This document shows, piece after piece, positions 1 to 64,000 of a stretch of 64,000 nucleotides of DNA (positions are counted from its first letter, which is position 1; the number at the start of each line of letters is the position of its first letter). Location of the stretch: assembly GCA_964654585.1 (NCBI GenBank), contig CAZZJR010000003.1:4850-68849 (forward strand). Reading direction: 5' to 3'. A program made the position numbers and the translations under genes. A model generated the notes under the pieces. That model did not search any database. It was not told where the DNA came from and worked only from the letters and a program-made list of their open reading frames with translations. This DNA comes from an uncultured Bdellovibrionales bacterium. Lineage in GTDB: Bacteria; Bdellovibrionota_C; UBA2361; OMII01.

Positions 1-1190
1 CGCTTCCGATGTTGAAAGCCGTATGCGCGCAGCATCCGCAACCTCCGCCACGGCGTCGAGCACTGCGAGACACCGCTGGCCGGTTAACGCCGAAACGAAC
101 ACCACCGGAGCGTACGCAGCGAACTTGAATACAGAACGAACTGCATGTCGGTACGCCTCCGCAGTGCGCGGCTCTTTCTCAATCAGGTCCCACTTATTCA
201 CGACGATTACGAGGCTTTTTCCCTTCTCGTGGGCGAGCCCGACAATCCTGGCGTCTTGCTCGGTTGGAATCCCCTCCGCCGCATCGAGCAGGAAAACTGC
301 CACGTCGCTCTGTGCCAGCGACCGCAGGGTTCGAATGTTGCTGAATCGCTCTACTGTGCCGTCGCGCACTCCTGCCTTCTTGCGCAGGCCGGCAGTATCG
401 ACGATCTCAAACGTCCGGCCGCCACGGCCAAGCTCGCTCTTGATGCTGTCTCTCGTGGTTCCAGCGATCGGAGAGCAGATCATCCGCTCCTCGCCGAGCA
501 GTCGATTGACGAAAGTGCTCTTGCCCACATTTGGTTTCCCGATGATGGCAAGGTTGATGCGCTGCGCCGGACCACTCTCGTCTTCTGGCACCACATGCTC
601 GGGCAGCAACCGCACATCGAGGTCACCCTCCTCAGAATCGATATCCTGTGTTTCGGGCATCTCAATGTTGATATCAAGTGGGGCAACAATCTCGCGTACC
701 TTGGCCATTAGGTCCCGGATACCGCGCCTATGTGCTGCGCTGATCGGAATAATCTCCTCGATCCCTAAACCATAGAGCTCTGTTGCAGTCATCGCTGCCG
801 AAGGCTTCTCGCACTTGTTGGCCACAAAGATCGTTGGCTTCCCAGCCTGTCGCACCAGGTCAAGCACTTCACTATCGAGCGGGTGCAGCCCGTGCAGGCC
901 GTCGAACACGACGATGATCACGTCGCTCTGTCGCATGGCAAGCTCACTCTGCTGCCTAACGGACTCGTGCAGCGCGATGTCCTCCTCTCCAACGAGGGCT
1001 CCGGTATCGATCAGCGTAAAGGGAAAATCGAAGCGAGTAACGAGCTCGTAGAAGCGGTCGCGCGTGACGCCAGGCTGGTCTTTCACCACCGCCTTGCGCC
1101 GTCCGGCCAGCGCGTTGAAGAGTGTCGACTTTCCGACGTTAGTTCGGCCAACTATACAGACCGTTGGCACCGCCGTATTAGTCGTCATGA
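1..1190 (-). CDS. der: GTPase Der/EngA (ribosome biogenesis), partial. The start codon is at 1190..1188 and the gene runs off the window start
   Basis: Manual minus-strand translation from ATG at 1190 gives MTTNTAVPTVCIVGRTNVGKSTLFNALAGRR... followed by a second G-domain P-loop GKPNVGKSTFVN. Two tandem GTP-binding domains are diagnostic of Der. No stop occurs before position 1. The listed plus-strand ORFs here (23..775 etc.) are S/T/R-rich antisense artefacts. Confidence 0.85.
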
Positions 1191-2014
1191 CTATCTCCCT
1201 CATCTGCCGGCGGCTTAGCGGCTTCGTCATCCGTCTGAAGGAACCGCGCGTCGATTTCGTCAGATGGCTTTAACCGCGCGAGCGCTTCCTCGGCAGCGAT
1301 CTGCTGAGAAGCCTTCTTAGTAGCACCACGGCCGCGGCCAACTATCTGGCCATCGACTTCCACAACTGAAATGAAGACTGGGGCATGTTCAGGTCCCTCA
1401 ACGCACTCAAGGCGGTAGACTGGTGCCTCACTTCCTGATGCATGCAACGCCTCTTGCAGCTCAGTTTTTGGGTCGCGCGGCGTCACGTTTACCAGCTGCT
1501 CTCCGAGCAGTCGCTCGATACATGCCCGCGCGGTATCGTAGCCACCCTCCCGGTACACGGCTCCAAGTACAGCCTCAACAACATCAGCGAGGATCGAGGC
1601 CCTATCAGCCCCCCCACTCGCCAGTTCTCCGCGGCTTAAACGAACAAATTTTCCGAGCTGCAGACCACGGCCAATCTCCGCAAGCGAGCTCGTGTTTACG
1701 AGCGCAGCGCGCATCTTAGAAAGGTCCCCTTCCTTTGCATCCGGGTGCCGATCAAGAAGCAGGTGGGCCACCGCTAAATCGAAGACCGCATCGCCCAGAA
1801 ACTCCAGCCTCTCGTAGTCGCTCTTTACCCCTTTTCCATGCACCGACCGATGCGTCAGGGCACGCTCGAGCCACTCACGCTCTCGGAACACGTAGCCGAG
1901 GGATTCCTCGATCTGGCCGTATCGCTCACGACCTAACGGCTCTGGTGCGGGGCGCTGGGGTTTTTTTTCAGTGTCAGACTCATCGCCGGCGCTGCCGACT
2001 ATTCCAAATCGCAT
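1178..2014 (-). CDS. rnc: Ribonuclease III
   Basis: ORF 1178..2263 contains the RNase III signature ERLEFLGDAV and a C-terminal dsRBD. The ORF-track start overlaps the neighbouring gene. An internal ATG at 2014 (MRFGIVGS...) gives 279 aa and is the more likely start. The 3' end overlaps the der start by 13 nt. Confidence 0.85.
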   Translation of the reverse strand: MRFGIVGSAGDESDTEKKPQRPAPEPLGRERYGQIEESLGYVFREREWLERALTHRSVHGKGVKSDYERLEFLGDAVFDLAVAHLLLDRHPDAKEGDLSKMRAALVNTSSLAEIGRGLQLGKFVRLSRGELASGGADRASILADVVEAVLGAVYREGGYDTARACIERLLGEQLVNVTPRDPKTELQEALHASGSEAPVYRLECVEGPEHAPVFISVVEVDGQIVGRGRGATKKASQQIAAEEALARLKPSDEIDARFLQTDDEAAKPPADEGDSHDD

Positions 2015-2247
2015 GGGGCTCCTCTCAGGTAAGAGCCTCACAATCACAAAAGCAGCCGCCGGATACCGCTCAGGCGCAGCTCTCTTTGGTGATTGAGAGG
2101 AAGTGTAACCGGTTAAGTGTACCAGATTGCGGGGTGTACTCAAAACCCGCCTACCCCAACAACAGCGGGGGGTTAGCGGCTCGTAGCCCATCCCCTCAGG
2201 CGTTTTGGCATCTGTTTCAACAGCGCCGCGGGAGGTATACAACCGGG

Positions 2248-4104
2248 ATGTCTTTGCCGTCACAGCGGCGATCGGTTGCTTGCGCCCTCCTGCTGCTGCT
2301 CGTCACCCTGCTTGCAGCACCCCCGTGTGCTGCCGAGGGCTATTATCCCGAGTCCTCACTCTCAGTGCCCCCCGCGGGGTTGCTGCTGCTGGCCGCGGCG
2401 CTCTCCATGGCGCTCGCTGCATACCTGGCGATCCGAGCCCCAAAGACGCGCGATCCCTCGCAGCGCACACTCGTAGCCTGGCTGACCATCGGCGCGTTTT
2501 TCGTCGCCCTGATGTTTGTTCTCGGCGCTTCGAGCATCTCCCTTTCCAGCCCCGCCGTGGGCTTTATCCCAATGACCGATCGTGGCGCCCAGGTTTTGCG
2601 GCTCGTGGTTAGCGCCCTGCTCCTTGCGCACATTCTTCTGCGGGTTTACCTCCAGTCACAAGGTCTCTCTGAGCGCTGGGCAACGGCTCGAGCTCGGGCT
2701 CTGCTCCTGTTAGCTGCCCTCGCCCTAGCCGGCTACTTCAACTGGGGAGCGCTTCACTTCGGCAGCTTTGTTCACCGGCATGAGCTTCTTCACTACTTCC
2801 TCGGCGCGAAGAATGCTCCTGAGCTGCGCTACACTCGGCTGTATGACTGCGCGCTTCAGGCACTCCGTGAGGATCGTCCGGATTGGCTCAACATGCAGGA
2901 GCAGCGCGTGCAGGATCTTGTCACCAACCAGATAGTCTTCGCCTACCAGCTTGATGAGCGGATGAGCTCCTGTCCGAAGCACTTTTCGCCTGAACGCTGG
3001 CAGAAGTTTAAGACTGATGTGGTGGCGCTTCGGGGCAAGACCGATTCAGCCATGTGGAACGCGTCGCTCATAGACTACGGGTACAACCCGCCACCGACGT
3101 GGAATGTCTTGCCAGGGGCGATCGTGCGCAACCTAGAGCTGACCGACGGCAACTTGACGCTCGTCGCCTTAATCGATCCGCTGCTGGTTGCCGTGGGTTT
3201 GGTCGCTGTAACCTGGGCCTTCGGACTTGAAATCGCTTGTTACGCGGCCTGCACCTTCGGGTTGATCTTCCCGGCCCGGTTCTACTGGACAGGAGGAGGG
3301 TTCATGCGGCAGGACTGGCTAGCCTGTCTCCTGCTAGGCATCAGCCTGCTGCGACGCAGCTTCCCCCTCTCAGGGGGATTTTTCCTGGGCTGCTCAGCGC
3401 TGCTGAGGATCTTTCCGCTCTGCTTCCTGTTTGGGCCCCTCGTACTCGCAGCGCTGCGCCTCGCGCGAGCCAAGGCCGTTGAGCGCGAGCCTGTTCGACT
3501 CCTAGTCGGTGTGCTGCTCTCCTGCGCTGTGCTCCTTCCGCTCGGAGCTTTGAGCATGGGGGGCTCGTCGGCGTACCGCGAGTTTGCGCAGAACTCTGTT
3601 AAGCACCTCTCATTCCCTTTTACGAACAACATGGGCTTCCCCTCACTAGTGTCTTTTGGGGTAGCGCCCGAAGGTAGTGACGAGACACGGCAGGGAGACG
3701 AGTTTCAGAAGCTTGAGACGTACAAAGCTATCCGTGCAGAGACCTTCGAGCGGCGAAAGCCGCTCTTGGTAGCGGGTACCGCGGGATTCCTGGCTCTCTT
3801 CATTTTCTGTCTGCGGAGGGAGCGGCGGCTGTGGGTGCTCGCAACCTTTGGCTTTACGCTTGTGCCAGTGGCAACACAGATCTCCTGCTACTACTATTCG
3901 TTCCTGATGGTGGCAGCTTTCATGTTGCGCGAGGAACCCCGCATCGTTGTGCTGCTCGTCGTGACTACGTTTCTCGGACAGGTCCTGGGGCTCGCGCTTG
4001 GGCGGGGCGAGCTTCTCTACAGCTCTCTCTCTCTCTTGGCAGTCTACTTTGCGGCGGAGAGTGTACTAACCTACCGCCATCGACTGCAGCGCCCTCCTGG
4101 TTAG
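2248..4104 (+). CDS. Large polytopic integral membrane protein of unknown function (GT-C-like topology?)
   Basis: ORF 1735..4104. Its N-terminal 171 codons overlap rnc on the opposite strand and are non-protein-like. The in-frame ATG at 2248 (MSLPSQRRSVACALLLLLVTLLAAPPCAA, signal/TM-like) is the likely start. Many hydrophobic segments plus a roughly 130-aa soluble loop. Confidence 0.6.
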   Translation: MSLPSQRRSVACALLLLLVTLLAAPPCAAEGYYPESSLSVPPAGLLLLAAALSMALAAYLAIRAPKTRDPSQRTLVAWLTIGAFFVALMFVLGASSISLSSPAVGFIPMTDRGAQVLRLVVSALLLAHILLRVYLQSQGLSERWATARARALLLLAALALAGYFNWGALHFGSFVHRHELLHYFLGAKNAPELRYTRLYDCALQALREDRPDWLNMQEQRVQDLVTNQIVFAYQLDERMSSCPKHFSPERWQKFKTDVVALRGKTDSAMWNASLIDYGYNPPPTWNVLPGAIVRNLELTDGNLTLVALIDPLLVAVGLVAVTWAFGLEIACYAACTFGLIFPARFYWTGGGFMRQDWLACLLLGISLLRRSFPLSGGFFLGCSALLRIFPLCFLFGPLVLAALRLARAKAVEREPVRLLVGVLLSCAVLLPLGALSMGGSSAYREFAQNSVKHLSFPFTNNMGFPSLVSFGVAPEGSDETRQGDEFQKLETYKAIRAETFERRKPLLVAGTAGFLALFIFCLRRERRLWVLATFGFTLVPVATQISCYYYSFLMVAAFMLREEPRIVVLLVVTTFLGQVLGLALGRGELLYSSLSLLAVYFAAESVLTYRHRLQRPPG

Positions 4105-5243
4105 CAGCCTGCCTCGCGCTCAATCCGTCCGCCGCCGAGCACCTCTTCATTGCACAGGTCGTAAAATACTGCCGCCTGTCCGGGGGCAACGGCGGCCCAG
4201 TCATCAATCCACGAGACTCGGCAGGAACCGCTGCTATCCACCCTCACCTTCGCCCGGACTCCGCGATGCCTAGAGCGCACCTGAACGATCGAGTCGAATT
4301 CCCGCGGCATGTTGCTCTGGCCTCCCGTCTGAACCAGCTCCGGCGCAACCCAATGCACCTCGCCCACTTGGAATGACTCCCGCTTGAGGTCATCTCGGCT
4401 TCCTACCACGACCTGATCTAAGGCTGGGTCGATGTCGATGACGTACAGCGGCTCAGCTTGTCCGCCTAAACTCAGCCCTCTGCGCTGACCAACAGTGTAG
4501 CGGTGAATCCCATCGTGCTCTCCGATTCTCTTCCCTTCTTTTGTGACGAACGCACCGCGCGGCCTTCTGCCCCCAATCGTGGCGACAAAATCGTGAGCAC
4601 TGCCAGCAACAAAGCAGATATCCTGGCTCTCCGGCTTTTCGGCGGTGACGAGTCCAGCCTCTCGGGCGATCTCGCGGATCTCTGATTTGGTGTATCCCCC
4701 TATAGGAAAAATTGTTCGTTCAAGCTCATCTTGCCTGCATGTGTAGAGGAAGTAGCTCTGGTCCTTCTCACTGTCTATTCCGCGCAGCAGCCTGAAGCCT
4801 TCCTCGGAACGCGCGATTCGTGCGTAGTGGCCAGTAGCGACGTGTGAGCAGCCAAAGGTCGAAGCTCGCTCGCGCAGCTCACGAAACTTCACCTTACTGT
4901 TGCAGTCGATACACGGGTTCGGTGTGCGGCCCTGCCTATATGTTTCTACGAACCGCTCGATGACTTCCCGCTCAAATGTGCGCTCAAAATCAACTACGTA
5001 GTATGGTATGTCGAGCGCTGCCGCTACTCGCCGCGCATCACAAAAGTCCGCCGGGCTGCAGCAGGTCGCCCGGGAGTTTTCAGCCGAATTTTTCTTATAG
5101 TCCCACACCTGCATCGAAACACCCACGACGTGTTCCCCAGCTTTCGACAGCAGGTACGCCGCAACGGAAGAGTCCACACCCCCCGACATGGCAACTACTA
5201 CAGAGCGGCTACTGGCTTGTTTCGATGAGGACGCCGTAAGCAT
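4101..5243 (-). CDS. mnmA: tRNA-specific 2-thiouridylase MnmA
   Basis: PP-loop SGGVDSSV near the N-terminus, conserved PNPCIDCN and DQSYFL motifs, and the expected length (380 aa). Confidence 0.9.
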   Translation of the reverse strand: MLTASSSKQASSRSVVVAMSGGVDSSVAAYLLSKAGEHVVGVSMQVWDYKKNSAENSRATCCSPADFCDARRVAAALDIPYYVVDFERTFEREVIERFVETYRQGRTPNPCIDCNSKVKFRELRERASTFGCSHVATGHYARIARSEEGFRLLRGIDSEKDQSYFLYTCRQDELERTIFPIGGYTKSEIREIAREAGLVTAEKPESQDICFVAGSAHDFVATIGGRRPRGAFVTKEGKRIGEHDGIHRYTVGQRRGLSLGGQAEPLYVIDIDPALDQVVVGSRDDLKRESFQVGEVHWVAPELVQTGGQSNMPREFDSIVQVRSRHRGVRAKVRVDSSGSCRVSWIDDWAAVAPGQAAVFYDLCNEEVLGGGRIEREAGC

Positions 5244-5320
5244 GGAGAGAATGTACCGTATCCGAGTTTGAATTGCACACCGCGGTGGCGTTTCGCACCG
5301 AGCCTTTGCATCTCAGGCCC

Positions 5321-6484
5321 TTAAGCACCTGAGGGGGTCTCCCGCACCCTATTTGCCACTCTGGCAATGGCCTCCGCTACCGTGCGAGCAACCCCCAGAT
5401 CGCTGTCACCACGAAAACTTATCCGCACCGTGCTTCCCACCCGGTCGTCGGATAGCCCCATCGCCTGCAGCACGTGCGACGGACCGGGCTTGCCAGAGGA
5501 GCATGCGGCTCCCGCTGACACGAGGATCCCTTCCAAATCAAGCGCGACAACTAGGTCATCTGCCCGAACGCCTGGCACAAAGAGCGATGAAGTATTCGGT
5601 AGCCGCTCATGCCCCGCACCGTTCACTGCGGCGCCCACCACCAACGTACAGACCGATTTCTCAAAATCACTCCGCAAGGCCTCCATGCGATCAATCCGCG
5701 CCGAGAGAGACGCCGACACATTTCGGGCCGCGGCCGCCATTGCACAAGCACCGAACACGTTCTCGGTCCCCCCCCGCATCTTCCCTTCCTGTGGCCCGCC
5801 AAGGATACACGGCGCGATATGCACACCATCGCGCACAACGAGCACCCCGATACCCGATGGAGCACCGAACTTGTGCCCTGAGATCGTCATGCAATCGACC
5901 CCTAGCGCAGAGAACGAGAGTGCTCCTTTTCCCGGAATCTGAGCGGCGTCGGTATGCACAACCGCTCCCGGAGCAACAGACCGTACGACTCCAGCTACCT
6001 CGGCGACAGGATTGAGCACTCCTGTTTCGTTGTTTGCCGCCATGATCGACACCAACGCGCAATCGGGCGTGAGCGCAGCAGCAACGCTTTTGGAGGCTAT
6101 TCGCCCGCCGCTATCCGGAGCAACGAGCACGACATCCCTGCCATACGCAGCAACACGCTTGAGGGGCTCAAGAACACACGGATGCTCGACGGCGCTCGCC
6201 ACTAGCCTTCCTGGGGAGAGGGCCGCACACGAAGCCACAACCGTATTGTTTGCCTCAGTAGCCCCAGAAGTGAAGATAACGTGGTCGCGCTCTCCAGCAC
6301 CGAGGAAACTGCGAAGCTCCGCCCGAGCCTCTTCAAGCGCTGCTCGAGCTAGCTGCCCGTTGCGGTGTAGAGAGCTTGGATTTCCACAGCGGCGTAGGTA
6401 CGCAGTTATAACCCCCTGGAGTTCCTCATCTGGGGTGTAGGTAGCATTTGCGTCGCAGTCAATTACCACAGGAATTAGGCTCAA
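5321..6484 (-). CDS. Cysteine desulfurase (NifS/IscS class V aminotransferase)
   Basis: 387 aa. Motifs SGATEANN, PLP-lysine region ISGHKFGAPSGIGVL, and active-site Cys in SAGAACSSG. Sits immediately upstream of mnmA, a known sulfur-relay pairing. Confidence 0.9.
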   Translation of the reverse strand: MSLIPVVIDCDANATYTPDEELQGVITAYLRRCGNPSSLHRNGQLARAALEEARAELRSFLGAGERDHVIFTSGATEANNTVVASCAALSPGRLVASAVEHPCVLEPLKRVAAYGRDVVLVAPDSGGRIASKSVAAALTPDCALVSIMAANNETGVLNPVAEVAGVVRSVAPGAVVHTDAAQIPGKGALSFSALGVDCMTISGHKFGAPSGIGVLVVRDGVHIAPCILGGPQEGKMRGGTENVFGACAMAAAARNVSASLSARIDRMEALRSDFEKSVCTLVVGAAVNGAGHERLPNTSSLFVPGVRADDLVVALDLEGILVSAGAACSSGKPGPSHVLQAMGLSDDRVGSTVRISFRGDSDLGVARTVAEAIARVANRVRETPSGA

Positions 6485-6568
6485 ATTCTAATGCAAACAG
6501 GCGATCCCGGCCGAACATTCCTACGGGAGGAAAGCGCCGATTAGGTTGCCCTTCCCGGAGACGTTACA

Positions 6569-6865
6569 ATGGCTCCCGCACCAACGCAAAGTATAGGAGT
6601 TGCAAGCGCGCAAGTGCTCGGCACTGCCTACCCGGCCCAGCAGATTCGCTTCACCGAGGCGGCCCAGACGGCTGGCGTTCAAACAAACCAGAATGTAGCG
6701 CGATCACAAAGCAGCGCCACCCAGGCCAGCAGCGACAAGAGCCGCGCGGTAAGCGAGGAGAAGCGCACCGAAGGTATATTCGCCGACCAGTCGCTGAGCG
6801 ATGAGGATGACCGGCACGGCTCGGCGGAGCAGCCTCGTAAAGGCAAGCTCAATAAAGTGGCCTAG
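6569..6865 (+). CDS. Hypothetical small Q/S/A-rich protein
   Basis: 98-aa ORF with GGAG about 8 nt upstream of the ATG. Low-complexity sequence and no recognisable domain. Overlapping ORFs in other frames make this call weak. Confidence 0.3.
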   Translation: MAPAPTQSIGVASAQVLGTAYPAQQIRFTEAAQTAGVQTNQNVARSQSSATQASSDKSRAVSEEKRTEGIFADQSLSDEDDRHGSAEQPRKGKLNKVA

Positions 6866-6930
6866 CCGAGTCTTATTGAGCATCACTTCGCAGTCCACAC
6901 AACCAAGCCGCTAGCAAACGAAACTGCGGC

Positions 6931-7347
6931 ATGAGAAATGTCGAACAGTCTGGTATGCGTTGGAGGATCCTCTCGCTCACATCTCTACTTGGAATCGCTG
7001 TAATCCTGCGCGACGGCGGGAGCTTCGTTGTCTCCAGAACGCTCCACCCTCTGCTTAACACCGCTCGCTTGAACCGAAACGACGCCGAAAGTCTTCTAGC
7101 CCAGGGGCGTCCGCTGTCCCTACTGTGCTCAAGTGCGCAGGACCTTGAGCTGCTCCTAGGGGTCACCGACCGCGTAGCCTCCGAGCTGCTCAGGGAAGCC
7201 GAAAGCCTAGTACGTTTAGCACCGGTGATAGGGGAAGAGGCTGCCTTTGAGAGAGTCCACGGCATCGGCCCGAAACGAGCAGCTTTCTTCGCCACTCACC
7301 TCTCTCTGAACAACTCATGTAGCATGCTTCAGAAAAATATCGACTGA
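6931..7347 (+). CDS. ComEA-like helix-hairpin-helix DNA-binding protein
   Basis: N-terminal hydrophobic anchor (ILSLTSLLGIAVIL), an LNTA motif, and a C-terminal HhH GIGPKRAAFF typical of the ComEA family. An alternative start is at 6955. Confidence 0.55.
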   Translation: MRNVEQSGMRWRILSLTSLLGIAVILRDGGSFVVSRTLHPLLNTARLNRNDAESLLAQGRPLSLLCSSAQDLELLLGVTDRVASELLREAESLVRLAPVIGEEAAFERVHGIGPKRAAFFATHLSLNNSCSMLQKNID

Positions 7348-7416
7348 TAGTGGCTCCATCCGTTATAAAAACTCGGGTTTCGTTTTTTTCGCCCTGGGGA
7401 CGTTAAACGCCAGCGT

Positions 7417-8526
7417 ATGAAGATACTTGTCGTCTGCAAAGCACTTGATCGGCCGGAATCGTTCATCCTGAAGGGCCTGCAAGATTTGGGCGAATCGGTG
7501 ACGGTGCTCACAAGCCAAGAGAACGCACACTCGGAAATGTTGCGTGGAGCTGGCGTGCACGTTCAAACTTTCGTGCTTTCCAGCCGACTCGACCTGCGTG
7601 GAATGCTCCGTCTGCGGCGCATCGTGCTTGAGTCAAAGCCGGATGTGCTCTACGCCCTATCGAATGCGGGACTCGCTGCCGCAAACCTTGGGCTGATCGG
7701 CCTCGGCGTTCCCGTCGCCACGTACCGCGGTACTGTTGGGCACCTGAGTTGGTGGGATCCCTCTTCCTGGCTTACCTTTCTCAATCCAAGGGTGTCGAAA
7801 ATTGTTTGCGTCTCCCAGGCGGTCGAGCAGCACCTCAAGGAGCTAGGACTCCCTCAAGAGCGCGTGGTAACAGTCTACAAGGGGCACGATGTGGCATGGT
7901 ACAGCGCCCCGCCACCCTGCTCTCGGAGAGACCTGGGCCTGCCCGAAAATGCTTTCGTCGTTGGCTGCACCGCTGTCATTAGGGCAGTCAAGGGTGTTGA
8001 TATCCTCATCGCCGCCTGCGCCTCGCTGCTGACAGAGATTCCTTCTCTTCACCTACTCTTGGTGGGTTCAATCCAGGACCCCAACGTCGAAGCAATGATA
8101 GCTAGCTTTCCTGAAAAAAGTCGGGTGCACGTGACCGGGTTCCGCGAAGACGCAACTCGCCTCGCAACGCTATGCGATGTGACTGTCATGGCGTCCAAGA
8201 ATCGCGAAGGCTTCCCCAAATCGGTGGTCGAGGCGATGTCTCAGGGGGTTCCCGCTATCGTCACGTCGGTCGGCGGTATGCCTGAGCTAGTGGGTCATGG
8301 CGAAGCCGGTCTTATGGTTCCCCCGAGCGACTCGGAGGCGCTCGCAGCGGCGATTCGCACACTGGCAACGGACTCTATGCGACGCGAGGCCTTAGGAAGA
8401 GCCGGGAGGCAGCGAATCAAAACGGTGTTTAATGTGGATGGTAGTGTGAGAGCGATGCAGGCGCTTTTTAGGGAGCTATCAACCACAAAACCAACGACTC
8501 AGCGCAACGACCAGAACGCTGCCTAA
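7417..8526 (+). CDS. Glycosyltransferase family 4 (GT-B, RfaG-like)
   Basis: 369 aa. The C-terminal EGFPKSVVEAMSQGVPAIVTSVGG...E motif (E-X7-E region) is characteristic of GT4 retaining glycosyltransferases. Confidence 0.8.
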   Translation: MKILVVCKALDRPESFILKGLQDLGESVTVLTSQENAHSEMLRGAGVHVQTFVLSSRLDLRGMLRLRRIVLESKPDVLYALSNAGLAAANLGLIGLGVPVATYRGTVGHLSWWDPSSWLTFLNPRVSKIVCVSQAVEQHLKELGLPQERVVTVYKGHDVAWYSAPPPCSRRDLGLPENAFVVGCTAVIRAVKGVDILIAACASLLTEIPSLHLLLVGSIQDPNVEAMIASFPEKSRVHVTGFREDATRLATLCDVTVMASKNREGFPKSVVEAMSQGVPAIVTSVGGMPELVGHGEAGLMVPPSDSEALAAAIRTLATDSMRREALGRAGRQRIKTVFNVDGSVRAMQALFRELSTTKPTTQRNDQNAA

Positions 8527-8558
8527 AGCTCCCGCTCCCATCTGCCGTTACTGAATGC

Positions 8559-9164
8559 ATGGATCTGAGCAACCTTGAGAATGGCGATATCGTCATGCTG
8601 TGTGTGGTCGTAAGCGGCATGCTTCTCACTCTCGGCGTGGTAATGCTGCTGAGACCCACGCTCCGATTAATCATTCGTTGGCTGATGAGTGTTATGAACT
8701 CAACCAGCAGGACCGCGCGCGGAAATGCTGCTGAGCTTGGCACAGTCCTCGCGGAGCTTCGAGCTCTCGTCAAGGAGCTTGCGCCGTATGAAGTCGATTA
8801 CCACCACGCATTTTCCCAGGTCGGATGGCCGGAGCTACAGCAGCAGGTACACTCCCTCGGCGAGGCTGAGCAGCGAATTACGGCTTTAATTGAAGAGGGT
8901 TACTACCGTGACGCCGTAACGCTCACATCTTTCCTACTCGACCAGCTTTCCGAACACGCGTGTGATGAAGCAGCCACTCATTTTCCAGAGTTCGAATCGC
9001 TGCGCGGATGGAACGCGCGAGCACACTCAACCCTCGTCTCGATGATTGATGCAGTGCACACGGCAGCCTCTGAGAAACGCAGCCTCGGAATCCAGCCCAG
9101 CCGGGAACGCCGACCTACCCTTGAAACCCTTGCAGAGCTGCGCGAGATTCTTCGCACCCAATAG
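8559..9164 (+). CDS. Hypothetical membrane-anchored protein
   Basis: 201-aa ORF with an N-terminal TM segment (IVMLCVVVSGMLLTLGVVMLL) and no known motif. Its 3' end overlaps lysC convergently by about 50 nt. Confidence 0.4.
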   Translation: MDLSNLENGDIVMLCVVVSGMLLTLGVVMLLRPTLRLIIRWLMSVMNSTSRTARGNAAELGTVLAELRALVKELAPYEVDYHHAFSQVGWPELQQQVHSLGEAEQRITALIEEGYYRDAVTLTSFLLDQLSEHACDEAATHFPEFESLRGWNARAHSTLVSMIDAVHTAASEKRSLGIQPSRERRPTLETLAELREILRTQ

Positions 9165-10425
9165 CACGACTGCTGAGAACCTCGGGAGCGAACTCGTCAT
9201 TGAGCGCCCTCACCGCTGCCTCGCAGTGCTTTCGGGCCACAAGCAGGGAGATCTTGACCTCTGACGTGTTCACCATCTGTATGTCAATGCTCTGCTCAGC
9301 CAGAGCGCGAAACGTCCTGCCGGCAACATCGGTGTGGCTTCTCATTCCGAGGCCCACAACCGATACCTTGGCGATATTTCGCTCTACCGATACTCCCGCG
9401 GCACACAGCTCCGGAACAGCCTCACGGACAACGTTGAGAGCCAAGCTACTCTGCTCATCGGCAACCGTCAGGCTGACCTTTACGCGCCCCGAACCAACAC
9501 CCTCTTGCGAGATCATGTCAACCATCACGTCACGTCGCCCAAGCACAGAGAATAGCCGCGCCATCGTCGCGATGTCCGCCGGCATCGACTCAATAACCAA
9601 ACGTGCCTCATCGAGCCGGTGCGTAACACCAGTCACCACAGGCTTCTCCATAAGCTCCTCCTCAGGCACAATCCATGTTCCATTGACCCCTGGCACAAAC
9701 GGTCCGTCAAAGGTCGAAAGCACTGCAAGCGGCACACCGTAGCGCATCGCGAAGAATACTGAGCGCGTGTGCAGCACCTTCGCCCCGAGGCTTGCCATCT
9801 CAAGCATCTCCTCGTGCGCGACGCGCTCGAGCAGGCGCGCGGTCCGACAGATACGGGGGTCAGCAGAGTAGACACCTCTCACATCCGTGTAGATCAGGCA
9901 GGCCTCGGCCCGAAGCGCAGCCGCCACCGCTACCGCGGTGATGTCCGACCCGCCACGCCCAAGCGTAGTAATGTCGCCCGAGTCGGTGACACCCTGAAAG
10001 CCTGCGATCACCGGGACACCTCCAAGCGCAAGCACAGCTTCTATGGAATCAGTCCCAACTTCCTCAATCAGGGCGTTGGTGTGGCGCGCACTGGTAGAGA
10101 TCTTCGCCTGCGGCCCAAGCAAGCTCTTCGAAGGTACACCGAGTGCGTTGAGCCGCATCGCCAGCAGTGCCACTGTCACCTGCTCTCCGCTCGAAAGGAG
10201 CACGTCGAGCTCCCTGCCTTCCGGCTCGTCGACACAGCTCTGTGCCAGGGCGACGAGCTTGTTTGTCTCTCCAGCCATGGCCGAAAGTACAACTACCAGC
10301 CCGACCCTTGGGCGCGATCGACGGTGCTCGGCTACGATATCCGCCACCCGCTTCACACGCGACACGTCGCCAACCGACGTACCGCCGAACTTCATTACTA
10401 CGATAGGCCGGCGTATCATTTTCAT
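9115..10425 (-). CDS. lysC: Aspartate kinase
   Basis: N-terminal VMKFGGTSV kinase motif, 436 aa, and C-terminal ACT-domain region. Confidence 0.9.
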   Translation of the reverse strand: MKMIRRPIVVMKFGGTSVGDVSRVKRVADIVAEHRRSRPRVGLVVVLSAMAGETNKLVALAQSCVDEPEGRELDVLLSSGEQVTVALLAMRLNALGVPSKSLLGPQAKISTSARHTNALIEEVGTDSIEAVLALGGVPVIAGFQGVTDSGDITTLGRGGSDITAVAVAAALRAEACLIYTDVRGVYSADPRICRTARLLERVAHEEMLEMASLGAKVLHTRSVFFAMRYGVPLAVLSTFDGPFVPGVNGTWIVPEEELMEKPVVTGVTHRLDEARLVIESMPADIATMARLFSVLGRRDVMVDMISQEGVGSGRVKVSLTVADEQSSLALNVVREAVPELCAAGVSVERNIAKVSVVGLGMRSHTDVAGRTFRALAEQSIDIQMVNTSEVKISLLVARKHCEAAVRALNDEFAPEVLSSRAIGCEESRAALQGFQG

Positions 10426-10856
10426 CGCCGCAACTCCTCAACGAGCGAGCCTGAGATCTCAGCGCTTCGTATTCCAGCTTCGCCTACCGCTATAACAATC
10501 GTAAGGTCAACGCCGACTGCCGCCTCGGGACACCTGCTCGCCCATTCGATCACCCGCACCACAGCGCGCGCCGGAGGCTCAAGCACCTCTGCCGGGGCGC
10601 TCGAAAGCCGGTACAGGTCCCAGTGCTCGACTGCCAGTCCTTGCCGCACGACGTAGTCGTGCTCAAGCGCGAATGTCGGCGAGGAAACATCTTCGCTCCG
10701 TCCCCCAAGGGCTGCCACCAAATAACGCACGAGCGTTGTCTTTCCTGCTCCGAGATCCCCCTCAAGCGCCACAGTCTTCCCAGCAAGGGGGAGCCTAGCT
10801 ATCTCTTGGGCTAGCTTCGCAGTGTCAGCCTCGCTCAGCAGAATCCGACGAATCAT
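10422..10856 (-). CDS. tsaE: tRNA t6A biosynthesis protein TsaE (YjeE P-loop ATPase)
   Basis: 144 aa with Walker A GDLGAGKTTLVR and the YjeE family layout. 4-nt overlap with lysC. Confidence 0.8.
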   Translation of the reverse strand: MIRRILLSEADTAKLAQEIARLPLAGKTVALEGDLGAGKTTLVRYLVAALGGRSEDVSSPTFALEHDYVVRQGLAVEHWDLYRLSSAPAEVLEPPARAVVRVIEWASRCPEAAVGVDLTIVIAVGEAGIRSAEISGSLVEELRR

Positions 10857-12472
10857 CTGTCGAGCGCTCCAATCACAGCCGACGTAGCACGGGCAATCTC
10901 TGTGGCAAGCACTGGCCCGCCACTCTCAGCCGCTGCACGCTCTCCCGCACAGGCGTGTACGTAAGCAGCGACCGCCGCAGCATCGTAGAGCGAATCTGCA
11001 CGTGCCGTGCACGCAGCAACAACTCCGGATAGGACATCCCCGCTACCCGCAGTCGCCATGTACGGCGATCCTCGAGCCACTACGCCGCATCTCCCCTCAC
11101 CGCACACAATCGTGCCCGCACCTTTGAGCACGACCACACACCCAAGCCGTTCGGCCAAGGCCTGCGCCGCCGCAAATCGATCGGCCTGAAGCTCCTCAAC
11201 ACTGGCCCCCAGCAGTCGCGCCGCTTCCCCCGGATGTGGGGTGGCGATGGCTCGAACGGCACTAAGCGTTGCCCCCGTTTGTGCAACAGCATTGAGCGCA
11301 TCTGCGTCGACGACTACCCTCACACGCGTGGAAGAAAGCTCTGCAAGGAGCCGCTCGACAAGAGCCACAGTCTCTGGAGCGACGCCAAGACCTGGGCCAA
11401 GAACCACACAATCTGCCCGCGTTGCAAGACCTGCGAGCAGGGGAAGATCGGACGCCTCGAGGAACGGAGACTCCCCTGGCAGCAGCGCATTCATGCACTC
11501 AGGAATCGCAGCCGACGAACCCCACGCCGTCCGCCACGAGCGGGTTACCAGACCGGCTCCGGCGTGCAGCGCTCCAGTGGCTGCCAACAGAGGCGCGCCC
11601 GGCATCGCAGCGCACCCCCCCACAACGACGATCCTGCCCGACTGGCCTTTGTGCCCATCCACCAGACGACGAGCGATGCGCGGACGTGCGGCTCCCTCAA
11701 TCGCGGTCGCAAGAGTGCCACCCACGCCGGCAATCCCGATCGATGCGGCGACTATCTCCCCGCACGCGGCTCGCCCAGGGAATTGCATGCAACCTCTCTT
11801 AATGAGCTCAAGAGCAACCGTTACGTCCGCCCGCACGTGCAGCTCAGCTAGCGCGCCTGTGTCCGCGCATACCCCCGTTGGAAGATCCACAGCGAGAACC
11901 TTTAGGGCCGGACGGCTTATCTGCTCACTGCGAAGCTGTGCAACGAGGGACGCGACCGAGCCGCCGAGCGGAAGTCGCTGCCCAGTGCCTAGCAGCGCAT
12001 CAACCACAACAGCCGCCGACGCAAAGACCTCCCGCTCCCGTTTTGGATCGGCAACCTCAACACAGCGCCCGATTTCAGCCAGCGCCAGCGGCACGCTGCC
12101 AGCGGACAGGGCATCTCCATACAGTTTTAGCTGTTCAACGAAATCACGGGAATAGCGGTCAGCGTGAGCCACAAGAGCCGTCACCGCTACTCCGCGCTGC
12201 GCCAAAAGCCGCGCGGCAACCAATCCATCCCCACCGTTATTCCCAGAGCCACAGAGCACGAGTACTCGACCGTGGCTCCCTCCGAGGAGAGCCTGAACGC
12301 TCCCAGCTACCGCAGACCCAGCTCGCTCCATGAGTTCGAGCGCTGGCGTCCCGGATTGAATTGCACGAGAGTCGAGAGAGGCCATCTCGGTGCTAGACGG
12401 GAGACGCCATGCTCCCGGCTCATTAGAAGGCACAGAGAATGGAGCAAAGCTCCCGGCTTGCACTCGGCTCAC
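10853..12472 (-). CDS. nnr: Bifunctional NAD(P)H-hydrate repair enzyme Nnr (YjeF-N epimerase plus C-terminal dehydratase)
   Basis: 539 aa. YjeF_N motif CGSGNNGGDGLV and a C-terminal carbohydrate-kinase-like domain with GPGLG. Overlaps tsaE by 4 nt. Confidence 0.85.
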   Translation of the reverse strand: MSRVQAGSFAPFSVPSNEPGAWRLPSSTEMASLDSRAIQSGTPALELMERAGSAVAGSVQALLGGSHGRVLVLCGSGNNGGDGLVAARLLAQRGVAVTALVAHADRYSRDFVEQLKLYGDALSAGSVPLALAEIGRCVEVADPKREREVFASAAVVVDALLGTGQRLPLGGSVASLVAQLRSEQISRPALKVLAVDLPTGVCADTGALAELHVRADVTVALELIKRGCMQFPGRAACGEIVAASIGIAGVGGTLATAIEGAARPRIARRLVDGHKGQSGRIVVVGGCAAMPGAPLLAATGALHAGAGLVTRSWRTAWGSSAAIPECMNALLPGESPFLEASDLPLLAGLATRADCVVLGPGLGVAPETVALVERLLAELSSTRVRVVVDADALNAVAQTGATLSAVRAIATPHPGEAARLLGASVEELQADRFAAAQALAERLGCVVVLKGAGTIVCGEGRCGVVARGSPYMATAGSGDVLSGVVAACTARADSLYDAAAVAAYVHACAGERAAAESGGPVLATEIARATSAVIGALDR

Positions 12473-13833
12473 ACGGCACCGATCTCTTTCTCAAGGATAG
12501 CAGCCAGGTCAGTCGCATGTTTCTTGCACGACTCCTCGTCCTCGCACTCGACCATGACTCGGACCTTGTTCTCGGTTCCCGAGTACCTGACAAGGATGCG
12601 ACCAGAAGCGCCGAGCTCCTTCTCTTTCTGAGAAATAGCCGCGGCAAGCGGGGCTATCTGTTCTAGCGGTGGCTTACTCGCCACTTTGATGTTGATGAGC
12701 TTCTGGGGAAACGTGACGAATGGCGCCGCAAGCTCCGAAAGCGGCTTCTGCTTGCGGCACATGACCGATAGCACCATAAGCGCCGTGAGCATGCCGTCAC
12801 CCGTCGTCGAGACGTCCGAAAATATAGTGTGGCCAGACTGCTCGCCGCCCAGCTGGCAGCCCTGGCGTATCATCTCTTCAAGCACAGCCCGGTCACCGAC
12901 ATTTGCACGAACCACCCCAATGTCGTGCACGTTGAGCAACTTCTCGAGACCGAGATTGGACATCACGGTTGCCACAACAGCATTTTTGCGGAGTAGTCCC
13001 CTCTCTTTCAGGTCAAGAGCGCAGATCGCCAAGACGACATCACCATCGAGAACGCGCCCCTTTTCATCCACCAGGATACACCGGTCGGCATCTCCATCGA
13101 GCGAGATTCCGACATTCAAATTCTGCTCAACGACCAGCTTCCCGACTACCTCTGGATAGAGGCTGCCGAATCCCGCGTTGATGTTTCGCCCGCTCGGGCT
13201 GACGCCGCGCGAGACAACTTCCGCCCCCAGCTCTGAGAGAGTCTGTGGAGCGACTACGTATGCAGCGCCGTTGGCGCAGTCCAGGCCCACCTTGATCCCC
13301 TCGAGCGAGAGCTCGCGCGGAAAGCTCTCCTTGAGGTAGACGGTGTAGCGACCGACCGCATCGTTAATCCGAGTGGCTTTGCCGATGTGACCTGCATCCG
13401 TCACCTTTCCGTCGAGCACACCGGGCTCAAGCAGTCGCTCGATCTCATTCTCAATCTCGTCAGGAAGCTTAAAGCCGTCTGACCCAAATATCTTAATACC
13501 ATTGTCCTCGAAAGGGTTGTGTGATGCGGAGATGACGATCCCTGCATCAGCACGCATGCTCTTGGCGAGATACGCCACGCCAGGTGTCGGAATTGGACCA
13601 CTCAGCATCAGGTCTGCCCCCATCGCTGTGATACCGGCTGCCAGCGAGCTCTCAATCATGTAGCCGGACAGGCGGGTATCCTTGCCAATGAGGATGCGGC
13701 GCTTCTTGTCGCCCTTCATGAACACCTGGGCTACCGCCTTTCCGAGCCTCACCAACGTTTCTGGGTCGAGTGGAGAGACCCCCGCAACGCCCCGAATACC
13801 GTCCGTGCCAAAGTGTTTTCTCTCTGTTGTCAT
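12469..13833 (-). CDS. glmM: Phosphoglucosamine mutase
   Basis: HFGTDGIRG N-terminal motif and phosphoserine loop SASHNP. The ORF-track start at 13905 adds 24 residues. The internal ATG at 13833 (MTTERKHFGTDGIRG) is preceded by GGAAGG and is the likely start. Confidence 0.9.
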   Translation of the reverse strand: MTTERKHFGTDGIRGVAGVSPLDPETLVRLGKAVAQVFMKGDKKRRILIGKDTRLSGYMIESSLAAGITAMGADLMLSGPIPTPGVAYLAKSMRADAGIVISASHNPFEDNGIKIFGSDGFKLPDEIENEIERLLEPGVLDGKVTDAGHIGKATRINDAVGRYTVYLKESFPRELSLEGIKVGLDCANGAAYVVAPQTLSELGAEVVSRGVSPSGRNINAGFGSLYPEVVGKLVVEQNLNVGISLDGDADRCILVDEKGRVLDGDVVLAICALDLKERGLLRKNAVVATVMSNLGLEKLLNVHDIGVVRANVGDRAVLEEMIRQGCQLGGEQSGHTIFSDVSTTGDGMLTALMVLSVMCRKQKPLSELAAPFVTFPQKLINIKVASKPPLEQIAPLAAAISQKEKELGASGRILVRYSGTENKVRVMVECEDEESCKKHATDLAAILEKEIGAV

Positions 13834-13850
13834 ACCTTCCTCGCTACAAA

Positions 13851-14795
13851 CTAACGCTTTTTTACCTGGCCCGATGGGGCGCCTTTCGACGGCCCGTGGT
13901 ACCATGCCGTCACGCTCGACGGCGTAACCTTAACCACCTTAACGCCCTTTGGCGCGTCAACTTCGACTTCGTAAAATTCCCCCTCTCGTGAGGGCTGGCC
14001 CTTCGGCTTGACGAACGGTAGCACCTCATCAGGCTCAATCTCAGCCAGAGCCGTCGGCTCGCCTGAGAGCACTACTGTGACCGCAGCGGGATTGAGCTTA
14101 ACCCACTTCGAGTCACCCGAGAGCCGAAGCTCGACAGGGCGCGCGACAAACTGCCGCTCCACGGGTCTCTTCTCAACACGAACGCGGGCACTCACTGCCT
14201 CAACTGAAACGGAAGAGAGTGCTCCGGGCTTTCTGAGGCGGAGCGAAACTGTCTCTGATGCCTTTATCTCTCGCAAGTCGAGCGGCTCCGTCGCTATCGA
14301 ACGGAGCTGCCGTACCTCGGAGAGCGGCCCCTTGACGGTTACCGCTGGTGGGTCGAGCTCAATCTCGCCCAACACAAGATCTTTCGCGAGCAGCCCGAGC
14401 TGCGGCACCTCTACTCGCACGTCGCGTTCCTCAATGCTCTCAAAGATAAGCTCGACCTCGGGGGGATCGAGCGTCAGCACACTCACAGACGGCGGCAGAG
14501 ATATATCACTCGCCATCAGCTGTGCTGTGTACTTTCCGCCGACCCCATCCGGAAGCTTTAGCCGCAGCGGCGGCGGCGATGCGGCAACTTCCCCTATCAG
14601 AAACGATGGCCCTTTAATCGTTATCTGTACCCCCTGCTTCATCCGCTTGACGAGCGCCTTGTCTGCAGGAGGGTTGCGCAGCTCAATCGGAACAAAGAGG
14701 CTCACGACACTAGCATTGCTCGCATCCTGCAGCGCAAATGCCAGCAGGGTCGCTGCAATCACCGACACCAGCTTGAGGGTCAGGTTCTTCGTCAC
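13851..14795 (-). CDS. cdaR: CdaR (YbbR-domain regulator of diadenylate cyclase)
   Basis: 314 aa. N-terminal TM anchor followed by repeated beta-rich YbbR-like segments. Positioned between cdaA and glmM as in the conserved cdaA-cdaR-glmM operon. Confidence 0.75.
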   Translation of the reverse strand: MTKNLTLKLVSVIAATLLAFALQDASNASVVSLFVPIELRNPPADKALVKRMKQGVQITIKGPSFLIGEVAASPPPLRLKLPDGVGGKYTAQLMASDISLPPSVSVLTLDPPEVELIFESIEERDVRVEVPQLGLLAKDLVLGEIELDPPAVTVKGPLSEVRQLRSIATEPLDLREIKASETVSLRLRKPGALSSVSVEAVSARVRVEKRPVERQFVARPVELRLSGDSKWVKLNPAAVTVVLSGEPTALAEIEPDEVLPFVKPKGQPSREGEFYEVEVDAPKGVKVVKVTPSSVTAWYHGPSKGAPSGQVKKR

Positions 14796-15607
14796 GAAGC
14801 CTCCTGGCCAGAGAAAAAGTTGCTCCGCTTCGCCACCGGCGCTTGTCGATTGCTGTTGCGCTCAAGCAGCTCTTGAAGCGAGGCTGCATCGAGGTTGCGG
14901 TAGAATCGACCTTCGATAATCAGCGTAATCGAGCCTGTCTCCTCTGAAACGACGATTACCATCGCATCGCTGCGCTCGGTCAGGCCCAACGCCGCACGAT
15001 GTCGGGTGCCGAGGCTCGGATCGAGGTCTGGGTTGAAGCTAAGAGGCAGGACACACCCCGCTGCTTTAATGCGATGCCCGTCGATCAGCACCGCACCGTC
15101 GTGAAGGGGGGATTCCTTGACAAAAATGCTGTACAGGAGCTTGCGGCTTAGCTCAGCATTCAGCACCACTCCCTCCTCCATGAACTCGTCGAGCCCGAGA
15201 TCACGCCGAATGACTATCAGGCTGCCGAGCTTCGCTTTCGCCAGCTTGCTCGCTGTCACCGCGATCTCTGCAAACGCGTTGCCCCGCTCCTGGCGCTGCG
15301 GCTGCGCGAAGAGAAAAGGCCGGACTCCAACTTTGGTAAGCGTTCTCCGGATTTCGTCCTGAAAAATGACAACGATGACTAAGATAATAGAGTTGAGAAA
15401 ATTGTCGATGAGCCACGCGACCGTTACGAGTCCGAGAGGCTTCGCCAGCACGTACACGAGCGCGATGCTCGCTAGCCCCACCAACATCGGCGCAGCCCGG
15501 GTGCCGCGCACAACAAGCAGCACCCGGTATATGATGACCGACACCAGCAGGATGTCCAGCAGCTGGACCAGCAGGGACACCGATACGCCGAACAGTTCAT
15601 GCCTCAT
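14792..15607 (-). CDS. cdaA: Diadenylate cyclase CdaA (c-di-AMP synthase)
   Basis: 271 aa. Three N-terminal TM helices then a DAC domain with the motifs DGAVLI, HRAALGLTE and DAMVIVVSEETG (DGA/RHR signatures). Confidence 0.85.
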   Translation of the reverse strand: MRHELFGVSVSLLVQLLDILLVSVIIYRVLLVVRGTRAAPMLVGLASIALVYVLAKPLGLVTVAWLIDNFLNSIILVIVVIFQDEIRRTLTKVGVRPFLFAQPQRQERGNAFAEIAVTASKLAKAKLGSLIVIRRDLGLDEFMEEGVVLNAELSRKLLYSIFVKESPLHDGAVLIDGHRIKAAGCVLPLSFNPDLDPSLGTRHRAALGLTERSDAMVIVVSEETGSITLIIEGRFYRNLDAASLQELLERNSNRQAPVAKRSNFFSGQEAS

Positions 15608-15648
15608 ACGCCGCTACTGGCCAAACCTGTGCGGTGAAACTACGCCAA

Positions 15649-17532
15649 CTACGCCGCTACCGAAACGCCGCCGCTGGATTCCCCCGGGCCAGCGGGTCCG
15701 CCTTGCGGCCCCGGCGACAGTGTTTCTCCGCGCACGATGCGCTCGATATCGTCCGAATCGAGCGTCTCTTTCTCCATAACCGCCTTAGCGAGCCTGTGGA
15801 GCACATCGAGATTCTCGCCGACGATCTTCTTGGCAACTTCATACTGGGACTCCAGGATCCGCTTCACCTCCTGGTCGATCTCAAGCTGCACCGCTTCTGA
15901 GTGCTCGCGAGGCTTTCCGATCTCTCTGCCGAGGAACACGTGCTCCTCTTTTGTGTTGTAGTGAATAGGCCCGAGCGCCGTGCTCATGCCCCACTCACAC
16001 ACCATTCGGCGCGCGATCTCTGTTGCGCGCTGGATATCAGAGCTCGCCCCAGTGTTCATCTCTTGAAACACCGCCTCCTCGGCGACTCTGCCGCCGAAGA
16101 ACACCGCGAGCTGGTCCATCCAGTACGAGCGCGAGTAGGTATGCTTGTCGGTCTCAGGAAGCTGTTGCATCAACCCGAGCGCCATGCCGCGCGGCACGAT
16201 CGTCAGCTTGTGCACAGGATCAGCATTCGAGAGCTTCTTCGCCACCAAGGCATGACCCGATTCGTGGTATGCAGTGGTAAGCTTCTCCTTCTCGGAGAGC
16301 AGCATCGAACGGCGCTCGGCGCCCATCATGACTTTGTCTTTGGCGTACTCGAAATCGCTCTTCTCGACGACCGACTTGTTCTTGCGCGCCGCGTAGAGCG
16401 CCGCCTCGTTGACGAGAATCTCAAGGTCCGCGCCGGAGAAGCCAGGCGTACCGCGCGCGATTGTCGTGAGATCCACATCCGGCGCTACTGGAACCTTCTT
16501 GGTGTGAACCTTGAGGATTCCGAGCCGTCCGTTTAGGTCAGGTCGTGACACAACCACCCGCCTATCGAAACGTCCTGGGCGCAAAAGCGCAGGGTCAAGA
16601 ACGTCTGGACGATTCGTCGCTGCGATGAGAATCACGCCCTCGTTGCTCTCAAAGCCATCCATCTCGACAAGTAGCTGGTTAAGCGTCTGCTCTCGCTCGT
16701 CATGCCCGCCGCCCATTCCGGCACCACGGTGGCGTCCGACGGCATCAATTTCATCGATAAAGATTATGCACGGTGCATTCTTCTTTCCTTGAATGAAGAG
16801 GTCTCGCACTCGCGAGGCGCCTACGCCCACGAACATCTCAACGAAATCTGAGCCCGAGATGCTGAAGAACGGAACACCAGCTTCGCCCGCGATGGCTTTC
16901 GCTAGCAACGTTTTACCGGTGCCGGGAGAACCGATCAGGAGCACCCCCTTCGGGATTCGACCACCGAGACGCGTAAACTTCTTGGGGTCCTTGAGAAAAT
17001 CGATAATCTCCTCAAGCTCGGCACGGGCCTCATCGATCCCCGCCACGTCGGCAAAGGTTACTTTTTGTTGGCTCTCCGTCAGCAGCTTGGCGCGGGACTT
17101 CCCGAAGCTCATCCCCTTGCCGGCGCCCATCTGGACCTGTCGCCAGAAAAAGAACCACACTCCTATCAGGAGCAGCACGGGCAGGATGTTTATCAGGAAC
17201 ACCAGGTACGAAGACTGATCGGGCGGCTCCTGCACGTTTACGATAACATTCTTTTCGATCAGCTTCGGAACGAGCGTGTCGTCTTTCGGGACACGCACAA
17301 CAAATGCGCCACCTTTCGGAGAAGAGGCGTTCGAAGGATCGCTGTACACGCCGTGCACGAGGTCTCCCTCAATCCGCACCTCGCGGATCTCCCCCTTTTC
17401 GACCCTTGAGAGAAAGTCGCTGTACGCAAACTCCGACGGCTGCGGGATGTTCTTCTTCGCAACGCTCCAGATGCTGAGGCTAAGGGCAATAATGAGGATC
17501 CAAAACAGACCGTTTTTTGACACGTGACGCAC
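15649..17532 (-). CDS. ftsH: ATP-dependent zinc metalloprotease FtsH
   Basis: 627 aa. AAA Walker A GPPGTGKT-like [16 protein letters not shown] region, and zinc site HESGHALV. Confidence 0.95.
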
Positions 17533-17775
17533 TCTCCGAGCACTCCGGCGTGAGCAGCAGCCACAAACCGAAGCTAGTTATCGTTGAGCCGAGCCGACGC
17601 CGGGTCTCAAGCCCCGCGACAACAACGGCCTACGGACCTCCTTACCCCCGCCACCAGCTCTCGGCTCAGCGAAGGTCTCAAGACCCGTTTTGGGCGCTCT
17701 TTCTTCGGAATAAATTCAAAAGAAACGGCTACCTAGACTCTACTCTGTACACCAGACGTAGCCATCCTACAACCT

Positions 17776-18762
17776 TCAGCTTTTGATCACCTGGGGCGGC
17801 AACACCCGCAGCCCAAAGCGATCCCTAAGCACCTCAATTCCCTCTTTGAGTTGAAGGGAGTCTACCTCGCCCCGAAGCAGCTTCAGCGCCTCATGGGCCC
17901 CCTTCTCGCCGATCTCATATCCCAGTACGGGGCGGAAAAGCCTCTGCGACACCCGCCAGGCGAGTGCCTCGGGTAGAGTTCTGAGTCGATCAGCGCAACG
18001 AGCCAGCCAAGCTGGGTCCGCTTCGGCCAGGGTACCTACCAACTGAGCCTCCCTCTCTGCCCATGCGTCGAGGGCCTCGCAGTCCGCTCCGATGGAGCGG
18101 GCTCGGTCCGCCAAGATCCAGACCGCTGACGGATCGAACTCGCGCTCCAGACTTGGGAGAAGCGAGTGACGCACTCTGTTTCGCACGAGGCGAATGTCAT
18201 CATTGCTCGGGTCATCGATATACGGCACCGCAAAGCGCGAGGCGTATTCATTGATCTGCTCCCGAGAGATATCGAGAAAGGGGCGAAGACATCGGCGACG
18301 CTCGTCGCGCCGCTCGATCGTTGTCAGCTCCTTGTTAGCCAAGAGTTTGATGAGTAGCGTCTCAGCAACGTCGTTCGCATTGTGCGCAGTTACCACCCAA
18401 TCAAGATCGCGAGCGACGAGGGCCTCGCGCAAAAGCCGGTAGCGTTGCTGACGAGCCCAGGCTTCCATGTTAGCCGAAACCGGCTTCGCTCCAAGCCGCT
18501 CAACGAGACAGGGCACTCCCCACTCATGACAACGCTCCTCCACAAAGCGAGCATCATCGACACTAGAGGGGCGCAGTCCGTGGTCTACGTGCAGCGCCTC
18601 AACCCGTACCTTGAGCAGCCCCCGAGAGCGCAGCAATGCGTCAAAGAGCACCATAGAATCGCGGCCGCCGGAAAGCGCCACAAGGACACCTGTTCCTGAC
18701 GGAACCTCCTGCTTGAGAGCGGTTTCTATGGAGCGACGACGACGAGCCATACCGACAGGCAA
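17776..18762 (-). CDS. tilS: tRNA(Ile)-lysidine synthetase
   Basis: PP-loop VLVALSGGRDSMVL near the N-terminus, 328 aa. Lies upstream of ftsH, a common tilS-ftsH linkage. Confidence 0.85.
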   Translation of the reverse strand: MPVGMARRRRSIETALKQEVPSGTGVLVALSGGRDSMVLFDALLRSRGLLKVRVEALHVDHGLRPSSVDDARFVEERCHEWGVPCLVERLGAKPVSANMEAWARQQRYRLLREALVARDLDWVVTAHNANDVAETLLIKLLANKELTTIERRDERRRCLRPFLDISREQINEYASRFAVPYIDDPSNDDIRLVRNRVRHSLLPSLEREFDPSAVWILADRARSIGADCEALDAWAEREAQLVGTLAEADPAWLARCADRLRTLPEALAWRVSQRLFRPVLGYEIGEKGAHEALKLLRGEVDSLQLKEGIEVLRDRFGLRVLPPQVIKS

Positions 18763-18780
18763 TTACGGGAATTCGCGCCA

Positions 18781-19308
18781 CTACTCAGCGCGAATACTTA
18801 CCTTTCGCACTCCGCTGGCGGAGGACGCACGGAGGGGAAGGCTGATGGTGACAACTCCCTTACTCGACGTTGCCTCGACTCGATCTTCATCAACACTGAG
18901 TCCCGACAGCGGAACGATCCTCTCGAAAGCGCCGTAGAGGCTCTCTACGTACTCCTCTTGCTCTCCGTCTGGCCCGGCGAGTTGAAAAACTGCCCGACGT
19001 TCACCGCGTATACTGAGACCCTCTGTTGTCAGCGAGATCTCGACATCTCGCTCATCCATCCCCGGAACCTCAACGCTCACGAGAAGCTGGTTGGCACTCT
19101 TGAGGACGTTTACCGCCGGCGAAAAGCCAGTGAGTCGATCGCCGAGAGATGAAAGAGGCTCCGAGATCAGCTCGGGCACGATCGAGCTGGTCAGGAACTC
19201 ATTGAACAGGCGGCCTACGTGGCGCTGAATCGCGCCACTGGCGGGATCCTGCCTCGCGAGAAGCACTTTCTTCTTTCTGCTTGACCAGGGTACGATGTTG
19301 CTCGCCAT
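18781..19308 (-). CDS. Hsp20/alpha-crystallin family small heat-shock protein
   Basis: Alpha-crystallin domain (AVNVLKSANQLLVSVEVPGMDERDVEISL...GVVTISLP). The ORF-track start at 19344 is upstream of a better start. ATG at 19308 is preceded by GGAGGCAG. Confidence 0.8.
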   Translation of the reverse strand: MASNIVPWSSRKKKVLLARQDPASGAIQRHVGRLFNEFLTSSIVPELISEPLSSLGDRLTGFSPAVNVLKSANQLLVSVEVPGMDERDVEISLTTEGLSIRGERRAVFQLAGPDGEQEEYVESLYGAFERIVPLSGLSVDEDRVEATSSKGVVTISLPLRASSASGVRKVSIRAE

Positions 19309-19367
19309 ACTGCCTCCCAACAGGGTTTGCGAGCACAGTAGCACACTACCGGCAGGCGGAAAGAACG

Positions 19368-19405
19368 AGTTGAGCGATAGGGACCGAGTTGAGCGATAGG
19401 GATAG
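19368..19405. repeat. Perfect tandem duplication of a 19-nt unit (cgagttgagcgataggga[c/t]) in the hsp20 upstream region
   Basis: Read directly: copy 1 at 19368-19386, copy 2 at 19387-19405. It lies 60-97 nt upstream of the hsp20 start codon, between the doxX stop and the hsp20 start. Confidence 0.8.
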
Positions 19406-19422
19406 CCACCCAGCGTGGAGAG

Positions 19423-19869
19423 CTACGCAGGCGACTGCTTGCCGATATTGTCGATGCTAAACGCGCCCGGACCGCTGTACAGGAGCGAACAGGCTGCAGC
19501 CAGAAGAATCAGGTCCTTATTGAAAATGTCGTGCGTCCCGGGAAACACCCCGAAGGCCAACACAAAGGAGAGTATCATAAGCCCCGCCAGCACCCCGCTT
19601 AGGGTGGTCCACATACCGATGATCAGCAGCGCGCCAACGGTCACCTCGACGTACGGCAGGAGGATGCCGTAGACGGCAGCTATGTTGCCCGGAAGGACAC
19701 CGAAAGAACGAACTTGGTCCACGAATGCCGCCAGCAGATTGAGCTTCCCCATGCCGGCCAGGATAAAGTACGCACCCAAAGCTAGCCGGATAATCATGGG
19801 CCCGTAGTGAGAGGCTCCCAGAGGCTGATTCATCTTCATAAAGCGGGCTCCCGTGCACCACCGATCCAA
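19423..19869 (-). CDS. DoxX-family membrane protein
   Basis: 148 aa with 4 predicted TM helices and DoxX-like composition. An alternative start (MKMNQ) is at 19839. Confidence 0.7.
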   Translation of the reverse strand: MDRWCTGARFMKMNQPLGASHYGPMIIRLALGAYFILAGMGKLNLLAAFVDQVRSFGVLPGNIAAVYGILLPYVEVTVGALLIIGMWTTLSGVLAGLMILSFVLAFGVFPGTHDIFNKDLILLAAACSLLYSGPGAFSIDNIGKQSPA

Positions 19870-20067
19870 AGAAATCGCCTTTTTAGCGATGACGAGACCG
19901 GCTACAATTTCAGGGTGGGCGACCCGAAGTAAGCCTTCATGGCGCCCAGCATAACGGCTTTCCAGAATAAATGTATTCCGAGATAGCCTCGGCTACAACC
20001 ACCTAATTATTCTCAAGTCGCCTCGGGCAGAAAGAAGCTCTGGGCGGCGAACCGGATGGAGTGACGT

Positions 20068-21039
20068 ATGGAAACAAATGAGCCAACCAATCCCATCGGC
20101 GAGGTCTTCGACAGTATTCGGCGCGAGCTTCATCGAGAGATTGTCGGTCAGGAAAAGCTCATCGACCGGCTCCTCGTAGCGCTCCTCGCGGACGGGCATA
20201 TTCTGCTAGAGGGTGTTCCGGGACTGGCAAAGACGAAGACTCTTACGGCTCTCACACAGGTGCTCGACGCGCACATGAGCCGAATTCAATTTACTCCGGA
20301 CATCCTGCCGTCCGATGTGGTCGGCACGGAGGTCTACCGGCCGCAGAGCGGCGACTTTGTGACACGCAAAGGACCTGTTTTCACGAACCTGCTTCTGGCG
20401 GATGAGATCAACCGAGCTCCGGCAAAGGTCCAGTCAGCGCTGCTCCAGGCGATGCAGGAGCGCGAAGTGACCATCGGAGAGCAAACCTTCAAGCTGCCCG
20501 ATCCGTTCCTGGTTCTAGCCACGCAGAATCCGCTTGAGCAAGAGGGCACGTACGCTCTCCCTGAGGCGCAGGTGGACCGCTTCCTCATGAAGGTCAAGGT
20601 GGGATACCCCTCATTTGACGAAGAGGTGGCGATCGTTGACATCGCTGCCTCAACCACCGCGCGAAAAGCAGTGCTCAACAAAGTCCTCCCGCTCTCCCAG
20701 CTCCTTGAGCTACGAGAGGCTTGTCGCGCTGTCTACGTGGATCCAAAAATTGACCGCTACATCGTCTCCCTCGTGCATGCAACCCGCAGTGGCGACTCGT
20801 ACGGGCTCAAGGGACTAATCGAGTGGGGCGCATCTCCGCGAGCCAGCATCGCACTCAAGGTCTGTGCTCGCGCCCTAGCGTTCATCAAGGGGAAGAATTT
20901 CGTCACCCCCGACGACGTCAAAGAGATCGCGCCCGACGTTCTACGACACCGGGTGCTCCTCACTTTTGAGGCAGAGGCCCGTGGCGTCGATAGCGATGAA
21001 GTTATTCGCTCACTCCTCTCAGGTGTAACCGTACCGTAA
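20068..21039 (+). CDS. MoxR-family AAA+ ATPase
   Basis: 323 aa. Walker A GVPGLAKT, Walker B LLADEINRA, and the typical MoxR C-terminal region. First gene of a Bat-like operon. Confidence 0.9.
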   Translation: METNEPTNPIGEVFDSIRRELHREIVGQEKLIDRLLVALLADGHILLEGVPGLAKTKTLTALTQVLDAHMSRIQFTPDILPSDVVGTEVYRPQSGDFVTRKGPVFTNLLLADEINRAPAKVQSALLQAMQEREVTIGEQTFKLPDPFLVLATQNPLEQEGTYALPEAQVDRFLMKVKVGYPSFDEEVAIVDIAASTTARKAVLNKVLPLSQLLELREACRAVYVDPKIDRYIVSLVHATRSGDSYGLKGLIEWGASPRASIALKVCARALAFIKGKNFVTPDDVKEIAPDVLRHRVLLTFEAEARGVDSDEVIRSLLSGVTVP

Positions 21040-21058
21040 AAAACCTCAAGGCCTGCGC

Positions 21059-21946
21059 ATGGCTGCCCTGCCGGCACTCCCTCCCGTCCCCTCGACCACC
21101 GAGCTCAAGCGCATCACTTTGCGCTCGCGGAGGCTAGTAACTGGAGACCTCTTGGGTCAGTACCGTTCAGCTTTTCGCGGCACGGGTCTCGTGTACACCG
21201 ATATTCGTGCGTATCAGCCAGGCGACGACGTAAAGCACATACACTGGAAGGCCACTGCTCGAACGGGCACGGTGTTCGTCAAGTCGTACGAAGAGGACCG
21301 ACAGTTGCGGGTCCTGCTCGCAGTAGATACCAGCACTTCGATGCGCGCGCCGCAAGCAAACGAAGCGTTCGCGAAAGCGCTTGAGTTTTCCTCGCTCGTC
21401 GGTGCCCTAACACAGCGCGGCAACGACCAGCTCGGACTCCTCCGCTTCGGAGCCTCAGTCGAAGGATTCCTGCCACCGAAGTCGGGGCGCAGACGGAGCT
21501 CTCAGGTTCTGTCTCAGCTCCTCGCGCCCACTCCGCAGAGCGTTCGGACGGACATCGCTGGGGCGTTACACCATTTGGCCGGAGTGCTCCGCAAGCCAAG
21601 TATTGTTTTTCTCCTCTCTGATTTCTTTGCTCAGCCCTTTCGGCCAGAGCTGAAAACGCTGTGCACAAGGCACGACGTTGTGCTCGTGCACATCCAGACC
21701 CCCCTGGAAACGCTCGACCGTCTCGGCCTCGTGCTCTTTAACGATGCTGAAACAGGACAGCGGGTCATGGTAGACACGTCAAGCTCTATGGTACGGCGCC
21801 GGTGGCGACAGCTTGCTGACGCAAACCGAGCCGAAGTGGGAGATCTGGCGAGGAGCTGCGGGGCAGAGCACATTCTCGTTACTGACAGCGCCTCGCGACC
21901 CCTGGTTCGACTCATGCGCGAGAGAGCAGCTCGGGGGATTCGGTAG
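21059..21946 (+). CDS. DUF58 protein (MoxR partner, VWA-like)
   Basis: 295 aa with the motif YQPGDDVKHIHWKATAR and VLLAVDTSTSM, typical of DUF58 proteins that follow MoxR. Confidence 0.8.
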   Translation: MAALPALPPVPSTTELKRITLRSRRLVTGDLLGQYRSAFRGTGLVYTDIRAYQPGDDVKHIHWKATARTGTVFVKSYEEDRQLRVLLAVDTSTSMRAPQANEAFAKALEFSSLVGALTQRGNDQLGLLRFGASVEGFLPPKSGRRRSSQVLSQLLAPTPQSVRTDIAGALHHLAGVLRKPSIVFLLSDFFAQPFRPELKTLCTRHDVVLVHIQTPLETLDRLGLVLFNDAETGQRVMVDTSSSMVRRRWRQLADANRAEVGDLARSCGAEHILVTDSASRPLVRLMRERAARGIR

Positions 21947-21992
21947 ATGAAGGCCCCCCGTAGCTCCTCCTCCGCAACCAGGTTCGGGTACA

Positions 21993-22493
21993 ATGACAGG
22001 GTTAACCATGAGTGAACCAATTGCTACCCCGTACGACATCGTCGACATTCCCTACTTCGCTTGGGAGCCTAGCATCGCCGACTGGCTGCTCGCGCTCGTT
22101 CTCTTCGGAGTCGCCGCCCTCGTCATCGGAGTGGCCGCTCTACTCAAGCGGCGCAACCCTTCGGCGCGCGTGCTTGAGCGCTTGCTTAATCAGCTGGCGG
22201 ACTCACACGTGATCGCCCCCGGAATTGAATGCGAGAGATTCTCCCGTCTGTGCAAACGAATCATCTCGTTTGTCGCATGTGTGGACCTCTCGGGTTGCAC
22301 CGGCCAGGAGCTGCGCGACCTCGCCAACGCCTCAGCGGATGCCCAGGAGGCGGAGGCACTACGGGCGGTAGCCCTGATCGAAGACCGCGCCTACGCCCCA
22401 GCCGAAGCTGCTTCCAGCAAGCCGCTCTCAGAACTTTGCGAGGCGGCGAAGAGGTCATTGTCGGCCTTCGCGTCCGAAAGGAGGCGCCGATGA
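21993..22493 (+). CDS. Hypothetical small membrane protein of the Bat operon
   Basis: 166 aa with one TM helix (WLLALVLFGVAALVIGVAALL). Stop overlaps the batA start (ATGA). Confidence 0.5.
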   Translation: MTGLTMSEPIATPYDIVDIPYFAWEPSIADWLLALVLFGVAALVIGVAALLKRRNPSARVLERLLNQLADSHVIAPGIECERFSRLCKRIISFVACVDLSGCTGQELRDLANASADAQEAEALRAVALIEDRAYAPAEAASSKPLSELCEAAKRSLSAFASERRRR

Positions 22494-23479
22494 CCTTGCT
22501 GTACCCGTGGCTCCTGCTCCTCCCGGTTATCTTCCTGTTGCTGCGGTTCACGGTCCGTCCTCCCCAGGCTGCCGCCCCCTTTCCGAGCAGCACATTCTTG
22601 GGCTCCCTCCCGAGGAGCCTCAAAGCCCGTCTGTGCGAGCCAACTCTCTTTGTCCTCGCGACAGTTGCGGTCTGCTCCCTCTCGGTCGCAGCGGCTCGAC
22701 CACAACGGGTTACGACTATCGAGGCTCCGCAGCGAGCCCGAAATATTATGCTTGTGATCGATGCGTCAAATAGCATGTCGGCTGAGGACTTTCCGACCTC
22801 GTTCGGATACGCCTCTCGTATGGAAGGGGTAAAGCGTGCGGTGGCTGAGTACGTTAAGTCTCGAAAGTCAGACCGGATCGGCATCGTGGTGTTCGGCGAG
22901 ACTGGCTATCTGCAGTGTCCCCTGACACGGGACACCGCACTGGTCGAAAACCTTGTGCAGTCACTCTACCCCCGAATGGCTGGCGACGGCACAGCAATCG
23001 GAGATGGATTAGGCCTCGCCCTCAAGCGGCTGCGTGATGTCGAGGGGGCCTCAAAGGCGGTCATTCTCATGACGGACGGCGTCAACACTGCTGGTCGCGT
23101 GAGCCCGCTCAAAGCCGCCGCTGTTGCCAAGGAACTCGGCATACAAGTGAATACGATCGGTATCGGAACTCGCTCGGCCCCGATCGGCGGAGTGGGTATG
23201 GGTGGGCTACTGCCGGTACCTCCAAACATGATGGCGGACTTCGACGAAAAGACGCTGAAAGAGATCGCTCAGATGACCGGTGGTGCATACTTCAACGCTT
23301 CGAGCTTGGAGGGGTTTCAAGAGGTATACCGCAAAATCGAGAAACTCCAGGAAACTGAATCGCAGCAACCAGAGCAGCGGATTGTGCATGAGCTTTTTCC
23401 CCTCTTCGCGGTGGTCGGACTGCTCGCTTTCGTCCTCGGCACTCTGCTCAAAGCGACGATTTTTATGAGGGTACCGTGA
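22490..23479 (+). CDS. BatA-like von Willebrand factor A domain membrane protein
   Basis: ORF 22229..23479 overlaps the previous gene. The in-frame ATG at 22490 (MTLLYPWLLLLPVIFLL) gives 329 aa with N- and C-terminal TM helices and a VWA MIDAS-like motif (LVIDASNSM). Confidence 0.8.
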   Translation: MTLLYPWLLLLPVIFLLLRFTVRPPQAAAPFPSSTFLGSLPRSLKARLCEPTLFVLATVAVCSLSVAAARPQRVTTIEAPQRARNIMLVIDASNSMSAEDFPTSFGYASRMEGVKRAVAEYVKSRKSDRIGIVVFGETGYLQCPLTRDTALVENLVQSLYPRMAGDGTAIGDGLGLALKRLRDVEGASKAVILMTDGVNTAGRVSPLKAAAVAKELGIQVNTIGIGTRSAPIGGVGMGGLLPVPPNMMADFDEKTLKEIAQMTGGAYFNASSLEGFQEVYRKIEKLQETESQQPEQRIVHELFPLFAVVGLLAFVLGTLLKATIFMRVP

Positions 23480-23506
23480 GAAACCAACTGTTTCCCATCA
23501 GTCGAA

Positions 23507-25534
23507 ATGGACTTCTCGTTCAGGAGGCGCAGTAGGGTGAATTTCGCGGGTGATTTCGGAACAGTCTGGCCTCAAGCTCTGCTGGGGCTGCCCGTTGCGG
23601 TGGCATTCGCGTTTTTCCTTTTCTGGCGGCTCTCGGTGCGGCGTGCGCGACGGGCGGCACTCGGCGTGGACGGAAGCAGCAGGATGGCTCTCGGTCTCTT
23701 CTCTGCCCTCGCGCCCACGGCCCTTCTCATCCTTGCCGTCAGCCGGCCCTACGTGGGCCGGGAAACGATCGAGCTGCCGTCGGCCAATTCTGACTACATG
23801 TTTATCGTCGACGTAAGTCGCAGCATGCTCGCCAAGGATATAACTCCTTCAAGAATGGAGTTAGCGAAGCGCAAAATGAAGGACATTGTCCGTGCGTTTG
23901 CGCGAGAGGGTGTGGCCACGCGCTTCGGCATAACTGTTTTCGCCGGCGGTGTGTACACCATCTGTCCGCTGACCGATGATTCCGCCGCGGTGCTCCAATT
24001 TATCGACCAAATTAGCCCCGACCTTGTTACGAGTGTTGGGTCGAACCTCGAACAAGCAATCGCTACCGTGCTTGAACGCATCAAAGCATCTGCCGCCCGA
24101 TACCCGCGCATGCTGCTCATCTCTGACGGCGAAGATAACCTGCTCAACGTGCAGCAGGTCGTGGGCCTATTGCGGAGCGCAAAGATCCGGCTCGATGTCC
24201 TAGGGGTTGGCACCCCCATCGGTTCGCCAATAGAGCTGCCCGATGGGCGCTACGTGCGAGACAAGGCGGGGTCGATCGTACATTCGCGGCTTAATGAACA
24301 GTCCCTTCAGCTCATCGCCGCGGCTGGGGACGGCACCTATGTTCGCGCGACAATTTCTGACAAGGATGTAGATGAGCTCGTTGCCGCCGCAACACCCTTG
24401 CTTAAAAGCTCAACCGGAGAGAGTAAACGCTCGGTCACCAACTACCGAGAAGTCGGCTCGTGGTTCGCCTTGGCTGCCGTGCTGCTCATTCTCATGCTGG
24501 TACTTGCGCACCGAAATGGCGTCGCCCTAACAGCTCTGCTGTTGGCTCTTTTCAGCGCAACACCCCTGTTCGCCGAACCGGCTTCGACGCCCATTCCTCC
24601 AGAGATTTCCGGGCGGGCTGGGTTCGACCTGTACCAGACGGGGAAGTACGAGCAAGCTGCCTCAGTCTTCGCACAAGCCCTTGAGGAAGATCCGTCGAAT
24701 CGGGCCCTCGCACAGGGGCTGGCAAGCGCACTCTTCAAGACCGGACAGTTTTCGCGCGCCCAGGAGATCTTCCGAAAGTTAGCCGACTCTGCCGAAGATG
24801 GAAGGGGCTACTTCGAAAACACCTACAACGAGGGCAACGCGTTCCTCGCTATGGGGCGCTTCCAAGATGCCATCGATGCCTACAGCAAAGCCTTGGACGT
24901 AAAGCCTGAGGACGCGATGGCGCTTCACAACCGGACTCTTGCCCGTCGACTGCTTGAGGAATCGAAGCGCGCAACACCAACGAACACTCCGACATCAACG
25001 CCGCCACAATCTCCCTCCGCTGCTCCATCCCCATCAGCTGCCCCCTCGCCATCACCCGACTCGTCGCCCTCGGCCGCACCATCGCCGTCAGCGGCACCAT
25101 CACCTTCCGCAGAGCCCTCTCCGTCGGGTCAGCCTTCGGCCAATCCCTCGGCACAACCTTCGTCACAACCATCGCCGAGCGCGTCGGGTCAGCCATCCCC
25201 CTCACCCGGCGCCTCCGCAGCACCGAGCGCTGGTTCGGCCCCAAGTGGCTCCTTGACCCCCTCTGCTCCCGGCTCTCCGACTGCGGCAGCCACTCCCTCT
25301 ACTTCTGGGCAGGCGCCCGACTCGAACACGCCCGAACCAAGCGAGAGACGCAAAGAAGCCGTCGAGCAAGAAACCAGGACGCCCTTTGCAGGAGCGGCAG
25401 CGGCCCGGCCAACCGCCCCGTCACTCGACCCATCCCTGCGGGAAGCAGAAAACTGGCTCAAGTCTCTTCCGGATGCGCCGCTGCTGCTCCGACGAGACAA
25501 GTCGCGGCGGGATAGCTCTGAACAGACATGGTGA
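23507..25534 (+). CDS. BatB-BatC-like fusion (VWA domain plus TPR repeats) with a Pro/Ser/Ala-rich low-complexity linker
   Basis: 675 aa. VWA motif FIVDVSRSM after 2 TM helices, then a TM helix and TPR-like repeats (YNEGNAFLAMGRFQDAIDAYSKAL), then about 110 aa of (S/A)PS repeats. Confidence 0.8.
   Translation: MDFSFRRRSRVNFAGDFGTVWPQALLGLPVAVAFAFFLFWRLSVRRARRAALGVDGSSRMALGLFSALAPTALLILAVSRPYVGRETIELPSANSDYMFIVDVSRSMLAKDITPSRMELAKRKMKDIVRAFAREGVATRFGITVFAGGVYTICPLTDDSAAVLQFIDQISPDLVTSVGSNLEQAIATVLERIKASAARYPRMLLISDGEDNLLNVQQVVGLLRSAKIRLDVLGVGTPIGSPIELPDGRYVRDKAGSIVHSRLNEQSLQLIAAAGDGTYVRATISDKDVDELVAAATPLLKSSTGESKRSVTNYREVGSWFALAAVLLILMLVLAHRNGVALTALLLALFSATPLFAEPASTPIPPEISGRAGFDLYQTGKYEQAASVFAQALEEDPSNRALAQGLASALFKTGQFSRAQEIFRKLADSAEDGRGYFENTYNEGNAFLAMGRFQDAIDAYSKALDVKPEDAMALHNRTLARRLLEESKRATPTNTPTSTPPQSPSAAPSPSAAPSPSPDSSPSAAPSPSAAPSPSAEPSPSGQPSANPSAQPSSQPSPSASGQPSPSPGASAAPSAGSAPSGSLTPSAPGSPTAAATPSTSGQAPDSNTPEPSERRKEAVEQETRTPFAGAAAARPTAPSLDPSLREAENWLKSLPDAPLLLRRDKSRRDSSEQTW
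25010..25250 (+). repeat. Imperfect tandem approximately 18-nt coding repeat (AAPSPS units) inside the batB/C fusion gene
   Basis: Repeated gct gcN cca tcN cca tca-like units are visible in the DNA and as SAAPSPSAAPSPSPDSSPSAAPSPSAAPSPSAEPSPS in the translation. Boundaries are approximate. Confidence 0.7.
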
Positions 25535-27333
25535 CACAAACGATGAAATCAAGCTCTTTCCGCTCAGTGCTCGCAACTCTCCTCCTACTCGTCGTAACCG
25601 CGCTGGCCGGAGCATCTGCCGCTTTTGCGCAAGTCACTGTGCGAGCAGAGATCTCGCCCCAGTCCGGTGACACCGAAGACATCTTCACGTACGCCGTGGT
25701 TATCGAGGGTGCGCGGAGCGCCGCCGCCCCTGCTCTCTCCGGTGGCGCAGACTTTCAAGTGCGCTATGTCGGGCCAAACTCGTTCGTCTCCATCGTGAAT
25801 GGATCAATTACTGCTCGCACGTCACACATATTTCAGATGACTCCTCGACGCGAGGGCGATCTGCTCACTCCGACGGCGCGGGTGACGATCGATGGACACG
25901 ACTACGAAGTCGCCCCGGTATCGGTGAAGGTGGAGAAAGGGAAACCCGCCGCAAACCTGTCTGGAAAACCCGGGGAGGCGGATGTCATTTTCCGTCAGTC
26001 AGCAACCCCCTCTAGCGCTTACGAGGGCCAGCAGATCATCAACATCGTAGACCTCTACACTGCAGTCTCACTGGCGGAGCTTGAGCCGATGGATCCAACT
26101 ACTGATGGGTTCTGGCAGGAGCCGATCGCCGACGCAGACCGCGCGCAGCGGAATGTCAATGGGCGCCCCTACGAGACTTTGCAGTTCGTGCGGGCGCTGT
26201 ACCCGCTCGCTAGCGGCACGATGGTGATACCGCCTCGGCGACTTCGAGCCAAGGCGTTGCGCCCCCCTACCGGTCGTGGCGGATCGCCATTCGATCCCTT
26301 CGATCCGTTCTCAAGCGACCTCGTTGACCAGCTATTCCAGCGACCTCAGTACGAGCAGATCTCGCTGCGCACGAACCCAATCTCGTTAACGGTGAAGCCT
26401 CTACCACCTCCTCCCCCCGAGATGCAGCCGCTCCTTGGGTCCTCGACATTGGTGGGGAACACCTCCGTTAGTGTCGACTCAGATGTTTCGCTCGGCCGCG
26501 TTGGGGAGAGCAAAACAATCACCTACCACGTCATCTCCGAAGGCAATCTCAATCCCCTCACCGAACTCCCGATGGTCGTACCCGATGGCTTGAAGGTGTA
26601 CCCAGAGCGCCCCGAAACGAAGCGCGAGCGGAGAGGCGGAAAGCTCCTTCTTCATCGGTCATTCCCTTTCTCTGTCGTGCCGCTGAAACCAGGGCTAATA
26701 AAAATCCCGCCCGTCCAGCTTGCGTTCTTCAATCCTGACAAAGGCCAGTACGAGCTCGCCGCATCTAAGGAGGTCTCCTTCGCAGCGCAGGGAGAATCCC
26801 TGATCGACGAGAGAGGAAAGCCGAAGGGAGGCGCTTCCGCCCCGAATTCTCCCCTTCCAACTCTCCCTCCTCTGCCGTTCGGGCCTGACCTGGAATACAA
26901 CGAAGCAACACTACTGGAGAGGATCTCATCAGCTATCAGCCTCAAGACTGCCCTGCTCATTTCGACTGCGCTCGTGGGACTTTGGCTCCTTTTCACGCTT
27001 GTAGCTCGCCTAAAGGGAGCCGCACCACCGGAGGGGCTTGCCGTTGAGGATCTCGAACGAGTCGAAACTCTCGCGCAGCTTGAAGACTTCCTCCGACGCC
27101 TGGCAGCAAGTCGAATTCAGATGCTACGGGATGACGCTTCGCTCGACGAAATTCGTGCTCGAGTCTCCTCACAGACGAAAGATCCGGACCTGTCACTCGC
27201 TATCCGCTCGGTCTTTGACGAGCTGGAGCTGCTTCGCTACGGGCGGCGCGGGGACACCGAGGATCGAGAGGCAACAGCAAGCCTGAAAGCCCGAGTTCGG
27301 CCGTTGCTCAAGGCGTGGCGAGTCGGGAAGTAG
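25528..27333 (+). CDS. BatD-like protein (signal peptide, C-terminal TM)
   Basis: 601 aa. N-terminal signal peptide (LLLLVVTALAGASAAFAQ), a large beta-rich ectodomain, and a TM helix near residue 480 followed by a cytoplasmic tail. Position is after batA and batB/C. Confidence 0.7.
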   Translation: MVTQTMKSSSFRSVLATLLLLVVTALAGASAAFAQVTVRAEISPQSGDTEDIFTYAVVIEGARSAAAPALSGGADFQVRYVGPNSFVSIVNGSITARTSHIFQMTPRREGDLLTPTARVTIDGHDYEVAPVSVKVEKGKPAANLSGKPGEADVIFRQSATPSSAYEGQQIINIVDLYTAVSLAELEPMDPTTDGFWQEPIADADRAQRNVNGRPYETLQFVRALYPLASGTMVIPPRRLRAKALRPPTGRGGSPFDPFDPFSSDLVDQLFQRPQYEQISLRTNPISLTVKPLPPPPPEMQPLLGSSTLVGNTSVSVDSDVSLGRVGESKTITYHVISEGNLNPLTELPMVVPDGLKVYPERPETKRERRGGKLLLHRSFPFSVVPLKPGLIKIPPVQLAFFNPDKGQYELAASKEVSFAAQGESLIDERGKPKGGASAPNSPLPTLPPLPFGPDLEYNEATLLERISSAISLKTALLISTALVGLWLLFTLVARLKGAAPPEGLAVEDLERVETLAQLEDFLRRLAASRIQMLRDDASLDEIRARVSSQTKDPDLSLAIRSVFDELELLRYGRRGDTEDREATASLKARVRPLLKAWRVGK

Positions 27334-27428
27334 GTATTGTCAGCCTCGGTGAGGTCGTTCAACTGGATTACGTCTGGCACGGAAGCGTCTGCCTAGGTGC
27401 CTCCGGCGAGAGCAGCTAGATCCGGGTT

Positions 27429-28505
27429 TTGACCCCTGCCAAAAGCCGCTGTAGCATACGGCGCATGCCTATCGACGCCCCCTCAGTAAAGGAAACCTAC
27501 CGACAGATGCAGGCCAAGCTGTCAAAGCTTGTGCCTGACGTTGAGCTGCGTATCAAAGCCGAGCTCGTATACGAGATTCAGCGCCGCAAGAAGGAGCGAG
27601 GCGCTATCATTCTCGGTCATAACTACATGGAAGCGGCTCTCTATCACACGGTCGCAGACGTCGTAGGAGATTCACTCGAACTCTCGCGCCGCGCAGCGGC
27701 TACCGACTGCGACCCGATTGTCTTCTGCGGTGTCAGGTTTATGGCCGAGACAGCCAAGATTCTCAATCCAACAAAAACCGTGCTGCTGCCGGCAAAAGTT
27801 GCGGGCTGTTCGTTGGCTTCAAGTCTGACCGCCCAGGACGTGCGCAACTTAAAAGAGCGATACCCGGGCGTTCCAGTAGTTAGCTACATCAATACGTACG
27901 CAGACGTAAAAGCTGAATCCGACATCATCTGCACTTCGGGGAATGCGGTGAGAGTTGTGGAGTCCCTCAAGAGCGACACAGTGATTTTTCTCCCTGACCG
28001 GTACCTAGCCGCAAATGTTGCGAAAGAGACCGGCAAGAAGATCATCTTCCCACACCTCGGCGAACAGCCCAGACTCGGTGAGCAGGCGATGATTGGATGG
28101 AACGGGGTATGCGAGGTGCACGAGCAGTTTACCGTTGATGATATTAACAACGTGCGCAAGCAGTTCCCCGACGTGGTCGTGCTGACTCACCCGGAGTGCA
28201 GCCCCGAGGTGGTTGCTGCTTCGGACTTCTCCGCAAGCACCTCCCGTATGGTTTCGTTCGTAAAGGAATCGAAGGCGCCGCACTTTTTAATCCTGACCGA
28301 GTGCAGCATGGCAGACAACATCATCGCTGAGAACCCAGATAAAAACGTGCTTCGACTCTGCAGCGTTCGCTGCCCTCACATGAACGAGATAACACTTGAG
28401 GATACCCTCAATGCCCTCGTTAATAACGAACAGGTGATCGAGGTTCCCGAAGAGGTCCGCGTCAAAGCGCGCCGCTCTCTCGATGCGATGCTTTCGGTGC
28501 CTTAG
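27429..28505 (+). CDS. nadA: Quinolinate synthase
   Basis: 358 aa with ILGHNYM, cysteine ligands (CEVHEQF, CPHM) and overall NadA layout. The start may be at 27465 (MPIDAPS). Confidence 0.9.
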   Translation: MTPAKSRCSIRRMPIDAPSVKETYRQMQAKLSKLVPDVELRIKAELVYEIQRRKKERGAIILGHNYMEAALYHTVADVVGDSLELSRRAAATDCDPIVFCGVRFMAETAKILNPTKTVLLPAKVAGCSLASSLTAQDVRNLKERYPGVPVVSYINTYADVKAESDIICTSGNAVRVVESLKSDTVIFLPDRYLAANVAKETGKKIIFPHLGEQPRLGEQAMIGWNGVCEVHEQFTVDDINNVRKQFPDVVVLTHPECSPEVVAASDFSASTSRMVSFVKESKAPHFLILTECSMADNIIAENPDKNVLRLCSVRCPHMNEITLEDTLNALVNNEQVIEVPEEVRVKARRSLDAMLSVP

Positions 28506-28526
28506 TGGCTCGACGAAGAGCGCAGC

Positions 28527-28808
28527 TCAACGCGCATGGCGCGCAAGCTCTTTCATCAGCTCAACCGCATCTCGAAAGGCGTGGGCTTTCTTGTACCCGC
28601 GCTCCGGAATGAAGCCGGCCAACGCCAGTATTCGGAGGTCTGCAAGCATCTTGGCCTGATGCGAGTCACCGTCTAGCTCGTGTTTGACACGACGCAGGGC
28701 CGAGTCCACACCGAAGAAGCGGGCCTCTAACGGCAGCTCAGCCGCTGTTTGGCACCCCTGCTCCAGCTCTTCGCGGATGTTTGGGATTGTCTCTGTCCAA
28801 GGATTCAT
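28527..28808 (-). CDS. Hypothetical 93-aa protein
   Basis: ORF only, with no known motif. Convergent with nadA. Confidence 0.3.
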   Translation of the reverse strand: MNPWTETIPNIREELEQGCQTAAELPLEARFFGVDSALRRVKHELDGDSHQAKMLADLRILALAGFIPERGYKKAHAFRDAVELMKELARHAR

Positions 28809-28851
28809 ACTACTTCCCTGTCTTATGCACTGAGCGACTCCAAAAGAGCCG

Positions 28852-28874
28852 CTGAGGGGACCCGTTCCCCTCAG
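28852..28874. promoter_or_regulatory. Perfect 9-bp stem / 5-nt loop hairpin (CTGAGGGGA-CCCGT-TCCCCTCAG) in a divergent intergenic region
   Basis: Read directly from the sequence. On the minus strand it is followed by CGGCTCTTTTGG (weak T-tract). It lies between the start of the 93-aa minus ORF and the start of the orphan ATPase gene. Confidence 0.3.
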
Positions 28875-29107
28875 GGGTAAGGTACGACCGAATCCGCCCT
28901 TGGCTTAAGAATTCGCCGCGAAAAAGCGCTTCGCGCCGCAATGTGCGTGTAACCTACTGCGAACACGGCTAATTCTCCGCCTCTGCGGCTCTGGACGATG
29001 CACCGGAGTGCCGGCTCACAAAGAGCAACTCTTCAGTAACTGCCCGAGAGGAGGTACTATAGCAGGGTCGTTCAATCGTGCATTCTCCAACTCTCAGGCC
29101 CTAGTCC

Positions 29108-31348
29108 ATGCGTGTTGTTTGCCTTCATATCCCCCGTCGATCGGTAAGCGACAGCGCCGAATTCATCAACACGACTTGGGATGTCAACAACCAGAGCGTC
29201 TTCAAGATTCAGCTAGAAGAGCTGTGCGAGTGCCTGTGGCAACCATTCTCGCTAGAGCTCTACGCACACAGCAACATGGTGTACGTGACCATTGCGGCAA
29301 GTAACGAGGTGGTCGACTTTCTCATGACAGGTCTCTACTCTTGGATGTCGGACCTAGAGATTCATGACGTCGAGGACTACACCTTCAACACGACCCAGAA
29401 GACATTGATTGCGGGGGCCGATTTCAAGCTTTGGCGATCCGACATTTATTGCCTCAACACGTATCACAACCTGCGCCCCGACTCGCTCATACCTGTCGTC
29501 ACGGCTCTCTCGCAGATACCCGAGAGTGACAGAATGCTGATCCAAATTCTCGTGAAGCCAATGGCCCAAGACCTGATGCACCACATCGGGCTTTGGAATG
29601 CTCGGTCAACGGACAAGATTAGCCGACTCTTCCACAGCCGGAACTGGTTCAAGCGTGACATGGGCACCGACACCATCAAGCGTTCCGTCGAGAAGTGCTC
29701 AAAGCGCTTGTTCAAGGTGAACTACAGGATTTCCTCGATTTACGAGCCGCCGGCAGACGCCGCAGAACCGTCGGGGAAAGTATTGCAGCGCCTAGCACGA
29801 AACGTTGAAGCCATAGCTGCCGCGGCGAAAAACTACAACACGGCTGAGGACAACAAACTTGTCCTGCGTTCAATCGAGAGCGGGAGAAAATGGCTGAGAA
29901 AGGTTCAATCGCGCGAGTTCAGCGCTCCATTTAGGGTCACCGCTGACGAATTAACCACTTTTTGGCATCCACCTCTGCTCTCGGCACTGCCCAACACCGC
30001 TCAGGTGCTCGCCAAACGCTCCGTGCCACCACGCGGCTTGCCAACAAATCTTGACGACCCGGAAGTTTGCGCCTTCGCCCACACCAACTTCCGTGACCGC
30101 GAAGATGTCTTCGGAATAAAACGCTTCGACCGGCGGAGGCATCTGTACGTCGTCGGCAAGTCTGGAAGCGGAAAATCGTGTCTGCTCCAGCTCCTCGTAA
30201 AAAATGACATTGAAAAGGGGTTCGGATGTGCGGTTCTCGATCCGCACGGAGATCTGGTCGATGACATCCTGCGACTTGTTCCAAAGCACCGTATCAACGA
30301 TGTCGTTCTCTTTGATCCCTCTGACCCACGCTACGCTCCAAGCTTCAATCCAATGGACCCGATCAGGCCGGAGCTGAAACTCCGAGTGGCACTGAGCTTC
30401 CTCGACGCATTCAAGCGCGCTTTTGGCGCCGACTGGTCGGAGCGCATGGACCACGTACTGCGCTACGCAATGCTCGGGCTTCTCAGTGTGCCAGGCTCAA
30501 ATATTCTATCGCTCCGCCGGATGCTCTCGGATGACGCGTTTCGGGCGGAAATCGTCCGAAAGGCGTCAGATGAGTCTGTCAAGCGTTTTTGGCTCCGCGA
30601 ATTCGCCGCGCGGCGTCCCGATTTTGAGGAAGGACCGATCTCCCGACTTCTCAACCGAATTGACGAGCTTCTCGCCACTGAAACGATGAGAAACGTCCTA
30701 GGCCAATCGTCGAACCTCTTCAACTTTCGCGATTTCATGGACAATCGAAAGATTGTCCTGCTCAAAATATCGAAGGGCACTCTCGGATCAGAAAACGCAA
30801 ACCTCCTTGGTTCCATGCTCATCTGGAAGATTTATGAGGCAGCGATGTCTCGAGCGGACATCCCCGCAGAGCAGCGCGAAGACTTCTTCTTCTACGTGGA
30901 TGAGTTCCAAAATTTTGCGACGGATTCTTTTAGCGAGATCCTCAGTGAGTCGCGAAAGTACAAGCTCTGTCTGACGTTCGCCAACCAGTTTTTGGGGCAA
31001 TTACCGGGTCACGTCAGGCAGACTGTTTTCGGCAACATTTCAAACCTGATATCATTCCGGATTGGGGCCGACGACGCTGGCATGGTCTCTTCGGAGCTGA
31101 CCCCCCACTTCAGCACGGAGGATCTCATAAACCTCCCGCTGCGCGAATTTTACGTGAAGCTCAGTATCGACGGCGAAGTGCAAGACGCGTTCTCCGGCCG
31201 AACAATTGACCTTCTCTATCCGCCTGACACCGACAACCATTCGGAGGCGTGCATCCTTCAGTCACGTCAGAAGTACTGCGTGCCTCTGGGGCAGGTACGC
31301 CAGAAAGCTGCTAGCGGTCCGGCTGGCGGTGCTCCGACAGCGAAATAG
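29108..31348 (+). CDS. Orphan FtsK/HerA/VirB4-VirD4-superfamily P-loop ATPase (TraD/DUF87-like) with a roughly 330-aa N-terminal domain of unknown function
   Basis: 746 aa. Walker A VVGKSGSGKSCLL, Walker B FFFYVDEFQNFAT, followed by a FANQ motif typical of this ATPase clade. The N-terminal 330 aa have no motif I recognise. By eye the gene has lower G+C than its neighbours. Confidence 0.75.
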   Translation: MRVVCLHIPRRSVSDSAEFINTTWDVNNQSVFKIQLEELCECLWQPFSLELYAHSNMVYVTIAASNEVVDFLMTGLYSWMSDLEIHDVEDYTFNTTQKTLIAGADFKLWRSDIYCLNTYHNLRPDSLIPVVTALSQIPESDRMLIQILVKPMAQDLMHHIGLWNARSTDKISRLFHSRNWFKRDMGTDTIKRSVEKCSKRLFKVNYRISSIYEPPADAAEPSGKVLQRLARNVEAIAAAAKNYNTAEDNKLVLRSIESGRKWLRKVQSREFSAPFRVTADELTTFWHPPLLSALPNTAQVLAKRSVPPRGLPTNLDDPEVCAFAHTNFRDREDVFGIKRFDRRRHLYVVGKSGSGKSCLLQLLVKNDIEKGFGCAVLDPHGDLVDDILRLVPKHRINDVVLFDPSDPRYAPSFNPMDPIRPELKLRVALSFLDAFKRAFGADWSERMDHVLRYAMLGLLSVPGSNILSLRRMLSDDAFRAEIVRKASDESVKRFWLREFAARRPDFEEGPISRLLNRIDELLATETMRNVLGQSSNLFNFRDFMDNRKIVLLKISKGTLGSENANLLGSMLIWKIYEAAMSRADIPAEQREDFFFYVDEFQNFATDSFSEILSESRKYKLCLTFANQFLGQLPGHVRQTVFGNISNLISFRIGADDAGMVSSELTPHFSTEDLINLPLREFYVKLSIDGEVQDAFSGRTIDLLYPPDTDNHSEACILQSRQKYCVPLGQVRQKAASGPAGGAPTAK

Positions 31349-31452
31349 TTGCTATCTGCGCGAAGGCCGGCGACACTACGAACGTGTGTTCTAGCTCTGC
31401 CTAAAATCTTCAGGCCTTGCGCACTCGCGGGCAACTATGCACTTAGAAAGTT

Positions 31453-31830
31453 ATGAATAACTACCTGTATGTCGCATTCGGCGGGGGCATCGGGGCGGTG
31501 CTACGCGTCGCGGTTGCGGGCCTGATTCAACAGGCAGCTCCAACCCTATCGTTTCCACTCGCGACTTTCACAATAAACGTCCTAGGATGTTTCTTCGCCG
31601 GGATCATTCTCGCTCTAAGCGACCGGCTCGGCGGCATTGGCGAGCACTGGCGCCACCTCGTAATGACCGGCCTCCTCGGCGGGTTTACAACCTTCTCCGC
31701 TTTTGGGGTTGAAACAGTCGAGCTGATAAAGCGGGGTATGCCAGGGACAGCCGCGAGCTACGCGGCGGGAAGTGTCATCTGCGGGCTCGTGTCCCTCTAC
31801 CTTGCGACTATGCTCGTCGGGCGCAGCTGA
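31453..31830 (+). CDS. crcB: Fluoride ion channel CrcB/Fluc
   Basis: 125 aa with 4 TM helices and the conserved GGFTTFS(A/T)F motif of Fluc channels. Confidence 0.85.
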   Translation: MNNYLYVAFGGGIGAVLRVAVAGLIQQAAPTLSFPLATFTINVLGCFFAGIILALSDRLGGIGEHWRHLVMTGLLGGFTTFSAFGVETVELIKRGMPGTAASYAAGSVICGLVSLYLATMLVGRS

Positions 31831-32119
31831 TGTTTGAGCCTGTGCCCACACTCGTTGGCATCATTAACTGCTCTTCGGATAGCTTTTCAGACACGGGCCA
31901 CGCGCCGTCTCCCGAGCAGCTTGTCTTGCTTGGCAGGAAGCTCATACATGATGATGCCGGAACACGTGATAGTCGAGCGTTAACGCTTGAAAGTCGTAGA
32001 GCGATGAGACATTTGGCACTCTCCCGATTCGACTCTCAACACACTGGAGTGCAGCTCGCAAGGTTGCGGGAGAGCCTCCGAGTTTCAGTGCGAAAGCCAC
32101 GAAGACAATCTCTGAACGA

Positions 32120-32770
32120 TCATCCCTCAGATGTGCAGCCAGAAACGAGGCGTTGTTTCGAGAAGACGAAAACATTCCCGGACTGAGGGATCACGAGCAC
32201 CTCTTCGCCGAGGGCAACATTGCTGACACCGTGGGACCCCCCATTCAGAAGCTCCCTCTCAAGCGGCCACCGAACACCGGCGAGCGAGATGGTAGCCGAG
32301 GACCCAAAGGGCACTACCGAGACCTCATCACCCGCTCTGAGCGACAAGCGAAGCTCTACTCCTGGCGAAGCCACTCTGCACTCCATGCCGCAGTGCAAGG
32401 CGCAGATCGACAGCGTCCCGTGATGCCTGACAATAACGCCTAGGTTCGCCAGATTTTGGTCTGGCCGTCCGCCTAGCACGCCACACGCTAGCACTTCCCG
32501 AGCGCCACGCGCCGCGAGCAGCCGTAGCGCCTTCTCAAAGTCATTCTCGTTCTGGTCCTGGAGCTTCACGATTTCGGCACCGGCATGAAGCAGCGCAGCC
32601 TCACCGGGCGATATTGAGTCAAAGTCGCCGCACACGATACTTGGAGAAATACTCACGGGAATCTTTCGAGCCGCACCGTCGAGAGCCACAACCGGGAGGC
32701 CAGGGGCCGCCACTGCAGCGACACTGGCACTGTCACAATCGGGGCTATTACCGACCACTAGGTATCGCAT
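32120..32770 (-). CDS. Thiamine pyrophosphokinase
   Basis: 216 aa. N-terminal nucleotide-binding region with GDFDS and a NDFEKAL motif typical of TPK. Confidence 0.75.
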   Translation of the reverse strand: MRYLVVGNSPDCDSASVAAVAAPGLPVVALDGAARKIPVSISPSIVCGDFDSISPGEAALLHAGAEIVKLQDQNENDFEKALRLLAARGAREVLACGVLGGRPDQNLANLGVIVRHHGTLSICALHCGMECRVASPGVELRLSLRAGDEVSVVPFGSSATISLAGVRWPLERELLNGGSHGVSNVALGEEVLVIPQSGNVFVFSKQRLVSGCTSEG

Positions 32771-32802
32771 CGCACGACCATACTATGCGGCGTGTAATCC
32801 TG

Positions 32803-33063
32803 TCACCGCCGCAGTACCCCGATCTTCGCCAGCACCACAGCCGCCGCCCGGAAAAGCTCGCGCGGGATGGGCCGGTCCAGTGGCAGTTCGGCAAGGGAGG
32901 CACACAGCTCAGGTTCTTCAATCACCGGGATACCGTAGCGGCGGGCCACCGCGACCATCTGCGCGGCAAGCTCCTCGCGCCCCACTGCAGCGAGCCTCGG
33001 AGGCTCCTCGTTGTCCGTGGTAGCGTCGAGCGCTGCCGCTTCAAGGTACCTTTCTCTCCTCAT
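32803..33063 (-). CDS. Stand-alone FlhB C-terminal (post-NPTH) domain protein, YlqH/FhlB-domain family
   Basis: The 86-aa sequence AAALDATTDNEEPPRLAAVGREELAAQMVAVARRYGIPVIEEPELCASLAELPLDRPIPRELFRAAAVVLAKI aligns position-by-position with FlhB residues downstream of NPTH (pattern A.AL.YD....AP.V.AKG.G..A..I...A...GIPV.E...LAR.L.....IP..LY.AVA.VLA). Confidence 0.8.
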   Translation of the reverse strand: MRRERYLEAAALDATTDNEEPPRLAAVGREELAAQMVAVARRYGIPVIEEPELCASLAELPLDRPIPRELFRAAAVVLAKIGVLRR

Positions 33064-33165
33064 AGGCGTAGCTCTCTCGGTAGCCCAGCTAAGGGGCTAC
33101 TCTCCAGTCTCCCTCTGGGAGACAGTTCGGTGCTCGCCTGAAAAAGTTGCCCCTGCCGCCCGGTC

Positions 33166-33720
33166 TTAGCTCAAGATCTGTTGGCTCATCTTGTACTGCC
33201 CCGCGTTCAGTATCGGCACGGTGAAGAATATTCCTACAAAGCACGCGATCATGCCGAGGCAAGCAATCACACTCAAAACAAAAACGGTTAGGGCCGCCAT
33301 AAGTAAATTCGGCGCAAGAGCGCGCCAAGCTGCTTTGATCGCCTCGATTGCGTCCTTTTCGCCACGCATCACTATGCACAATGCAACCGGACTGAGTGGC
33401 ATGAGAAGCAACCCAGGGATAATGCACAAGATAAATCCGAGATAGATTGCGCCCCAGACCAATAGAGACACGAGCAGCGAGGGAAGGATCTGCTCTAACC
33501 CGCTCAGGAGGTCTGCTACCTCTGGTGTTCCACCGGCATCGACCTTGGCCATGGCTCGGTAGTACCCTAGGTACAACGGTCCGTAGAGGAGACCGAATGA
33601 GGCTCCGGTTCCAATACCTATAATCAGGACCGAGAGAAGCTGGAATCCAAGCTGTTTCTTTAAACTATCAATCCCATACGAAATGCACTGACCGATATCT
33701 ACCTTGCTCGCCATAGGCAC
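33166..33720 (-). CDS. Hypothetical 4-5 TM membrane protein
   Basis: 184-aa hydrophobic ORF. Co-directional and upstream of the FlhB-C-like gene and the TPK gene. Confidence 0.5.
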   Translation of the reverse strand: MPMASKVDIGQCISYGIDSLKKQLGFQLLSVLIIGIGTGASFGLLYGPLYLGYYRAMAKVDAGGTPEVADLLSGLEQILPSLLVSLLVWGAIYLGFILCIIPGLLLMPLSPVALCIVMRGEKDAIEAIKAAWRALAPNLLMAALTVFVLSVIACLGMIACFVGIFFTVPILNAGQYKMSQQILS

Positions 33721-33910
33721 CTCATCAAATGCTTTTATACGAGCACCGACCGAGCCTCTCTGTCAACGTGCATAAGGAGGTCTTGAGGATGACGACCGCG
33801 GCTGGTCTGCGTAGATCACCTCTAAGGCGACCAAAAAAGAGGGTGCCGTGGAAAGCTCAAGGAGCGAAAAACCACGGCGAGCGGAGTCGACACCGCTTTA
33901 AGGGATCTCT

Positions 33911-34132
33911 TCATGGCAGCAGCTTCAGGTAGAAAGCCGCAATCCCAAGAGCCCCGACAGCGAGTGCCGGTACACTCAAAAACCGAATCATTCGCCACGC
34001 AAGGTTCAAGGTCAGATTGACCATGAGAATCGAGACGAACCAGAGGGCGGCTTGCACCGTCACTGGACAGTCTGTTCGGCTGGCGATGATCTGGAAGAAA
34101 AAATCTGTCCATTTGAGAAATTCGATAACCAT
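33911..34132 (-). CDS. Hypothetical small membrane protein
   Basis: 73-aa ORF with two hydrophobic segments. Weak call. Confidence 0.3.
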   Translation of the reverse strand: MVIEFLKWTDFFFQIIASRTDCPVTVQAALWFVSILMVNLTLNLAWRMIRFLSVPALAVGALGIAAFYLKLLP

Positions 34133-34498
34133 TTTTGGCCCTCTTCACAGGAATCTGTGCTGAGCTGAAAACCCGACTTGAGCTTTCCAACCAGCCGAGG
34201 ATGCATTCGAGCAGCAGCCTAGGCTGGTAGGAGTGGAGCCATCTTCCCGTATGTTGCCGCGGCCCAAGAGAGCCAACGACGGATGTCGACGGGGAGTGTG
34301 TCACCTTCTGGGGGCTGAGGAGCGCTGCTGAGAGTTCAGATACCGCCTATGGGCAGAAACGAGGCCTCTTTTCCCTCACGTTCGGCTCTTTCATCCACGA
34401 ACACCCGATCGAACTGTATCTGAATCTCTCTCTAGCCCCCCTCATACGAGCGTTCAGTTACTATCCCTGTTAATCAACTCGGCGGAGAGTCCCAAGCT

Positions 34499-35482
34499 AT
34501 GCTGCACCACCAGGCCACAAAAATTCCAATCAACCCAATCAAAGGAGAATTTCCGGCCTCTGGCCCAAGCCTGCAGTCCTTGCGTTTTCCACGACCCGAA
34601 ACGGCCAACACTCGCCAGCCTGAGAGCAACACTAAGGCACCGCCTCAGCAAAGCCCGACCAGGCTGCAGCGCCTCGCCTCACAGGCGAAGTCGCTCGGCA
34701 TCTCATCTCTCCGCCTCGCAGGAGATGCCCTGATGTGGAGCGGCGATAAGCTACGAGCCCTAGCAGACGGCTTCGTCTCCGAACCTACACCTCAAGGACC
34801 CGTCGACGCTCTTCTGAGTCGTGCAACGTCGGGCGCGCCTGATAGTTGGCAGCCTCCTTTCGCTCCGGTCGGGAGGTCTTTAAGGGCCGTCGTTACAGAG
34901 GCATGCCGTAGCGGGCTCTCACTCTTGCAGCCCTCTTTCATAAAGGAGTCGCGGAAGATCATGGGCTACGAGACAGGAATTCTCAAAAAGAGCTCCGCTG
35001 TGTTAGCTCAAATTGCGAAGGGCCTTCCGAACCGAGCCGGTACGCATATCACTCCAGAGCGCATTCGAGCACTGCCCCACGAGTACAACGATCCCTATCT
35101 ACAGAAGACTTTTCATCAGCTACGAAGAGAATACTTTCCGAAAAGATCCGACCTTGATGACTACAAAGTTGTTTGGCGAGACCACCCGATGCACCCCGCA
35201 CGGGGAAAAGTGGCGGATGACCAGGTACACGGGTACATTTTGTACGGAACACGCACCATTCATATCGGGCGAGAGATGTCACATCCCGACGCAAAGAAGT
35301 GGATCCCGGCGCTCATTCACCACGAGCTGAGCCACGCCGTGCTTGACGGATTTCTCTCGCCACAGCAGGACGCGCACGATGAGTGGTTTAAGCGCCTCAA
35401 CCTCAAGCACCCAGACGCGCGGGGGTTCTTGGAGTGGCGAGGATGGCACGACTGCTTTCGCAGCTACCACCAGCCAACCTGA
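34499..35482 (+). CDS. HExxH zinc-metallohydrolase-like protein (DUF45/SprT/WLM-like) with a disordered N-terminus
   Basis: C-terminal motif ALIHHELSHAVLDGF...HDEWFKRL matches the DUF45/SprT pattern HEL.H...(n)H..F. The N-terminal 150 aa are low complexity, so the true start may be internal (for example M at about 34733 or 34961). Confidence 0.55.
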   Translation: MLHHQATKIPINPIKGEFPASGPSLQSLRFPRPETANTRQPESNTKAPPQQSPTRLQRLASQAKSLGISSLRLAGDALMWSGDKLRALADGFVSEPTPQGPVDALLSRATSGAPDSWQPPFAPVGRSLRAVVTEACRSGLSLLQPSFIKESRKIMGYETGILKKSSAVLAQIAKGLPNRAGTHITPERIRALPHEYNDPYLQKTFHQLRREYFPKRSDLDDYKVVWRDHPMHPARGKVADDQVHGYILYGTRTIHIGREMSHPDAKKWIPALIHHELSHAVLDGFLSPQQDAHDEWFKRLNLKHPDARGFLEWRGWHDCFRSYHQPT

Positions 35483-35548
35483 CAGTTCGGACGCTACCCC
35501 TGCTGGAATACTGACTGAGAGGCCGCAGCATGCAGTGACGAGAGCGCG

Positions 35549-38500
35549 CTAGTCAGGGTCGAGCGGATCGATTCTGACCCGCAGCCGCTGAAGCGCGGTC
35601 TCGACTGCCCATACGCCAACAGGTTTGTCGACGTACTCGATTCGTGACGAGGGCTCGACTGACCCGACCCACTCGGGAATAGACGATGCAATACCGAGAA
35701 TACAAAGTTCAGGATTCTCCTCAAGCAGTTCGGAGCACAACCTCGCCGCAGACCCTCCTATCGTATCGAGGTCAACTGCGACGAAACCGTAGGCAGATGA
35801 TTCCCGCTTCAGTATCTCTCGCACCTGGTGCCCGTCGTACGCTGCGCGCGCCCTACAACCTAACGAATCGAACAGCGACGCAAAGTACGGCTGAACTCCT
35901 GTCTCCATGCCCAGCATGAGAATGCCATTCCTCGCGCCTCGCGCGGCCGCAACAGCCCCGCCACCCGAGCCCGTACCCGATCGAACGCTAAGAACCGGAA
36001 GGTATACGCTGAAGGATGCCCCCCGACCCTGAAGGCTATCCACGGTTACCACACCTTCGTGCTGCTTAATAATCGAGTAAGCTGACGAGAGCCCTAGTCC
36101 CGCTCCGCTGAGGCCAACCCCGGTTGCCTTATCCACATTCTTGGTAGTGTAAAATGGCTCGAAGCAACGGGCACGCTGCTCTTCAGACATACCGACACCG
36201 TTGTCTCGTACCTCAAGCCGGATGTAGACGCCCGGCGCTAGCTCGGGGTGAACTTCACCAGAACGTAGCTTCACCTTGCGCGTGGCGATGGTGACTTCTC
36301 CCGGGGAATCCGGCGTTATCGCGTCCTTTGCGTTTGCGAGCAGCGCAGTGAGCACCTGCTGGAGCTGTGAACTATCCCCTATAATCTCTGGGCAATCAGC
36401 CGCGAGGTCCACAATGAGCCTAATCCGACGGCCGAGAAGAGACTCGAAGAGTTGTGACGCCCCTTGGACGAGGGTGTTAATCGAGATGCTCTGCCGGGCA
36501 GGCGCTGCTTGCGTTGAGAAATTCAGCAGCTGCGAGACTAGGCTAGCGCCGCGCTTAGCCGCCTCTGTAATGAGCTGCGCGGATTCCGCGGACTGCGAGC
36601 CCGGTGGAGACTGGAGCTCAATCAAAGAAACCTGCCCAAGAATGGCCTGGAGCAAGTTGTTGAAGTTGTGCGCCACCCCAGACGCGAGGAGCCCCGCCAT
36701 TCGCATCTTAAACGATTCTGACATCTTCTGCTCGAAGCGCCGAGCCATAAAGACAGTCGCCATCTCGCTGGCAACTGTCACCAGAAGCTGCAACCGTCCC
36801 TCGCGCACGAATGCGCCGGGCGCCTTCGGTTCGACGACCATAGCGCCGACTACCTGTCCGAGAGAGACGAGCGGAATGACAACGAGAAGATCACACGAGA
36901 GCTGCCGCATGACGTCATTCAGCCCTGAGCACTCCATTGGCTGCCCACCTCGAATCGTGACTGGCCTCTGAGTTCGAATCGCCTCATCGAGGAAGTCGTG
37001 CCGCAGTGCGAGCTCAACCTGAACCTCCTTGAGCGTCTTCTTTACCCCAGGACCGAAGCCAGCCTGGCCAGCAAGATGGGTGCCTGGCTCATTCATGATG
37101 CCAAGCCAGCCACGCTTTAGGCCAAAATCCTGCTCGAGGATAGGAAAGGTATGTTGCGCGATCTCGGCGACAGTGCGGTGCTTTCCGAGCTCCTGGCTCA
37201 CCCGATAGAGTGCGCTGAGAGCTTCGTTGTGTCGCCGCTCACTCTCAAACAGCTCTGCTTGGCGAACAGCCAAAGAAATCTGAGCAGCTGCGGCCTGCGC
37301 TAAATCACAATCGGCTTCTGCAAATGAGTTCGCTGCGCGCTTGAAGAGCACCAGTGCCCCTAGCACCTGCCCCTCAGCAGCTAGCGGCACTACTATGGCT
37401 CCGCGCACATTCTCCATCTTGGCAAGGGCAACAATCGCCCTTGAGTCAGATTGGAGATCCGGGACCACAATCCCTTCCCCAGTTTGTACAACGTGGCTCA
37501 GCAGGCTCGGACCGGTAAGCACTGGCCCCATCTTCTCGATGTACTTCTCGGACAGACCCTGCGCTGCTACTACCTCCAGCTCGGCGCCGTCGGGACGAGT
37601 CAATACTGCATAGCCACAGTGTGCTCCTGTCGCGCTCAGCACGGCTTTGAGCCCTTTAAAGGTTATTACCGCTGGGTCGATCTGGCCCTGCAGTGAGCGG
37701 GCAACCTCGAACAGCGCCTCCAGTCGACGGTTCTGGGTCACGAGCGCGTCCTGTGCCTGCCGACGGTCGGTAATGTCGATACCGAACCCTTCCCAGCCGA
37801 GGAACGTCCCTTGCGCTGAGAAGTGGGGGATCGCTCGAAGCATCATCCATCGCGCTTCACCACTCTGTTGGTGAATAACCCGAACCTCTTCACGCAGCTC
37901 GTCTCTCTCAACTCGCAATCGGGTTATCCGTCGCCGCAGCATCTCACGGTCCCGCGGATCGAGTATCGAGTCCCAGATTCCAGCATTGCTCAGCATCTGC
38001 GAGGCTGGTATCCCGAGAATCTGCTCGGTGTTGCCAAATACGTCTGTGATGCGGAACTGCGCATCGGTCATCAAGATGATGATGTTGCCGTAGCGCGCCA
38101 TACGACGGTATTGGCCGCGCAGGTCTTCGCCAGCGACGGGCGAACTCGTCACTTGCTGCGGCACACCATTCTTGCTTCCGAGTCCCAAGCTACGGCCAAT
38201 CTCGGCGAAGGCATCCAACTCCTCTTGGCGCCAACGATGGTACGAGCGCGTGTAGAAGCACTCCACAGAGCCCGACAGACGACCGTCGATAACTATCGGG
38301 AAAACGCCACCCGAGCGAACTTTGCGGACAGCAAGTTCGAGCGCCAAATCGCCCGAAACCCTGGCCCGCTGAAGGTCATTAATTACTATTGGCAGGGTCC
38401 ACGTGCGGCCTGCAAATGAGGCAAGTCCCTCATTGAGAACGAAGATCGGAAGCTGCACACCCTGCCCATCCGTCGGACGCTTTGGGTACGAACCCACACA

Positions 38501-38659
38501 AGGTGCATTCTGATGGACGAGCGTGACCGTTACGCGGTCGCAACCGATCTCATGCGCGATCGACTCGGCAAGATGAGCGGCCACCGCTTCCGGCGTGGCA
38601 TGCGGTCCAGTTTCAAACCGCAATTTCCTGACCGTGCTTTCGCTGGCGTCTTGCCCCAT
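35549..38659 (-). CDS. Multi-domain hybrid sensor histidine kinase (GAF/PAS/GAF - HisKA - HATPase_c - receiver-like)
   Basis: 1036 aa. H-box SGVAHNFNNLLQAILG, ATPase N/G boxes (RLEVRDNGVGM, GVGLSGAGLGLS) and a C-terminal receiver-like domain (FVAVDLDT). Several GAF/PAS-like sensory modules lie N-terminal. Starts 50 nt downstream of the truncated flhB. Confidence 0.85.
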   Translation of the reverse strand: MGQDASESTVRKLRFETGPHATPEAVAAHLAESIAHEIGCDRVTVTLVHQNAPCVGSYPKRPTDGQGVQLPIFVLNEGLASFAGRTWTLPIVINDLQRARVSGDLALELAVRKVRSGGVFPIVIDGRLSGSVECFYTRSYHRWRQEELDAFAEIGRSLGLGSKNGVPQQVTSSPVAGEDLRGQYRRMARYGNIIILMTDAQFRITDVFGNTEQILGIPASQMLSNAGIWDSILDPRDREMLRRRITRLRVERDELREEVRVIHQQSGEARWMMLRAIPHFSAQGTFLGWEGFGIDITDRRQAQDALVTQNRRLEALFEVARSLQGQIDPAVITFKGLKAVLSATGAHCGYAVLTRPDGAELEVVAAQGLSEKYIEKMGPVLTGPSLLSHVVQTGEGIVVPDLQSDSRAIVALAKMENVRGAIVVPLAAEGQVLGALVLFKRAANSFAEADCDLAQAAAAQISLAVRQAELFESERRHNEALSALYRVSQELGKHRTVAEIAQHTFPILEQDFGLKRGWLGIMNEPGTHLAGQAGFGPGVKKTLKEVQVELALRHDFLDEAIRTQRPVTIRGGQPMECSGLNDVMRQLSCDLLVVIPLVSLGQVVGAMVVEPKAPGAFVREGRLQLLVTVASEMATVFMARRFEQKMSESFKMRMAGLLASGVAHNFNNLLQAILGQVSLIELQSPPGSQSAESAQLITEAAKRGASLVSQLLNFSTQAAPARQSISINTLVQGASQLFESLLGRRIRLIVDLAADCPEIIGDSSQLQQVLTALLANAKDAITPDSPGEVTIATRKVKLRSGEVHPELAPGVYIRLEVRDNGVGMSEEQRARCFEPFYTTKNVDKATGVGLSGAGLGLSSAYSIIKQHEGVVTVDSLQGRGASFSVYLPVLSVRSGTGSGGGAVAAARGARNGILMLGMETGVQPYFASLFDSLGCRARAAYDGHQVREILKRESSAYGFVAVDLDTIGGSAARLCSELLEENPELCILGIASSIPEWVGSVEPSSRIEYVDKPVGVWAVETALQRLRVRIDPLDPD

Positions 38660-38708
38660 GAGATATCCACTACCGGCCCGAAACTACTCCGAGCCTTCCT
38701 TGCTGCCA

Positions 38709-39488
38709 TTACTTGCTACGAGGTGCGCGACGCACCACAACTACCTTCGAGCGCCGAACCCGGCGCTCAAGATCCGCAAACACGAGCGCAGCATGCTCGT
38801 GCTTCCGGGATGCCTTCAGGTGCGGATCCCCTTCTCCCTCTTTGAGCTCCTCACGCAGCTCGTGCAACGACATCCGGTGCTGGCGGAAGAACCTCCAGCG
38901 GGTGAAGCCGTACGCGATTACCGCAACGAGCGACAACAGAATGGCAACCCGCACAGCGAGCCCCCAGACCATTGCCCCCAGTAGTCCGAGCATTTGCTGC
39001 CGTTCAACCGCTAGGAGAACACGAGAGTGCATCGCTAGCGCAACGAAGGCGGGCGTCACCGCCAGCACCAATCCGACCAGGCGAACCAACCCCAACGCGC
39101 CCTCCACGAAGCCTTGCTTCACACGGGAAAGGTACGAGCCAGGTCGTAGTCGCTGAAAACCTTGTAACAGAAGCGAGGGGACGATGAGCGCCCGGCTCTG
39201 AGCCAACTCCAGGACTACGGCACTCACAGCAACCGCCCCGATAGCGAGGGCGACAACCCGGAACCCATCAAGCAGCGCCGCTTTAAGCACCAGCTCTGGG
39301 GCCCACAACTCGCAATTCAACCATTGTATCAAGGAACCACCCCTCACCCAAGAAAGAGTTCCCGCTAGACAGAGCGTCGCTCCCCAACATCCGGAAGCAA
39401 GGGCAACCCATTGTGTTTTAACGACTTTTCCCTCCCTCTCAAGCCTACCCAAGCGCCTTGCAGAGGGTGGAAACTGCTTCTCTGACAT
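38709..39488 (-). CDS. FlhB/SctU-family export-gate protein, truncated at the NPTH autocleavage position (N-terminal membrane domain plus linker only)
   Basis: N-terminus SEKQFPPSARRLGRLEREGKVVKTQ matches FlhB (EKTEQPTPKRLEKAREEGQVPRS). Four TM helices, then the linker HELREELKEGEGDPHLK (compare FlhB ...EFKQSEGDPHVKGR). The ORF stops at ...KVVVVRRAPRSK exactly where ...VIVTNPTH is expected. The likely start is ATG at 39488, overlapping the fliR stop (TGATG). Confidence 0.8.
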   Translation of the reverse strand: MSEKQFPPSARRLGRLEREGKVVKTQWVALASGCWGATLCLAGTLSWVRGGSLIQWLNCELWAPELVLKAALLDGFRVVALAIGAVAVSAVVLELAQSRALIVPSLLLQGFQRLRPGSYLSRVKQGFVEGALGLVRLVGLVLAVTPAFVALAMHSRVLLAVERQQMLGLLGAMVWGLAVRVAILLSLVAVIAYGFTRWRFFRQHRMSLHELREELKEGEGDPHLKASRKHEHAALVFADLERRVRRSKVVVVRRAPRSK

Positions 39489-40237
39489 CAGCCCCCCTCC
39501 CCCGACCCCACCAGCCACCCACCGAGAAGGCCGCCCTGTCGTGCCACGGGGAGCGGTGGGAGTCCGCACACCAGGTCGAGCAGCAGCGCCATAAGCACGA
39601 AGGTGAGAACCCCTTTTGCGATCGAACCGCCCTGAGTGAATTGAAGCCCGCGCACTAACCTGCCAGCTGCCGCTACGACGATGTCAACCATGAGGAACCC
39701 CGCCAACCAGAGGCCGGATATCCCAATCGCTCCCGACAGAATAGAAACGCTCCAACGCAAGAGGTCGTGCGCGCTCTGCATCCCACGCCACGGCGCCCCA
39801 AGAGGAAACACCTCATAGCTATTCGCAAGTTCTCTCAAGGTCACCTCAAGCGCTCCGAGGTACACTGCAACGCCAACTGAAGCCGCTCGACAGATAGCCG
39901 CCAGGTCCGATGCTCCTTGACCACCCAGTGGATCGACCACGGCTGAAATAGTTTGACCGCGCGATGTGTCTACTACCTCTCCACACAGCTCAGCAGTGTC
40001 GGAGAGGAGCCTCAATGGACCCGCTAGGAGTGCACCAACCGCAAACTCCCAGACGCACGAGAGCACCGAGAGGTCTTCGGCAACGGCTACTGATCCGAGC
40101 AGCGACCATGCTAATGCAAGGGCCACGAGCAGCCGCGGGACTGGCTGCATCGAGTCTCCGAATGGCAAGCACGCCAAAACACCGAAAGAGCGAGCCGCGA
40201 GCGCACACAAGAGAAGAGTCGTGTGCTCATCGATCAC
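39488..40237 (-). CDS. FliR/SctT-family export-gate protein
   Basis: 249 aa with 6-7 TM helices and a central DTSRGQTISAVVDPL-type loop typical of FliR. ATGA overlap with fliQ. Confidence 0.75.
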   Translation of the reverse strand: MIDEHTTLLLCALAARSFGVLACLPFGDSMQPVPRLLVALALAWSLLGSVAVAEDLSVLSCVWEFAVGALLAGPLRLLSDTAELCGEVVDTSRGQTISAVVDPLGGQGASDLAAICRAASVGVAVYLGALEVTLRELANSYEVFPLGAPWRGMQSAHDLLRWSVSILSGAIGISGLWLAGFLMVDIVVAAAGRLVRGLQFTQGGSIAKGVLTFVLMALLLDLVCGLPPLPVARQGGLLGGWLVGSGEGG

Positions 40238-40497
40238 GGCAACTCCACAGCTGGCTGAGCTATCGACGATACAATCCCGAGAAAAAGCCGCTCAATCTCC
40301 CAAAAGGCCGCCCCTCCACCGAAGAGCAACAGGGCTGCCATGATCGTGATTCTTGCCAGGTGCACGATGCTTTGCTCTTGGACCTGGAGCATCGCCTGAA
40401 CGAGTGAAACCGCACCTGCCCCAAGCGCGATCGCAACGAGGGGAACGAAAGAAAGAATAGCGGCCACAAAGAGCCCGTGCTCCACTGCCGTCTCCAT
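40234..40497 (-). CDS. FliQ/SctS-family export-gate protein
   Basis: 87-aa two-TM hairpin protein (FVAAILSFVPLVAIALGAGAVSLVQAMLQVQEQSIVHLARI), a textbook FliQ layout. Confidence 0.8.
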   Translation of the reverse strand: METAVEHGLFVAAILSFVPLVAIALGAGAVSLVQAMLQVQEQSIVHLARITIMAALLLFGGGAAFWEIERLFLGIVSSIAQPAVELP

Positions 40498-40506
40498 ACA
40501 CGAATC

Positions 40507-41166
40507 TCACCCGTAGCTTCGCACTAGGCCGTCAGCAAGCAACAGCCAGCCGTCGGTCGAAATGAACAGAAGAATTTTAAGCGGTACGCTTACTACCACA
40601 GGGCTGAGCATCGTGAGCCCCATGCCAACTAGAAGGTTTGAAACGATCAAGTCTACCACGAAGAATGGGATGAGAAGAAAAAAACCCGTCACGAAGGCGC
40701 GCTTGATCTCCGAAAGCACGAAGCTGGCCAACAGTATCGGGAAGCCATCTCCCTGCGGGGCTTCGACCACCGGCACGGTGTGCCTGTTTCTAAGCTCTCG
40801 AAATACGGCGAGCTCTCGCGACCCGCAGTGTTTCTCAAGAAAATCTCGCCAGGGCACAAGGACCGAAGCAGCCTCTGACAGCAAGGCTGGCACCGGCTGA
40901 GCTGCAAGCCTATCGACTCGCACCCCTTTGATACGCTCAGCAGTGCTCTCCAACACTGGCTGCATCACGACGAGCGACATCACCAGCGAAAGCGCCATCA
41001 CCATCGAGGAGCTCGGAGCCTGTTGGGTTCCAAATCCGCTCTTGAGCAACGTGAGCACGATTGAAAACTTGAGGTAACAGGTGCCAACTGATATCAGCAG
41101 TGGCACGAGAGCCACGACTACCGACGCGAGAAGCAGCGACTCAGGGGACGAGAGCTTCATCTTCAT
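40507..41166 (-). CDS. FliP/SctR-family export-gate protein
   Basis: 219 aa. FliP signatures LKSGFGTQQAP and PFFVVDLIVSNLLVGMGLTMLSP. Confidence 0.9.
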   Translation of the reverse strand: MKMKLSSPESLLLASVVVALVPLLISVGTCYLKFSIVLTLLKSGFGTQQAPSSSMVMALSLVMSLVVMQPVLESTAERIKGVRVDRLAAQPVPALLSEAASVLVPWRDFLEKHCGSRELAVFRELRNRHTVPVVEAPQGDGFPILLASFVLSEIKRAFVTGFFLLIPFFVVDLIVSNLLVGMGLTMLSPVVVSVPLKILLFISTDGWLLLADGLVRSYG

Positions 41167-42058
41167 CCCTCCGGCGACTTCGGCGTTGGGCTGCTGGCCA
41201 ACCTGTAGACAGGCTTGCGTTCTCAGGCGCTCCCTTTAACACCGCTACACTCTGTACCTGAACCCCGGCTCGTATCAATTCGCGCACAACTGCCCCACGC
41301 TCTTTCAGAAGCATCGTAAGGAGCTCCGGAAAAGCAGCTCGCAGCACGACCGAGACCCCCTCCGAACCGCGCTGACTCACTGTTAAGCTCACCGGACCGC
41401 CCCCGGTGACATGCGCACAAGCAACTTTCAGCGTATCCCCCTCTGTGTTTTCGCACGGTGCCGCCTGACACACTGCGGTACGGGGTATTCCTGCATCCCC
41501 TTGGGCGCCCGACTCCTCTGGTAAGTGTCTGGGCGAGAGGTTCAATGCTGCTGGTACGCCGGTCCGAGCCCCCTCATCCTGCAAGCCTCTATCGCTGGCA
41601 GAACTATTAAGGCTCTCCGAGACCCCCTCGCTCACCCGCGTTCGCGCGCGTAGAACCCTCTGAGTTAGGAACATTTCAAGGGAGTCTTCGCTCTGACGCG
41701 ACTCCACAGCAGCTATGTCTTTCCGTCGGCACGCAGCCAACATCGCCACGACCTGCTCTCGCACCGACTCAGCTTTTTGGGTGGCACGGCTCTGCTTTTT
41801 CAATGCTCCCAGCGCCTGAGCATGCAGCTGCTGAGCCTGACTCAGGGCGCGATGCGCACTCAGCGGCCTATCGATACCGCCGATGTGTCCAGAGCCCGAG
41901 GCAACCCGGGCAATCTCGCTCCAGAGCACCCCCTCCGCTCGCTGCACCTGCTCTCGGCGGGTCACCTCTGCTCTATGGATAGAGCAGAGCCGAGCCTCCT
42001 CTCTCCGGCACTGAAGCTCAACACACGCTCTCTTCGCTGCTAGGAGGGCACGTTCCAT
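41141..42058 (-). CDS. Putative FliJ(SctO)-like coiled-coil protein fused to, or followed by, a FliK/SctP-like T3S4 (Flg_hook) C-terminal domain. Gene model is uncertain
   Basis: ORF 41141..42271. The first 71 codons are G/R-rich and likely non-coding, so ATG at 42058 (MERALLAAKRACVELQ...) is preferred. Residues about 70-215 are coiled-coil with FliJ-like charge patterning. The C-terminus PVSLTVSQRGSEGVSVVLRAAFPELLTMLLKERGAVVRELIRAGVQVQSVAV resembles the FliK/SctP substrate-specificity-switch domain pattern. An alternative-frame ORF (42067..42372) ends 9 nt upstream of this ATG. Confidence 0.45.
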   Translation of the reverse strand: MERALLAAKRACVELQCRREEARLCSIHRAEVTRREQVQRAEGVLWSEIARVASGSGHIGGIDRPLSAHRALSQAQQLHAQALGALKKQSRATQKAESVREQVVAMLAACRRKDIAAVESRQSEDSLEMFLTQRVLRARTRVSEGVSESLNSSASDRGLQDEGARTGVPAALNLSPRHLPEESGAQGDAGIPRTAVCQAAPCENTEGDTLKVACAHVTGGGPVSLTVSQRGSEGVSVVLRAAFPELLTMLLKERGAVVRELIRAGVQVQSVAVLKGAPENASLSTGWPAAQRRSRRRDEDEALVP

Positions 42059-42559
42059 CTCGACGCTCACTGCGGCTGCTGAAGCTTTCTCACCGAAGCT
42101 ACCCCGCTCTCGGCTACTTTTGAGACGAGCTCGACCTGAACCTGATGCCGGCACACGTCCATCTGGAGCTTGATCATCTCGCTGAGCTGCTTCAATCGAA
42201 GGTCCGCACCGGCGCCCGCTCTTGGGGATCTGTTCGCCCCGCTCAGCGCCTGTTCGAACACCTCCCCCCAACCTGAACCGCTGTTCGCCCCTACAACGGA
42301 CGAAACTGCCTCAGGAACTGCAACCGCTGCTCCCCCCCCTGTTACCCTCATGTTTCTCCTCCTACGAGCCAAGGCGCGCCTAGTGGTACCCCCGATCGGT
42401 GTGACGGCCCGACCTACTGATGAAGTTCGCGGCTCAAGGCCTAAAAGTTTCGGGCTCCGTTCACGCCCTTTTGCCAGTTGGAAAATCCCTTTCCTGGTGA
42501 CTGGTTAGGGGGTAAGAAGAAGGTGTCTTCGCGAGCCTGCGCCGCGGACAAATAAAGCC

Positions 42560-44011
42560 ATGAGCAGATTCATCGACCCAGCCCTGAACAGAAAAATCAT
42601 CTCGTTTGGGTCAAACGTCTTCGCCGACCTCGAAGAGACCGAGGAATCTCCCCTCAGCATGCGCTACTGGAACTCCCAGCTCATGCGTTGGTCGATGTCT
42701 GTGCCCGATTTTAAAGTCAGCCTCTTCCGCCTCGTCGACGTTCTTCCAACTCTGAAGAGCCCCGAGGCGGTGGGCGAGCATGTGCGGCTGTACCTTACGG
42801 AAGCTGCAGGCCGGCTCCACCCCTCGATGGCCTGGCTCGTTGGACTCTCAGACAGCGCTATCGGAAGGTTTGCTACCTCGCTCCTGGTCACTCGCGGTGT
42901 CCGCCAGATGGCGAGCCTCTTTATCGCTGGCGCTGGCCCCAAAGAGGCGCTGAAGCCGCTTCGCCGCTTGCGACGCAACGGGTACTGCTTCACGGTCGAC
43001 CTGCTGGGTGAATTCTGCGTGTGTGAAGATGAGGCTTGTGAGTACCAAGAGAGGTACATCGACGCGCTCAATACCTTCGGTGATGAGGTGCCCTCGTGGA
43101 AGGAAGCTGCTCCGCTCGTCGCAGGGCACCCGGGAGAGCTTAGCCCAGTGTGCATTTCGGTCAAGCTGTCCGCGCTCTACTCCCAAACCAGCTCTCTCAA
43201 CTTCAGACGTAGTGTCGACGTTCTCTCTGAGCGGTTGTCGGAGATCGCTCGCGTTGCACAACGCAGAGGAGCCCTGATGTACGTCGATGCAGAGGACTCG
43301 GGCAACAACCCGATTATCTACGAGTCGTTCAAGCGTGTATTCTCTTCCCCAGAGTTCGCCTCCATTCCCTATCCGGGCATAGTCATCCAAGCCTATGCGA
43401 AAAGTGCTGAGGCCCGCGTACACGAGATGCTCGACTTCGCTCGCACTCGGGGTGCGCCGATAGCGATACGGCTCGTTAAGGGCGCCTACTGGGACCTCGA
43501 ACGAGTCTTGAGCGCCCAGAACGACTGGGAGTTTCCTCTCTGGAGCCAGAAAGAGAGCTCCGACGCCTGCTTCGAGCACCTCTCGCGAATCCTGCTAGAC
43601 AATACGGAGCACTGCTTGCCGGCTTTTGGCTCCCACAACATTCGATCGCTCTCGCACGCGTGCTGCTACGCAGAGCATCGAGGACTTACTCCGAAGGATT
43701 TCGAGATTCAGGTGCTGTACGGGATGGCGGAGCCGATCGCGCACGCCTTCCAGACACGCGGCTACCTGACCAGGATGTACGTACCACTCGGAGACCTCCT
43801 TCCCGGGATGGGATACCTCGTGCGGCGCTTGCTTGAGAACACGTCGAACGAGTCATTCCTGCGCCACACGTTCTTTGATGCTGAGGAGGTCTCGATACTC
43901 CTCAGGGAGCCCCGGTACTCGGAGCCGCACGACTTAACGCAAGACACAAATACTCCCGCTCCTGCCGTCGAGCCGCAGGGTGACGGAGTCGTCATGCACC
44001 TTGACTACTGA
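42560..44011 (+). CDS. Proline dehydrogenase (monofunctional PutA-like)
   Basis: 483 aa with a FAD-dependent PRODH barrel (LVKGAYWD, ...VRRLLEN). Followed by a P5C dehydrogenase gene. Confidence 0.85.
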   Translation: MSRFIDPALNRKIISFGSNVFADLEETEESPLSMRYWNSQLMRWSMSVPDFKVSLFRLVDVLPTLKSPEAVGEHVRLYLTEAAGRLHPSMAWLVGLSDSAIGRFATSLLVTRGVRQMASLFIAGAGPKEALKPLRRLRRNGYCFTVDLLGEFCVCEDEACEYQERYIDALNTFGDEVPSWKEAAPLVAGHPGELSPVCISVKLSALYSQTSSLNFRRSVDVLSERLSEIARVAQRRGALMYVDAEDSGNNPIIYESFKRVFSSPEFASIPYPGIVIQAYAKSAEARVHEMLDFARTRGAPIAIRLVKGAYWDLERVLSAQNDWEFPLWSQKESSDACFEHLSRILLDNTEHCLPAFGSHNIRSLSHACCYAEHRGLTPKDFEIQVLYGMAEPIAHAFQTRGYLTRMYVPLGDLLPGMGYLVRRLLENTSNESFLRHTFFDAEEVSILLREPRYSEPHDLTQDTNTPAPAVEPQGDGVVMHLDY

Positions 44012-44025
44012 TCTGGAGAAGAGCC

Positions 44026-45630
44026 ATGGAAACTATTAGCGCATTCAGGAATCAGCCCCTACGAGACTTCGGCGAGGAAAAAAACAGGGTGGCGATCGAA
44101 TCCGCTCTGACCGAGGTCGAAGCCCTCATCCGCTCCCGCTCCCTCGCCGCCGCGCCGCTCATCTCTGGCTCGAAGCGGAGCGGCTGCGAGATATTCAGCC
44201 GTAAAGATCCGAGCAATCTCAATATCACCGTGGGAACGACTGAATTCGCGTCTGTAGAGCTGGCAGCCGAAGCAATCGAGAGCTGTCGCCGAGGCTTCCC
44301 TGCCTGGCGAGCTACCCCTTTCAGTAAGCGCGCAGCGATTCTTCATGAAGCTGCCTCGATCATGCGCGACAGGTCTGCGTTCCTGACGGCTCTGATTATT
44401 CGCGAGGCCGGGAAACCCTGGAGAGAGGCCGATGCTGATGTCGCCGAGGCGATTGATTTTTGCTCGTACTACGCCGACGAGATTCTTCGGATCAGTCCCG
44501 CCCGAAAAACTCAGGAAGTTCTCGGCGAAGAAAACCTCCTCTTGTACCAGCCGCGCGGCATTGCGGCGGTTATCTCTCCGTGGAATTTCCCTCTAGCGAT
44601 TGCCGCGGGCATGACGGTGGCCGCGCTTGTCGCGGGCAACACGGTAGTGCTCAAGCCCTCGGAGCAAACCGGGCTCATTGCCCAAGAACTGGCCCGAATT
44701 CTCTTCGCTGCGGGCATTCCATCAGACGCCTTGGCGTTTCTCCCAGGTCGCGGGGAAACCGTTGGCAAGCTGCTCGTGGAACACCCGGATACGAGCTTGG
44801 TAGCTTTTACCGGGTCTCGGGCCGTCGGCCTAGAGATCGCGCGCTCAGCGGCTGAAGTCAGGCCAGGGCAACGGGGCTTGAAGCGTGTCATTGCAGAGCT
44901 TGGTGGGAAAAACGCTATTATTGTAGACGATGATGCTGACTTTGATGATGCCGTGCGCGGCGTGCTCCACTCAGCTTTCGGCTTCGCTGGGCAGAAGTGC
45001 TCAGCCTGTTCCCGTTTGATTGTCGTAGGGGACGCGTACGAGCCGTTTCTTGCCAGACTCGCTGCTGCGACCCGAGACGTAATCGTAAGCCGAGCCGAAG
45101 ACCCCTCGGCATTTCTTGGGCCAGTGATAGACGAAGAGAGCCAGTCGCGCATACTCAGCACTGTCTCGGAGGCTCAGGGACAGTGTACGGTCCTTGCACA
45201 AGGTGTCGTGTCCGAAGAGGTTGCTCGCTCCGGCAACTTTGTTCCTCCGACGATCTTCCGCGACGTTTCTACCTCTCACCCGCTCTGGACAGACGAGATC
45301 TTCGGTCCCGTGCTCGCCTGCGCGAAAGCCGAGTCGTTCGAGCAGGCTCTTGAGATGGCTACTGCTTCAGACTATGCCCTAACCGGCGGAGTCTTCTCCC
45401 GACACCCAGGACACATCGCCTTAGCTCGCGAGAATTTTCGGGTCGGGAACCTCTATATAAATCGCGGTATCACCGGAGCGCTCGTAGCTCGCCAGCCGTT
45501 TGGAGGATTCGCCTTCTCCGGAATCGGCTCCAAGGCCGGAGGGCCCGACTACCTGCTTCAATTCCTTGAGCCCCGCGTCGTTACCGAGAACACGATGCGG
45601 CGCGGCTTTACTCCCGACCTCTCAAACTAA
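44026..45630 (+). CDS. 1-pyrroline-5-carboxylate (glutamate-gamma-semialdehyde) dehydrogenase, ALDH superfamily
   Basis: 534 aa. ALDH catalytic Glu/Cys motifs (ELGGKNA, FGFAGQKCSACSR) and its position after PRODH. Confidence 0.85.
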   Translation: METISAFRNQPLRDFGEEKNRVAIESALTEVEALIRSRSLAAAPLISGSKRSGCEIFSRKDPSNLNITVGTTEFASVELAAEAIESCRRGFPAWRATPFSKRAAILHEAASIMRDRSAFLTALIIREAGKPWREADADVAEAIDFCSYYADEILRISPARKTQEVLGEENLLLYQPRGIAAVISPWNFPLAIAAGMTVAALVAGNTVVLKPSEQTGLIAQELARILFAAGIPSDALAFLPGRGETVGKLLVEHPDTSLVAFTGSRAVGLEIARSAAEVRPGQRGLKRVIAELGGKNAIIVDDDADFDDAVRGVLHSAFGFAGQKCSACSRLIVVGDAYEPFLARLAAATRDVIVSRAEDPSAFLGPVIDEESQSRILSTVSEAQGQCTVLAQGVVSEEVARSGNFVPPTIFRDVSTSHPLWTDEIFGPVLACAKAESFEQALEMATASDYALTGGVFSRHPGHIALARENFRVGNLYINRGITGALVARQPFGGFAFSGIGSKAGGPDYLLQFLEPRVVTENTMRRGFTPDLSN

Positions 45631-45689
45631 CGATAGGAGACGCCTCCTTGCAGAACGGCCATTGATAGTAAGGGGGGGGGTATCGAACG

Positions 45690-46625
45690 GTGAACTTTCG
45701 GGCAGCAGCACTAGCTCTAGTATGGTCGGGTGCGCTTGGGTGCTCTACGGGTGCCCTGCCGGCCGTGATGATACCGCTTCAGTATCCAACCCATCCCCAA
45801 GCTGTACCCGCCGTTGCTCGGCTGCTCAGTGACGACCCTGTTCTAGTTGAAGAGGCGAAAGTCGAAGTCCGCTCTCTGGGCGAGGGGGCAACCCCCGAGA
45901 TGCTTAGAGCGATGAGCTCTGCGTCATCTGAGGGGAAGCTTCGGCTACTCGATTCAGCAACCACGATCGGAAAGCCCCCCGCAGTCATCGGCCAGATGTA
46001 CCTGCAGGCCGTGAGCGATCAAAACGAAAAGGTTCGACTAGGTGCCGCGTTTCAGGCTGCCCGGGCGCCTGACCTAGCTGCTCAGACTAGCCCCGCCCTC
46101 GAGCGGCTGCTCGTCGATAGCGTGCCGGAGGTAAAGGCTGCTGCCTTAAAGACACTCGCTTTAGTAGGCGACCGACAGGCCCTCAGCACCCAGAAGCTTG
46201 CTAGTTTCGTGAACGATGGCAACGCACTCATCTGTGCGACGGCTGTATCAATCGCCCTGTCACGTGGCGACTCACTACTTGAGCCCCTGTTGCGGCGGGC
46301 TCTTCCTCGGCTGGTTACTCAGCTCCACAACGCCCAGCCAAACACGCGCGCCGCAGTAATAACGGCGCTAGGAGGGTACGGTGAAGCCGCTGCGCCGACA
46401 GTGCCACCTCTCATCTCGGTAGCACGCACCGACACCGTTCCGGAAGTTCGGATTCAGGCAGCAATCGCTCTTACCCGGATCGGGACCCCTGCCGCTCGCG
46501 AGGCTGCGCACGACACTTTTGTTGAGTTTTCCTCAAGTCCAAACCCTTCGCTGAAGACGATTGCACAGGGATTCCTCAGTCAGAGCAAGAAATCAGCAGA
46601 GCCTCCCGTTGACCTTCGACCATAG
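45690..46625 (+). CDS. Secreted/lipoprotein-like HEAT-repeat protein
   Basis: Signal peptide with GALGC lipobox-like site, then repeated approximately 30-aa units containing EVR/KVR...AA.AL (PBS/HEAT lyase-like repeats). Confidence 0.6.
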   Translation: MNFRAAALALVWSGALGCSTGALPAVMIPLQYPTHPQAVPAVARLLSDDPVLVEEAKVEVRSLGEGATPEMLRAMSSASSEGKLRLLDSATTIGKPPAVIGQMYLQAVSDQNEKVRLGAAFQAARAPDLAAQTSPALERLLVDSVPEVKAAALKTLALVGDRQALSTQKLASFVNDGNALICATAVSIALSRGDSLLEPLLRRALPRLVTQLHNAQPNTRAAVITALGGYGEAAAPTVPPLISVARTDTVPEVRIQAAIALTRIGTPAAREAAHDTFVEFSSSPNPSLKTIAQGFLSQSKKSAEPPVDLRP

Positions 46626-46759
46626 GTCTATCCAGCCTCCGACGTAGCTCTCAGGCAGCACGACAATTCGAACTCCACAACGCGAGGGCATCGAAAACGT
46701 TTTCCTCAGATTCAGCCGCCATTTTTGCCTCCCGAGGCCTAACAGTATATAGTCCCGCG

Positions 46760-47425
46760 ATGCTCGACGTTGTACTCAACACTCACGGTCTAGTGGCCTA
46801 TCTCGCTGTTCTTGCTTGTCTTATGGCAGGGGCTCTCGGCCTTCCGGTGCCGGAGGACCTCGCGCTAATCACCGCCGGCGTTTTGGTGCACCTTGAGAAA
46901 GCTGAATTTTGGTTGATGCTTTCGGTCTGCTACGTAGGGATCATTTCAGGCGACCTGATCATCTTCCGTATCGGCTGGCTGGCCGGTCCCACGCTCTTCA
47001 GGCAGCGTTGGGTCAAGAGATTCATGAACTCCAAGAAGCTGCACTCTATCCGCGTAGGTCTCGAGAAGAAGACCTTCCTCACGATCGTCATCGCCCGACA
47101 CCTGTTTTACCTTCGGACAGCGACCTTCCTCGTTTGCGGCTCGGTGCGAATGTCATTCGTGCGTTTTTTGGTAGCCGACGCAGTTGCCGCATTAATCACG
47201 GCGCCCCTCATGGTGAGCATCGGCTACATCGGAGCGCAGAACTACGACCTCATGCTGCAGTACGTGAAGCAGGCAAAGATAGTCCTCCTCATCGGCGGTA
47301 TCATTACGTTCGCAATTGTAGGTACGTACATCTGGAGGCGCAGACACCACGGCCCCGAGGATGACGATATTGCGGTCGACGAGGTAGTCACAGTGGCGTC
47401 GCAGGCTGACACTAAGCAGCAATGA
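46760..47425 (+). CDS. DedA/SNARE-associated (TVP38) family membrane protein
   Basis: 221 aa with DedA-like topology and motifs (GLPVPEDLALITAG, FRIG). Confidence 0.8.
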   Translation: MLDVVLNTHGLVAYLAVLACLMAGALGLPVPEDLALITAGVLVHLEKAEFWLMLSVCYVGIISGDLIIFRIGWLAGPTLFRQRWVKRFMNSKKLHSIRVGLEKKTFLTIVIARHLFYLRTATFLVCGSVRMSFVRFLVADAVAALITAPLMVSIGYIGAQNYDLMLQYVKQAKIVLLIGGIITFAIVGTYIWRRRHHGPEDDDIAVDEVVTVASQADTKQQ

Positions 47426-47491
47426 CGTTGGTCCGGTGCCGACTACACGAAGATTCTTCTCCTCTCGCTGCCCCAAGAGACCCTGCTGCGC

Positions 47492-48592
47492 TCAACCCTT
47501 GAGCACTTCGGACATCCGGCTTTCACTCCTCTCCATCGCTTCAACCACAGCAAACTGAGTCCTCGCACGCTCAAGATTGTGCTCGGGCCGGTGAGTCCGG
47601 AAGTACGTGTCGCCGTTTAGGTAGTCTGTCAGAAATCGGGTACCGAGAACGAATGCCAGAACTCGCGGGGCGAACGGCAGTAGCTTCGCCTCTTGCGGCG
47701 TTAGCTGCCCACCCATCTCGCCCATGTACCCCTCGCATATAGCCTCGTACAGCTCCATATCGACGACCACTTTCGAGAGGTCTTGCTCATCTTCGGCACA
47801 GGGGATCGCCGTGTTGCGCACCAAATCGCCGAAATCGAAGAGTGGCGTACCGGGCATGCACGTGTCCAAATCGAGCAGGCAAACCGCACGCAGGCCCTGG
47901 ACGTCAAACAGCACATTGTTGAGCTTCATGTCGTTGTGGCACACGCGCGCTGGAATAGAGCCCGCTTCCAGAGCAGACGAGAGAGTCGAAGAGAGCTCTT
48001 TGCGCTGCAAAGCAAACGCCACCTCGCGCGAGGCACGAGCAGCTCTTTTCTTGACATCGCGCTTCAGAGACTCCTCGAACGCAGTAAAGCGACGGCCTCC
48101 GTGGAGGAAGAACGGGATCGTATCTACGAGGCTCGATGCAGGAACATCCGACAGAGCCCTCTGAAAGCGTCCGAGAATCGCCGCGGCCTCAAAGGCAGCT
48201 CCTGCACCCGGACAAACATCGTACGAGGTCGTGTCCTCTATGAATTCAAATGTCCTCCAATACTCGCCCGCCTCGTCTTGTACGTAGCGCCGACCATCTT
48301 TCAGGGGAATAATTTTTAAGGTCGTCTCACCCCCCGGATTGCCACTCCGAACGAAGTGCCCCTGAAGCGTCCTCGTCACAATCTCAAGGTTTGACATCAA
48401 CCCTTCGATGTCTTCGAAGATGCGGTGGTTTACCACCTGGTGAACGTAGCGCCTGCGCAGCCCTTTGTGTTCCCAGATCCCAACAAATGTGCGGTTGATG
48501 TGGCCACGCTTCAGCTCTTCAACCGATATGAGCCGCCCGGGAATATCGAACAGCTCAAGTGTCGCTATCGGGACTGCCCGAGCTTGCTCCAT
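47492..48592 (-). CDS. Kinase-like phosphotransferase (APH/ChoK/NahK-like fold)
   Basis: 366 aa with the catalytic loop HNDMKLNNVLFD and DLDT (Brenner HxDxxxxN plus DxD), typical of aminoglycoside/hexosamine kinase-like enzymes. Confidence 0.7.
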   Translation of the reverse strand: MEQARAVPIATLELFDIPGRLISVEELKRGHINRTFVGIWEHKGLRRRYVHQVVNHRIFEDIEGLMSNLEIVTRTLQGHFVRSGNPGGETTLKIIPLKDGRRYVQDEAGEYWRTFEFIEDTTSYDVCPGAGAAFEAAAILGRFQRALSDVPASSLVDTIPFFLHGGRRFTAFEESLKRDVKKRAARASREVAFALQRKELSSTLSSALEAGSIPARVCHNDMKLNNVLFDVQGLRAVCLLDLDTCMPGTPLFDFGDLVRNTAIPCAEDEQDLSKVVVDMELYEAICEGYMGEMGGQLTPQEAKLLPFAPRVLAFVLGTRFLTDYLNGDTYFRTHRPEHNLERARTQFAVVEAMERSESRMSEVLKG

Positions 48593-48622
48593 AACCCTAC
48601 TCCTCTGCGCTCCTCGCTACTT

Positions 48623-50026
48623 TTAGTTAAGCAGTGCTTCCGGGCCCCGCGCTGAGCTACCCTGCGTGCCTACCCACGCTGCAGCACCACCGACGGCCTC
48701 TCCGCCTCCGAGAAGTCCATCGATGAACTGGGACGAGTCGAAAGCGACTAAATCTTCCGCCTTCTCACCGACTCCGACGAACAACACCGGCACACGGAGC
48801 TCCTGGGAAATCGCCACAAGTATTCCGCCTTTCGGTGTGCCATCGAGTTTAGTCACGATAACTCCCGTCAGCGGAACTGCCGCATTAAACTCCCGTGCTT
48901 GCTGGAGCGCATTCTGTCCGCTCACCCCATCCAGCACGATGATCGTCTCGTGCGGGGCATCCGGCACGTGCCTGCGGATAGAATTCCTGACTCCTTCGAG
49001 CTCTTGCATCAGGCTCGACTTCGTATGGAGCCGTCCAGCGGTGTCGACCAAAACAACGTCGACGCTGCCGTCCTTAGCCGCAGCCATGCCATCAAACACG
49101 ACCGCTCCAGGCTTCGCATTTTCGGCTCCCTTGATCAGCGTGAATCCTACTCGACCGGCCCACTCTTCAAGCTGCGCAACTGCCGCCGCACGAAAAGTGT
49201 CTGCGGCAATAACCATGACTCGCTTCCCGGCTTTCATGTATCGGGCCGCCAACTTCGCAACCGTGGTCGTTTTTCCAACTCCGTTTACGCCAACCACGAG
49301 CACCACCTGCGGAGACCCTGTCGGGTTGTACATGCGATGCGATTCGGGAACCTCCGTCAGCTCCTCGCGAATACCGGCCTTCAGCAGCTCTCGAAGCTTC
49401 TCTTCTCCAACCTCGGAGCTTCCTTGGGCTCCAGCACGGACTTTCTCCACCAGGTTCGCCGCGACCTTGGCACCGACGTCACTCAGAATGAGCAGCTCCT
49501 CAAGCTCGTCGAGAGATTCCTGGTCGACAGCCTTACGGCCGGCGAAGAATCCCTTGAGTCTACCGAGAAAGCTGGTGCGGCTCTTGGCCAGACCTCGCAC
49601 GATCGGTGAGGCATCAACCTGCACCTCAATGGGCGGCTGAGCTTTCTGAGGCTCGGCTACAGGAGCCGCTCCAATACTTCCCCCGCCCGAAGCGCCAGTG
49701 GACGGACCAGGGGAACCCCCACCAACGGCGCCTCCTCCGGCAGAACCACTTCCCGGACCGCCACCCTCCAACGCATGGAGATCTTCGAGCGCGCGCAGCA
49801 TTTCGTCGCGCAGGGCCGCCATGGAAGCCTCTAAGTGCTCGACACGCTTCGCTACCGCAACAATATCTCGACGGTCGAAGTTGCGGCACACGCTCGAACG
49901 CAACGCCATCACCAACAGAAGCAGGAGTGAGATACCGAGTGCTATGCAAGAAAGAACTACCTGTGGGTTGGTGCCCTCAGGAAGCATGGCAAGCAGATCG
50001 TTCACGAAAGATTGAAGCGACTCCAT
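48623..50026 (-). CDS. ftsY: Signal recognition particle receptor FtsY
   Basis: 467 aa. N-terminal TM anchor, a Gly-rich acidic linker, an NG domain with GVNGVGKTTT, and a DTAGR motif. Confidence 0.9.
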   Translation of the reverse strand: MESLQSFVNDLLAMLPEGTNPQVVLSCIALGISLLLLLVMALRSSVCRNFDRRDIVAVAKRVEHLEASMAALRDEMLRALEDLHALEGGGPGSGSAGGGAVGGGSPGPSTGASGGGSIGAAPVAEPQKAQPPIEVQVDASPIVRGLAKSRTSFLGRLKGFFAGRKAVDQESLDELEELLILSDVGAKVAANLVEKVRAGAQGSSEVGEEKLRELLKAGIREELTEVPESHRMYNPTGSPQVVLVVGVNGVGKTTTVAKLAARYMKAGKRVMVIAADTFRAAAVAQLEEWAGRVGFTLIKGAENAKPGAVVFDGMAAAKDGSVDVVLVDTAGRLHTKSSLMQELEGVRNSIRRHVPDAPHETIIVLDGVSGQNALQQAREFNAAVPLTGVIVTKLDGTPKGGILVAISQELRVPVLFVGVGEKAEDLVAFDSSQFIDGLLGGGEAVGGAAAWVGTQGSSARGPEALLN

Positions 50027-50059
50027 AGAGGGGACTCCGTAACTGAGCCAGCGGCCGCA

Positions 50060-53000
50060 CTAGGCCACTTGCTTCTGGGCCTCCTGCAGCGAAACTGAGA
50101 TGACTTTTGAGGCCCCCGGCTGTGGCATCGTCACACCCACGAGCGTATCAGCCGCCGCCATCGAGGCTTTGTTGTGGGTTATCATCAAGAACTGGGTGCG
50201 AGCACTCATCTCTTTGATAAACGAAACGAAGCGGTGCACGTTTGCCTCGTCGAGCGGGGCATCTACTTCGTCCAGAACGCAGATCGGGCTTGGTCGAACC
50301 ATGAACATGCTGAAGACGAGCGCGATTGCACACAGAGCCTTCTCACCCCCTGAAAGCAGGTCGATACTCTTGGGCTTCTTGCCCGGAGGGCGCACCACAA
50401 TGTCGACGCCTCCTTCGAGAGGATTGCTCAGGTCAGAAAGGCTAAGCTCGGCCGAGCCTCCGCCAAAAAGCTTCGGACCAAAGAAGGCGAAGTTTTTCCG
50501 GATCGCCTCAAACGTCGACAGGAACCGGCGGGTGCAGGCTTCCTGCAGCTCAGCCAAAGTGGTGCGCAGCGTTTCAAGGGCCTTAACGAGATCCTCGCGC
50601 TGAACCGTCAGCTCCTCAAGCCGCTTGCTCTCGGTTTCGAACTGCTCGATTACCGTGGGATCAACTTCCCCCTCGCGCTCAAGCCGCTGCCGGATGGCTG
50701 ATACCCTGGATTCCAGTTCGCGGCGAGCCTCTTCTATCAAGAGCTCCGTTGCCTGTGCCTCTTCAACCAACGCAATCAGGGCTTCTTCACCCTGCCGCTC
50801 GCGGATGTTCGTCTCAGCGCTCGAGAGCTCGCCCCGCAGACGCTCCGTTGCCATGCGCTCACGCATCAACCTGTCCCGGATAAGCTCGTGCGCCTGGCGC
50901 TTCAGCTCCACTCCTCTCAGAAGCTGCGCAGACGAATCACGCAGCAATCGGCGTTTCTCCTCTAGCCCACGGAGCTCCGCAAGAGCCTCGTTCAAACCTC
51001 GCTCAAGCTCTGAGTTGTCCCGTTGCCGCAGCTCTTCAAGCTCGCGAGATATCTCCTGGCACAATGCTTCGAATTCCGCGACCTGACCCTGAATCTCAGC
51101 GAGTTGCGGCTCAATACGCTGCAGGTCCCCGTCGAGTTGGTTGAGCATACGGCTTTCGCTCTCAATCCGCCCCCGGACCTCGCTCTGCCTGTTTGAGATA
51201 TTTCGCAACGTGGCCTGCCCCTGCTGAATAGCGCGGACGAGTTCTCCGTGGCGCTTCTCCCCCGAAGCGATCGATGCGAGCAACTCATCCCGTTGCGACA
51301 CGAGAACGTCGTACTCGCCCTGGTTCTCCTCGATGACCCGGTTAGCCTCATCAACCTTGCTCTTCATCATGATGACGCCGCCATCATGCCGTAGACTGTA
51401 GAAGCTCCACGGTGAGAGCAGGTCTCCCGACTCGGTAACGATCACCGTCTCTGGATCTGGCTCGCCCTGCGCAGCGAGGTGTTCGAGGTAGGCAGTTGCT
51501 GTGTCGAGGTCTGGCGCAACCCAAACGTTTGAGAGCAGGCGCTTTACGACGCCTCGGCTCCAATCGAGGGTCTCCACCTGGGACAGCAGCGATACGATCC
51601 CCTCAAACCCCGAGCCACGCCCCCAATCCCCCGGCTGCTCCGGGATCGAGGCAAAGAGACCAACTCCGATCCCCTTCTTGTTTTGGGGATCCGCCTTCAG
51701 CACCAGCTCCTGGAAGGTACGGGCTACTTTGGTAACCTCGTCTACAACCAGAAATGTTGCCCGTTCAGCCAGTACTGACTGGAGGGCCTTTGTGTAGCGA
51801 TCAGCGATCTTGACCCCATCAACGAGCAGCTTGCAATTCGCAGTAACTTCGGCCGGCAGATGCCCCTCGCCACCGAGCGCGCGCTTGAGGTGCGTGATCG
51901 GCGAGGCTCCCGTCATCTGGCTCTGGATTGCGTCACGCCGGCTCTGAGCAGAGACGAGCTTGTCGCGCAGGTCCCGAATTGTTCGGTCTTTGGCGCGCTG
52001 GTCTTCCCGCATCTGCTGCAACGATACTGAGAGGGACTTGAGCTCATCCTCACCAGTCAGGTCGAGAGAACTCATCTCAAGGTCGAGATCCCTAGCCGAT
52101 TCCTCCATCCGAGTGAGTGAGGCGCGAGACTCTTCTTTGCGATGCGTCAGCATCGCTCGGCGGTCTTGTAGGCGGGTAATCTCAGACTGCCTGGCCTGCA
52201 CAACCGAGTTAATCTCACGAATTCTTGATTCCTTCGCGACAACTTCGCGGTTTCGTCGGCTCAGCTCGTCTTTAGCTTGGTCAGCCTTCTGCCTGAGCTG
52301 CTCTATTTCGCTATCGTGGCGTACCGACTCCTCTCGCGCGCGCTGCTCTTCACCGCGGATGTCTTCAAGCGCCGTTTGGGCTGCTTGCTCCTCTTGAGCC
52401 AACCCTTCAGATTTTCCCGCGCTATCACCGATCTTTTTCGTTAAGCGCCCAAGAGTGTCGCGGAACAGCTCGTGTTCGGATACGCAAAGCTCTGCCTTTA
52501 GCTCTGCTCGGGTAGCGGCACGAGCTGCCTGGCGCTTCAGGTTTCCTACCTGTCGCGTTACCTCTTTCAGCACATCATCCAGGCGCACCACCTGGGCCTC
52601 CGTGTCGACGATGCGCTTTGACACCGCGTTCATGTTCTCTCGGAACCCCGCGATGTGAGCAGCTTCCTCAATCACCATGCGACGGTCATCTGGCTTCGCA
52701 GTGATAATACGCCCAATCTCACCCTGCGCGATGATGGTGTATCCCCGAGCCGCGAGGCCTATGACTCTGAACAACTCTTTAATGTCCTTGAGCCGACATG
52801 GAACCTTATTAATGAAGAACTCCGACTCGCCGCTGCGATAGAGACGACGAGTAATCTGGACCTCACTCACCGAATTGAGCCACGAGTACTTGGAAAGGGA
52901 CGCTTTGATGTCAGCAATAAACCCCGCTTGAGGGGGCTCGGTGCCACCAGCACCGTCAGGCTGCAGCTCTGCCGCTAGCTGCTGCGCCTCGGACTCGGGA

Positions 53001-53467
53001 GAGTCTGGTGGGCTCCCCGCCTGTGGCAGTTCGTCGGTGTTTTCGGCAGCGCTGGAACCTTCGTCCGAGCCTGGCGCGCTACCCGCTGCGGTTTGCGGGG
53101 AGACTTCAACCGTCGCCTCAGGGGCCGAATCTCCAGAACCGACTTCATATGCACCTCCCTCAACAGACTCGTAGTAGCTGATTAGGTCGTCGTATATGCT
53201 CTGACCGTCGGCACGAACCACCACCGAGACTTCAGCTAGGCCCAGTGGTCTAAGGGATTCTGTGCCGTTGAAGATGACATCCTCCAACACCCCTCCACGA
53301 AGCTGGGAGGCCCTGCTCTCTCCGAGCACCCAACGCAGGGCGTCGATGATGTTAGATTTTCCGCACCCATTCGGACCGACGACGCCGGTAATACCCTGCT
53401 CAAGGGGCAAGACCAGCCTCTCCATGAATGACTTGAATCCGAAGACCTCTAACCGCTCAACTCGCAT
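50060..53467 (-). CDS. smc: Chromosome partition protein Smc
   Basis: 1135 aa. N-terminal Walker A GPNGCGKSNIIDA, long coiled-coils, a hinge, and a C-terminal signature LSGGEKALCAIALVF plus Walker B VLDEVDAPLD. Contains an approximately 85-aa acidic/Pro-Ser-rich insertion after the Walker A region. Confidence 0.95.
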   Translation of the reverse strand: MRVERLEVFGFKSFMERLVLPLEQGITGVVGPNGCGKSNIIDALRWVLGESRASQLRGGVLEDVIFNGTESLRPLGLAEVSVVVRADGQSIYDDLISYYESVEGGAYEVGSGDSAPEATVEVSPQTAAGSAPGSDEGSSAAENTDELPQAGSPPDSPESEAQQLAAELQPDGAGGTEPPQAGFIADIKASLSKYSWLNSVSEVQITRRLYRSGESEFFINKVPCRLKDIKELFRVIGLAARGYTIIAQGEIGRIITAKPDDRRMVIEEAAHIAGFRENMNAVSKRIVDTEAQVVRLDDVLKEVTRQVGNLKRQAARAATRAELKAELCVSEHELFRDTLGRLTKKIGDSAGKSEGLAQEEQAAQTALEDIRGEEQRAREESVRHDSEIEQLRQKADQAKDELSRRNREVVAKESRIREINSVVQARQSEITRLQDRRAMLTHRKEESRASLTRMEESARDLDLEMSSLDLTGEDELKSLSVSLQQMREDQRAKDRTIRDLRDKLVSAQSRRDAIQSQMTGASPITHLKRALGGEGHLPAEVTANCKLLVDGVKIADRYTKALQSVLAERATFLVVDEVTKVARTFQELVLKADPQNKKGIGVGLFASIPEQPGDWGRGSGFEGIVSLLSQVETLDWSRGVVKRLLSNVWVAPDLDTATAYLEHLAAQGEPDPETVIVTESGDLLSPWSFYSLRHDGGVIMMKSKVDEANRVIEENQGEYDVLVSQRDELLASIASGEKRHGELVRAIQQGQATLRNISNRQSEVRGRIESESRMLNQLDGDLQRIEPQLAEIQGQVAEFEALCQEISRELEELRQRDNSELERGLNEALAELRGLEEKRRLLRDSSAQLLRGVELKRQAHELIRDRLMRERMATERLRGELSSAETNIRERQGEEALIALVEEAQATELLIEEARRELESRVSAIRQRLEREGEVDPTVIEQFETESKRLEELTVQREDLVKALETLRTTLAELQEACTRRFLSTFEAIRKNFAFFGPKLFGGGSAELSLSDLSNPLEGGVDIVVRPPGKKPKSIDLLSGGEKALCAIALVFSMFMVRPSPICVLDEVDAPLDEANVHRFVSFIKEMSARTQFLMITHNKASMAAADTLVGVTMPQPGASKVISVSLQEAQKQVA

Positions 53468-53775
53468 CTCGTACCGCTACTAAAAATCGAACAACGCACT
53501 GCGGGCAGGCCCCGAATAGAGATCCCAGCCCCCTGCCCCTACGGCGCTGACATCAGCTAGTTGGGCCCGCCACACACGTGGTTTGACCCAGCCGAACTTG
53601 GTTTAACATGCTTAAATCAATATGGCACTACCCTGAATTCGGGGAGCAACGATGCTAGCAAAGTTTTTTCCAGAGCCCCACGCGAGACGGAGTCGGTCTC
53701 AGTACGAAACGAGCCGCACCTGAGGGCAGAACGGGGCTCTTAAGGCGCATTTTCGGTAGTCTGGCCCGGCTACAC

Positions 53776-54480
53776 CTATGCCTTAGGTGGAGGCTCTTTC
53801 CCCTCCGAAGAAGCATCTTCGCCAGCTGACTTCGCCGTCCCCGCTTCAGACTCGTTGAGCATGTTGGCCCCCAGCTTTTTTGTGAAGTCGGCGAGAGAAC
53901 CTTTATGCGGAGCGAGTATCGCGAGCGAGTAATCGACAGCCGATACGTAGGAGAACGCCAGCGATATGACGAGAAGGTTTAGGCCGACGAACTGACATGT
54001 CCAACGGGCACCTAACACGTGGAATGAGTAATCATTCAGTAGCAGGAGGAGTATGCTGACCATCTGCAAGAAGCTCTTAACCTTTCCCCCAGCTTTCGCC
54101 GCTACCACCGAACCATCACGAGCGGCAAATGCCCTGAGCCCGGTGACCCAGAGCTCTCGGGCCAGGATCAGTACAACCATCCATGCAGGAACGTACGACT
54201 GGCACGACTCGTCTCGCAGGCCGACCAACATGACTAGCGCTGCCATCACCAAGATCTTATCGGCCAGCGGATCGAAGAGCTTTCCAAAGTCCGTCACGGC
54301 CTTGTAGCGACGAGCGAACCAGCCATCCGCATAATCGGTTATGGCGGCAAAGACGAAGATAACGGCTGCCCAATTGAGTCCGACCCGGGTCGGGTCGATA
54401 AGGAGCGCAACGAAAACCGGAATTAGCACCAGCCGAAGAAATGTGAGCCAGTTTGGAAGCTGCTTGTACCAGTTAGCCAT
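53776..54480 (-). CDS. pgsA: CDP-diacylglycerol--glycerol-3-phosphate 3-phosphatidyltransferase
   Basis: CDP-alcohol phosphatidyltransferase motif DGWFAR...FDPLADK. The ORF-track start at 54603 lies upstream of a better start. ATG at 54480 (MANWYKQLPNWLTFLR) is preferred. Confidence 0.8.
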   Translation of the reverse strand: MANWYKQLPNWLTFLRLVLIPVFVALLIDPTRVGLNWAAVIFVFAAITDYADGWFARRYKAVTDFGKLFDPLADKILVMAALVMLVGLRDESCQSYVPAWMVVLILARELWVTGLRAFAARDGSVVAAKAGGKVKSFLQMVSILLLLLNDYSFHVLGARWTCQFVGLNLLVISLAFSYVSAVDYSLAILAPHKGSLADFTKKLGANMLNESEAGTAKSAGEDASSEGKEPPPKA

Positions 54481-55198
54481 TCTGGGAGGCACTATACTGC
54501 TTTTTGAGTGCCAGTACACGCCTGACGTAGGCGCGTGTCTCCGCGTAGGGGGGAACTCCTCCGTAGCGGCTGACAGGAGCCTCACCGGCGTTGTAGGCAG
54601 CAATGGCGTGAGACTCGTTTCGGAACCGTTTGAGCAGAGTGGCCAGGTAACGAGTACCTGCTCGGATATTTGACGTGGGAGAGAACGGATTCCTGAGCCC
54701 CATCATCCTGCCCGTGCTCGGCATGAGCTGCATGAGACCCTGAGCACCCTTAGGAGATACCGCGTATGGGTTAAAAGCTGACTCGGCGTGTATTACCGCC
54801 TTTATCAGGGCCGGGTCGACTTGGTGCTCATCGGCGGCCGCAAAAATCGCGTCGTTGAAAAGATCGTGGTGGTACCTTCCGCGTTGGCTCTTTTGACCCC
54901 GCAACTTAATAAATCTGCCTTTGCTGCTGCGAGCGGTGAACACCTCTGCGCTTTGCCCACCAGTCGGGGGCTTATTAGTGAAACGGAGAGTTCCGTCTGA
55001 CTCTCTGATTACGAAGATTCGCGCCTCGCGCGAGCCGGCATCGGCCTGTGGCGGAGCAGCGAACAGGACGGCGACCAAGGCAGCAAACAGCCGCTTGAGC
55101 GACCAGCCTATGTCGGTTCTCTTATGGAGTAAGGAACGAATGCTCACTCGGGTTCTCCAAATTTCAGCGCGTCGAACGGAGGGCCCTTTACATCCCAC
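54473..55198 (-). CDS. Lytic transglycosylase (SLT domain)
   Basis: 241 aa. Signal peptide, then the SLT catalytic motif ESAFNPYAVSPKGAQGLMQLMP and AYNAG. Confidence 0.8.
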   Translation of the reverse strand: MGCKGPSVRRAEIWRTRVSIRSLLHKRTDIGWSLKRLFAALVAVLFAAPPQADAGSREARIFVIRESDGTLRFTNKPPTGGQSAEVFTARSSKGRFIKLRGQKSQRGRYHHDLFNDAIFAAADEHQVDPALIKAVIHAESAFNPYAVSPKGAQGLMQLMPSTGRMMGLRNPFSPTSNIRAGTRYLATLLKRFRNESHAIAAYNAGEAPVSRYGGVPPYAETRAYVRRVLALKKQYSASQNG

Positions 55199-55532
55199 TT
55201 GAGCCGGGGGCTTTTATCTCCGTACACCGTTAAAGATGCCCGGATTCAGGCAGGGTCGCCTGATTATTAAAGCCATGCTCCGGTAACCTGAGCATTCACA
55301 GAGCAGAGGCAATTTTTTCCCGGTAAAACGGGCGCTTTTCTAGCAAACCGGTGGTAGTGGCAAGGCTGTTGGGGCTCATGCATGGGACGGCAGAGAGGCC
55401 ACCTAACTTACACTCACACTGGAACGTTCCATGGTGAGAGAAGCTCGCGCCGAAAAATACCTAATGGTTTCCAGCGGTTGAAACTTCTCAATTTGACCAC
55501 CCCTCAGCATTCAGAGAACAAACCTTAAAAAA

Positions 55533-55560
55533 CCCCAAATCCGGCGATCCCTTTTTGGGG
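55533..55560 (-). terminator. Putative intrinsic terminator hairpin (CCCCAAA-loop-TTTGGGG) followed by a T6 run on the minus strand
   Basis: The plus strand reads taaaaaa CCCCAAATCCGGCGATCCCTTTTTGGGG aattt. On the minus strand the stem is followed by TTTTTTAAGG. It sits inside a 500-bp ORF-free, AT-richer gap. Confidence 0.4.
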
Positions 55561-55717
55561 AATTTGAGAGCCTTTTGTTCGTTCGAAATTTTTCCCTTAA
55601 AACTGAAATCACGATGAACGTTCAGAAACCGCGACATCGATTCGGATGGAAACGGTGGAACGAAACTGAGTAGGGCGGCAGGGCAGAGGAAGCCTTATGC
55701 CGCGGGAGGAGAAACGT

Positions 55718-56269
55718 ATGAGAAGCCTAAAGATGTATTTTGAGTGTGGACAGCTGACAGAAGTGCTCTTTCAAGAGAACGTGAACGGCGAGCCTCGCAG
55801 GACGATCCGTGGGAAGACCGGCGGCGCATTTCGGCACGCTGGATCATTTCAGTGGACCTCGGCCGTAAAAGCGCTCTCGCTTCTCATCGCCAAGGCTGTC
55901 TTGAACCCACAATCCTCAACGATTCAGGGTTTGGGTGGATCGCTCGCCAGCAGCCTTGACTACGCTCTCTCAAAGCAGCCAGTTTGGTTGGCCGAGATGT
56001 TCGGCTGCGACCAGCAGGGTATTAGCTTCGCTCGTCGTCTAATCCTGCGCACCAATCCAGAGCGCAAGCGCCCGGGACCTGTCGTGCTCGGAGTAAACCA
56101 TGTGTACATGCCAGCAGCTGCCATCGAAGTGTACGTCGACGGAGAGATATGCAGCGGCGATCAGCTCGCCTACCTGGTGGCCTCTCTCTCCGATACCCCG
56201 ATTTCTACACAGTTCGCTTCTACGGAAATTGCCGAGGTGCCTGAAATGAGGCTCGTCAGCAACCAGTAA
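55718..56269 (+). CDS. Hypothetical 183-aa protein
   Basis: ORF 55697..56269. ATG at 55718 is preceded by GGGAGGAG at 6-nt spacing. No recognisable motif. Lower G+C by eye. Confidence 0.45.
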   Translation: MRSLKMYFECGQLTEVLFQENVNGEPRRTIRGKTGGAFRHAGSFQWTSAVKALSLLIAKAVLNPQSSTIQGLGGSLASSLDYALSKQPVWLAEMFGCDQQGISFARRLILRTNPERKRPGPVVLGVNHVYMPAAAIEVYVDGEICSGDQLAYLVASLSDTPISTQFASTEIAEVPEMRLVSNQ

Positions 56270-57074
56270 CTACCTCTTGGGGGTCGCCGCTCTCTGCAGC
56301 GCTTACGAAGAAAGCCCGCAACGCGCGGCGCCCCTCCTCCCCGAGGTCAAGGCTCCACTGGTTAACGTACAGGTCGACGTGAGCCCAAATGACGTTGTCT
56401 TGCAGCTCCTGAGCGTAGCGCCGCATGGTAGCCAAAGTCTCTTCTCGGTGAGCGAATGCGTACTCAACTGAACGGCGCACACAGTCACTAAAAGCCCCCC
56501 TCACCTCAGTCGGCAAGCTCCTCGCCGCAACGATGCACCCCAACGGCAGCGGCGCCTTAACCGAGCTCTCCCACAGCGAACCAAGGTCAGCCTCAAGTTC
56601 AAGCCCTTCCTCCCCGTACGTAAAGCGCCCTTCGTGGATGACTACCCCGTAGTCAGCTTCCCCGCGCTTGAGGGCCGGCATCACGTCCGAAAAGATAACG
56701 TTCTTCGCCTTTGGCGCCTGAGGAAAGAAGCGCCGGTACAGCAATCCGGCGGTGGTAAGTGCTCCTGGGCAGAGAACTCGCGCTCCTGGCCCGAGCGCCG
56801 GAGCCCCCGGTCGCCGTAGCAGAAGAGGGCCAACCCCGAAACCGACCGCTGCTCCAGAAGGGCACACGTCATACGTTGCCTTGAGACTCGCAGCGGCGAA
56901 GCAGCTTACCTTTGCAAAGTCGAGCTGCCCGGCTGAAGCCATCTCGTTCAGCACCTGGACATCCCTTAGCGTTACCTCAAGCTCAAGCCCGCGCATATCG
57001 ATGCGCCGCTCAAGGAGCGCATGAAACATGAAGGTGTCGTTGGGACAGGTTGAGATTCCGAGCGTGTATGGCAT
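56256..57074 (-). CDS. MqnA/MqnD-family enzyme of the futalosine menaquinone pathway (likely 1,4-dihydroxy-6-naphthoate synthase MqnD)
   Basis: 272 aa. The N-terminal LGISTCPNDTFMFHAL motif is characteristic of the MqnA/MqnD periplasmic-binding-protein-like fold. Confidence 0.75.
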   Translation of the reverse strand: MPYTLGISTCPNDTFMFHALLERRIDMRGLELEVTLRDVQVLNEMASAGQLDFAKVSCFAAASLKATYDVCPSGAAVGFGVGPLLLRRPGAPALGPGARVLCPGALTTAGLLYRRFFPQAPKAKNVIFSDVMPALKRGEADYGVVIHEGRFTYGEEGLELEADLGSLWESSVKAPLPLGCIVAARSLPTEVRGAFSDCVRRSVEYAFAHREETLATMRRYAQELQDNVIWAHVDLYVNQWSLDLGEEGRRALRAFFVSAAESGDPQEVVTGC

Positions 57075-57093
57075 GGTCGATCGTTACTCGGCA

Positions 57094-59223
57094 TCACGAG
57101 CCGAATATGCGCTCCATCCAGTTGTAAGCGATCTGCAAAAAGTCTTTGTCGTTGCGGAACGGGTCCTGTTGCCGCATGGCAACTCGACGCTTGAGCTCAA
57201 CGTGCGGCAGGGCTGACACGAGCAGCTCCTCCGCGGCGTCTTGCGACGTCAGCGCTTCGCGAGATGCAAGCACCCGCAGCAGCACCTCCTCCTCGTGGGC
57301 CGAGAACGGCACCTGCCCTTCCCCAAGAGTCACCGCAGCACCTCGCAGGAAACCGAGGAATGACCGGTTTCCAACACTCAGGTAACCAGCTTCGATTCCC
57401 TTCGGGCCAACCACGACTGCGTGTCTAGCTTCCCACGTAAAGTGCCGGTCCCTAACAGGCAGTATCGACAGCGAGCAACGTCCACGCGGCAATTCGTCTA
57501 CCCACCACGAGATCGAGCCGGCGCACGAGAGGTCCCTGAGCTGTCCCGAGCGAATTAAGGCCTGTTGCCATTTGAGCGCCACCGAGTCCAACACCCGCAG
57601 AGTCTGAGGCGTCGCACTTCGGTCGACAGCAACTCGTGCGCCCGGAGCCTGCATGAGCATCCGAATGAACTCCTCAGCAGGCTGAGAGCCTCCCGCCAAG
57701 CACTCCTGAATGTACTCAGCCCGTTTCCTCACTGGCATAGCCTCGGGCGAAAGCGTCACTCGAACCCTGTCTCCCAGGCCATTTGCAGCGATAAAGACCC
57801 CTGCGAGGCTCTCATCGAGTGCAGCCTCGAGTCGCCAGCTTCGAGCCGGACTCGCGCCAATCCACGAAACCCGAAAGGGGTTCAACCCATTCACAACCGC
57901 GAGTATTCGAGCCTGCTCGACGGGACAGAAGAGCGAGAAGCGGTCTTGCCATCCTCCACGTTCTACCTGCAGCGTCGGATTGTCGCTCAATGCGTCGCGC
58001 AGCAGTGAGTTGATGCTCTCTGGAAAGTTGGCCGGGTCTGGCTTGAAGAGGCACAGGCCTCTCGCGCCCGGTAGGCGAACTGCCCGATCGAGGAGGTTCG
58101 AGAAGCGAGCGCTGTCTCGAGTGTCGAGCAGCTCGCGATAAATCGAGCCAAGCCGTCCCCGAGCGATAAACGGCACAGAGACCTCTGCTCGATACTCCGC
58201 TCCCGAGGTGGAGAATCCGGCCAACACCATGCGAGAGACCGAAACGCCGGGTCCCGAGCGCTCCATGCCAACCCAAACAATGCGCCCATCATCGAGGTCC
58301 CGGGGCTGCAAGTCTCTGCCTTCGGGCGCCAACGCCAGGGCCACTGGCTCAAGCTCTTCCGCCGTCGGCTTGAGCTCTTCGTCGGGTGTGTAAGCCAGCA
58401 GGCTCAAGAGGATACTGTCCGTTGGCGACCACGGCTCGCCATCGCGCTCGATCTCTTGGCGCCGTTCGAGCTCCTCCGCAATCGCTTTCAGAGCAACACC
58501 CCACTTCGCCGCGCGCATGCCGTACAGAATCGCCGAGAAATCAAATATCGCCTGGTCCACAGTGTCGAGGGTCACACGCTCGCCCTGACTATCGAGCAGA
58601 GGCCAGTTTAGCTTGACTGGAACAGCCTGGATCACCGCATGCGCGAGCGTACTCAAGTCCTGGCTTACCTCGAAGCGCACCACGGCCTGGTTGTTTCGGA
58701 GCGCAACGACCTCTTTCGTGCAAACACCGCGGACGAGATCGAGGAATGTCGTTGCTGGCCGTGATTTTATTGAAAACGAGGGCTCTAGCTCGTCTACTGA
58801 AGAGGCTCCGGGGATTTCGAGCGGGTTGCTCCGATTACGCTCAATCGGCTGCTGCGCGCTCTTGGAGGCCGCAGGCGATTGGGCCAGCGAGAAAACCAAC
58901 ATGTTCAGTGCCTCACGCCGCATGGAATCGCTCGAAGCGCGGTCGATAATCTGTGACACAGTGCTGGGAGAAAGGCGCAAAGCAGGCTCAAGGAGATGCG
59001 TCAGGTTGAATGCCGGACACTGCTCCTGCGGGAAGAGCGGATGCTTGCTCTCGACGATCAGCCCAGACACGGAGCGGTGAGGTCTGCCGCCCTGAACTGT
59101 TGCTCGCAGCCGGTACAGTGGCTCCTCGACCACGAGCTCAACTGAAGTGCTTGGCACCCCTGGTGACGCGCTCTCTGCGCCTTGCGCTCTGCGCCTTTCG
59201 TCCCTTGAACTCGTCGGATCCAC
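57094..59223 (-). CDS. Hypothetical 709-aa protein, upstream of and co-directional with the mqnD-like gene
   Basis: Long ORF with protein-like composition and no motif I recognise. Lies 20 nt upstream of mqnD. Confidence 0.6.
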   Translation of the reverse strand: MDPTSSRDERRRAQGAESASPGVPSTSVELVVEEPLYRLRATVQGGRPHRSVSGLIVESKHPLFPQEQCPAFNLTHLLEPALRLSPSTVSQIIDRASSDSMRREALNMLVFSLAQSPAASKSAQQPIERNRSNPLEIPGASSVDELEPSFSIKSRPATTFLDLVRGVCTKEVVALRNNQAVVRFEVSQDLSTLAHAVIQAVPVKLNWPLLDSQGERVTLDTVDQAIFDFSAILYGMRAAKWGVALKAIAEELERRQEIERDGEPWSPTDSILLSLLAYTPDEELKPTAEELEPVALALAPEGRDLQPRDLDDGRIVWVGMERSGPGVSVSRMVLAGFSTSGAEYRAEVSVPFIARGRLGSIYRELLDTRDSARFSNLLDRAVRLPGARGLCLFKPDPANFPESINSLLRDALSDNPTLQVERGGWQDRFSLFCPVEQARILAVVNGLNPFRVSWIGASPARSWRLEAALDESLAGVFIAANGLGDRVRVTLSPEAMPVRKRAEYIQECLAGGSQPAEEFIRMLMQAPGARVAVDRSATPQTLRVLDSVALKWQQALIRSGQLRDLSCAGSISWWVDELPRGRCSLSILPVRDRHFTWEARHAVVVGPKGIEAGYLSVGNRSFLGFLRGAAVTLGEGQVPFSAHEEEVLLRVLASREALTSQDAAEELLVSALPHVELKRRVAMRQQDPFRNDKDFLQIAYNWMERIFGS

Positions 59224-59415
59224 TGCTGTTACTCCTCCCCAGTGGGGCGGAGGCTACTATAGACAGGGCTCCTATTCCAAGCTCCCGAGCCTGCTCAAGC
59301 TGATGCAGTCTGATACCGACACCAACTCAATGGTGCCCCACATCAAAAAATTCCAGCTAGCGGCACAGAGGCACAGGCGCTACAACTAAAGGACACTTTC
59401 AACCCGGGCCCAGTC

Positions 59416-59667
59416 ATGGAACAGTTTGTTCTCGTAGGAGAGTTTGGCGACCAAGATGCGGTGAACCGTGCCTGCTCGGTGCTTGAGGCGCAGGATGTCC
59501 CGGTAATGGTAGACCACTGCCACCGACCCTCTGACGTTGGGAGCGAAGTTGTGTACCGGTTGCTCGTTCCGGTTGAGCTCTCGCAGCGTTCTCTGGCTGC
59601 GCTCTCCGGAATGCTGCCGAGCTTCGACAGTACCGAAGCGGCGAGCTCGTCTTTGCCTCACGCCTAA
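59416..59667 (+). CDS. DUF2007-like small protein (putative signal-transducing protein fold)
   Basis: The 83-aa sequence MEQFVLVGEFGDQDAVNRACSVLEAQDVPVMVDH...VVYRLLVPVE fits the DUF2007 pattern (M..V.L......EA.....LE..GI......). Confidence 0.5.
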   Translation: MEQFVLVGEFGDQDAVNRACSVLEAQDVPVMVDHCHRPSDVGSEVVYRLLVPVELSQRSLAALSGMLPSFDSTEAASSSLPHA

Positions 59668-60527
59668 CTAAAAAAAGTGTCCGCCAAGACCGCCAGAAAG
59701 AGCAGTACGCTCGCCAATCCATTACGGGTGAAGAACACCTGGTCGATACACTGTATCCCGCGAGCCGATATCGCGAAGTACTGGCTAGCGAGCAGCATCG
59801 AAAAGACTGAAAAGCCGATCCAGAAGAAAGCGCCCAGCTCGAAACTGGCGCCGAAAAGAGCCAGGAGCACGATCGAGCAGCCGTGCAGAGCTGCTGCGAA
59901 GACGATGGCGCCTGTAACGCCGACCTGGGCCGGCACACTGCGCAATCCCGACGAGCGATCGAAGTCTCGATCCTGGCAGCTGTAGAGGATATCAAAGCCT
60001 GCCACCCAACACAGCACGGCTGCCATGAGCGGAAGAGGCTTTGCAGACCATTCGCCAGTTAGGGCGTACCAGACACCACCAGGAGCGCAGGCTAGAGCGA
60101 GACCCAGCACAAAGTGACACGAAGCTGAGACGCGCTTCATGAGCGAATACCCAAAGAGCAGCATCAGCACCGCGGGAGCAAGCACGAGGCAGTGCCTGCC
60201 GATCAGCCCCGCCGCCACGACAAAAGCTACAGCACTCGCCACAGCAAGGAGCCACGCCTCGCGCATCGACACCGTACCTTTCGGTATCTCGCGCCCTGCT
60301 GTGCGCGGATTACGGCGATCGATCTCACAGTCGATAATGCGGTTAAAAGCCATCGCGCTCGTGCGCGCAGCCACCACGCACACAATCATCAACGCGAGAA
60401 CTATCGGAGAAACCGGCATCGAGCGCGATAGCACCGCCGCCATCATCAGGGCGAACGGGAGCGCAAAGACTGAGTGCGAGAACTTTACGAGGGAGCCCCA
60501 GGTTGCGATCCGAGCAGAGAGGTTCAT
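59664..60527 (-). CDS. UbiA-family aromatic prenyltransferase (MqnP/UbiA-like)
   Basis: UbiA motifs NRIIDCEIDRRNPRTAGR (NxxxDxxxD) and a second D-rich motif, with about 8 TM helices. The ORF-track start at 60596 overlaps ubiX. ATG at 60527 (MNLSARIATW...) gives 287 aa. Confidence 0.8.
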   Translation of the reverse strand: MNLSARIATWGSLVKFSHSVFALPFALMMAAVLSRSMPVSPIVLALMIVCVVAARTSAMAFNRIIDCEIDRRNPRTAGREIPKGTVSMREAWLLAVASAVAFVVAAGLIGRHCLVLAPAVLMLLFGYSLMKRVSASCHFVLGLALACAPGGVWYALTGEWSAKPLPLMAAVLCWVAGFDILYSCQDRDFDRSSGLRSVPAQVGVTGAIVFAAALHGCSIVLLALFGASFELGAFFWIGFSVFSMLLASQYFAISARGIQCIDQVFFTRNGLASVLLFLAVLADTFFS

Positions 60528-60540
60528 GCTTCCCCGGAAC

Positions 60541-61152
60541 TTACTTCTCCGGCTCCTTCCAGCGCCGGCCGAGCGAATGTTCGACACCCATCGCATCGAG
60601 AACTTTCATGACGAACTGGTCAACCAGCTCCTCGACAGATTTCGGCCGGCTGTAGAAGCCAGGCATCGCCGGGACTACAGTTACGCCGCACTGGCTTAGG
60701 GTGAGCAGGTTCTTAAGGTGTATCTGGGAAAGAGGTGTCTCGCGCGGGACCACTACGAGCTTCCGGCCCTCTTTCATGGTTACGTCCGCAGCGCGGTGAA
60801 CGAGGTGCGTGGGAATCCCGTGAGCTATAGCACCGAGAGTCGACATCGAGCACGGGACAACCACCATCCCAGCAGTGAGCATCGAGCCAGAAGCGATGCG
60901 AGCGCCGATGTCTCGCGGATTGTAGAAGAATACATTTGCAGCCTCTGCGCCACACAGCTTCTCGTACGAGAGCGCCGCGCCACTCACAGCCACCCCTTCC
61001 TCGTCGTTGAGAACCCGCAGCGCAGCTTCGGAGAACACCACGTGCACCTCTCCGACAAGCTCAGGAAGCACCTGCAAAAGGCGCACAGCGTAGCGCACGC
61101 CACTGGCACCAGTGACACCAACTACCCAACGCTGCTCACTCTGCTGTTTCAC
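60541..61152 (-). CDS. ubiX: Flavin prenyltransferase UbiX (UbiX/Pad1 family)
   Basis: 203 aa with an N-terminal VVGVTGASG Rossmann motif, the conserved VVVPCSMSTL, and other UbiX signatures. Confidence 0.85.
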   Translation of the reverse strand: MKQQSEQRWVVGVTGASGVRYAVRLLQVLPELVGEVHVVFSEAALRVLNDEEGVAVSGAALSYEKLCGAEAANVFFYNPRDIGARIASGSMLTAGMVVVPCSMSTLGAIAHGIPTHLVHRAADVTMKEGRKLVVVPRETPLSQIHLKNLLTLSQCGVTVVPAMPGFYSRPKSVEELVDQFVMKVLDAMGVEHSLGRRWKEPEK

Positions 61153-61485
61153 AAATATCTCTCCTCTGGGCGACGCCAGACTTTACCACGCAACAAGCAC
61201 CTACTCCACCGGCGGAAGATGGCTGAATATACGCGATTTTTCCGGCTTCGACCTGCTTCTGCACGTGCGGGCACCTTCCCGTGGAAAATCCCTCATCAGA
61301 GTTCACACTGCCTTCGGGCGGGCTGATCGGAACCGGAGCCGTTGCCGTGGCCGCTCCCGCTTAGTGGAGCAGACTTCACGACACCTCTTGCCCGGGCACG
61401 GCAACGGGAACGGTTCCGGCTCCGCTGCGCTTAGCGGGAGCCAGCTGCTTGTCGGGGACGTTCACGTGCACTTTGATTACGCGTA

Positions 61486-62208
61486 TCAGCCCGTCTTGCG
61501 AGCGATGTAGATAAACGCGACTCCGCCGCTGACGCTGCGGGTGGAGAGCGGAACCCAGCCGGCTTGGCGCAGGAGATCTTCAAAGAGTGCGCCACACGGG
61601 AAAACAGCGGAGGTCTTCGGAAGGTACTCGTAGGCAGCGCGTTCGCCTGAGATCAGGCCGCCTACCCACGGGATCACGACTCGCGAGTACCACCCGAACA
61701 CCGCCCCCCAGAGCCGATTCCGAGCCTGGCCGAACTCAAGGATGGCGAGCGTTGCGCCTGGCTTGCAGACCCGCAGCGCCTCTCTGAGCGCCTTGAGCCT
61801 GTCGGGCACGTTCCGGATTCCGTAGGCGATTGTGACGGCGTCGAACGACTCATCAGAGAAAGGGAGCGATTGCGCGTCAGCCTCAACCCACTCGCAACTG
61901 GCAATCCGCTTGTGACGGCGCTTCCCCACTGCGAGCATCTGCGGCGAGATATCGGCCGCAACGACCTTTCCGCACCGTTGGCTCAAGCGCGGCACGAGAG
62001 CTCCGGTACCCGTGCAGAGATCGAGGAAGGTCGCATCGGGGTCTCTCGGAAGGAGCGATATGAGCTTCCCCTCCCAGAGCCAGTTTATCCCGAAGCTCAA
62101 AACGCGGTTGAGCGCGTCGTAGGTCGGCGCGATGCGATCAAACATCCTGCGAACCTCCTGCGTGTCCGAGGGCTGGCCGGCTTCAGTGATCGGGGCGACT
62201 CTCTCCAT
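61486..62208 (-). CDS. ubiE: Demethylmenaquinone/ubiquinone methyltransferase UbiE/MenG
   Basis: 240 aa. The FDRIAPTYDALNRVLSFG motif is the UbiE/MenG signature. SAM-binding LDLCTGTG. Confidence 0.9.
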   Translation of the reverse strand: MERVAPITEAGQPSDTQEVRRMFDRIAPTYDALNRVLSFGINWLWEGKLISLLPRDPDATFLDLCTGTGALVPRLSQRCGKVVAADISPQMLAVGKRRHKRIASCEWVEADAQSLPFSDESFDAVTIAYGIRNVPDRLKALREALRVCKPGATLAILEFGQARNRLWGAVFGWYSRVVIPWVGGLISGERAAYEYLPKTSAVFPCGALFEDLLRQAGWVPLSTRSVSGGVAFIYIARKTG

Positions 62209-62493
62209 ACGGGGACGATCAGTAACACAGGGGGGCTTTTTAAGAAATTACAGGCCGCTTCTTAATGCCGGCCGGTCGCGGGCACCTGCAATCCCTCTAA
62301 AACAGGGAACCCACCACTCTCTCCGCTGCGGGCGCTTCGAGTCCTCTGTCACCCCCCTGCCGAACCTTACAGCCCCACCGAATCGCCTACAGCACAGCGG
62401 CCGCAAATCCTGTCATACCTCAAGAATGATCGGATTATCATCCGCTGGTTTTGCCCGCACGACGCGGGGCTGCACACTCTTCGGGACGCTCTC

Positions 62494-63726
62494 ATGAGAT
62501 TTTTCAATCATCTTCAGGCAAGGCATCCTTTAGCCCTACTTCTTCTCGCCTCAATCTCCCTCCTGGCCGCATCGCGCCCCTGTTCGGCGCACGCACAAAC
62601 CGGCTACCGAGTGCTGCGCGCAATACCCCCACCCCAGCAGGTCGCTGACCTAGCGGTTGGTCCTGACGGGCTCCTGTACGCCGGCGTCAGGGGTGGCATA
62701 CAGGTGAGCACAACCACGGGTCAGCTCGTTCGAGAGATATCGAGCTCGGACTTGGAGGTGGCCCTCCAGGTAAGCAGTTTTTCACCCTCTGCACTTGCCT
62801 TCGACCGGGACGGCATTCTGCATGCGATGAACGGCCTCGGAGGGCTCGTTGCTCGCTTCCGAGACGGATCTCTCGTCTCGTCCTTCACTGTTGAAGATCC
62901 AAGCGCGCCCCAGAGAAAGGACGCTTACGACATGGCTATTGCCTCCGACGGAACGTACTTCTTTATCACGGCGGGTCCGGCAGAAAATTCGTACGGCCTC
63001 TTCTACGGACTCCAGAAGCATGATGCCTCTGGCAATCACCTATTCACGATTCCGAAGGAGTCGATATCGAGCGATCTCTCGGCACGACTCTCGGCCGTTG
63101 CGCTGAGCGGCCGAGGTGACGTGCACGTGGTGGTGCATGCGCAGACCGGGGTGTCCGTCGAGGTGTTTAGCTCTACCGGCCTGCACCTGCGTCGCCTCAA
63201 GATGCCCAAGGGCATCGATCCAGAGAGCATCTTCAACATCGCGAGCGACCAGGCCGGCAATATAGTTGTGAATACCCGGCTCAACAGCAGAGAACCTGTC
63301 TTAGTCACATTCTCTCCCGAGGGCGTTGCGCTCAAAACAAACATCGGAGGGTTTGAGCACCCTGCCCATCTGGCTACGATGGGACACTTTGAAGACCTGA
63401 GCGGGCTCGCATTTGATGCGCTCGGGAATCTCTACACCTCGTCGCAGCTCTCTTCGGAGCCGATCGTGGCCTACAAGCTCAACCCGAGCGCGCGGATTTT
63501 CTTCCGTCTTACCCCCGAGCGTCGCTCGAAGAGCCGCACCGCGGAATTTAAGTTCGCCACAGACCGGGGCTCTGATACATTCGAGTGCTCCCTCGATGGA
63601 GCCCCGTTTGCTGTGTGTTCTTCGACCAAACGCTACAGCCAGCTTCGGCGTGGCAAACACTCCTTCAGAGTTAGGGTCCGTGGGGAGAATCGGACCACTA
63701 AAACGGAGAGGTGGACCGTTCTTTAG
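62494..63726 (+). CDS. Secreted beta-propeller (NHL/SMP-30-like repeat) protein
   Basis: 410 aa. Signal peptide (ALLLLASISLLAASRPCSAHA), then repeated units with DG.LY / D..GN.Y-type propeller-blade motifs (DGLLYAG, DGILHAMNG, DGTYFFI, GNIVVNT, GNLYTSS). Confidence 0.6.
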   Translation: MRFFNHLQARHPLALLLLASISLLAASRPCSAHAQTGYRVLRAIPPPQQVADLAVGPDGLLYAGVRGGIQVSTTTGQLVREISSSDLEVALQVSSFSPSALAFDRDGILHAMNGLGGLVARFRDGSLVSSFTVEDPSAPQRKDAYDMAIASDGTYFFITAGPAENSYGLFYGLQKHDASGNHLFTIPKESISSDLSARLSAVALSGRGDVHVVVHAQTGVSVEVFSSTGLHLRRLKMPKGIDPESIFNIASDQAGNIVVNTRLNSREPVLVTFSPEGVALKTNIGGFEHPAHLATMGHFEDLSGLAFDALGNLYTSSQLSSEPIVAYKLNPSARIFFRLTPERRSKSRTAEFKFATDRGSDTFECSLDGAPFAVCSSTKRYSQLRRGKHSFRVRVRGENRTTKTERWTVL

Positions 63727-63874
63727 AGATCGCCCCTTCGACCGGTGCGAGCAGAAAGAGCTCTCCGGCGCTCGTCGGTTCCCAGTGCCGATCAGTTGCG
63801 CATGCAGCAAGTGTTGAGGGGGGAAGAAACACCCCTCTTCCGCCTCTTACCCCCTCGCGCTACGATTCCACGGT

Positions 63875-64000
63875 ATGTCGCCCCGCCCCCTTCTAGACTC
63901 AGTCATCTTCGGCCTAGTTCGCATCACCCCGGCTCTCATCGCCTTGGCGGTCGTTCGCTTCCCGGAAGATCCTTCCGCCGCCACCCTCTTCGTGCAACGC
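63875..64000 (+). CDS. Partial ORF (N-terminus only), possible membrane protein. Continues beyond the window
   Basis: ATG at 63875 opens a frame with no stop before the window end (MSPRPLLDSVIFGLVRITPALIALAVVRF...). Too short to classify. Confidence 0.25.
   Translation, partial: MSPRPLLDSVIFGLVRITPALIALAVVRFPEDPSAATLFVQR

Follow-up and report, generated by a model that had tools for sequence, protein, structure and literature searches.

Conjugation and type IV secretion have two signature motors, VirB4 and VirD4. Coupling proteins (T4CPs) carry an N-terminal transmembrane domain that anchors the hexamer at the inner membrane. Patescibacteria (CPR) are ultra-small symbiotic bacteria, and Bdellovibrionota is a largely predatory phylum. 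VirD4-like T4CP homologues are found in 2,918 of 3,035 Patescibacteria genomes, and 148 of 5,713 lie near virB4 (PMC12102498, Quinonero-Coronel et al. 2025). The T4SS locus of S. epibionticum has no coupling protein of its own (PMC10633639).

A 64-kb stretch of Bdellovibrionota DNA, hereafter the window, encodes a 746-aa ATPase related to these motors. It combines an N-terminal domain (N-domain) that is VirB4-like in predicted fold with a motor that is VirD4-like in sequence.

Domain layout and relatives of the ATPase

The ATPase gene and its domains and motifs are as follows.

29108..31348, plus strand: ATPase gene, A-type paralogue of the Bdellovibrionota clade; complete ORF of 746 aa with an ATG start, encoding a soluble two-domain protein (ORF list, homologues and AF2 model)
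29108..30061, plus strand: N-terminal domain, predicted VirB4/TrwK N-terminal-domain fold (aa 1 to about 318)
30062..31237, plus strand: C-terminal RecA-like nucleotide-binding domain, VirD4/TrwB-VirB4 type (aa about 319-710)
30155..30178, plus strand: Walker A / P-loop GKSGSGKS (aa 350-357); G350, K351, G353, G355, K356 and S357 invariant (n=49 sequences)
30239..30256, plus strand: DPHGDL motif (aa 378-383), invariant in 49 sequences; pairs with DPNGDM of TrwB
30368..30742, plus strand: all-alpha insertion between Walker A and Walker B (aa about 421-545; AF2 helices H421-545)
30884..30916, plus strand: Walker B FFFYVDEFQNF (aa 593-603); F593, Y596, D598, E599, Q601, N602 and F603 invariant
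30953..31003, plus strand: RKY ... T..ANQFLGQL block (aa 616-632); R616, K617, Y618, T623, Q627, Q631 and L632 invariant

The protein starts with MRVVC(I/L)HIPR, which is conserved among homologues. The AF2 model of all 746 aa has a pLDDT of 85.3 and a pTM of 0.70. The first-pass annotation had read the ORF and both Walker boxes correctly; Walker A spans aa 348-360 (VVGKSGSGKSCLL), and the core residues of the boxes are invariant in 49 homologues. The catalytic motifs are intact as encoded. The RKY block pairs with GRKAGL...GLQSTSQL of TrwB and is a candidate for the Arg finger and sensor glutamines, a role drawn from coupling proteins. The highest 19-residue Kyte-Doolittle hydropathy is 1.20, and the ATPase therefore has no TM-like segment. 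No second copy or other DUF87-type ATPase was found within the window.

Pfam matches of the ATPase above gathering score include T4SS-DNA_transf (35.5 bits vs 20.1), DUF87 (33.9 vs 23.2), TrwB_AAD_bind (26.8 vs 20.5) and TraG-D_C (23.0 vs 22.0). The C-terminal half was aligned to TrwB with an hhalign probability of 94.5% over 268 columns (R388 reference sequence, NC_028464), and a PDB profile search listed TrwB and no VirB4. Its sequence places this half among the P-loop translocases, in the VirD4/TrwB-VirB4-HerA branch, as had been proposed for it, and closest to the coupling proteins TrwB and VirD4. TrwB_AAD_bind covers aa 343-632, and the hhalign match to TrwB also crosses the all-alpha insertion, which in the predicted model is the counterpart of the coupling-protein all-alpha domain. 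NCBIfam equivalog cut-offs of the TraD/VirD4 type (TraD, conju_CD1115) are widely missed (43.3 bits vs 250, 27.5 vs 366 and 20 vs 647).

Two methods matched the predicted fold of the N-domain to the N-terminal domain of VirB4/TrwK. Homology to VirB4 here rests on AF2 models compared with solved structures, because sequence profiles give no VirB4 link; hhalign of the ATPase against TrwK gave a probability of 3.8%. The N-domain alone had no Pfam match at E values up to 10, in a Pfam copy that apparently lacked PF26449. That family is a precomputed annotation on many homologues of the ATPase. No paper was found under 'DUF8128', a possible name for it that we do not use. An N-domain-only search recovered 132 representatives; in almost all of them the domain opens a protein of 700-1100 aa. 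Its conservation across the family, the PF26449 annotation and the predicted VirB4/TrwK fold speak against the earlier suggestion of a new substrate-recognition or effector domain.

The ATPase has >1,400 homologues. The best 120 clusters are full-length and share 53-91% identity with it over about 99% of its length. Each related assembly carries two paralogues, A-type and B-type, both in housekeeping gene contexts and forming sister clades in a rough neighbor-joining (NJ) tree without support values. A gene of about 368 aa (C1) always lies downstream of the B-type paralogue and appears by eye to be of saccharopine-dehydrogenase type. Distant relatives (30-43% identity) occur in many Patescibacteria classes; CPR members in alignment A2 share 34-38% identity with the ATPase. 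CPR homologues are named as DUF87, T4SS DNA-binding or conjugative DNA transfer family proteins and have housekeeping genes as neighbors. With this many homologues, a pair of paralogues in each related genome and Patescibacteria relatives in many classes, the ATPase is not an orphan in the sense of being unique. On alignment evidence, it is a full-length member (N-domain plus motor) of a PF26449-containing DUF87/T4CP-like family spanning CPR and Bdellovibrionota. Judged from names and domains, the Patescibacteria T4CP homologues of PMC12102498 probably belong to the same family. An N-terminal membrane anchor is present in 0 of 34 Bdellovibrionota-clade sequences vs 21 of 33 others, and all 23 close CPR homologues examined have a hydrophobic N-terminal anchor.

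A distant, full-length relative on a plasmid of Embleya sp. NBC_00896, WP_331738717.1, is 27% identical over residues 78-702 of the ATPase (tblastn) and shares its N-domain (hhalign 96.2%, E 2e-9, 310 columns). Its gene lies between a VirB4-type ATPase gene and a Replic_Relax gene, with VirB6-like, PrgI and NlpC/P60-SLT genes alongside. It fills the coupling-protein position of a conjugative T4SS cluster of Gram-positive (monoderm) type.

Gene neighborhood and mode of inheritance

The features around the ATPase gene are listed below.

27429..28505: nadA, upstream of the ATPase gene
28527..28808, minus strand: divergent 93-aa gene between nadA and the ATPase gene, also predicted by public gene callers
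28849..28877, no strand assigned: hairpin in the divergent intergenic region, with 12-bp arms (92%), a 9-bp perfect core (CTGAGGGGA/TCCCCTCAG) and a 5-nt loop
29053..29060, plus strand: GGTACTAT, candidate extended -10 element; the ATPase ATG follows about 48 nt further on
31453..31830: crcB, downstream of the ATPase gene

The first-pass annotation had the gene standing alone between nadA and crcB; the position holds, and the solitude does not, as the conserved 93-aa minus-strand gene had been overlooked. With an iterative HMM, 13 loci were found to have a homologue of this gene upstream of their A-type gene, adjacent in 11; none lies beside B-type or CPR homologues. The 93-aa gene has a dN/dS of about 0.18, and its product, which had no Pfam, NCBIfam or PADLOC match, is possibly a lineage-specific partner of the A-type ATPase. 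The perfect 9-bp hairpin reported upstream was located within the longer stem listed above. Read on the minus strand, it resembles a terminator, with a stem and then a T-run, and lies about 35 nt upstream of where the 93-aa ORF starts; in related loci L001 and L009 just its AGGGG/CCCCT core is retained. GGTACTAT is preserved in the three closest loci while its flanks diverge, and might act as an extended -10 element. A sigma-70 consensus promoter scan returned no site. Rfam at gathering threshold detected no family in the whole 64-kb window, with no fluoride riboswitch before crcB and no match of any kind in the 300-bp upstream region.

The earlier statement that no canonical partner gene lies nearby was borne out. 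No T4SS, relaxase, nuclease, Sir2 or mobile-element genes were detected in the 64-kb window. T4SS, relaxase or defence partners were absent from 78 related loci, and T4SS and relaxase genes from about 35 Bdellovibrionota loci (flanks up to 10 kb in both sets).

The total G+C content of the ATPase gene is 0.544 vs about 0.59 for the window, as had been seen by eye. The accompanying suggestion that AT-rich codons point to horizontal acquisition does not hold: GC1 is 0.573, GC2 0.398 and GC3 0.661, so that codon positions 1 and 2 account for the deficit and GC3 is typical of the window. nadA, with a G+C content of 0.550, and further segments of the window are just as low. For atypical synonymous codon usage, the gene comes 38th of 42 (z = +1.17). 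The slot BatD-nadA-X-(crcB)-TPK-FlhB_C-HisK, where X is the ATPase gene, is kept in at least 12 loci, and orthologues in the BatD-nadA-X-TPK slot of related Bdellovibrionota MAGs are 57-93% identical. Amino acid identity is 91% for the ATPase vs 90-93% for NadA. The dN/dS of the ATPase is about 0.01, with dS saturated, and shows strong purifying selection at the codon level, about that on a core metabolic enzyme. NG86 dS was about 4 for the ATPase vs about 1.4 for its neighbors. A real dS excess was rejected as a saturation artefact on the identical-codon fraction at conserved residues (0.48-0.49 for the ATPase vs 0.46-0.54 for neighbors).

Native-like GC3 and codon usage, a retained syntenic slot and synonymous divergence equal to that of the neighbors rule out recent horizontal transfer. 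The first-pass annotation had proposed horizontal acquisition and had itself named native codon usage as evidence to the contrary; with stable synteny and co-divergence added, that proposal is abandoned. By these measures the gene is native, anciently inherited and co-diverged with its neighbors.

Proposed role and alternative explanations

The ATPase is probably an intact, soluble FtsK-HerA ATPase of the T4SS (VirB4/VirD4) branch, a domesticated ring-translocase encoded by a vertically inherited A-type paralogue. A freshwater Bdellovibrionota lineage has inherited the family vertically as two paralogues. By analogy with its relatives, the ATPase would assemble as a ring (hexamer), and ATP hydrolysis would engage and thread a macromolecule, either DNA/nucleoprotein or an unfolded protein. 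It would have been domesticated in this lineage for a chromosomal, non-conjugative role, and may either feed substrate into a membrane channel whose genes lie elsewhere or act wholly in the cytoplasm. A broader reading is tentative and, taken whole, unlikely. It holds that the family is a T4SS-independent domesticated translocase and a living VirB4/VirD4 intermediate, with a core function common to host-dependent Patescibacteria episymbionts and the Bdellovibrionota lineage, possibly moving DNA, nucleoprotein or protein at host or prey contact. In Bdellovibrionota it would be soluble and duplicated into two specialized paralogues, one paired with the 93-aa protein.

The ATPase could instead be the working coupling protein, or a second VirB4-like energizer, of a T4SS elsewhere in the genome, recruiting a DNA or protein substrate to its channel. 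We regard this as doubtful. Its motor domain is coupling-protein-like, the Embleya relative sits within a T4SS cluster and adjoins a relaxase-like gene, t4cp genes often lie apart from virB4 (PMC12102498), and the S. epibionticum T4SS locus has no such protein of its own (PMC10633639). These points are countered by the absence of T4SS and relaxase genes from the window and the Bdellovibrionota loci, by the missing membrane anchor that docks coupling proteins, and by two paralogues that each lie in a housekeeping context. In addition, a CPR homologue is reported as non-essential, whereas the T4SS is essential (PMC12102498). Kinship with FtsK fits the housekeeping context and vertical inheritance, and the two proteins share a superfamily. 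A housekeeping FtsK-like paralogue for chromosome segregation or DNA pumping is nevertheless very improbable and was rejected: the Pfam FtsK_SpoIIIE profile is non-significant for the ATPase (E 0.05-0.2 in relatives), and the gamma domain, membrane domain and linker are absent.

Membership of an anti-phage system (HerA-, DptH- or MADS-like), with an effector partner so far missed, is improbable. The best PADLOC match is mad8 (E 9e-13), with HerA models matching more weakly, and a DNA-methyltransferase-like gene (C28) adjoins homologues in loci L032, L034 and L075. However, the gene has no effector beside it, be it a nuclease, Sir2 or methylase, in the window or the Bdellovibrionota loci, the N-domain is VirB4-like with no HAS barrel, and NCBIfam HerA_antiphage_2 scores 14.9 bits vs a cut-off of 850. 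Defence genes tend to be mobile and patchily distributed; this gene is syntenic and stable in position, under selection of core-gene strength. It is scarcely credible that the ATPase is a recently acquired orphan with an N-domain of a new kind, serving in substrate recognition or as an effector. The low total G+C and an N-domain without a match in a Pfam copy apparently lacking PF26449 point that way, and the NJ tree is compatible with a transfer long ago between a CPR-like lineage and the Bdellovibrionota ancestor. Native GC3 and codon usage, kept synteny, co-divergence, a window free of mobile-element genes and a family-conserved N-domain of VirB4 fold all argue against recent acquisition.

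The window gene itself is an ordinary native family member and no horizontally acquired novelty. Its subfamily lies away from secretion genes, has core-enzyme-like conservation and is common to Patescibacteria and a Bdellovibrionota lineage. By joining a VirB4-like N-domain to a VirD4-like motor, it is relevant to the divergence of the two T4SS ATPases. It also bears on what the numerous coupling-protein homologues described as orphans in Patescibacteria do, and on whether a conjugation motor was recruited to a core cellular task.

Comparison with known systems

Like VirB4, TrwK and TraC, the ATPase has a predicted VirB4-type N-domain ahead of a RecA-like ATPase domain at the C-terminus. It differs from them in having no CagE_TrbE_VirB, AAA_10 or TraC_F_IV Pfam match and no sequence-level match, and its gene has no VirB3, VirB6 or VirB8 neighbors in the window or related loci. 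With T4CPs (VirD4/TrwB/TraD/DotL) it shares a profile-recognizable nucleotide-binding domain, with Walker A and B motifs and the inserted all-alpha domain. In place of their N-terminal transmembrane domain it has the 320-aa VirB4-NTD-like domain. No relaxase or T4SS lies near its gene in the 64-kb window or the flanks of related loci, and the gene sits on the chromosome, descends vertically and has a paralogue.

The T4CP homologues of PMC12102498 are described without mention of a VirB4-like N-domain or of Bdellovibrionota members. The anchor typical of these CPR relatives is absent from the window ATPase and all 34 Bdellovibrionota-clade copies. WP_331738717.1 of Embleya has the same ATPase domains, and differs in having an N-terminal hydrophobic segment and T4SS neighbors, where the window ATPase has neither. 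Unlike HerA, DptH and MADS systems, the ATPase has no HAS-barrel N-domain and no NurA, Sir2, DUF4297, DptFG or methylase partner; its gene is core-like, syntenic and strongly constrained.

Sequence, composition, and setting of the ATPase gene

The ATPase gene was called as a single ORF, with NadA encoded upstream and CrcB downstream as first annotated.

29108..31348, + strand: ATPase ORF, 746 aa

The reported Walker A (VVGKSGSGKSCLL, aa 348–360) and Walker B (FFFYVDEFQNF, aa 593–603) boxes were both found. Assignment to the FtsK/HerA/VirB4-VirD4 superfamily was correct: T4SS-DNA_transf, DUF87, TrwB_AAD_bind, and TraG-D_C all exceed the Pfam gathering score on the C-terminal half. Walker A, DPHGDL, Walker B (DE), RK, and QxxxQL are invariant in 49/49 aligned sequences, and the catalytic apparatus is intact at the sequence level.

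Total G+C is indeed lower than that of the window (0.544 vs ~0.59). The deficit is restricted to codon positions 1 and 2, a pattern shared by nadA, and GC3 (0.661) equals the window norm of ~0.64–0.67. Codon usage, which had been suspected by eye to be foreign, is typical: a leave-one-out model of synonymous codon choice scored 42 genes for atypicality and placed this one 38th (z = +1.17), which makes it more typical than most window genes. The window is ordinary chromosome, encoding MnmA, aspartokinase, GlmM, FtsH, a MoxR/Bat operon, NadA, CrcB, thiamine pyrophosphokinase (TPK), a PAS/GAF histidine kinase, flagellar export genes, PutA, FtsY, SMC, and UbiA. No integrase, transposase, relaxase, or type IV secretion system (T4SS) genes were found in its 64 kb. 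Rfam detected no fluoride riboswitch in the 104-nt spacer before crcB (31349..31452), and no family at gathering score anywhere in the window.

Other window genes were recorded. A BatB-like VWA and TPR protein (23507..25534, +) has a long low-complexity Pro/Ser/Ala repeat (PSAAPSPS...) as its C-terminal third. A stand-alone 86-aa FlhB-C-terminal-like gene (Bac_export_2; 32803..33063, −) adjoins the TPK gene, ~6 kb from full-length flhB (38709..39569, −) in a fliPQR-flhB cluster; this arrangement is kept in related MAGs. Four large ORFs have no Pfam match at E up to 1e-5.

1735..4104, + strand: 789 aa
57094..59223, − strand: 709 aa
62494..63726, + strand: 410 aa
41141..42271, − strand: 376 aa

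Homologues, neighborhoods, and descent

The ATPase had been considered an orphan. Searching a large protein database gave >1,400 homologues, and each of the best 120 clusters is full length, with 53–91% identity. The start is conserved in a 26-sequence alignment (mean column identity 66%). In a scan of species-representative genomes, close homologues came from MAGs of uncultivated freshwater Bdellovibrionota or 'Deltaproteobacteria', repeatedly as two paralogues per assembly: A-type, which includes the window protein (57–93% identity to it), and B-type (53–55%). Distant full-length relatives (30–43%) occur in many classes of Patescibacteria (CPR). The gene is thus no unique orphan, and public records label its Bdellovibrionota homologues 'hypothetical protein'. 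Five loci labelled 'uncultured Gammaproteobacteria' (L044, L046, L047, L070, and L073) nevertheless carry anchor-bearing CPR-type homologues and have the neighbor clusters of Daviesbacteria, Saccharimonadales, and Woesebacteria loci; their labels are probably wrong.

ORFs were called and clustered in 78 loci. The A-type slot is constant: BatA/B, BatD, nadA, a short variable segment, the ATPase gene, (crcB), TPK, the FlhB-C-like gene, and a histidine kinase. The B-type slot differs, with neighbors identified by eye as UGPase, mannose-6-P isomerase, saccharopine dehydrogenase, aminotransferase, and AsnRS. CPR copies neighbor DnaK/DnaJ, CysRS, IleRS, DnaX, Lon, and EF-G, also by eye. None of the 78 loci has a T4SS, nuclease, or Sir2 partner, in agreement with the lack of partner genes reported earlier. 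An N6-adenine DNA methyltransferase-like gene (by eye, NPPW motif; 580–650 aa; cluster C28) directly adjoins distant homologues in L032, L034, and L075, which represent two independent lineages; this could be coincidence or could point to a restriction-modification/defense link in some clades. A ComM/YifB-like gene (Mg-chelatase-like, by eye; cluster C10) recurs <~8 kb from B-type genes (loci L015–L037) and near two CPR-type homologues (L044, L063), probably as coincidental synteny.

Between nadA and the ATPase gene is a gene that the first-pass annotation omitted.

28527..28808, − strand: 93-aa gene, divergent from the ATPase gene

Its homologue lies upstream of the A-type gene in 13/13 A-type loci with that flank (adjacent in 11) and is absent beside B-type and CPR copies. 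It is under purifying selection (dN/dS ~0.18), carries the C-terminal motif DLR..ALAG...ERGYKK..AFRDAVE, and matched nothing in any library searched. Because regional synteny is conserved anyway, this association argues only weakly for partnership. The protein could be a lineage-specific partner or regulator. The hairpin noted upstream of the ATPase gene was confirmed at 28849–28877, in the leader region of the 93-aa gene; only its GC core is conserved.

Compared with loci L001 and L009 in other genomes, conserved residues keep the identical codon at a fraction of 0.48–0.49 in the ATPase and 0.46–0.54 in BatD, NadA, and the histidine kinase; the gene and its neighbors have therefore diverged together. 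Amino-acid identity is 91% for the ATPase, 90–93% for NadA, and 63–66% for TPK, so the ATPase is constrained like NadA and more than TPK. Purifying selection is strong (dN/dS ~0.01, dS saturated). A rough NJ tree groups the Bdellovibrionota copies in one clade that falls among CPR-type sequences and splits into sister clades A and B. The picture is of old acquisition or shared ancestry, then lineage-specific duplication and vertical descent. In L014 (CANLCB010000006.1, ~4552..10240) B-type and A-type genes lie nearly in tandem on the same strand with one 369-aa gene between, which may be what is left of a tandem duplication from which both paralogues arose.

Domain architecture

The protein has a VirB4/VirD4 two-domain plan. 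The AF2 model, for which 49 aligned sequences were used, has high confidence (pLDDT 85.3, pTM 0.70), and the N-domain is predicted to adopt a VirB4-type NTD fold. The C-terminal half aligns with R388 TrwB, a VirD4-type reference, from Walker A through an all-alpha insertion to QxxxQL (hhalign 94.5%, E 7.5e-8, 268 columns), and reaches only 3.8% with the VirB4-type R388 TrwK; by sequence profile it is VirD4-like, not VirB4-like. Within the family the N-domain is an integral component. It has no match in the local Pfam copy, although PF26449 is listed (precomputed) for many homologues. With its predicted fold and family-wide occurrence, the proposal of a novel N-domain is not sustained.

Searching 72,556 plasmids by tblastn gave only distant matches (≤34%), nearly all to the ATPase half alone; phage genomes matched that half only, never with the N-domain. 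A single plasmid match, from Embleya, also covers the N-domain (profile hhalign 96.2%, E 2e-9, 310 columns). Its gene is flanked by genes for a VirB4-type ATPase and a Replic_Relax protein, and VirB6-like (TrbL_4), PrgI (VirB3-like), and NlpC/P60-SLT hydrolase genes are nearby. In a monoderm-type conjugative T4SS this is where the coupling protein is encoded, and the architecture therefore occurs in that position. An N-terminal hydrophobic anchor is present in 23/23 CPR homologues of the family alignment and in 21/33 non-Bdellovibrionota sequences overall, Embleya included. It is found in 0/34 Bdellovibrionota-clade sequences, which marks the window protein as soluble, judging from its sequence.

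Possible roles and relation to coupling proteins

By inference from TrwB, VirB4, HerA, and FtsK, the protein would assemble into a ring, and ATP hydrolysis would drive engaging and threading of DNA, nucleoprotein, or unfolded protein. It is duplicated and without linkage to T4SS genes in the DNA seen here. Taken as a whole package, it is rather probably a coupling-protein-type motor, now domesticated, whose role is chromosomal and non-conjugative.

A distal coupling protein serving a T4SS elsewhere in the genome would share the VirD4-like motor and the Embleya architecture and would sit, as here, away from T4SS genes; lacking the anchor, it is unlikely. VirD4-like coupling protein (T4CP) homologues are reported in 2,918/3,035 Patescibacteria genomes, 5,713 in total, with only 148 near virB4 (Quinonero-Coronel et al. 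2025, PMC12102498); from names and domains, these appear to be the family of the window protein. That paper notes that the S. epibionticum T4CP homologue is not essential and the T4SS genes are, and this T4SS is described without a recognizable coupling protein or relaxase (Wang et al. 2023, PMC10633639). By term search, the passages retrieved from both papers do not mention a VirB4-like N-domain or Bdellovibrionota members.

HerA belongs to the same superfamily, and the loci hold no nuclease or Sir2 partners; a defense ATPase not recognized as such is improbable. An FtsK-like paralogue is very improbable, although FtsK is a further member. A recent arrival by horizontal transfer, suggested by the lower total G+C and carrying an effector domain of a new kind, is hardly credible in light of native GC3, typical codons, and co-divergence with neighbors.

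The ATPase is a native member of an uncharacterized but catalogued subfamily of T4SS-type ATPases, whose predicted design joins a VirB4-NTD fold to a VirD4-like motor. Its soluble, duplicated, T4SS-unlinked state in a Bdellovibrionota lineage is a variant of modest novelty. The Embleya relative combines a membrane anchor with T4SS gene neighbors; the window protein has no such anchor, and no T4SS genes were found in its 64 kb.

What the first reader, a model, noticed from the sequence alone, without database searches (positions are those of the whole stretch)
35549..42372. Minimal type-III/flagellar-type export gate operon (FliJ/K-like, P, Q, R, truncated FlhB) co-transcribed with a 1036-aa GAF/PAS hybrid histidine kinase, and no ATPase, FlhA/SctV or structural genes in the locus
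All six genes are co-directional on the minus strand with overlapping or near-abutting boundaries (TGATG and ATGA overlaps), indicating one operon bounded by the divergent putA promoter region (42272-42559). The gene order fliJ/fliK-like then fliP-fliQ-fliR-flhB follows flagellar logic. However, fliI/sctN, flhA/sctV, fliL/M/N/O and rod/hook genes are absent from the 64 kb, and the locus ends in a sensor kinase rather than flhA. This looks like either a degenerate or reduced T3SS, or a repurposed protein-export gate whose expression is tied to a signalling kinase. It is a candidate for a non-canonical export or regulatory system.
Basis: partly seen in the sequence, partly recalled or inferred. 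Interest (0 to 1): 0.75.

Follow-up and report, generated by a model that had tools for sequence, protein, structure and literature searches.

The report
Split secretion-gate switch gene enclosing a kinase
This locus encodes the core channel of a type III protein-export machine whose switch protein is made as two separate pieces, with a large sensor kinase gene conserved between them. The arrangement recurs in a large group of uncultured bacteria and does not appear to have been described.

Summary
On the minus strand lie seven co-directional genes: SctI-like rod protein, a FliJ/SctO-plus-SctP-like protein, SctR, SctS, SctT, a FlhB/SctU that stops exactly where the NPTH autocleavage site should be, and a soluble 1036-aa GAF/PAS kinase with a receiver-like end.

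So SctU is split, not merely truncated.

In 15 of 20 related species-level MAGs labelled Bdellovibrionota, the order is SctU-N, kinase, SctU-C with short gaps. The window's sub-clade carries a 2.5-3.4 kb insertion before SctU-C. Four much more distant lineages (GC 37-51%; SctR 40-44% and kinase 39-43% identical) keep the same order in unrelated neighbourhoods. A fifth (GC 28.5%) keeps only SctU-N, a short kinase-like protein and SctU-C.

Of the 150 best 50%-identity cluster representatives matching SctU-N, 121 are about 260 aa and end at the same point.

All genes are under purifying selection, so the locus is not degenerate. No SctV, ATPase or ring genes lie in the 64 kb or within 10 kb of any relative. 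The rest of the genome could not be checked.

Verdict: a new variant of a T3SS export gate with a built-in kinase.

The parts
42352..42559 (.). Divergent intergenic region between the proline dehydrogenase gene (+) and the first cassette gene (-). AGGAGG lies 7 nt before the ATG at 42351.
   Evidence: Sequence read. No sigma-54 or sigma-28 consensus here or in 25 related upstream regions. No convincing sigma-70 site.
42067..42351 (-). SctI-like (inner rod/adaptor) protein, 94 aa. The N-terminus is variable and the C-terminus is nearly invariant: ...VELVSKVAESGVASVRKLQQPQ.
   Evidence: 21 of 22 clade orthologues hit PF17001 (YscI/HrpB/PscI), best E 5.1e-6, all below the gathering score. TIGR02497 SctI gives E 0.001. 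The same C-terminal motif occurs in L091, L173 and L174. No PDB sequence hit.
41141..42058 (-). 305-aa protein with three regions: an N-terminal long two-helix hairpin (FliJ/SctO-like), a disordered linker, and a C-terminal T3S4 (SctP/FliK switch) domain.
   Evidence: PF02120 FliK-C is hit weakly in 8 of 22 orthologues (best E 4.7e-4). The AF2 single-sequence model (pLDDT 54) has helices 2-53 and 63-119 plus an alpha/beta domain at 209-275. In Foldseek against PDB, rank 1 is the PscP switch domain 5cuk (E 4.8e-3, TM 0.56) and rank 2 is FliK-C 2rrl. The L091 orthologue gives a weak FliJ hit (E 0.007).
40507..41160 (-). SctR (FliP family), 217 aa, with no N-terminal signal-peptide extension.
   Evidence: PF00813 E 1.9e-48. 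NF009438 EscR/YscR/HrcR subfamily scores 188.6 bits (cutoff 179); TIGR01102 SctR scores 170.5 against TIGR01103 FliP at 139.1. The best PDB match is Shigella SpaP at 141.6 bits; FliP chains score 92-118.
40234..40497 (-). SctS (FliQ family), 87 aa.
   Evidence: PF01313 E 3.6e-7. TIGR01403 SctS scores 25.2 against TIGR01402 FliQ at 20.8.
39488..40237 (-). SctT (FliR family), 249 aa. Its GTG start overlaps the sctS stop.
   Evidence: PF01311 E 1.9e-18. TIGR01401 SctT scores 60.5 against TIGR01400 FliR at 43.5. Junction read.
38709..39488 (-). SctU-N, 259 aa: four transmembrane helices plus the cytoplasmic linker (CN). It ends ...RRVRRSKVVVVRRAPRSK, where canonical proteins read ...VIV-NPTH.
   Evidence: PF01312 positions 2-256 of 335. 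TIGR01404 SctU scores 86.9 over positions 1-259 of 341. Alignment with six canonical SctU proteins. Residues 202-252 align to the YscU CN cleavage fragment 2ml9_A 7-57 of 58, and to EscU and FlhB chain A of cleaved crystal structures. Hydrophobic segments.
35549..38659 (-). Soluble sensor kinase, 1036 aa. Domain order: N-terminal GAF-like region, PAS, two GAF, HisKA (His664), HATPase_c, and a C-terminal receiver-like domain (Asp963, Lys1012).
   Evidence: Pfam domains. H, N, G1 and G2 boxes plus D963 and K1012-P are invariant in 22 orthologues. No true transmembrane segment. The C-terminal model has (beta-alpha)5 topology and its best fold matches are Spo0F and ArcA receiver domains. Orthologues in L091, L173, L174 and L176 are 39-43% identical over 866-1028 aa.
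33166..35482 (.). Block inserted between the kinase and SctU-C in the window's sub-clade only. It holds a SprT-like 327-aa gene (+), a 73-aa membrane ORF (-), and a 184-aa four-TM protein (-). It is probably not part of the system.
   Evidence: Present in the window, L005-L007, L011 and L012. Absent in L008-L010 and 15 other genomes, where SctU-C follows the kinase directly.
32803..33063 (-). SctU-C, 86 aa: the CC domain of FlhB/SctU as a stand-alone protein, with no NPTH motif.
   Evidence: PF01312 positions 262-334 of 335, E 3.7e-10. TIGR00789 scores 46.9, TIGR01404 38.3 and TIGR00328 37.2 bits. It aligns to FlhB CC chains 3b1s_B (6-78 of 87) and 3b0z_B. dN/dS is 0.13 against L012 and L005.

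Best explanation
The locus belongs to a large, so far undescribed family of type III export-gate cassettes found in uncultured bacteria; the window's own clade is labelled Bdellovibrionota.

The usual gene order is SctI-like, SctO/SctP-like, (FliO-like), SctR, SctS, SctT, SctU-N, sensor kinase, SctU-C, (FHA protein with a C-terminal membrane anchor). The switch protein SctU is genetically 'pre-cleaved'. One gene makes the membrane part plus linker and another makes the CC domain, so two genes replace the NPTH autocleavage used by all characterised T3SS.

Shown:
- the identity of the parts;
- the position of the split;
- its conservation;
- purifying selection on every gene;
- operon-like spacing.

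Inferred:
- SctRST plus SctU-N form the channel core.
- SctU-C docks non-covalently on the last strand of SctU-N, as the two fragments do after autocleavage.
- The T3S4 domain of the 305-aa protein acts on SctU-C.
- The soluble kinase, made from the same message between the two halves, reads the state of the gate (assembled or switched, or SctU-C bound versus free). It passes this on through a phosphorelay to gene expression, as Campylobacter FlgS reads assembly of the flagellar export apparatus.
- SctV, the ATPase and the ring proteins are most likely encoded elsewhere in the genome.
For: Parts and split. SctU-N matches the CN fragment of cleaved YscU, EscU and FlhB structures, and SctU-C matches their CC chain.

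Conservation in the window's clade:
- 31 species-level genomes carry the locus.
- The kinase follows SctU-N in 24 of 24 whose contig continues.
- SctU-C follows the kinase within 0-400 nt in 15 of 20.

Deep conservation: L091, L173, L174 and L176 keep the same order in unrelated neighbourhoods, with GC 37-51%. In these four the kinase and SctU-C overlap by 8-38 nt, and the gap between SctU-N and the kinase ranges from a 1-nt overlap to 26 nt. L175 keeps only the trio of SctU-N, kinase-like protein and SctU-C.

The kinase is 39-43% identical across these lineages, like SctR (40-44%) and more than SctT or SctU-N.

Family size: 121 of the best 150 cluster representatives are 240-275 aa. Those inspected (60 C-terminal tails; the upstream EGDP linker motif in the rest) end ...KV(I/V)(I/V)V plus a few residues, and none carries NPTH.

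Selection: dN/dS 0.03-0.42. The kinase catalytic boxes are intact in 22 orthologues.

Published precedents:
- Pre-cleaved SpaS is fully functional (PMC4620466).
- The cleaved FlhB C-terminal domain is retained early and lost at the switch in a FliK-dependent way (PMC13344023).
- Cytoplasmic kinases sense the flagellar T3SS, MS ring and rotor (PMC3760246, PMC7064773).
Against: - No SctV/FlhA, ATPase, SctJ/D/Q/L or needle gene lies in the 64-kb window or within 10 kb of the cassette in any Pfam-annotated relative. 'The rest is elsewhere' is therefore an assumption.
- No direct evidence exists that the kinase touches SctU or the gate.
- No cognate response regulator or Hpt gene lies in the cassette.
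- One lineage (L092) has SctU-N followed directly by SctU-C with no kinase, so the split can exist without it.
- In the window itself, and apparently in L017, L023 and L029, SctU-C is no longer adjacent, so strict co-translation is not required.
- The SctI and T3S4 assignments rest on sub-threshold hits and a low-confidence model.
- Monophyly of the split family has only 38% bootstrap support.
Confidence: 0.6

Rival explanations
1. This is an ordinary sub-operon of a complete injectisome-like T3SS encoded elsewhere. The kinase is simply a transcriptional regulator of that regulon that once landed in the one place in sctU where a break is harmless. It has no direct physical or mechanistic link to the two SctU halves.
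For: T3SS genes are dispersed in Chlamydiae, and T3SS islands in other bacteria carry their own two-component regulators (my own knowledge). Pre-cleaved SpaS works normally, so a break at NPTH is tolerated (PMC4620466). L092 shows the split without a kinase. The window and L005-L012 tolerate 2.5-3.4 kb between the kinase and SctU-C.
Against: The position is kept over divergence down to 27-30% identity in SctU-N, and in five different genomic neighbourhoods. The kinase and SctU-C coding regions overlap in four lineages. In L175 the trio stays together even though sctRST are not adjacent. The kinase is as conserved as the channel protein SctR. A neutral insertion would be expected to move or be lost more often.
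Confidence: 0.22
2. The cassette is a self-contained T3SS-derived device that works without SctV, an ATPase or basal-body rings. A small gate (SctRST/U-N with an SctI cap) has a detachable SctU-C subunit that controls the kinase, so the machine is mainly a signalling or specialised export module.
For: No other T3SS gene lies within 35 kb and 22 kb of the cassette in the window, or within 10 kb in nine other annotated contexts spanning GC 28-59%. The cassette moves between neighbourhoods as a unit. Where canonical operons have flhA/sctV after flhB/sctU, this family has the kinase.
Against: Every characterised T3SS needs SctV/FlhA for export (established knowledge). The cassette encodes proteins whose known relatives are themselves exported early substrates (SctI, SctP). 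It also has a FliJ/SctO-like hairpin, whose known partners are SctV and the ATPase. Three lineages add a protein with a YscD-type cytoplasmic FHA domain, which hints at a basal body. Absence was tested only locally.
Confidence: 0.1
3. These are the flagellar export-gate genes (fliE/fliK-like, fliO, fliPQR, flhB) of these bacteria. The rest of the flagellar regulon is scattered, as in Campylobacter, and the kinase is a flagellar checkpoint kinase.
For: A FliO gene (PF04347) precedes the FliP homologue in L174, with weaker FliO-like genes in L091 and L176. There are FliK-C and FliJ Pfam hits. Polar flagellates use two-component systems tied to the export apparatus (PMC7064773).
Against: All R, S, T and U proteins, from the window and from five or six distant cassettes, score higher against Sct models than Fli models. 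The R protein has no FliP-type N-terminal extension, and its best PDB match is SpaP. The first gene hits YscI, not FliE. No flagellar gene lies in any flank. The N-domain tree places the family next to injectisome anchors, though weakly.
Confidence: 0.07
4. The locus is a decaying remnant of a T3SS with a broken flhB/sctU.
For: SctU is interrupted and the usual partners are missing from the locus.
Against: dN/dS is 0.03-0.42 for all genes including both SctU halves. There are no frameshifts. The same break point occurs in 121 cluster representatives. The cassette is conserved across 31 species-level genomes and five deep lineages.
Confidence: 0.01

Closest known systems
Injectisome (non-flagellar T3SS) export apparatus SctR/S/T/U with SctI and SctP
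   Same: It has homologues of SctR, S, T and U in the canonical order, preceded by an SctI-like rod protein and a protein with a T3S4 switch domain. The R protein is injectisome-sized. Sct models outscore Fli models throughout.
   Different: SctU lacks NPTH and is encoded as two genes. A 1030-1065-aa kinase sits between them. No sctV, sctN, sctQ, sctL, sctJ or sctD is adjacent. sctQ is missing between the sctP-like gene and sctR. Some members carry FliO, which is otherwise flagellar. Only the SctR subfamily model passes its curated cutoff.
Autocleaved FlhB/SctU (YscU, EscU, SpaS, FlhB) and engineered pre-cleaved SpaS
   Same: The two gene products correspond residue for residue to the two cleavage products, TM+CN and CC. 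Pre-cleaved SpaS is functional (PMC4620466). FlhB-CC behaves as a detachable inhibitory subunit (PMC13344023).
   Different: Here the separation is genetic and constitutive. The catalytic NPTH loop is gone, replaced by a short basic tail on SctU-N and a new N-terminus on SctU-C.
Stand-alone FlhB-C-like proteins (TIGR00789, 'FlhB-like flagellar biosynthesis protein')
   Same: It is an 84-99-aa protein consisting only of the FlhB CC fold. This is the best NCBIfam hit of the window's SctU-C (46.9 bits).
   Different: Those proteins accompany an intact FlhB. This was seen here in L108, L132, L141 and L151, next to FlhB with NPDH or NPEH. In this family the partner lacks its own CC domain. The score is far below the family cutoff of 117.
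Campylobacter FlgS/FlgR and related flagellar checkpoint two-component systems
   Same: A soluble cytoplasmic histidine kinase whose activity depends on an assembled T3SS export apparatus (PMC3760246, PMC7064773). This is the functional model proposed here.
   Different: FlgS is small, is not encoded inside the gate operon, and has no GAF/PAS array. No homology beyond the kinase core is claimed. The link is by analogy only.
Myxococcus xanthus needle-less T3SS*
   Same: It is an atypical, reduced T3SS in a predatory bacterium formerly classed as a deltaproteobacterium (PMC12428579).
   Different: As I recall it (from memory; the paper read here says only that it is needle-less), that system keeps sctV, sctN and ring genes in one cluster, and no split SctU or embedded kinase is reported. 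I made no sequence comparison with it here.

Membership tests
Non-flagellar T3SS (injectisome) export apparatus | SctR, SctS, SctT and SctU homologues in one operon | tested here: met
   Pfam PF00813, PF01313, PF01311 and PF01312. Sct models outscore Fli models.
Non-flagellar T3SS (injectisome) export apparatus | Scores above the curated NCBIfam equivalog cutoffs for SctR/S/T/U | tested here: not met
   TIGR01102 170.5 < 208.6; TIGR01403 25.2 < 76.5; TIGR01401 60.5 < 163; TIGR01404 86.9 < 358. Only the subfamily model NF009438 passes (188.6 > 179).
Non-flagellar T3SS (injectisome) export apparatus | SctU carries the NPTH autocleavage motif within one polypeptide | tested here: not met
   SctU-N ends at the position of NPTH. 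The motif is absent from both halves in the window, in 16 clade members and in six distant cassettes.
Non-flagellar T3SS (injectisome) export apparatus | SctV, the SctN ATPase, SctJ/SctD rings and SctQ/L sorting platform present in the genome | not testable with these tools
   Absent from the 64-kb window and from the 10-kb flanks of ten annotated relatives. The rest of the genomes could not be read.
Non-flagellar T3SS (injectisome) export apparatus | Inner rod SctI and ruler SctP (T3S4 domain) | tested here: inconclusive
   PF17001 is hit in 21 of 22 orthologues but below threshold. PF02120 is hit in 8 of 22. The two best Foldseek matches are the PscP and FliK switch domains, but from a pLDDT-54 model.
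Flagellar T3SS (FliOPQR-FlhB) | FliP with N-terminal signal peptide or extension; FliP, FliR and FlhB models score best | tested here: not met
   The R protein is 217 aa and aligns from residue 8. FliP chains in PDB carry 40-100 extra N-terminal residues. Fli models score lower than Sct models.
Flagellar T3SS (FliOPQR-FlhB) | FliO gene upstream of fliP | tested here: inconclusive
   Absent in the window and its clade. PF04347 is on record for L174. A weak hit (E 0.0099) in L091 and none in L176.
Flagellar T3SS (FliOPQR-FlhB) | Neighbouring flagellar genes (fliL/M/N, flhA, rod and hook genes) | tested here: not met
   None in the window or in any annotated flank.
TIGR00789 FlhB-like stand-alone C-terminal domain | Score above the family cutoff, and co-occurrence with an intact FlhB | tested here: not met
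   46.9 bits against a cutoff of 117.35. The accompanying SctU has no CC domain of its own.
Hybrid histidine kinase | HisKA H-box plus HATPase_c N, G1 and G2 boxes | tested here: met
   PF00512 and PF02518. His664 and the catalytic boxes are invariant in 22 orthologues.
Hybrid histidine kinase | C-terminal receiver domain with a phospho-accepting Asp | tested here: inconclusive
   No Pfam or PDB sequence hit. The ArcB, TorS and EspA hybrid-kinase models align into it. The (beta-alpha)5 model has invariant Asp963 at the end of strand 3, and Foldseek top hits are receiver domains at TM about 0.5 and E about 5e-3. The usual acidic pair after strand 1 is missing.

The most novel reading that the evidence does not exclude
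The cassette is a third kind of T3SS-derived machine, beside the flagellum and the injectisome. It would be an autonomous gate (SctRST/U-N, SctI, ruler) that works without SctV or an ATPase. Its genetically separate switch domain SctU-C would shuttle between the gate and a dedicated histidine kinase, turning a secretion switch into a two-component signal.
Probability: 0.1. Interest if true: 0.92.

Novelty: new variant of a known kind. Interest (0 to 1): 0.72.

Why it matters
Autocleavage of FlhB/SctU at NPTH is regarded as a universal feature of type III secretion, and its role in substrate switching has been argued over for two decades. This is a large natural family that has dispensed with the cleavage chemistry and encodes the two products separately. 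It is a natural counterpart of the 'pre-cleaved' constructs, and it fits the recent proposal that the C-terminal domain is a detachable inhibitory subunit.

The kinase conserved between the two halves suggests a direct wiring of a secretion gate to two-component signalling. That idea can be tested by binding assays and structure prediction.

The family also mixes injectisome-like and flagellar (FliO) traits and sits near the injectisome branch. It may therefore bear on how non-flagellar T3SS arose. If the carriers are predatory Bdellovibrionota, it may also bear on how they deal with prey.

Tried and rejected
- The exact-protein look-up of the 219-aa SctR ORF found nothing because the true start is two codons later.
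- Profile searches of the SctI-like and SctP-like alignments against PDB sequences gave only coiled-coil noise.
- The promoter and terminator scan gave nothing usable between sctU-N and the kinase. A search for sigma-54 or sigma-28 consensus upstream of 26 cassettes found none.
Only low-confidence single-sequence models were obtained.
Only L093, L096 and L104 carried the cassette.
- The profile search of the protein collection recovered few split members, because candidate retrieval favoured canonical FlhB.
- Cluster look-ups gave no organism names for distant members.
- tblastn of the kinase against 72,556 plasmids found only kinase-core matches and no orthologue.
- Literature searches for a split SctU/FlhB, for a kinase inside a gate operon, or for T3SS in Bdellovibrionota found no description.
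- I considered and rejected three readings: an intein or programmed frameshift joining the halves (the kinase is a complete, separately conserved protein with its own start and stop), a pseudogene, and the neighbouring HerA/VirD4-like ATPase as the system's motor (no evidence beyond synteny with housekeeping genes).

Full report
**What is in the window**

ORF listing and Pfam/NCBIfam scans show seven genes in a row on the minus strand between 35549 and 42351:
- a 94-aa protein (42067-42351);
- a 305-aa protein (41141-42058);
- SctR/FliP (40507-41160);
- SctS/FliQ (40234-40497);
- SctT/FliR (39488-40237);
- a 259-aa FlhB/SctU homologue (38709-39488);
- a 1036-aa kinase (35549-38659).

Gene boundaries overlap or nearly abut (TGATG, GTGA; 49 nt before the kinase). 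The block is bounded upstream by a divergent proline dehydrogenase gene. Gene calls on identical public contigs agree with these coordinates.

The remaining 48 large ORFs of the 64 kb are housekeeping genes: Der, MnmA, FtsH, CdaA, a BatA-D/MoxR block, NadA, SMC, FtsY, futalosine-pathway genes and others. None belongs to a T3SS family.

The FlhB/SctU homologue matches only positions 2-256 of the 335-position Pfam model. An 86-aa ORF 5.6 kb further down the same strand (32803-33063) matches positions 262-334.

Aligned with six canonical SctU proteins, the long fragment ends ...RRVRRSKVVVV plus a short basic tail exactly where the others read ...VIV-NPTH. The small protein begins a few residues before the next strand.

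Against PDB sequences, residues 202-252 of the long fragment align end to end with the CN cleavage fragment of YscU (2ml9_A, 7-57 of 58). They also align with chain A of cleaved EscU and FlhB crystals. The small protein aligns with the CC chains of FlhB (3b1s_B, 3b0z_B).

The two genes thus encode the two products that every characterised FlhB/SctU generates by NPTH autocleavage. The motif itself is absent. SctU here is split, not truncated.

**Identity of the other parts**

All four gate proteins score higher against injectisome models than against flagellar models:

| Protein | Sct model (bits) | Fli model (bits) |
|---|---|---|
| R | 170.5-188.6 | 139.1 |
| T | 60.5 | 43.5 |
| U | 86.9 | 69.1 |
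| S | 25.2 | 20.8 |

Only one SctR subfamily model passes its curated cutoff. The best solved relative of the R protein is Shigella SpaP (141.6 bits, against 92-118 for FliP chains). The R protein also lacks the N-terminal extension of FliP.

The 94-aa protein has a nearly invariant C-terminus (VELVSKVAES..V.S.RKLQQ). It hits the YscI/HrpB/PscI family in 21 of 22 orthologues, always below threshold.

The 305-aa protein hits the FliK C-terminal (T3S4) family weakly in 8 of 22 orthologues. A single-sequence AlphaFold model (pLDDT 54) shows a long two-helix hairpin, a disordered linker and a small alpha/beta domain. The two best Foldseek matches in the whole PDB are the switch domains of PscP (5cuk) and FliK (2rrl). 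A distant orthologue gives a weak FliJ hit over the hairpin. So 'FliJ/K-like' is apt, but these two assignments remain provisional.

The kinase is soluble and has GAF, PAS, GAF, GAF, HisKA and HATPase_c domains. Its catalytic boxes are intact in 22 orthologues. Its last 137 residues give no sequence hit. However, they model as (beta-alpha)5 with an invariant Asp at the end of strand 3, and their best fold matches are receiver domains. 'Hybrid' is therefore likely but not proven.

**Relatives**

The R protein has at least 120 cluster-level relatives at 54-100% identity. A scan of one genome per species returned 31 loci from uncultured freshwater and estuarine MAGs. Most are labelled Bdellovibrionota, Bdellovibrionales or 'Deltaproteobacteria'. 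The next-best hits, canonical injectisomes of Proteus and Pseudomonas, are only 35-40% identical.

In all 24 loci whose contig continues past SctU-N, the kinase follows. In 15 of 20 with sequence beyond the kinase, the small SctU-C gene follows it within 0-400 nt.

The window and its nearest relatives (L005-L007, L011, L012) carry a 2.5-3.4 kb insertion between the kinase and SctU-C, containing a SprT-like gene and small membrane proteins. In three loci SctU-C was not found in the 1-4 kb available. Canonical loci fetched in the same scan have intact SctU of 344-392 aa.

The ancestral arrangement in this clade is therefore sctU-N, kinase, sctU-C.

**Selection**

Against relatives at 81-83% SctR identity, every gene has dN/dS between 0.03 and 0.42, though dS is near saturation. 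The kinase (88% identical, dN/dS 0.03-0.04) is as constrained as proline dehydrogenase. Both SctU halves are at 0.13-0.22. The locus is not decaying.

**A much larger family**

I ran an exhaustive search of 1.84 billion cluster representatives with the window's SctU-N. Of the 150 best hits, 121 are 240-275 aa and are matched end to end. Every C-terminus inspected (60 of them) ends ...RV(R/K)x(S/A)KV(I/V)(I/V)V plus 2-8 residues, and none carries NPTH. Identity to the window goes down to 26%. The few full-length hits cluster apart.

Contexts could be read for six distant members:

| Locus | Gene order |
|---|---|
| L091 | SctI-like, ~300-aa protein, FliO-like, R, S, T, U-N (257), kinase (1026), U-C (99) |
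| L173 | As L091 but without the FliO-like gene, plus a downstream FHA protein |
| L174 | As L091, with a Pfam-recognised FliO, plus a downstream FHA protein |
| L176 | As L091, plus a downstream FHA protein |
| L175 | Only U-N, a 543-aa HATPase_c protein and U-C |
| L092 | R, S, T, U-N followed directly by U-C, no kinase |

The downstream protein in L173, L174 and L176 has a YscD-type FHA domain and a C-terminal membrane anchor.

These loci have 28.5-50.6% GC, against 58.7% in the window, and entirely different neighbours. Between the window and the four full cassettes, identities are as follows:

| Protein | Identity to window |
|---|---|
| Kinase | 39-43% over 866-1028 residues |
| SctR | 40-44% |
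| SctU-C | 36-41% |
| SctT and SctU-N | 27-35% |

In the four full cassettes the kinase and SctU-C reading frames overlap by 8-38 nt.

All four R proteins and six U-N proteins of these cassettes again score higher on Sct than on Fli models. Every U-N match stops at position 258-259 of the 341-position SctU model.

A rough neighbour-joining tree of the N-domain recovers the split family as one group next to the injectisome anchors. Bootstrap support is only 38%.

**How it probably works**

Shown:
- the gate core genes;
- a genetically pre-cleaved switch protein;
- a ruler-type T3S4 protein;
- an active-looking soluble kinase.

All of these are conserved together and are probably co-transcribed.

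Inferred from established T3SS biology: SctRST with SctU-N build the channel. SctU-C binds SctU-N by strand complementation, as the autocleaved fragments do. The T3S4 domain acts on SctU-C.

Three strands of published work make the rest plausible:
- Pre-cleaved SpaS supports normal secretion (PMC4620466).
- The cleaved FlhB C-terminal domain is held early and lost at the switch in a FliK-dependent manner (PMC13344023).
- Cytoplasmic kinases such as FlgS are activated by the assembled flagellar export apparatus, MS ring and rotor (PMC3760246, PMC7064773).

I therefore propose that the kinase reads the state of this gate, possibly through free versus bound SctU-C, and relays it to transcription. 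This step is inference only. No partner regulator is in the cassette, and no interaction was tested.

**What could not be settled**

None of the ten annotated contexts has SctV/FlhA, an ATPase or ring genes within 10 kb. In the window, nothing lies within 35 kb on one side and 22 kb on the other. I could not list the remaining genes of any carrier genome.

Several features point to a full machine encoded elsewhere:
- an exported-type rod protein and ruler;
- a FliJ/SctO-like hairpin;
- the YscD-like FHA protein in some members;
- the L175 case, where even sctRST are elsewhere.

I put about 0.75 on that reading. About 0.1 goes to a self-contained SctV-less device, which would be a new class of T3SS-derived machine, and less to the flagellar reading.

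**Novelty**

Searches of the paper library found no description of a split FlhB/SctU, of a kinase embedded in sctU, or of a T3SS in Bdellovibrionota.

The stand-alone FlhB-C family (TIGR00789) is known, but it accompanies intact FlhB. I saw this in five metagenome loci.

I class the finding as a new variant of a known kind. It is of clear interest to T3SS specialists, because it bears directly on what autocleavage is for and offers a testable link between a secretion switch and two-component signalling.

Noticed in passing
window 29108-31348 (+): A 746-aa soluble P-loop ATPase with weak HerA, VirD4, TraG and TrwB family hits. It lies convergent to the cassette region and is kept as a neighbour in at least 11 related genomes. 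Whether this is only inherited synteny is unknown.
   Followed up: partly
window 33166-35482: A sub-clade-specific insertion separates the kinase from SctU-C. It holds a SprT-like 327-aa gene on the plus strand, a 73-aa membrane ORF (33911-34132) and a 184-aa four-TM protein with a weak BPSS1780-family hit. Relatives L005-L007 carry an extra 281-aa gene here that the window lacks.
   Followed up: partly
window 1735-4104 (+) and 57094-59223 (-): Two large ORFs (789 and 709 aa) have no Pfam family at E <= 0.001.
   Followed up: no
window 20068-27333 (+): A MoxR ATPase, a DUF58 protein, two VWA proteins with a BatA N-terminus or TPR repeats, and BatD. This is a complete Bat-type 'aerotolerance' operon.
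   Followed up: no
window 42560-45630 (+): Proline utilisation is encoded as two separate genes, proline dehydrogenase with a PutA N-terminal domain and an aldehyde dehydrogenase, rather than as one fused PutA.
   Followed up: no
L108 7864-9258; L113 4249-5678; L132 644-2059; L141 9983-11367; L151 10001-11377: In these metagenome loci an intact FlhB with NPDH or NPEH instead of NPTH is followed directly by a 93-109-aa stand-alone copy of the FlhB C-terminal domain. The copy is about 60-70% identical by eye to the domain it duplicates (the L113 copy is interrupted by unresolved bases).
   Followed up: partly
L175 4524-7247: In a 28.5% GC contig the only T3SS genes present are SctU-N, a 543-aa protein with just an HATPase_c domain, and SctU-C. 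No sctRST is adjacent. This trio is the most tightly linked unit of the family.
   Followed up: partly
L092 1-2539: sctR-S-T-U-N is followed by an overlapping 88-aa SctU-C gene with no kinase between them. This shows that the gene split can occur without the kinase.
   Followed up: partly
L173 14309-15367; L174 14419-15426; L176 8349-9290: A 313-352-aa protein sits directly after SctU-C. It has an N-terminal FHA domain that also matches the cytoplasmic domain of the T3SS ring protein YscD, and a C-terminal membrane anchor. It is absent from the window and its clade.
   Followed up: partly
L174 7992-8321; L091 8070-8357; L176 2047-2403: Small single-pass membrane proteins lie immediately upstream of the SctR gene. 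They are FliO-like: Pfam FliO is on record for L174, and L091 gives a weak hit. FliO is otherwise regarded as specific to flagella, yet these cassettes are injectisome-like.
   Followed up: partly
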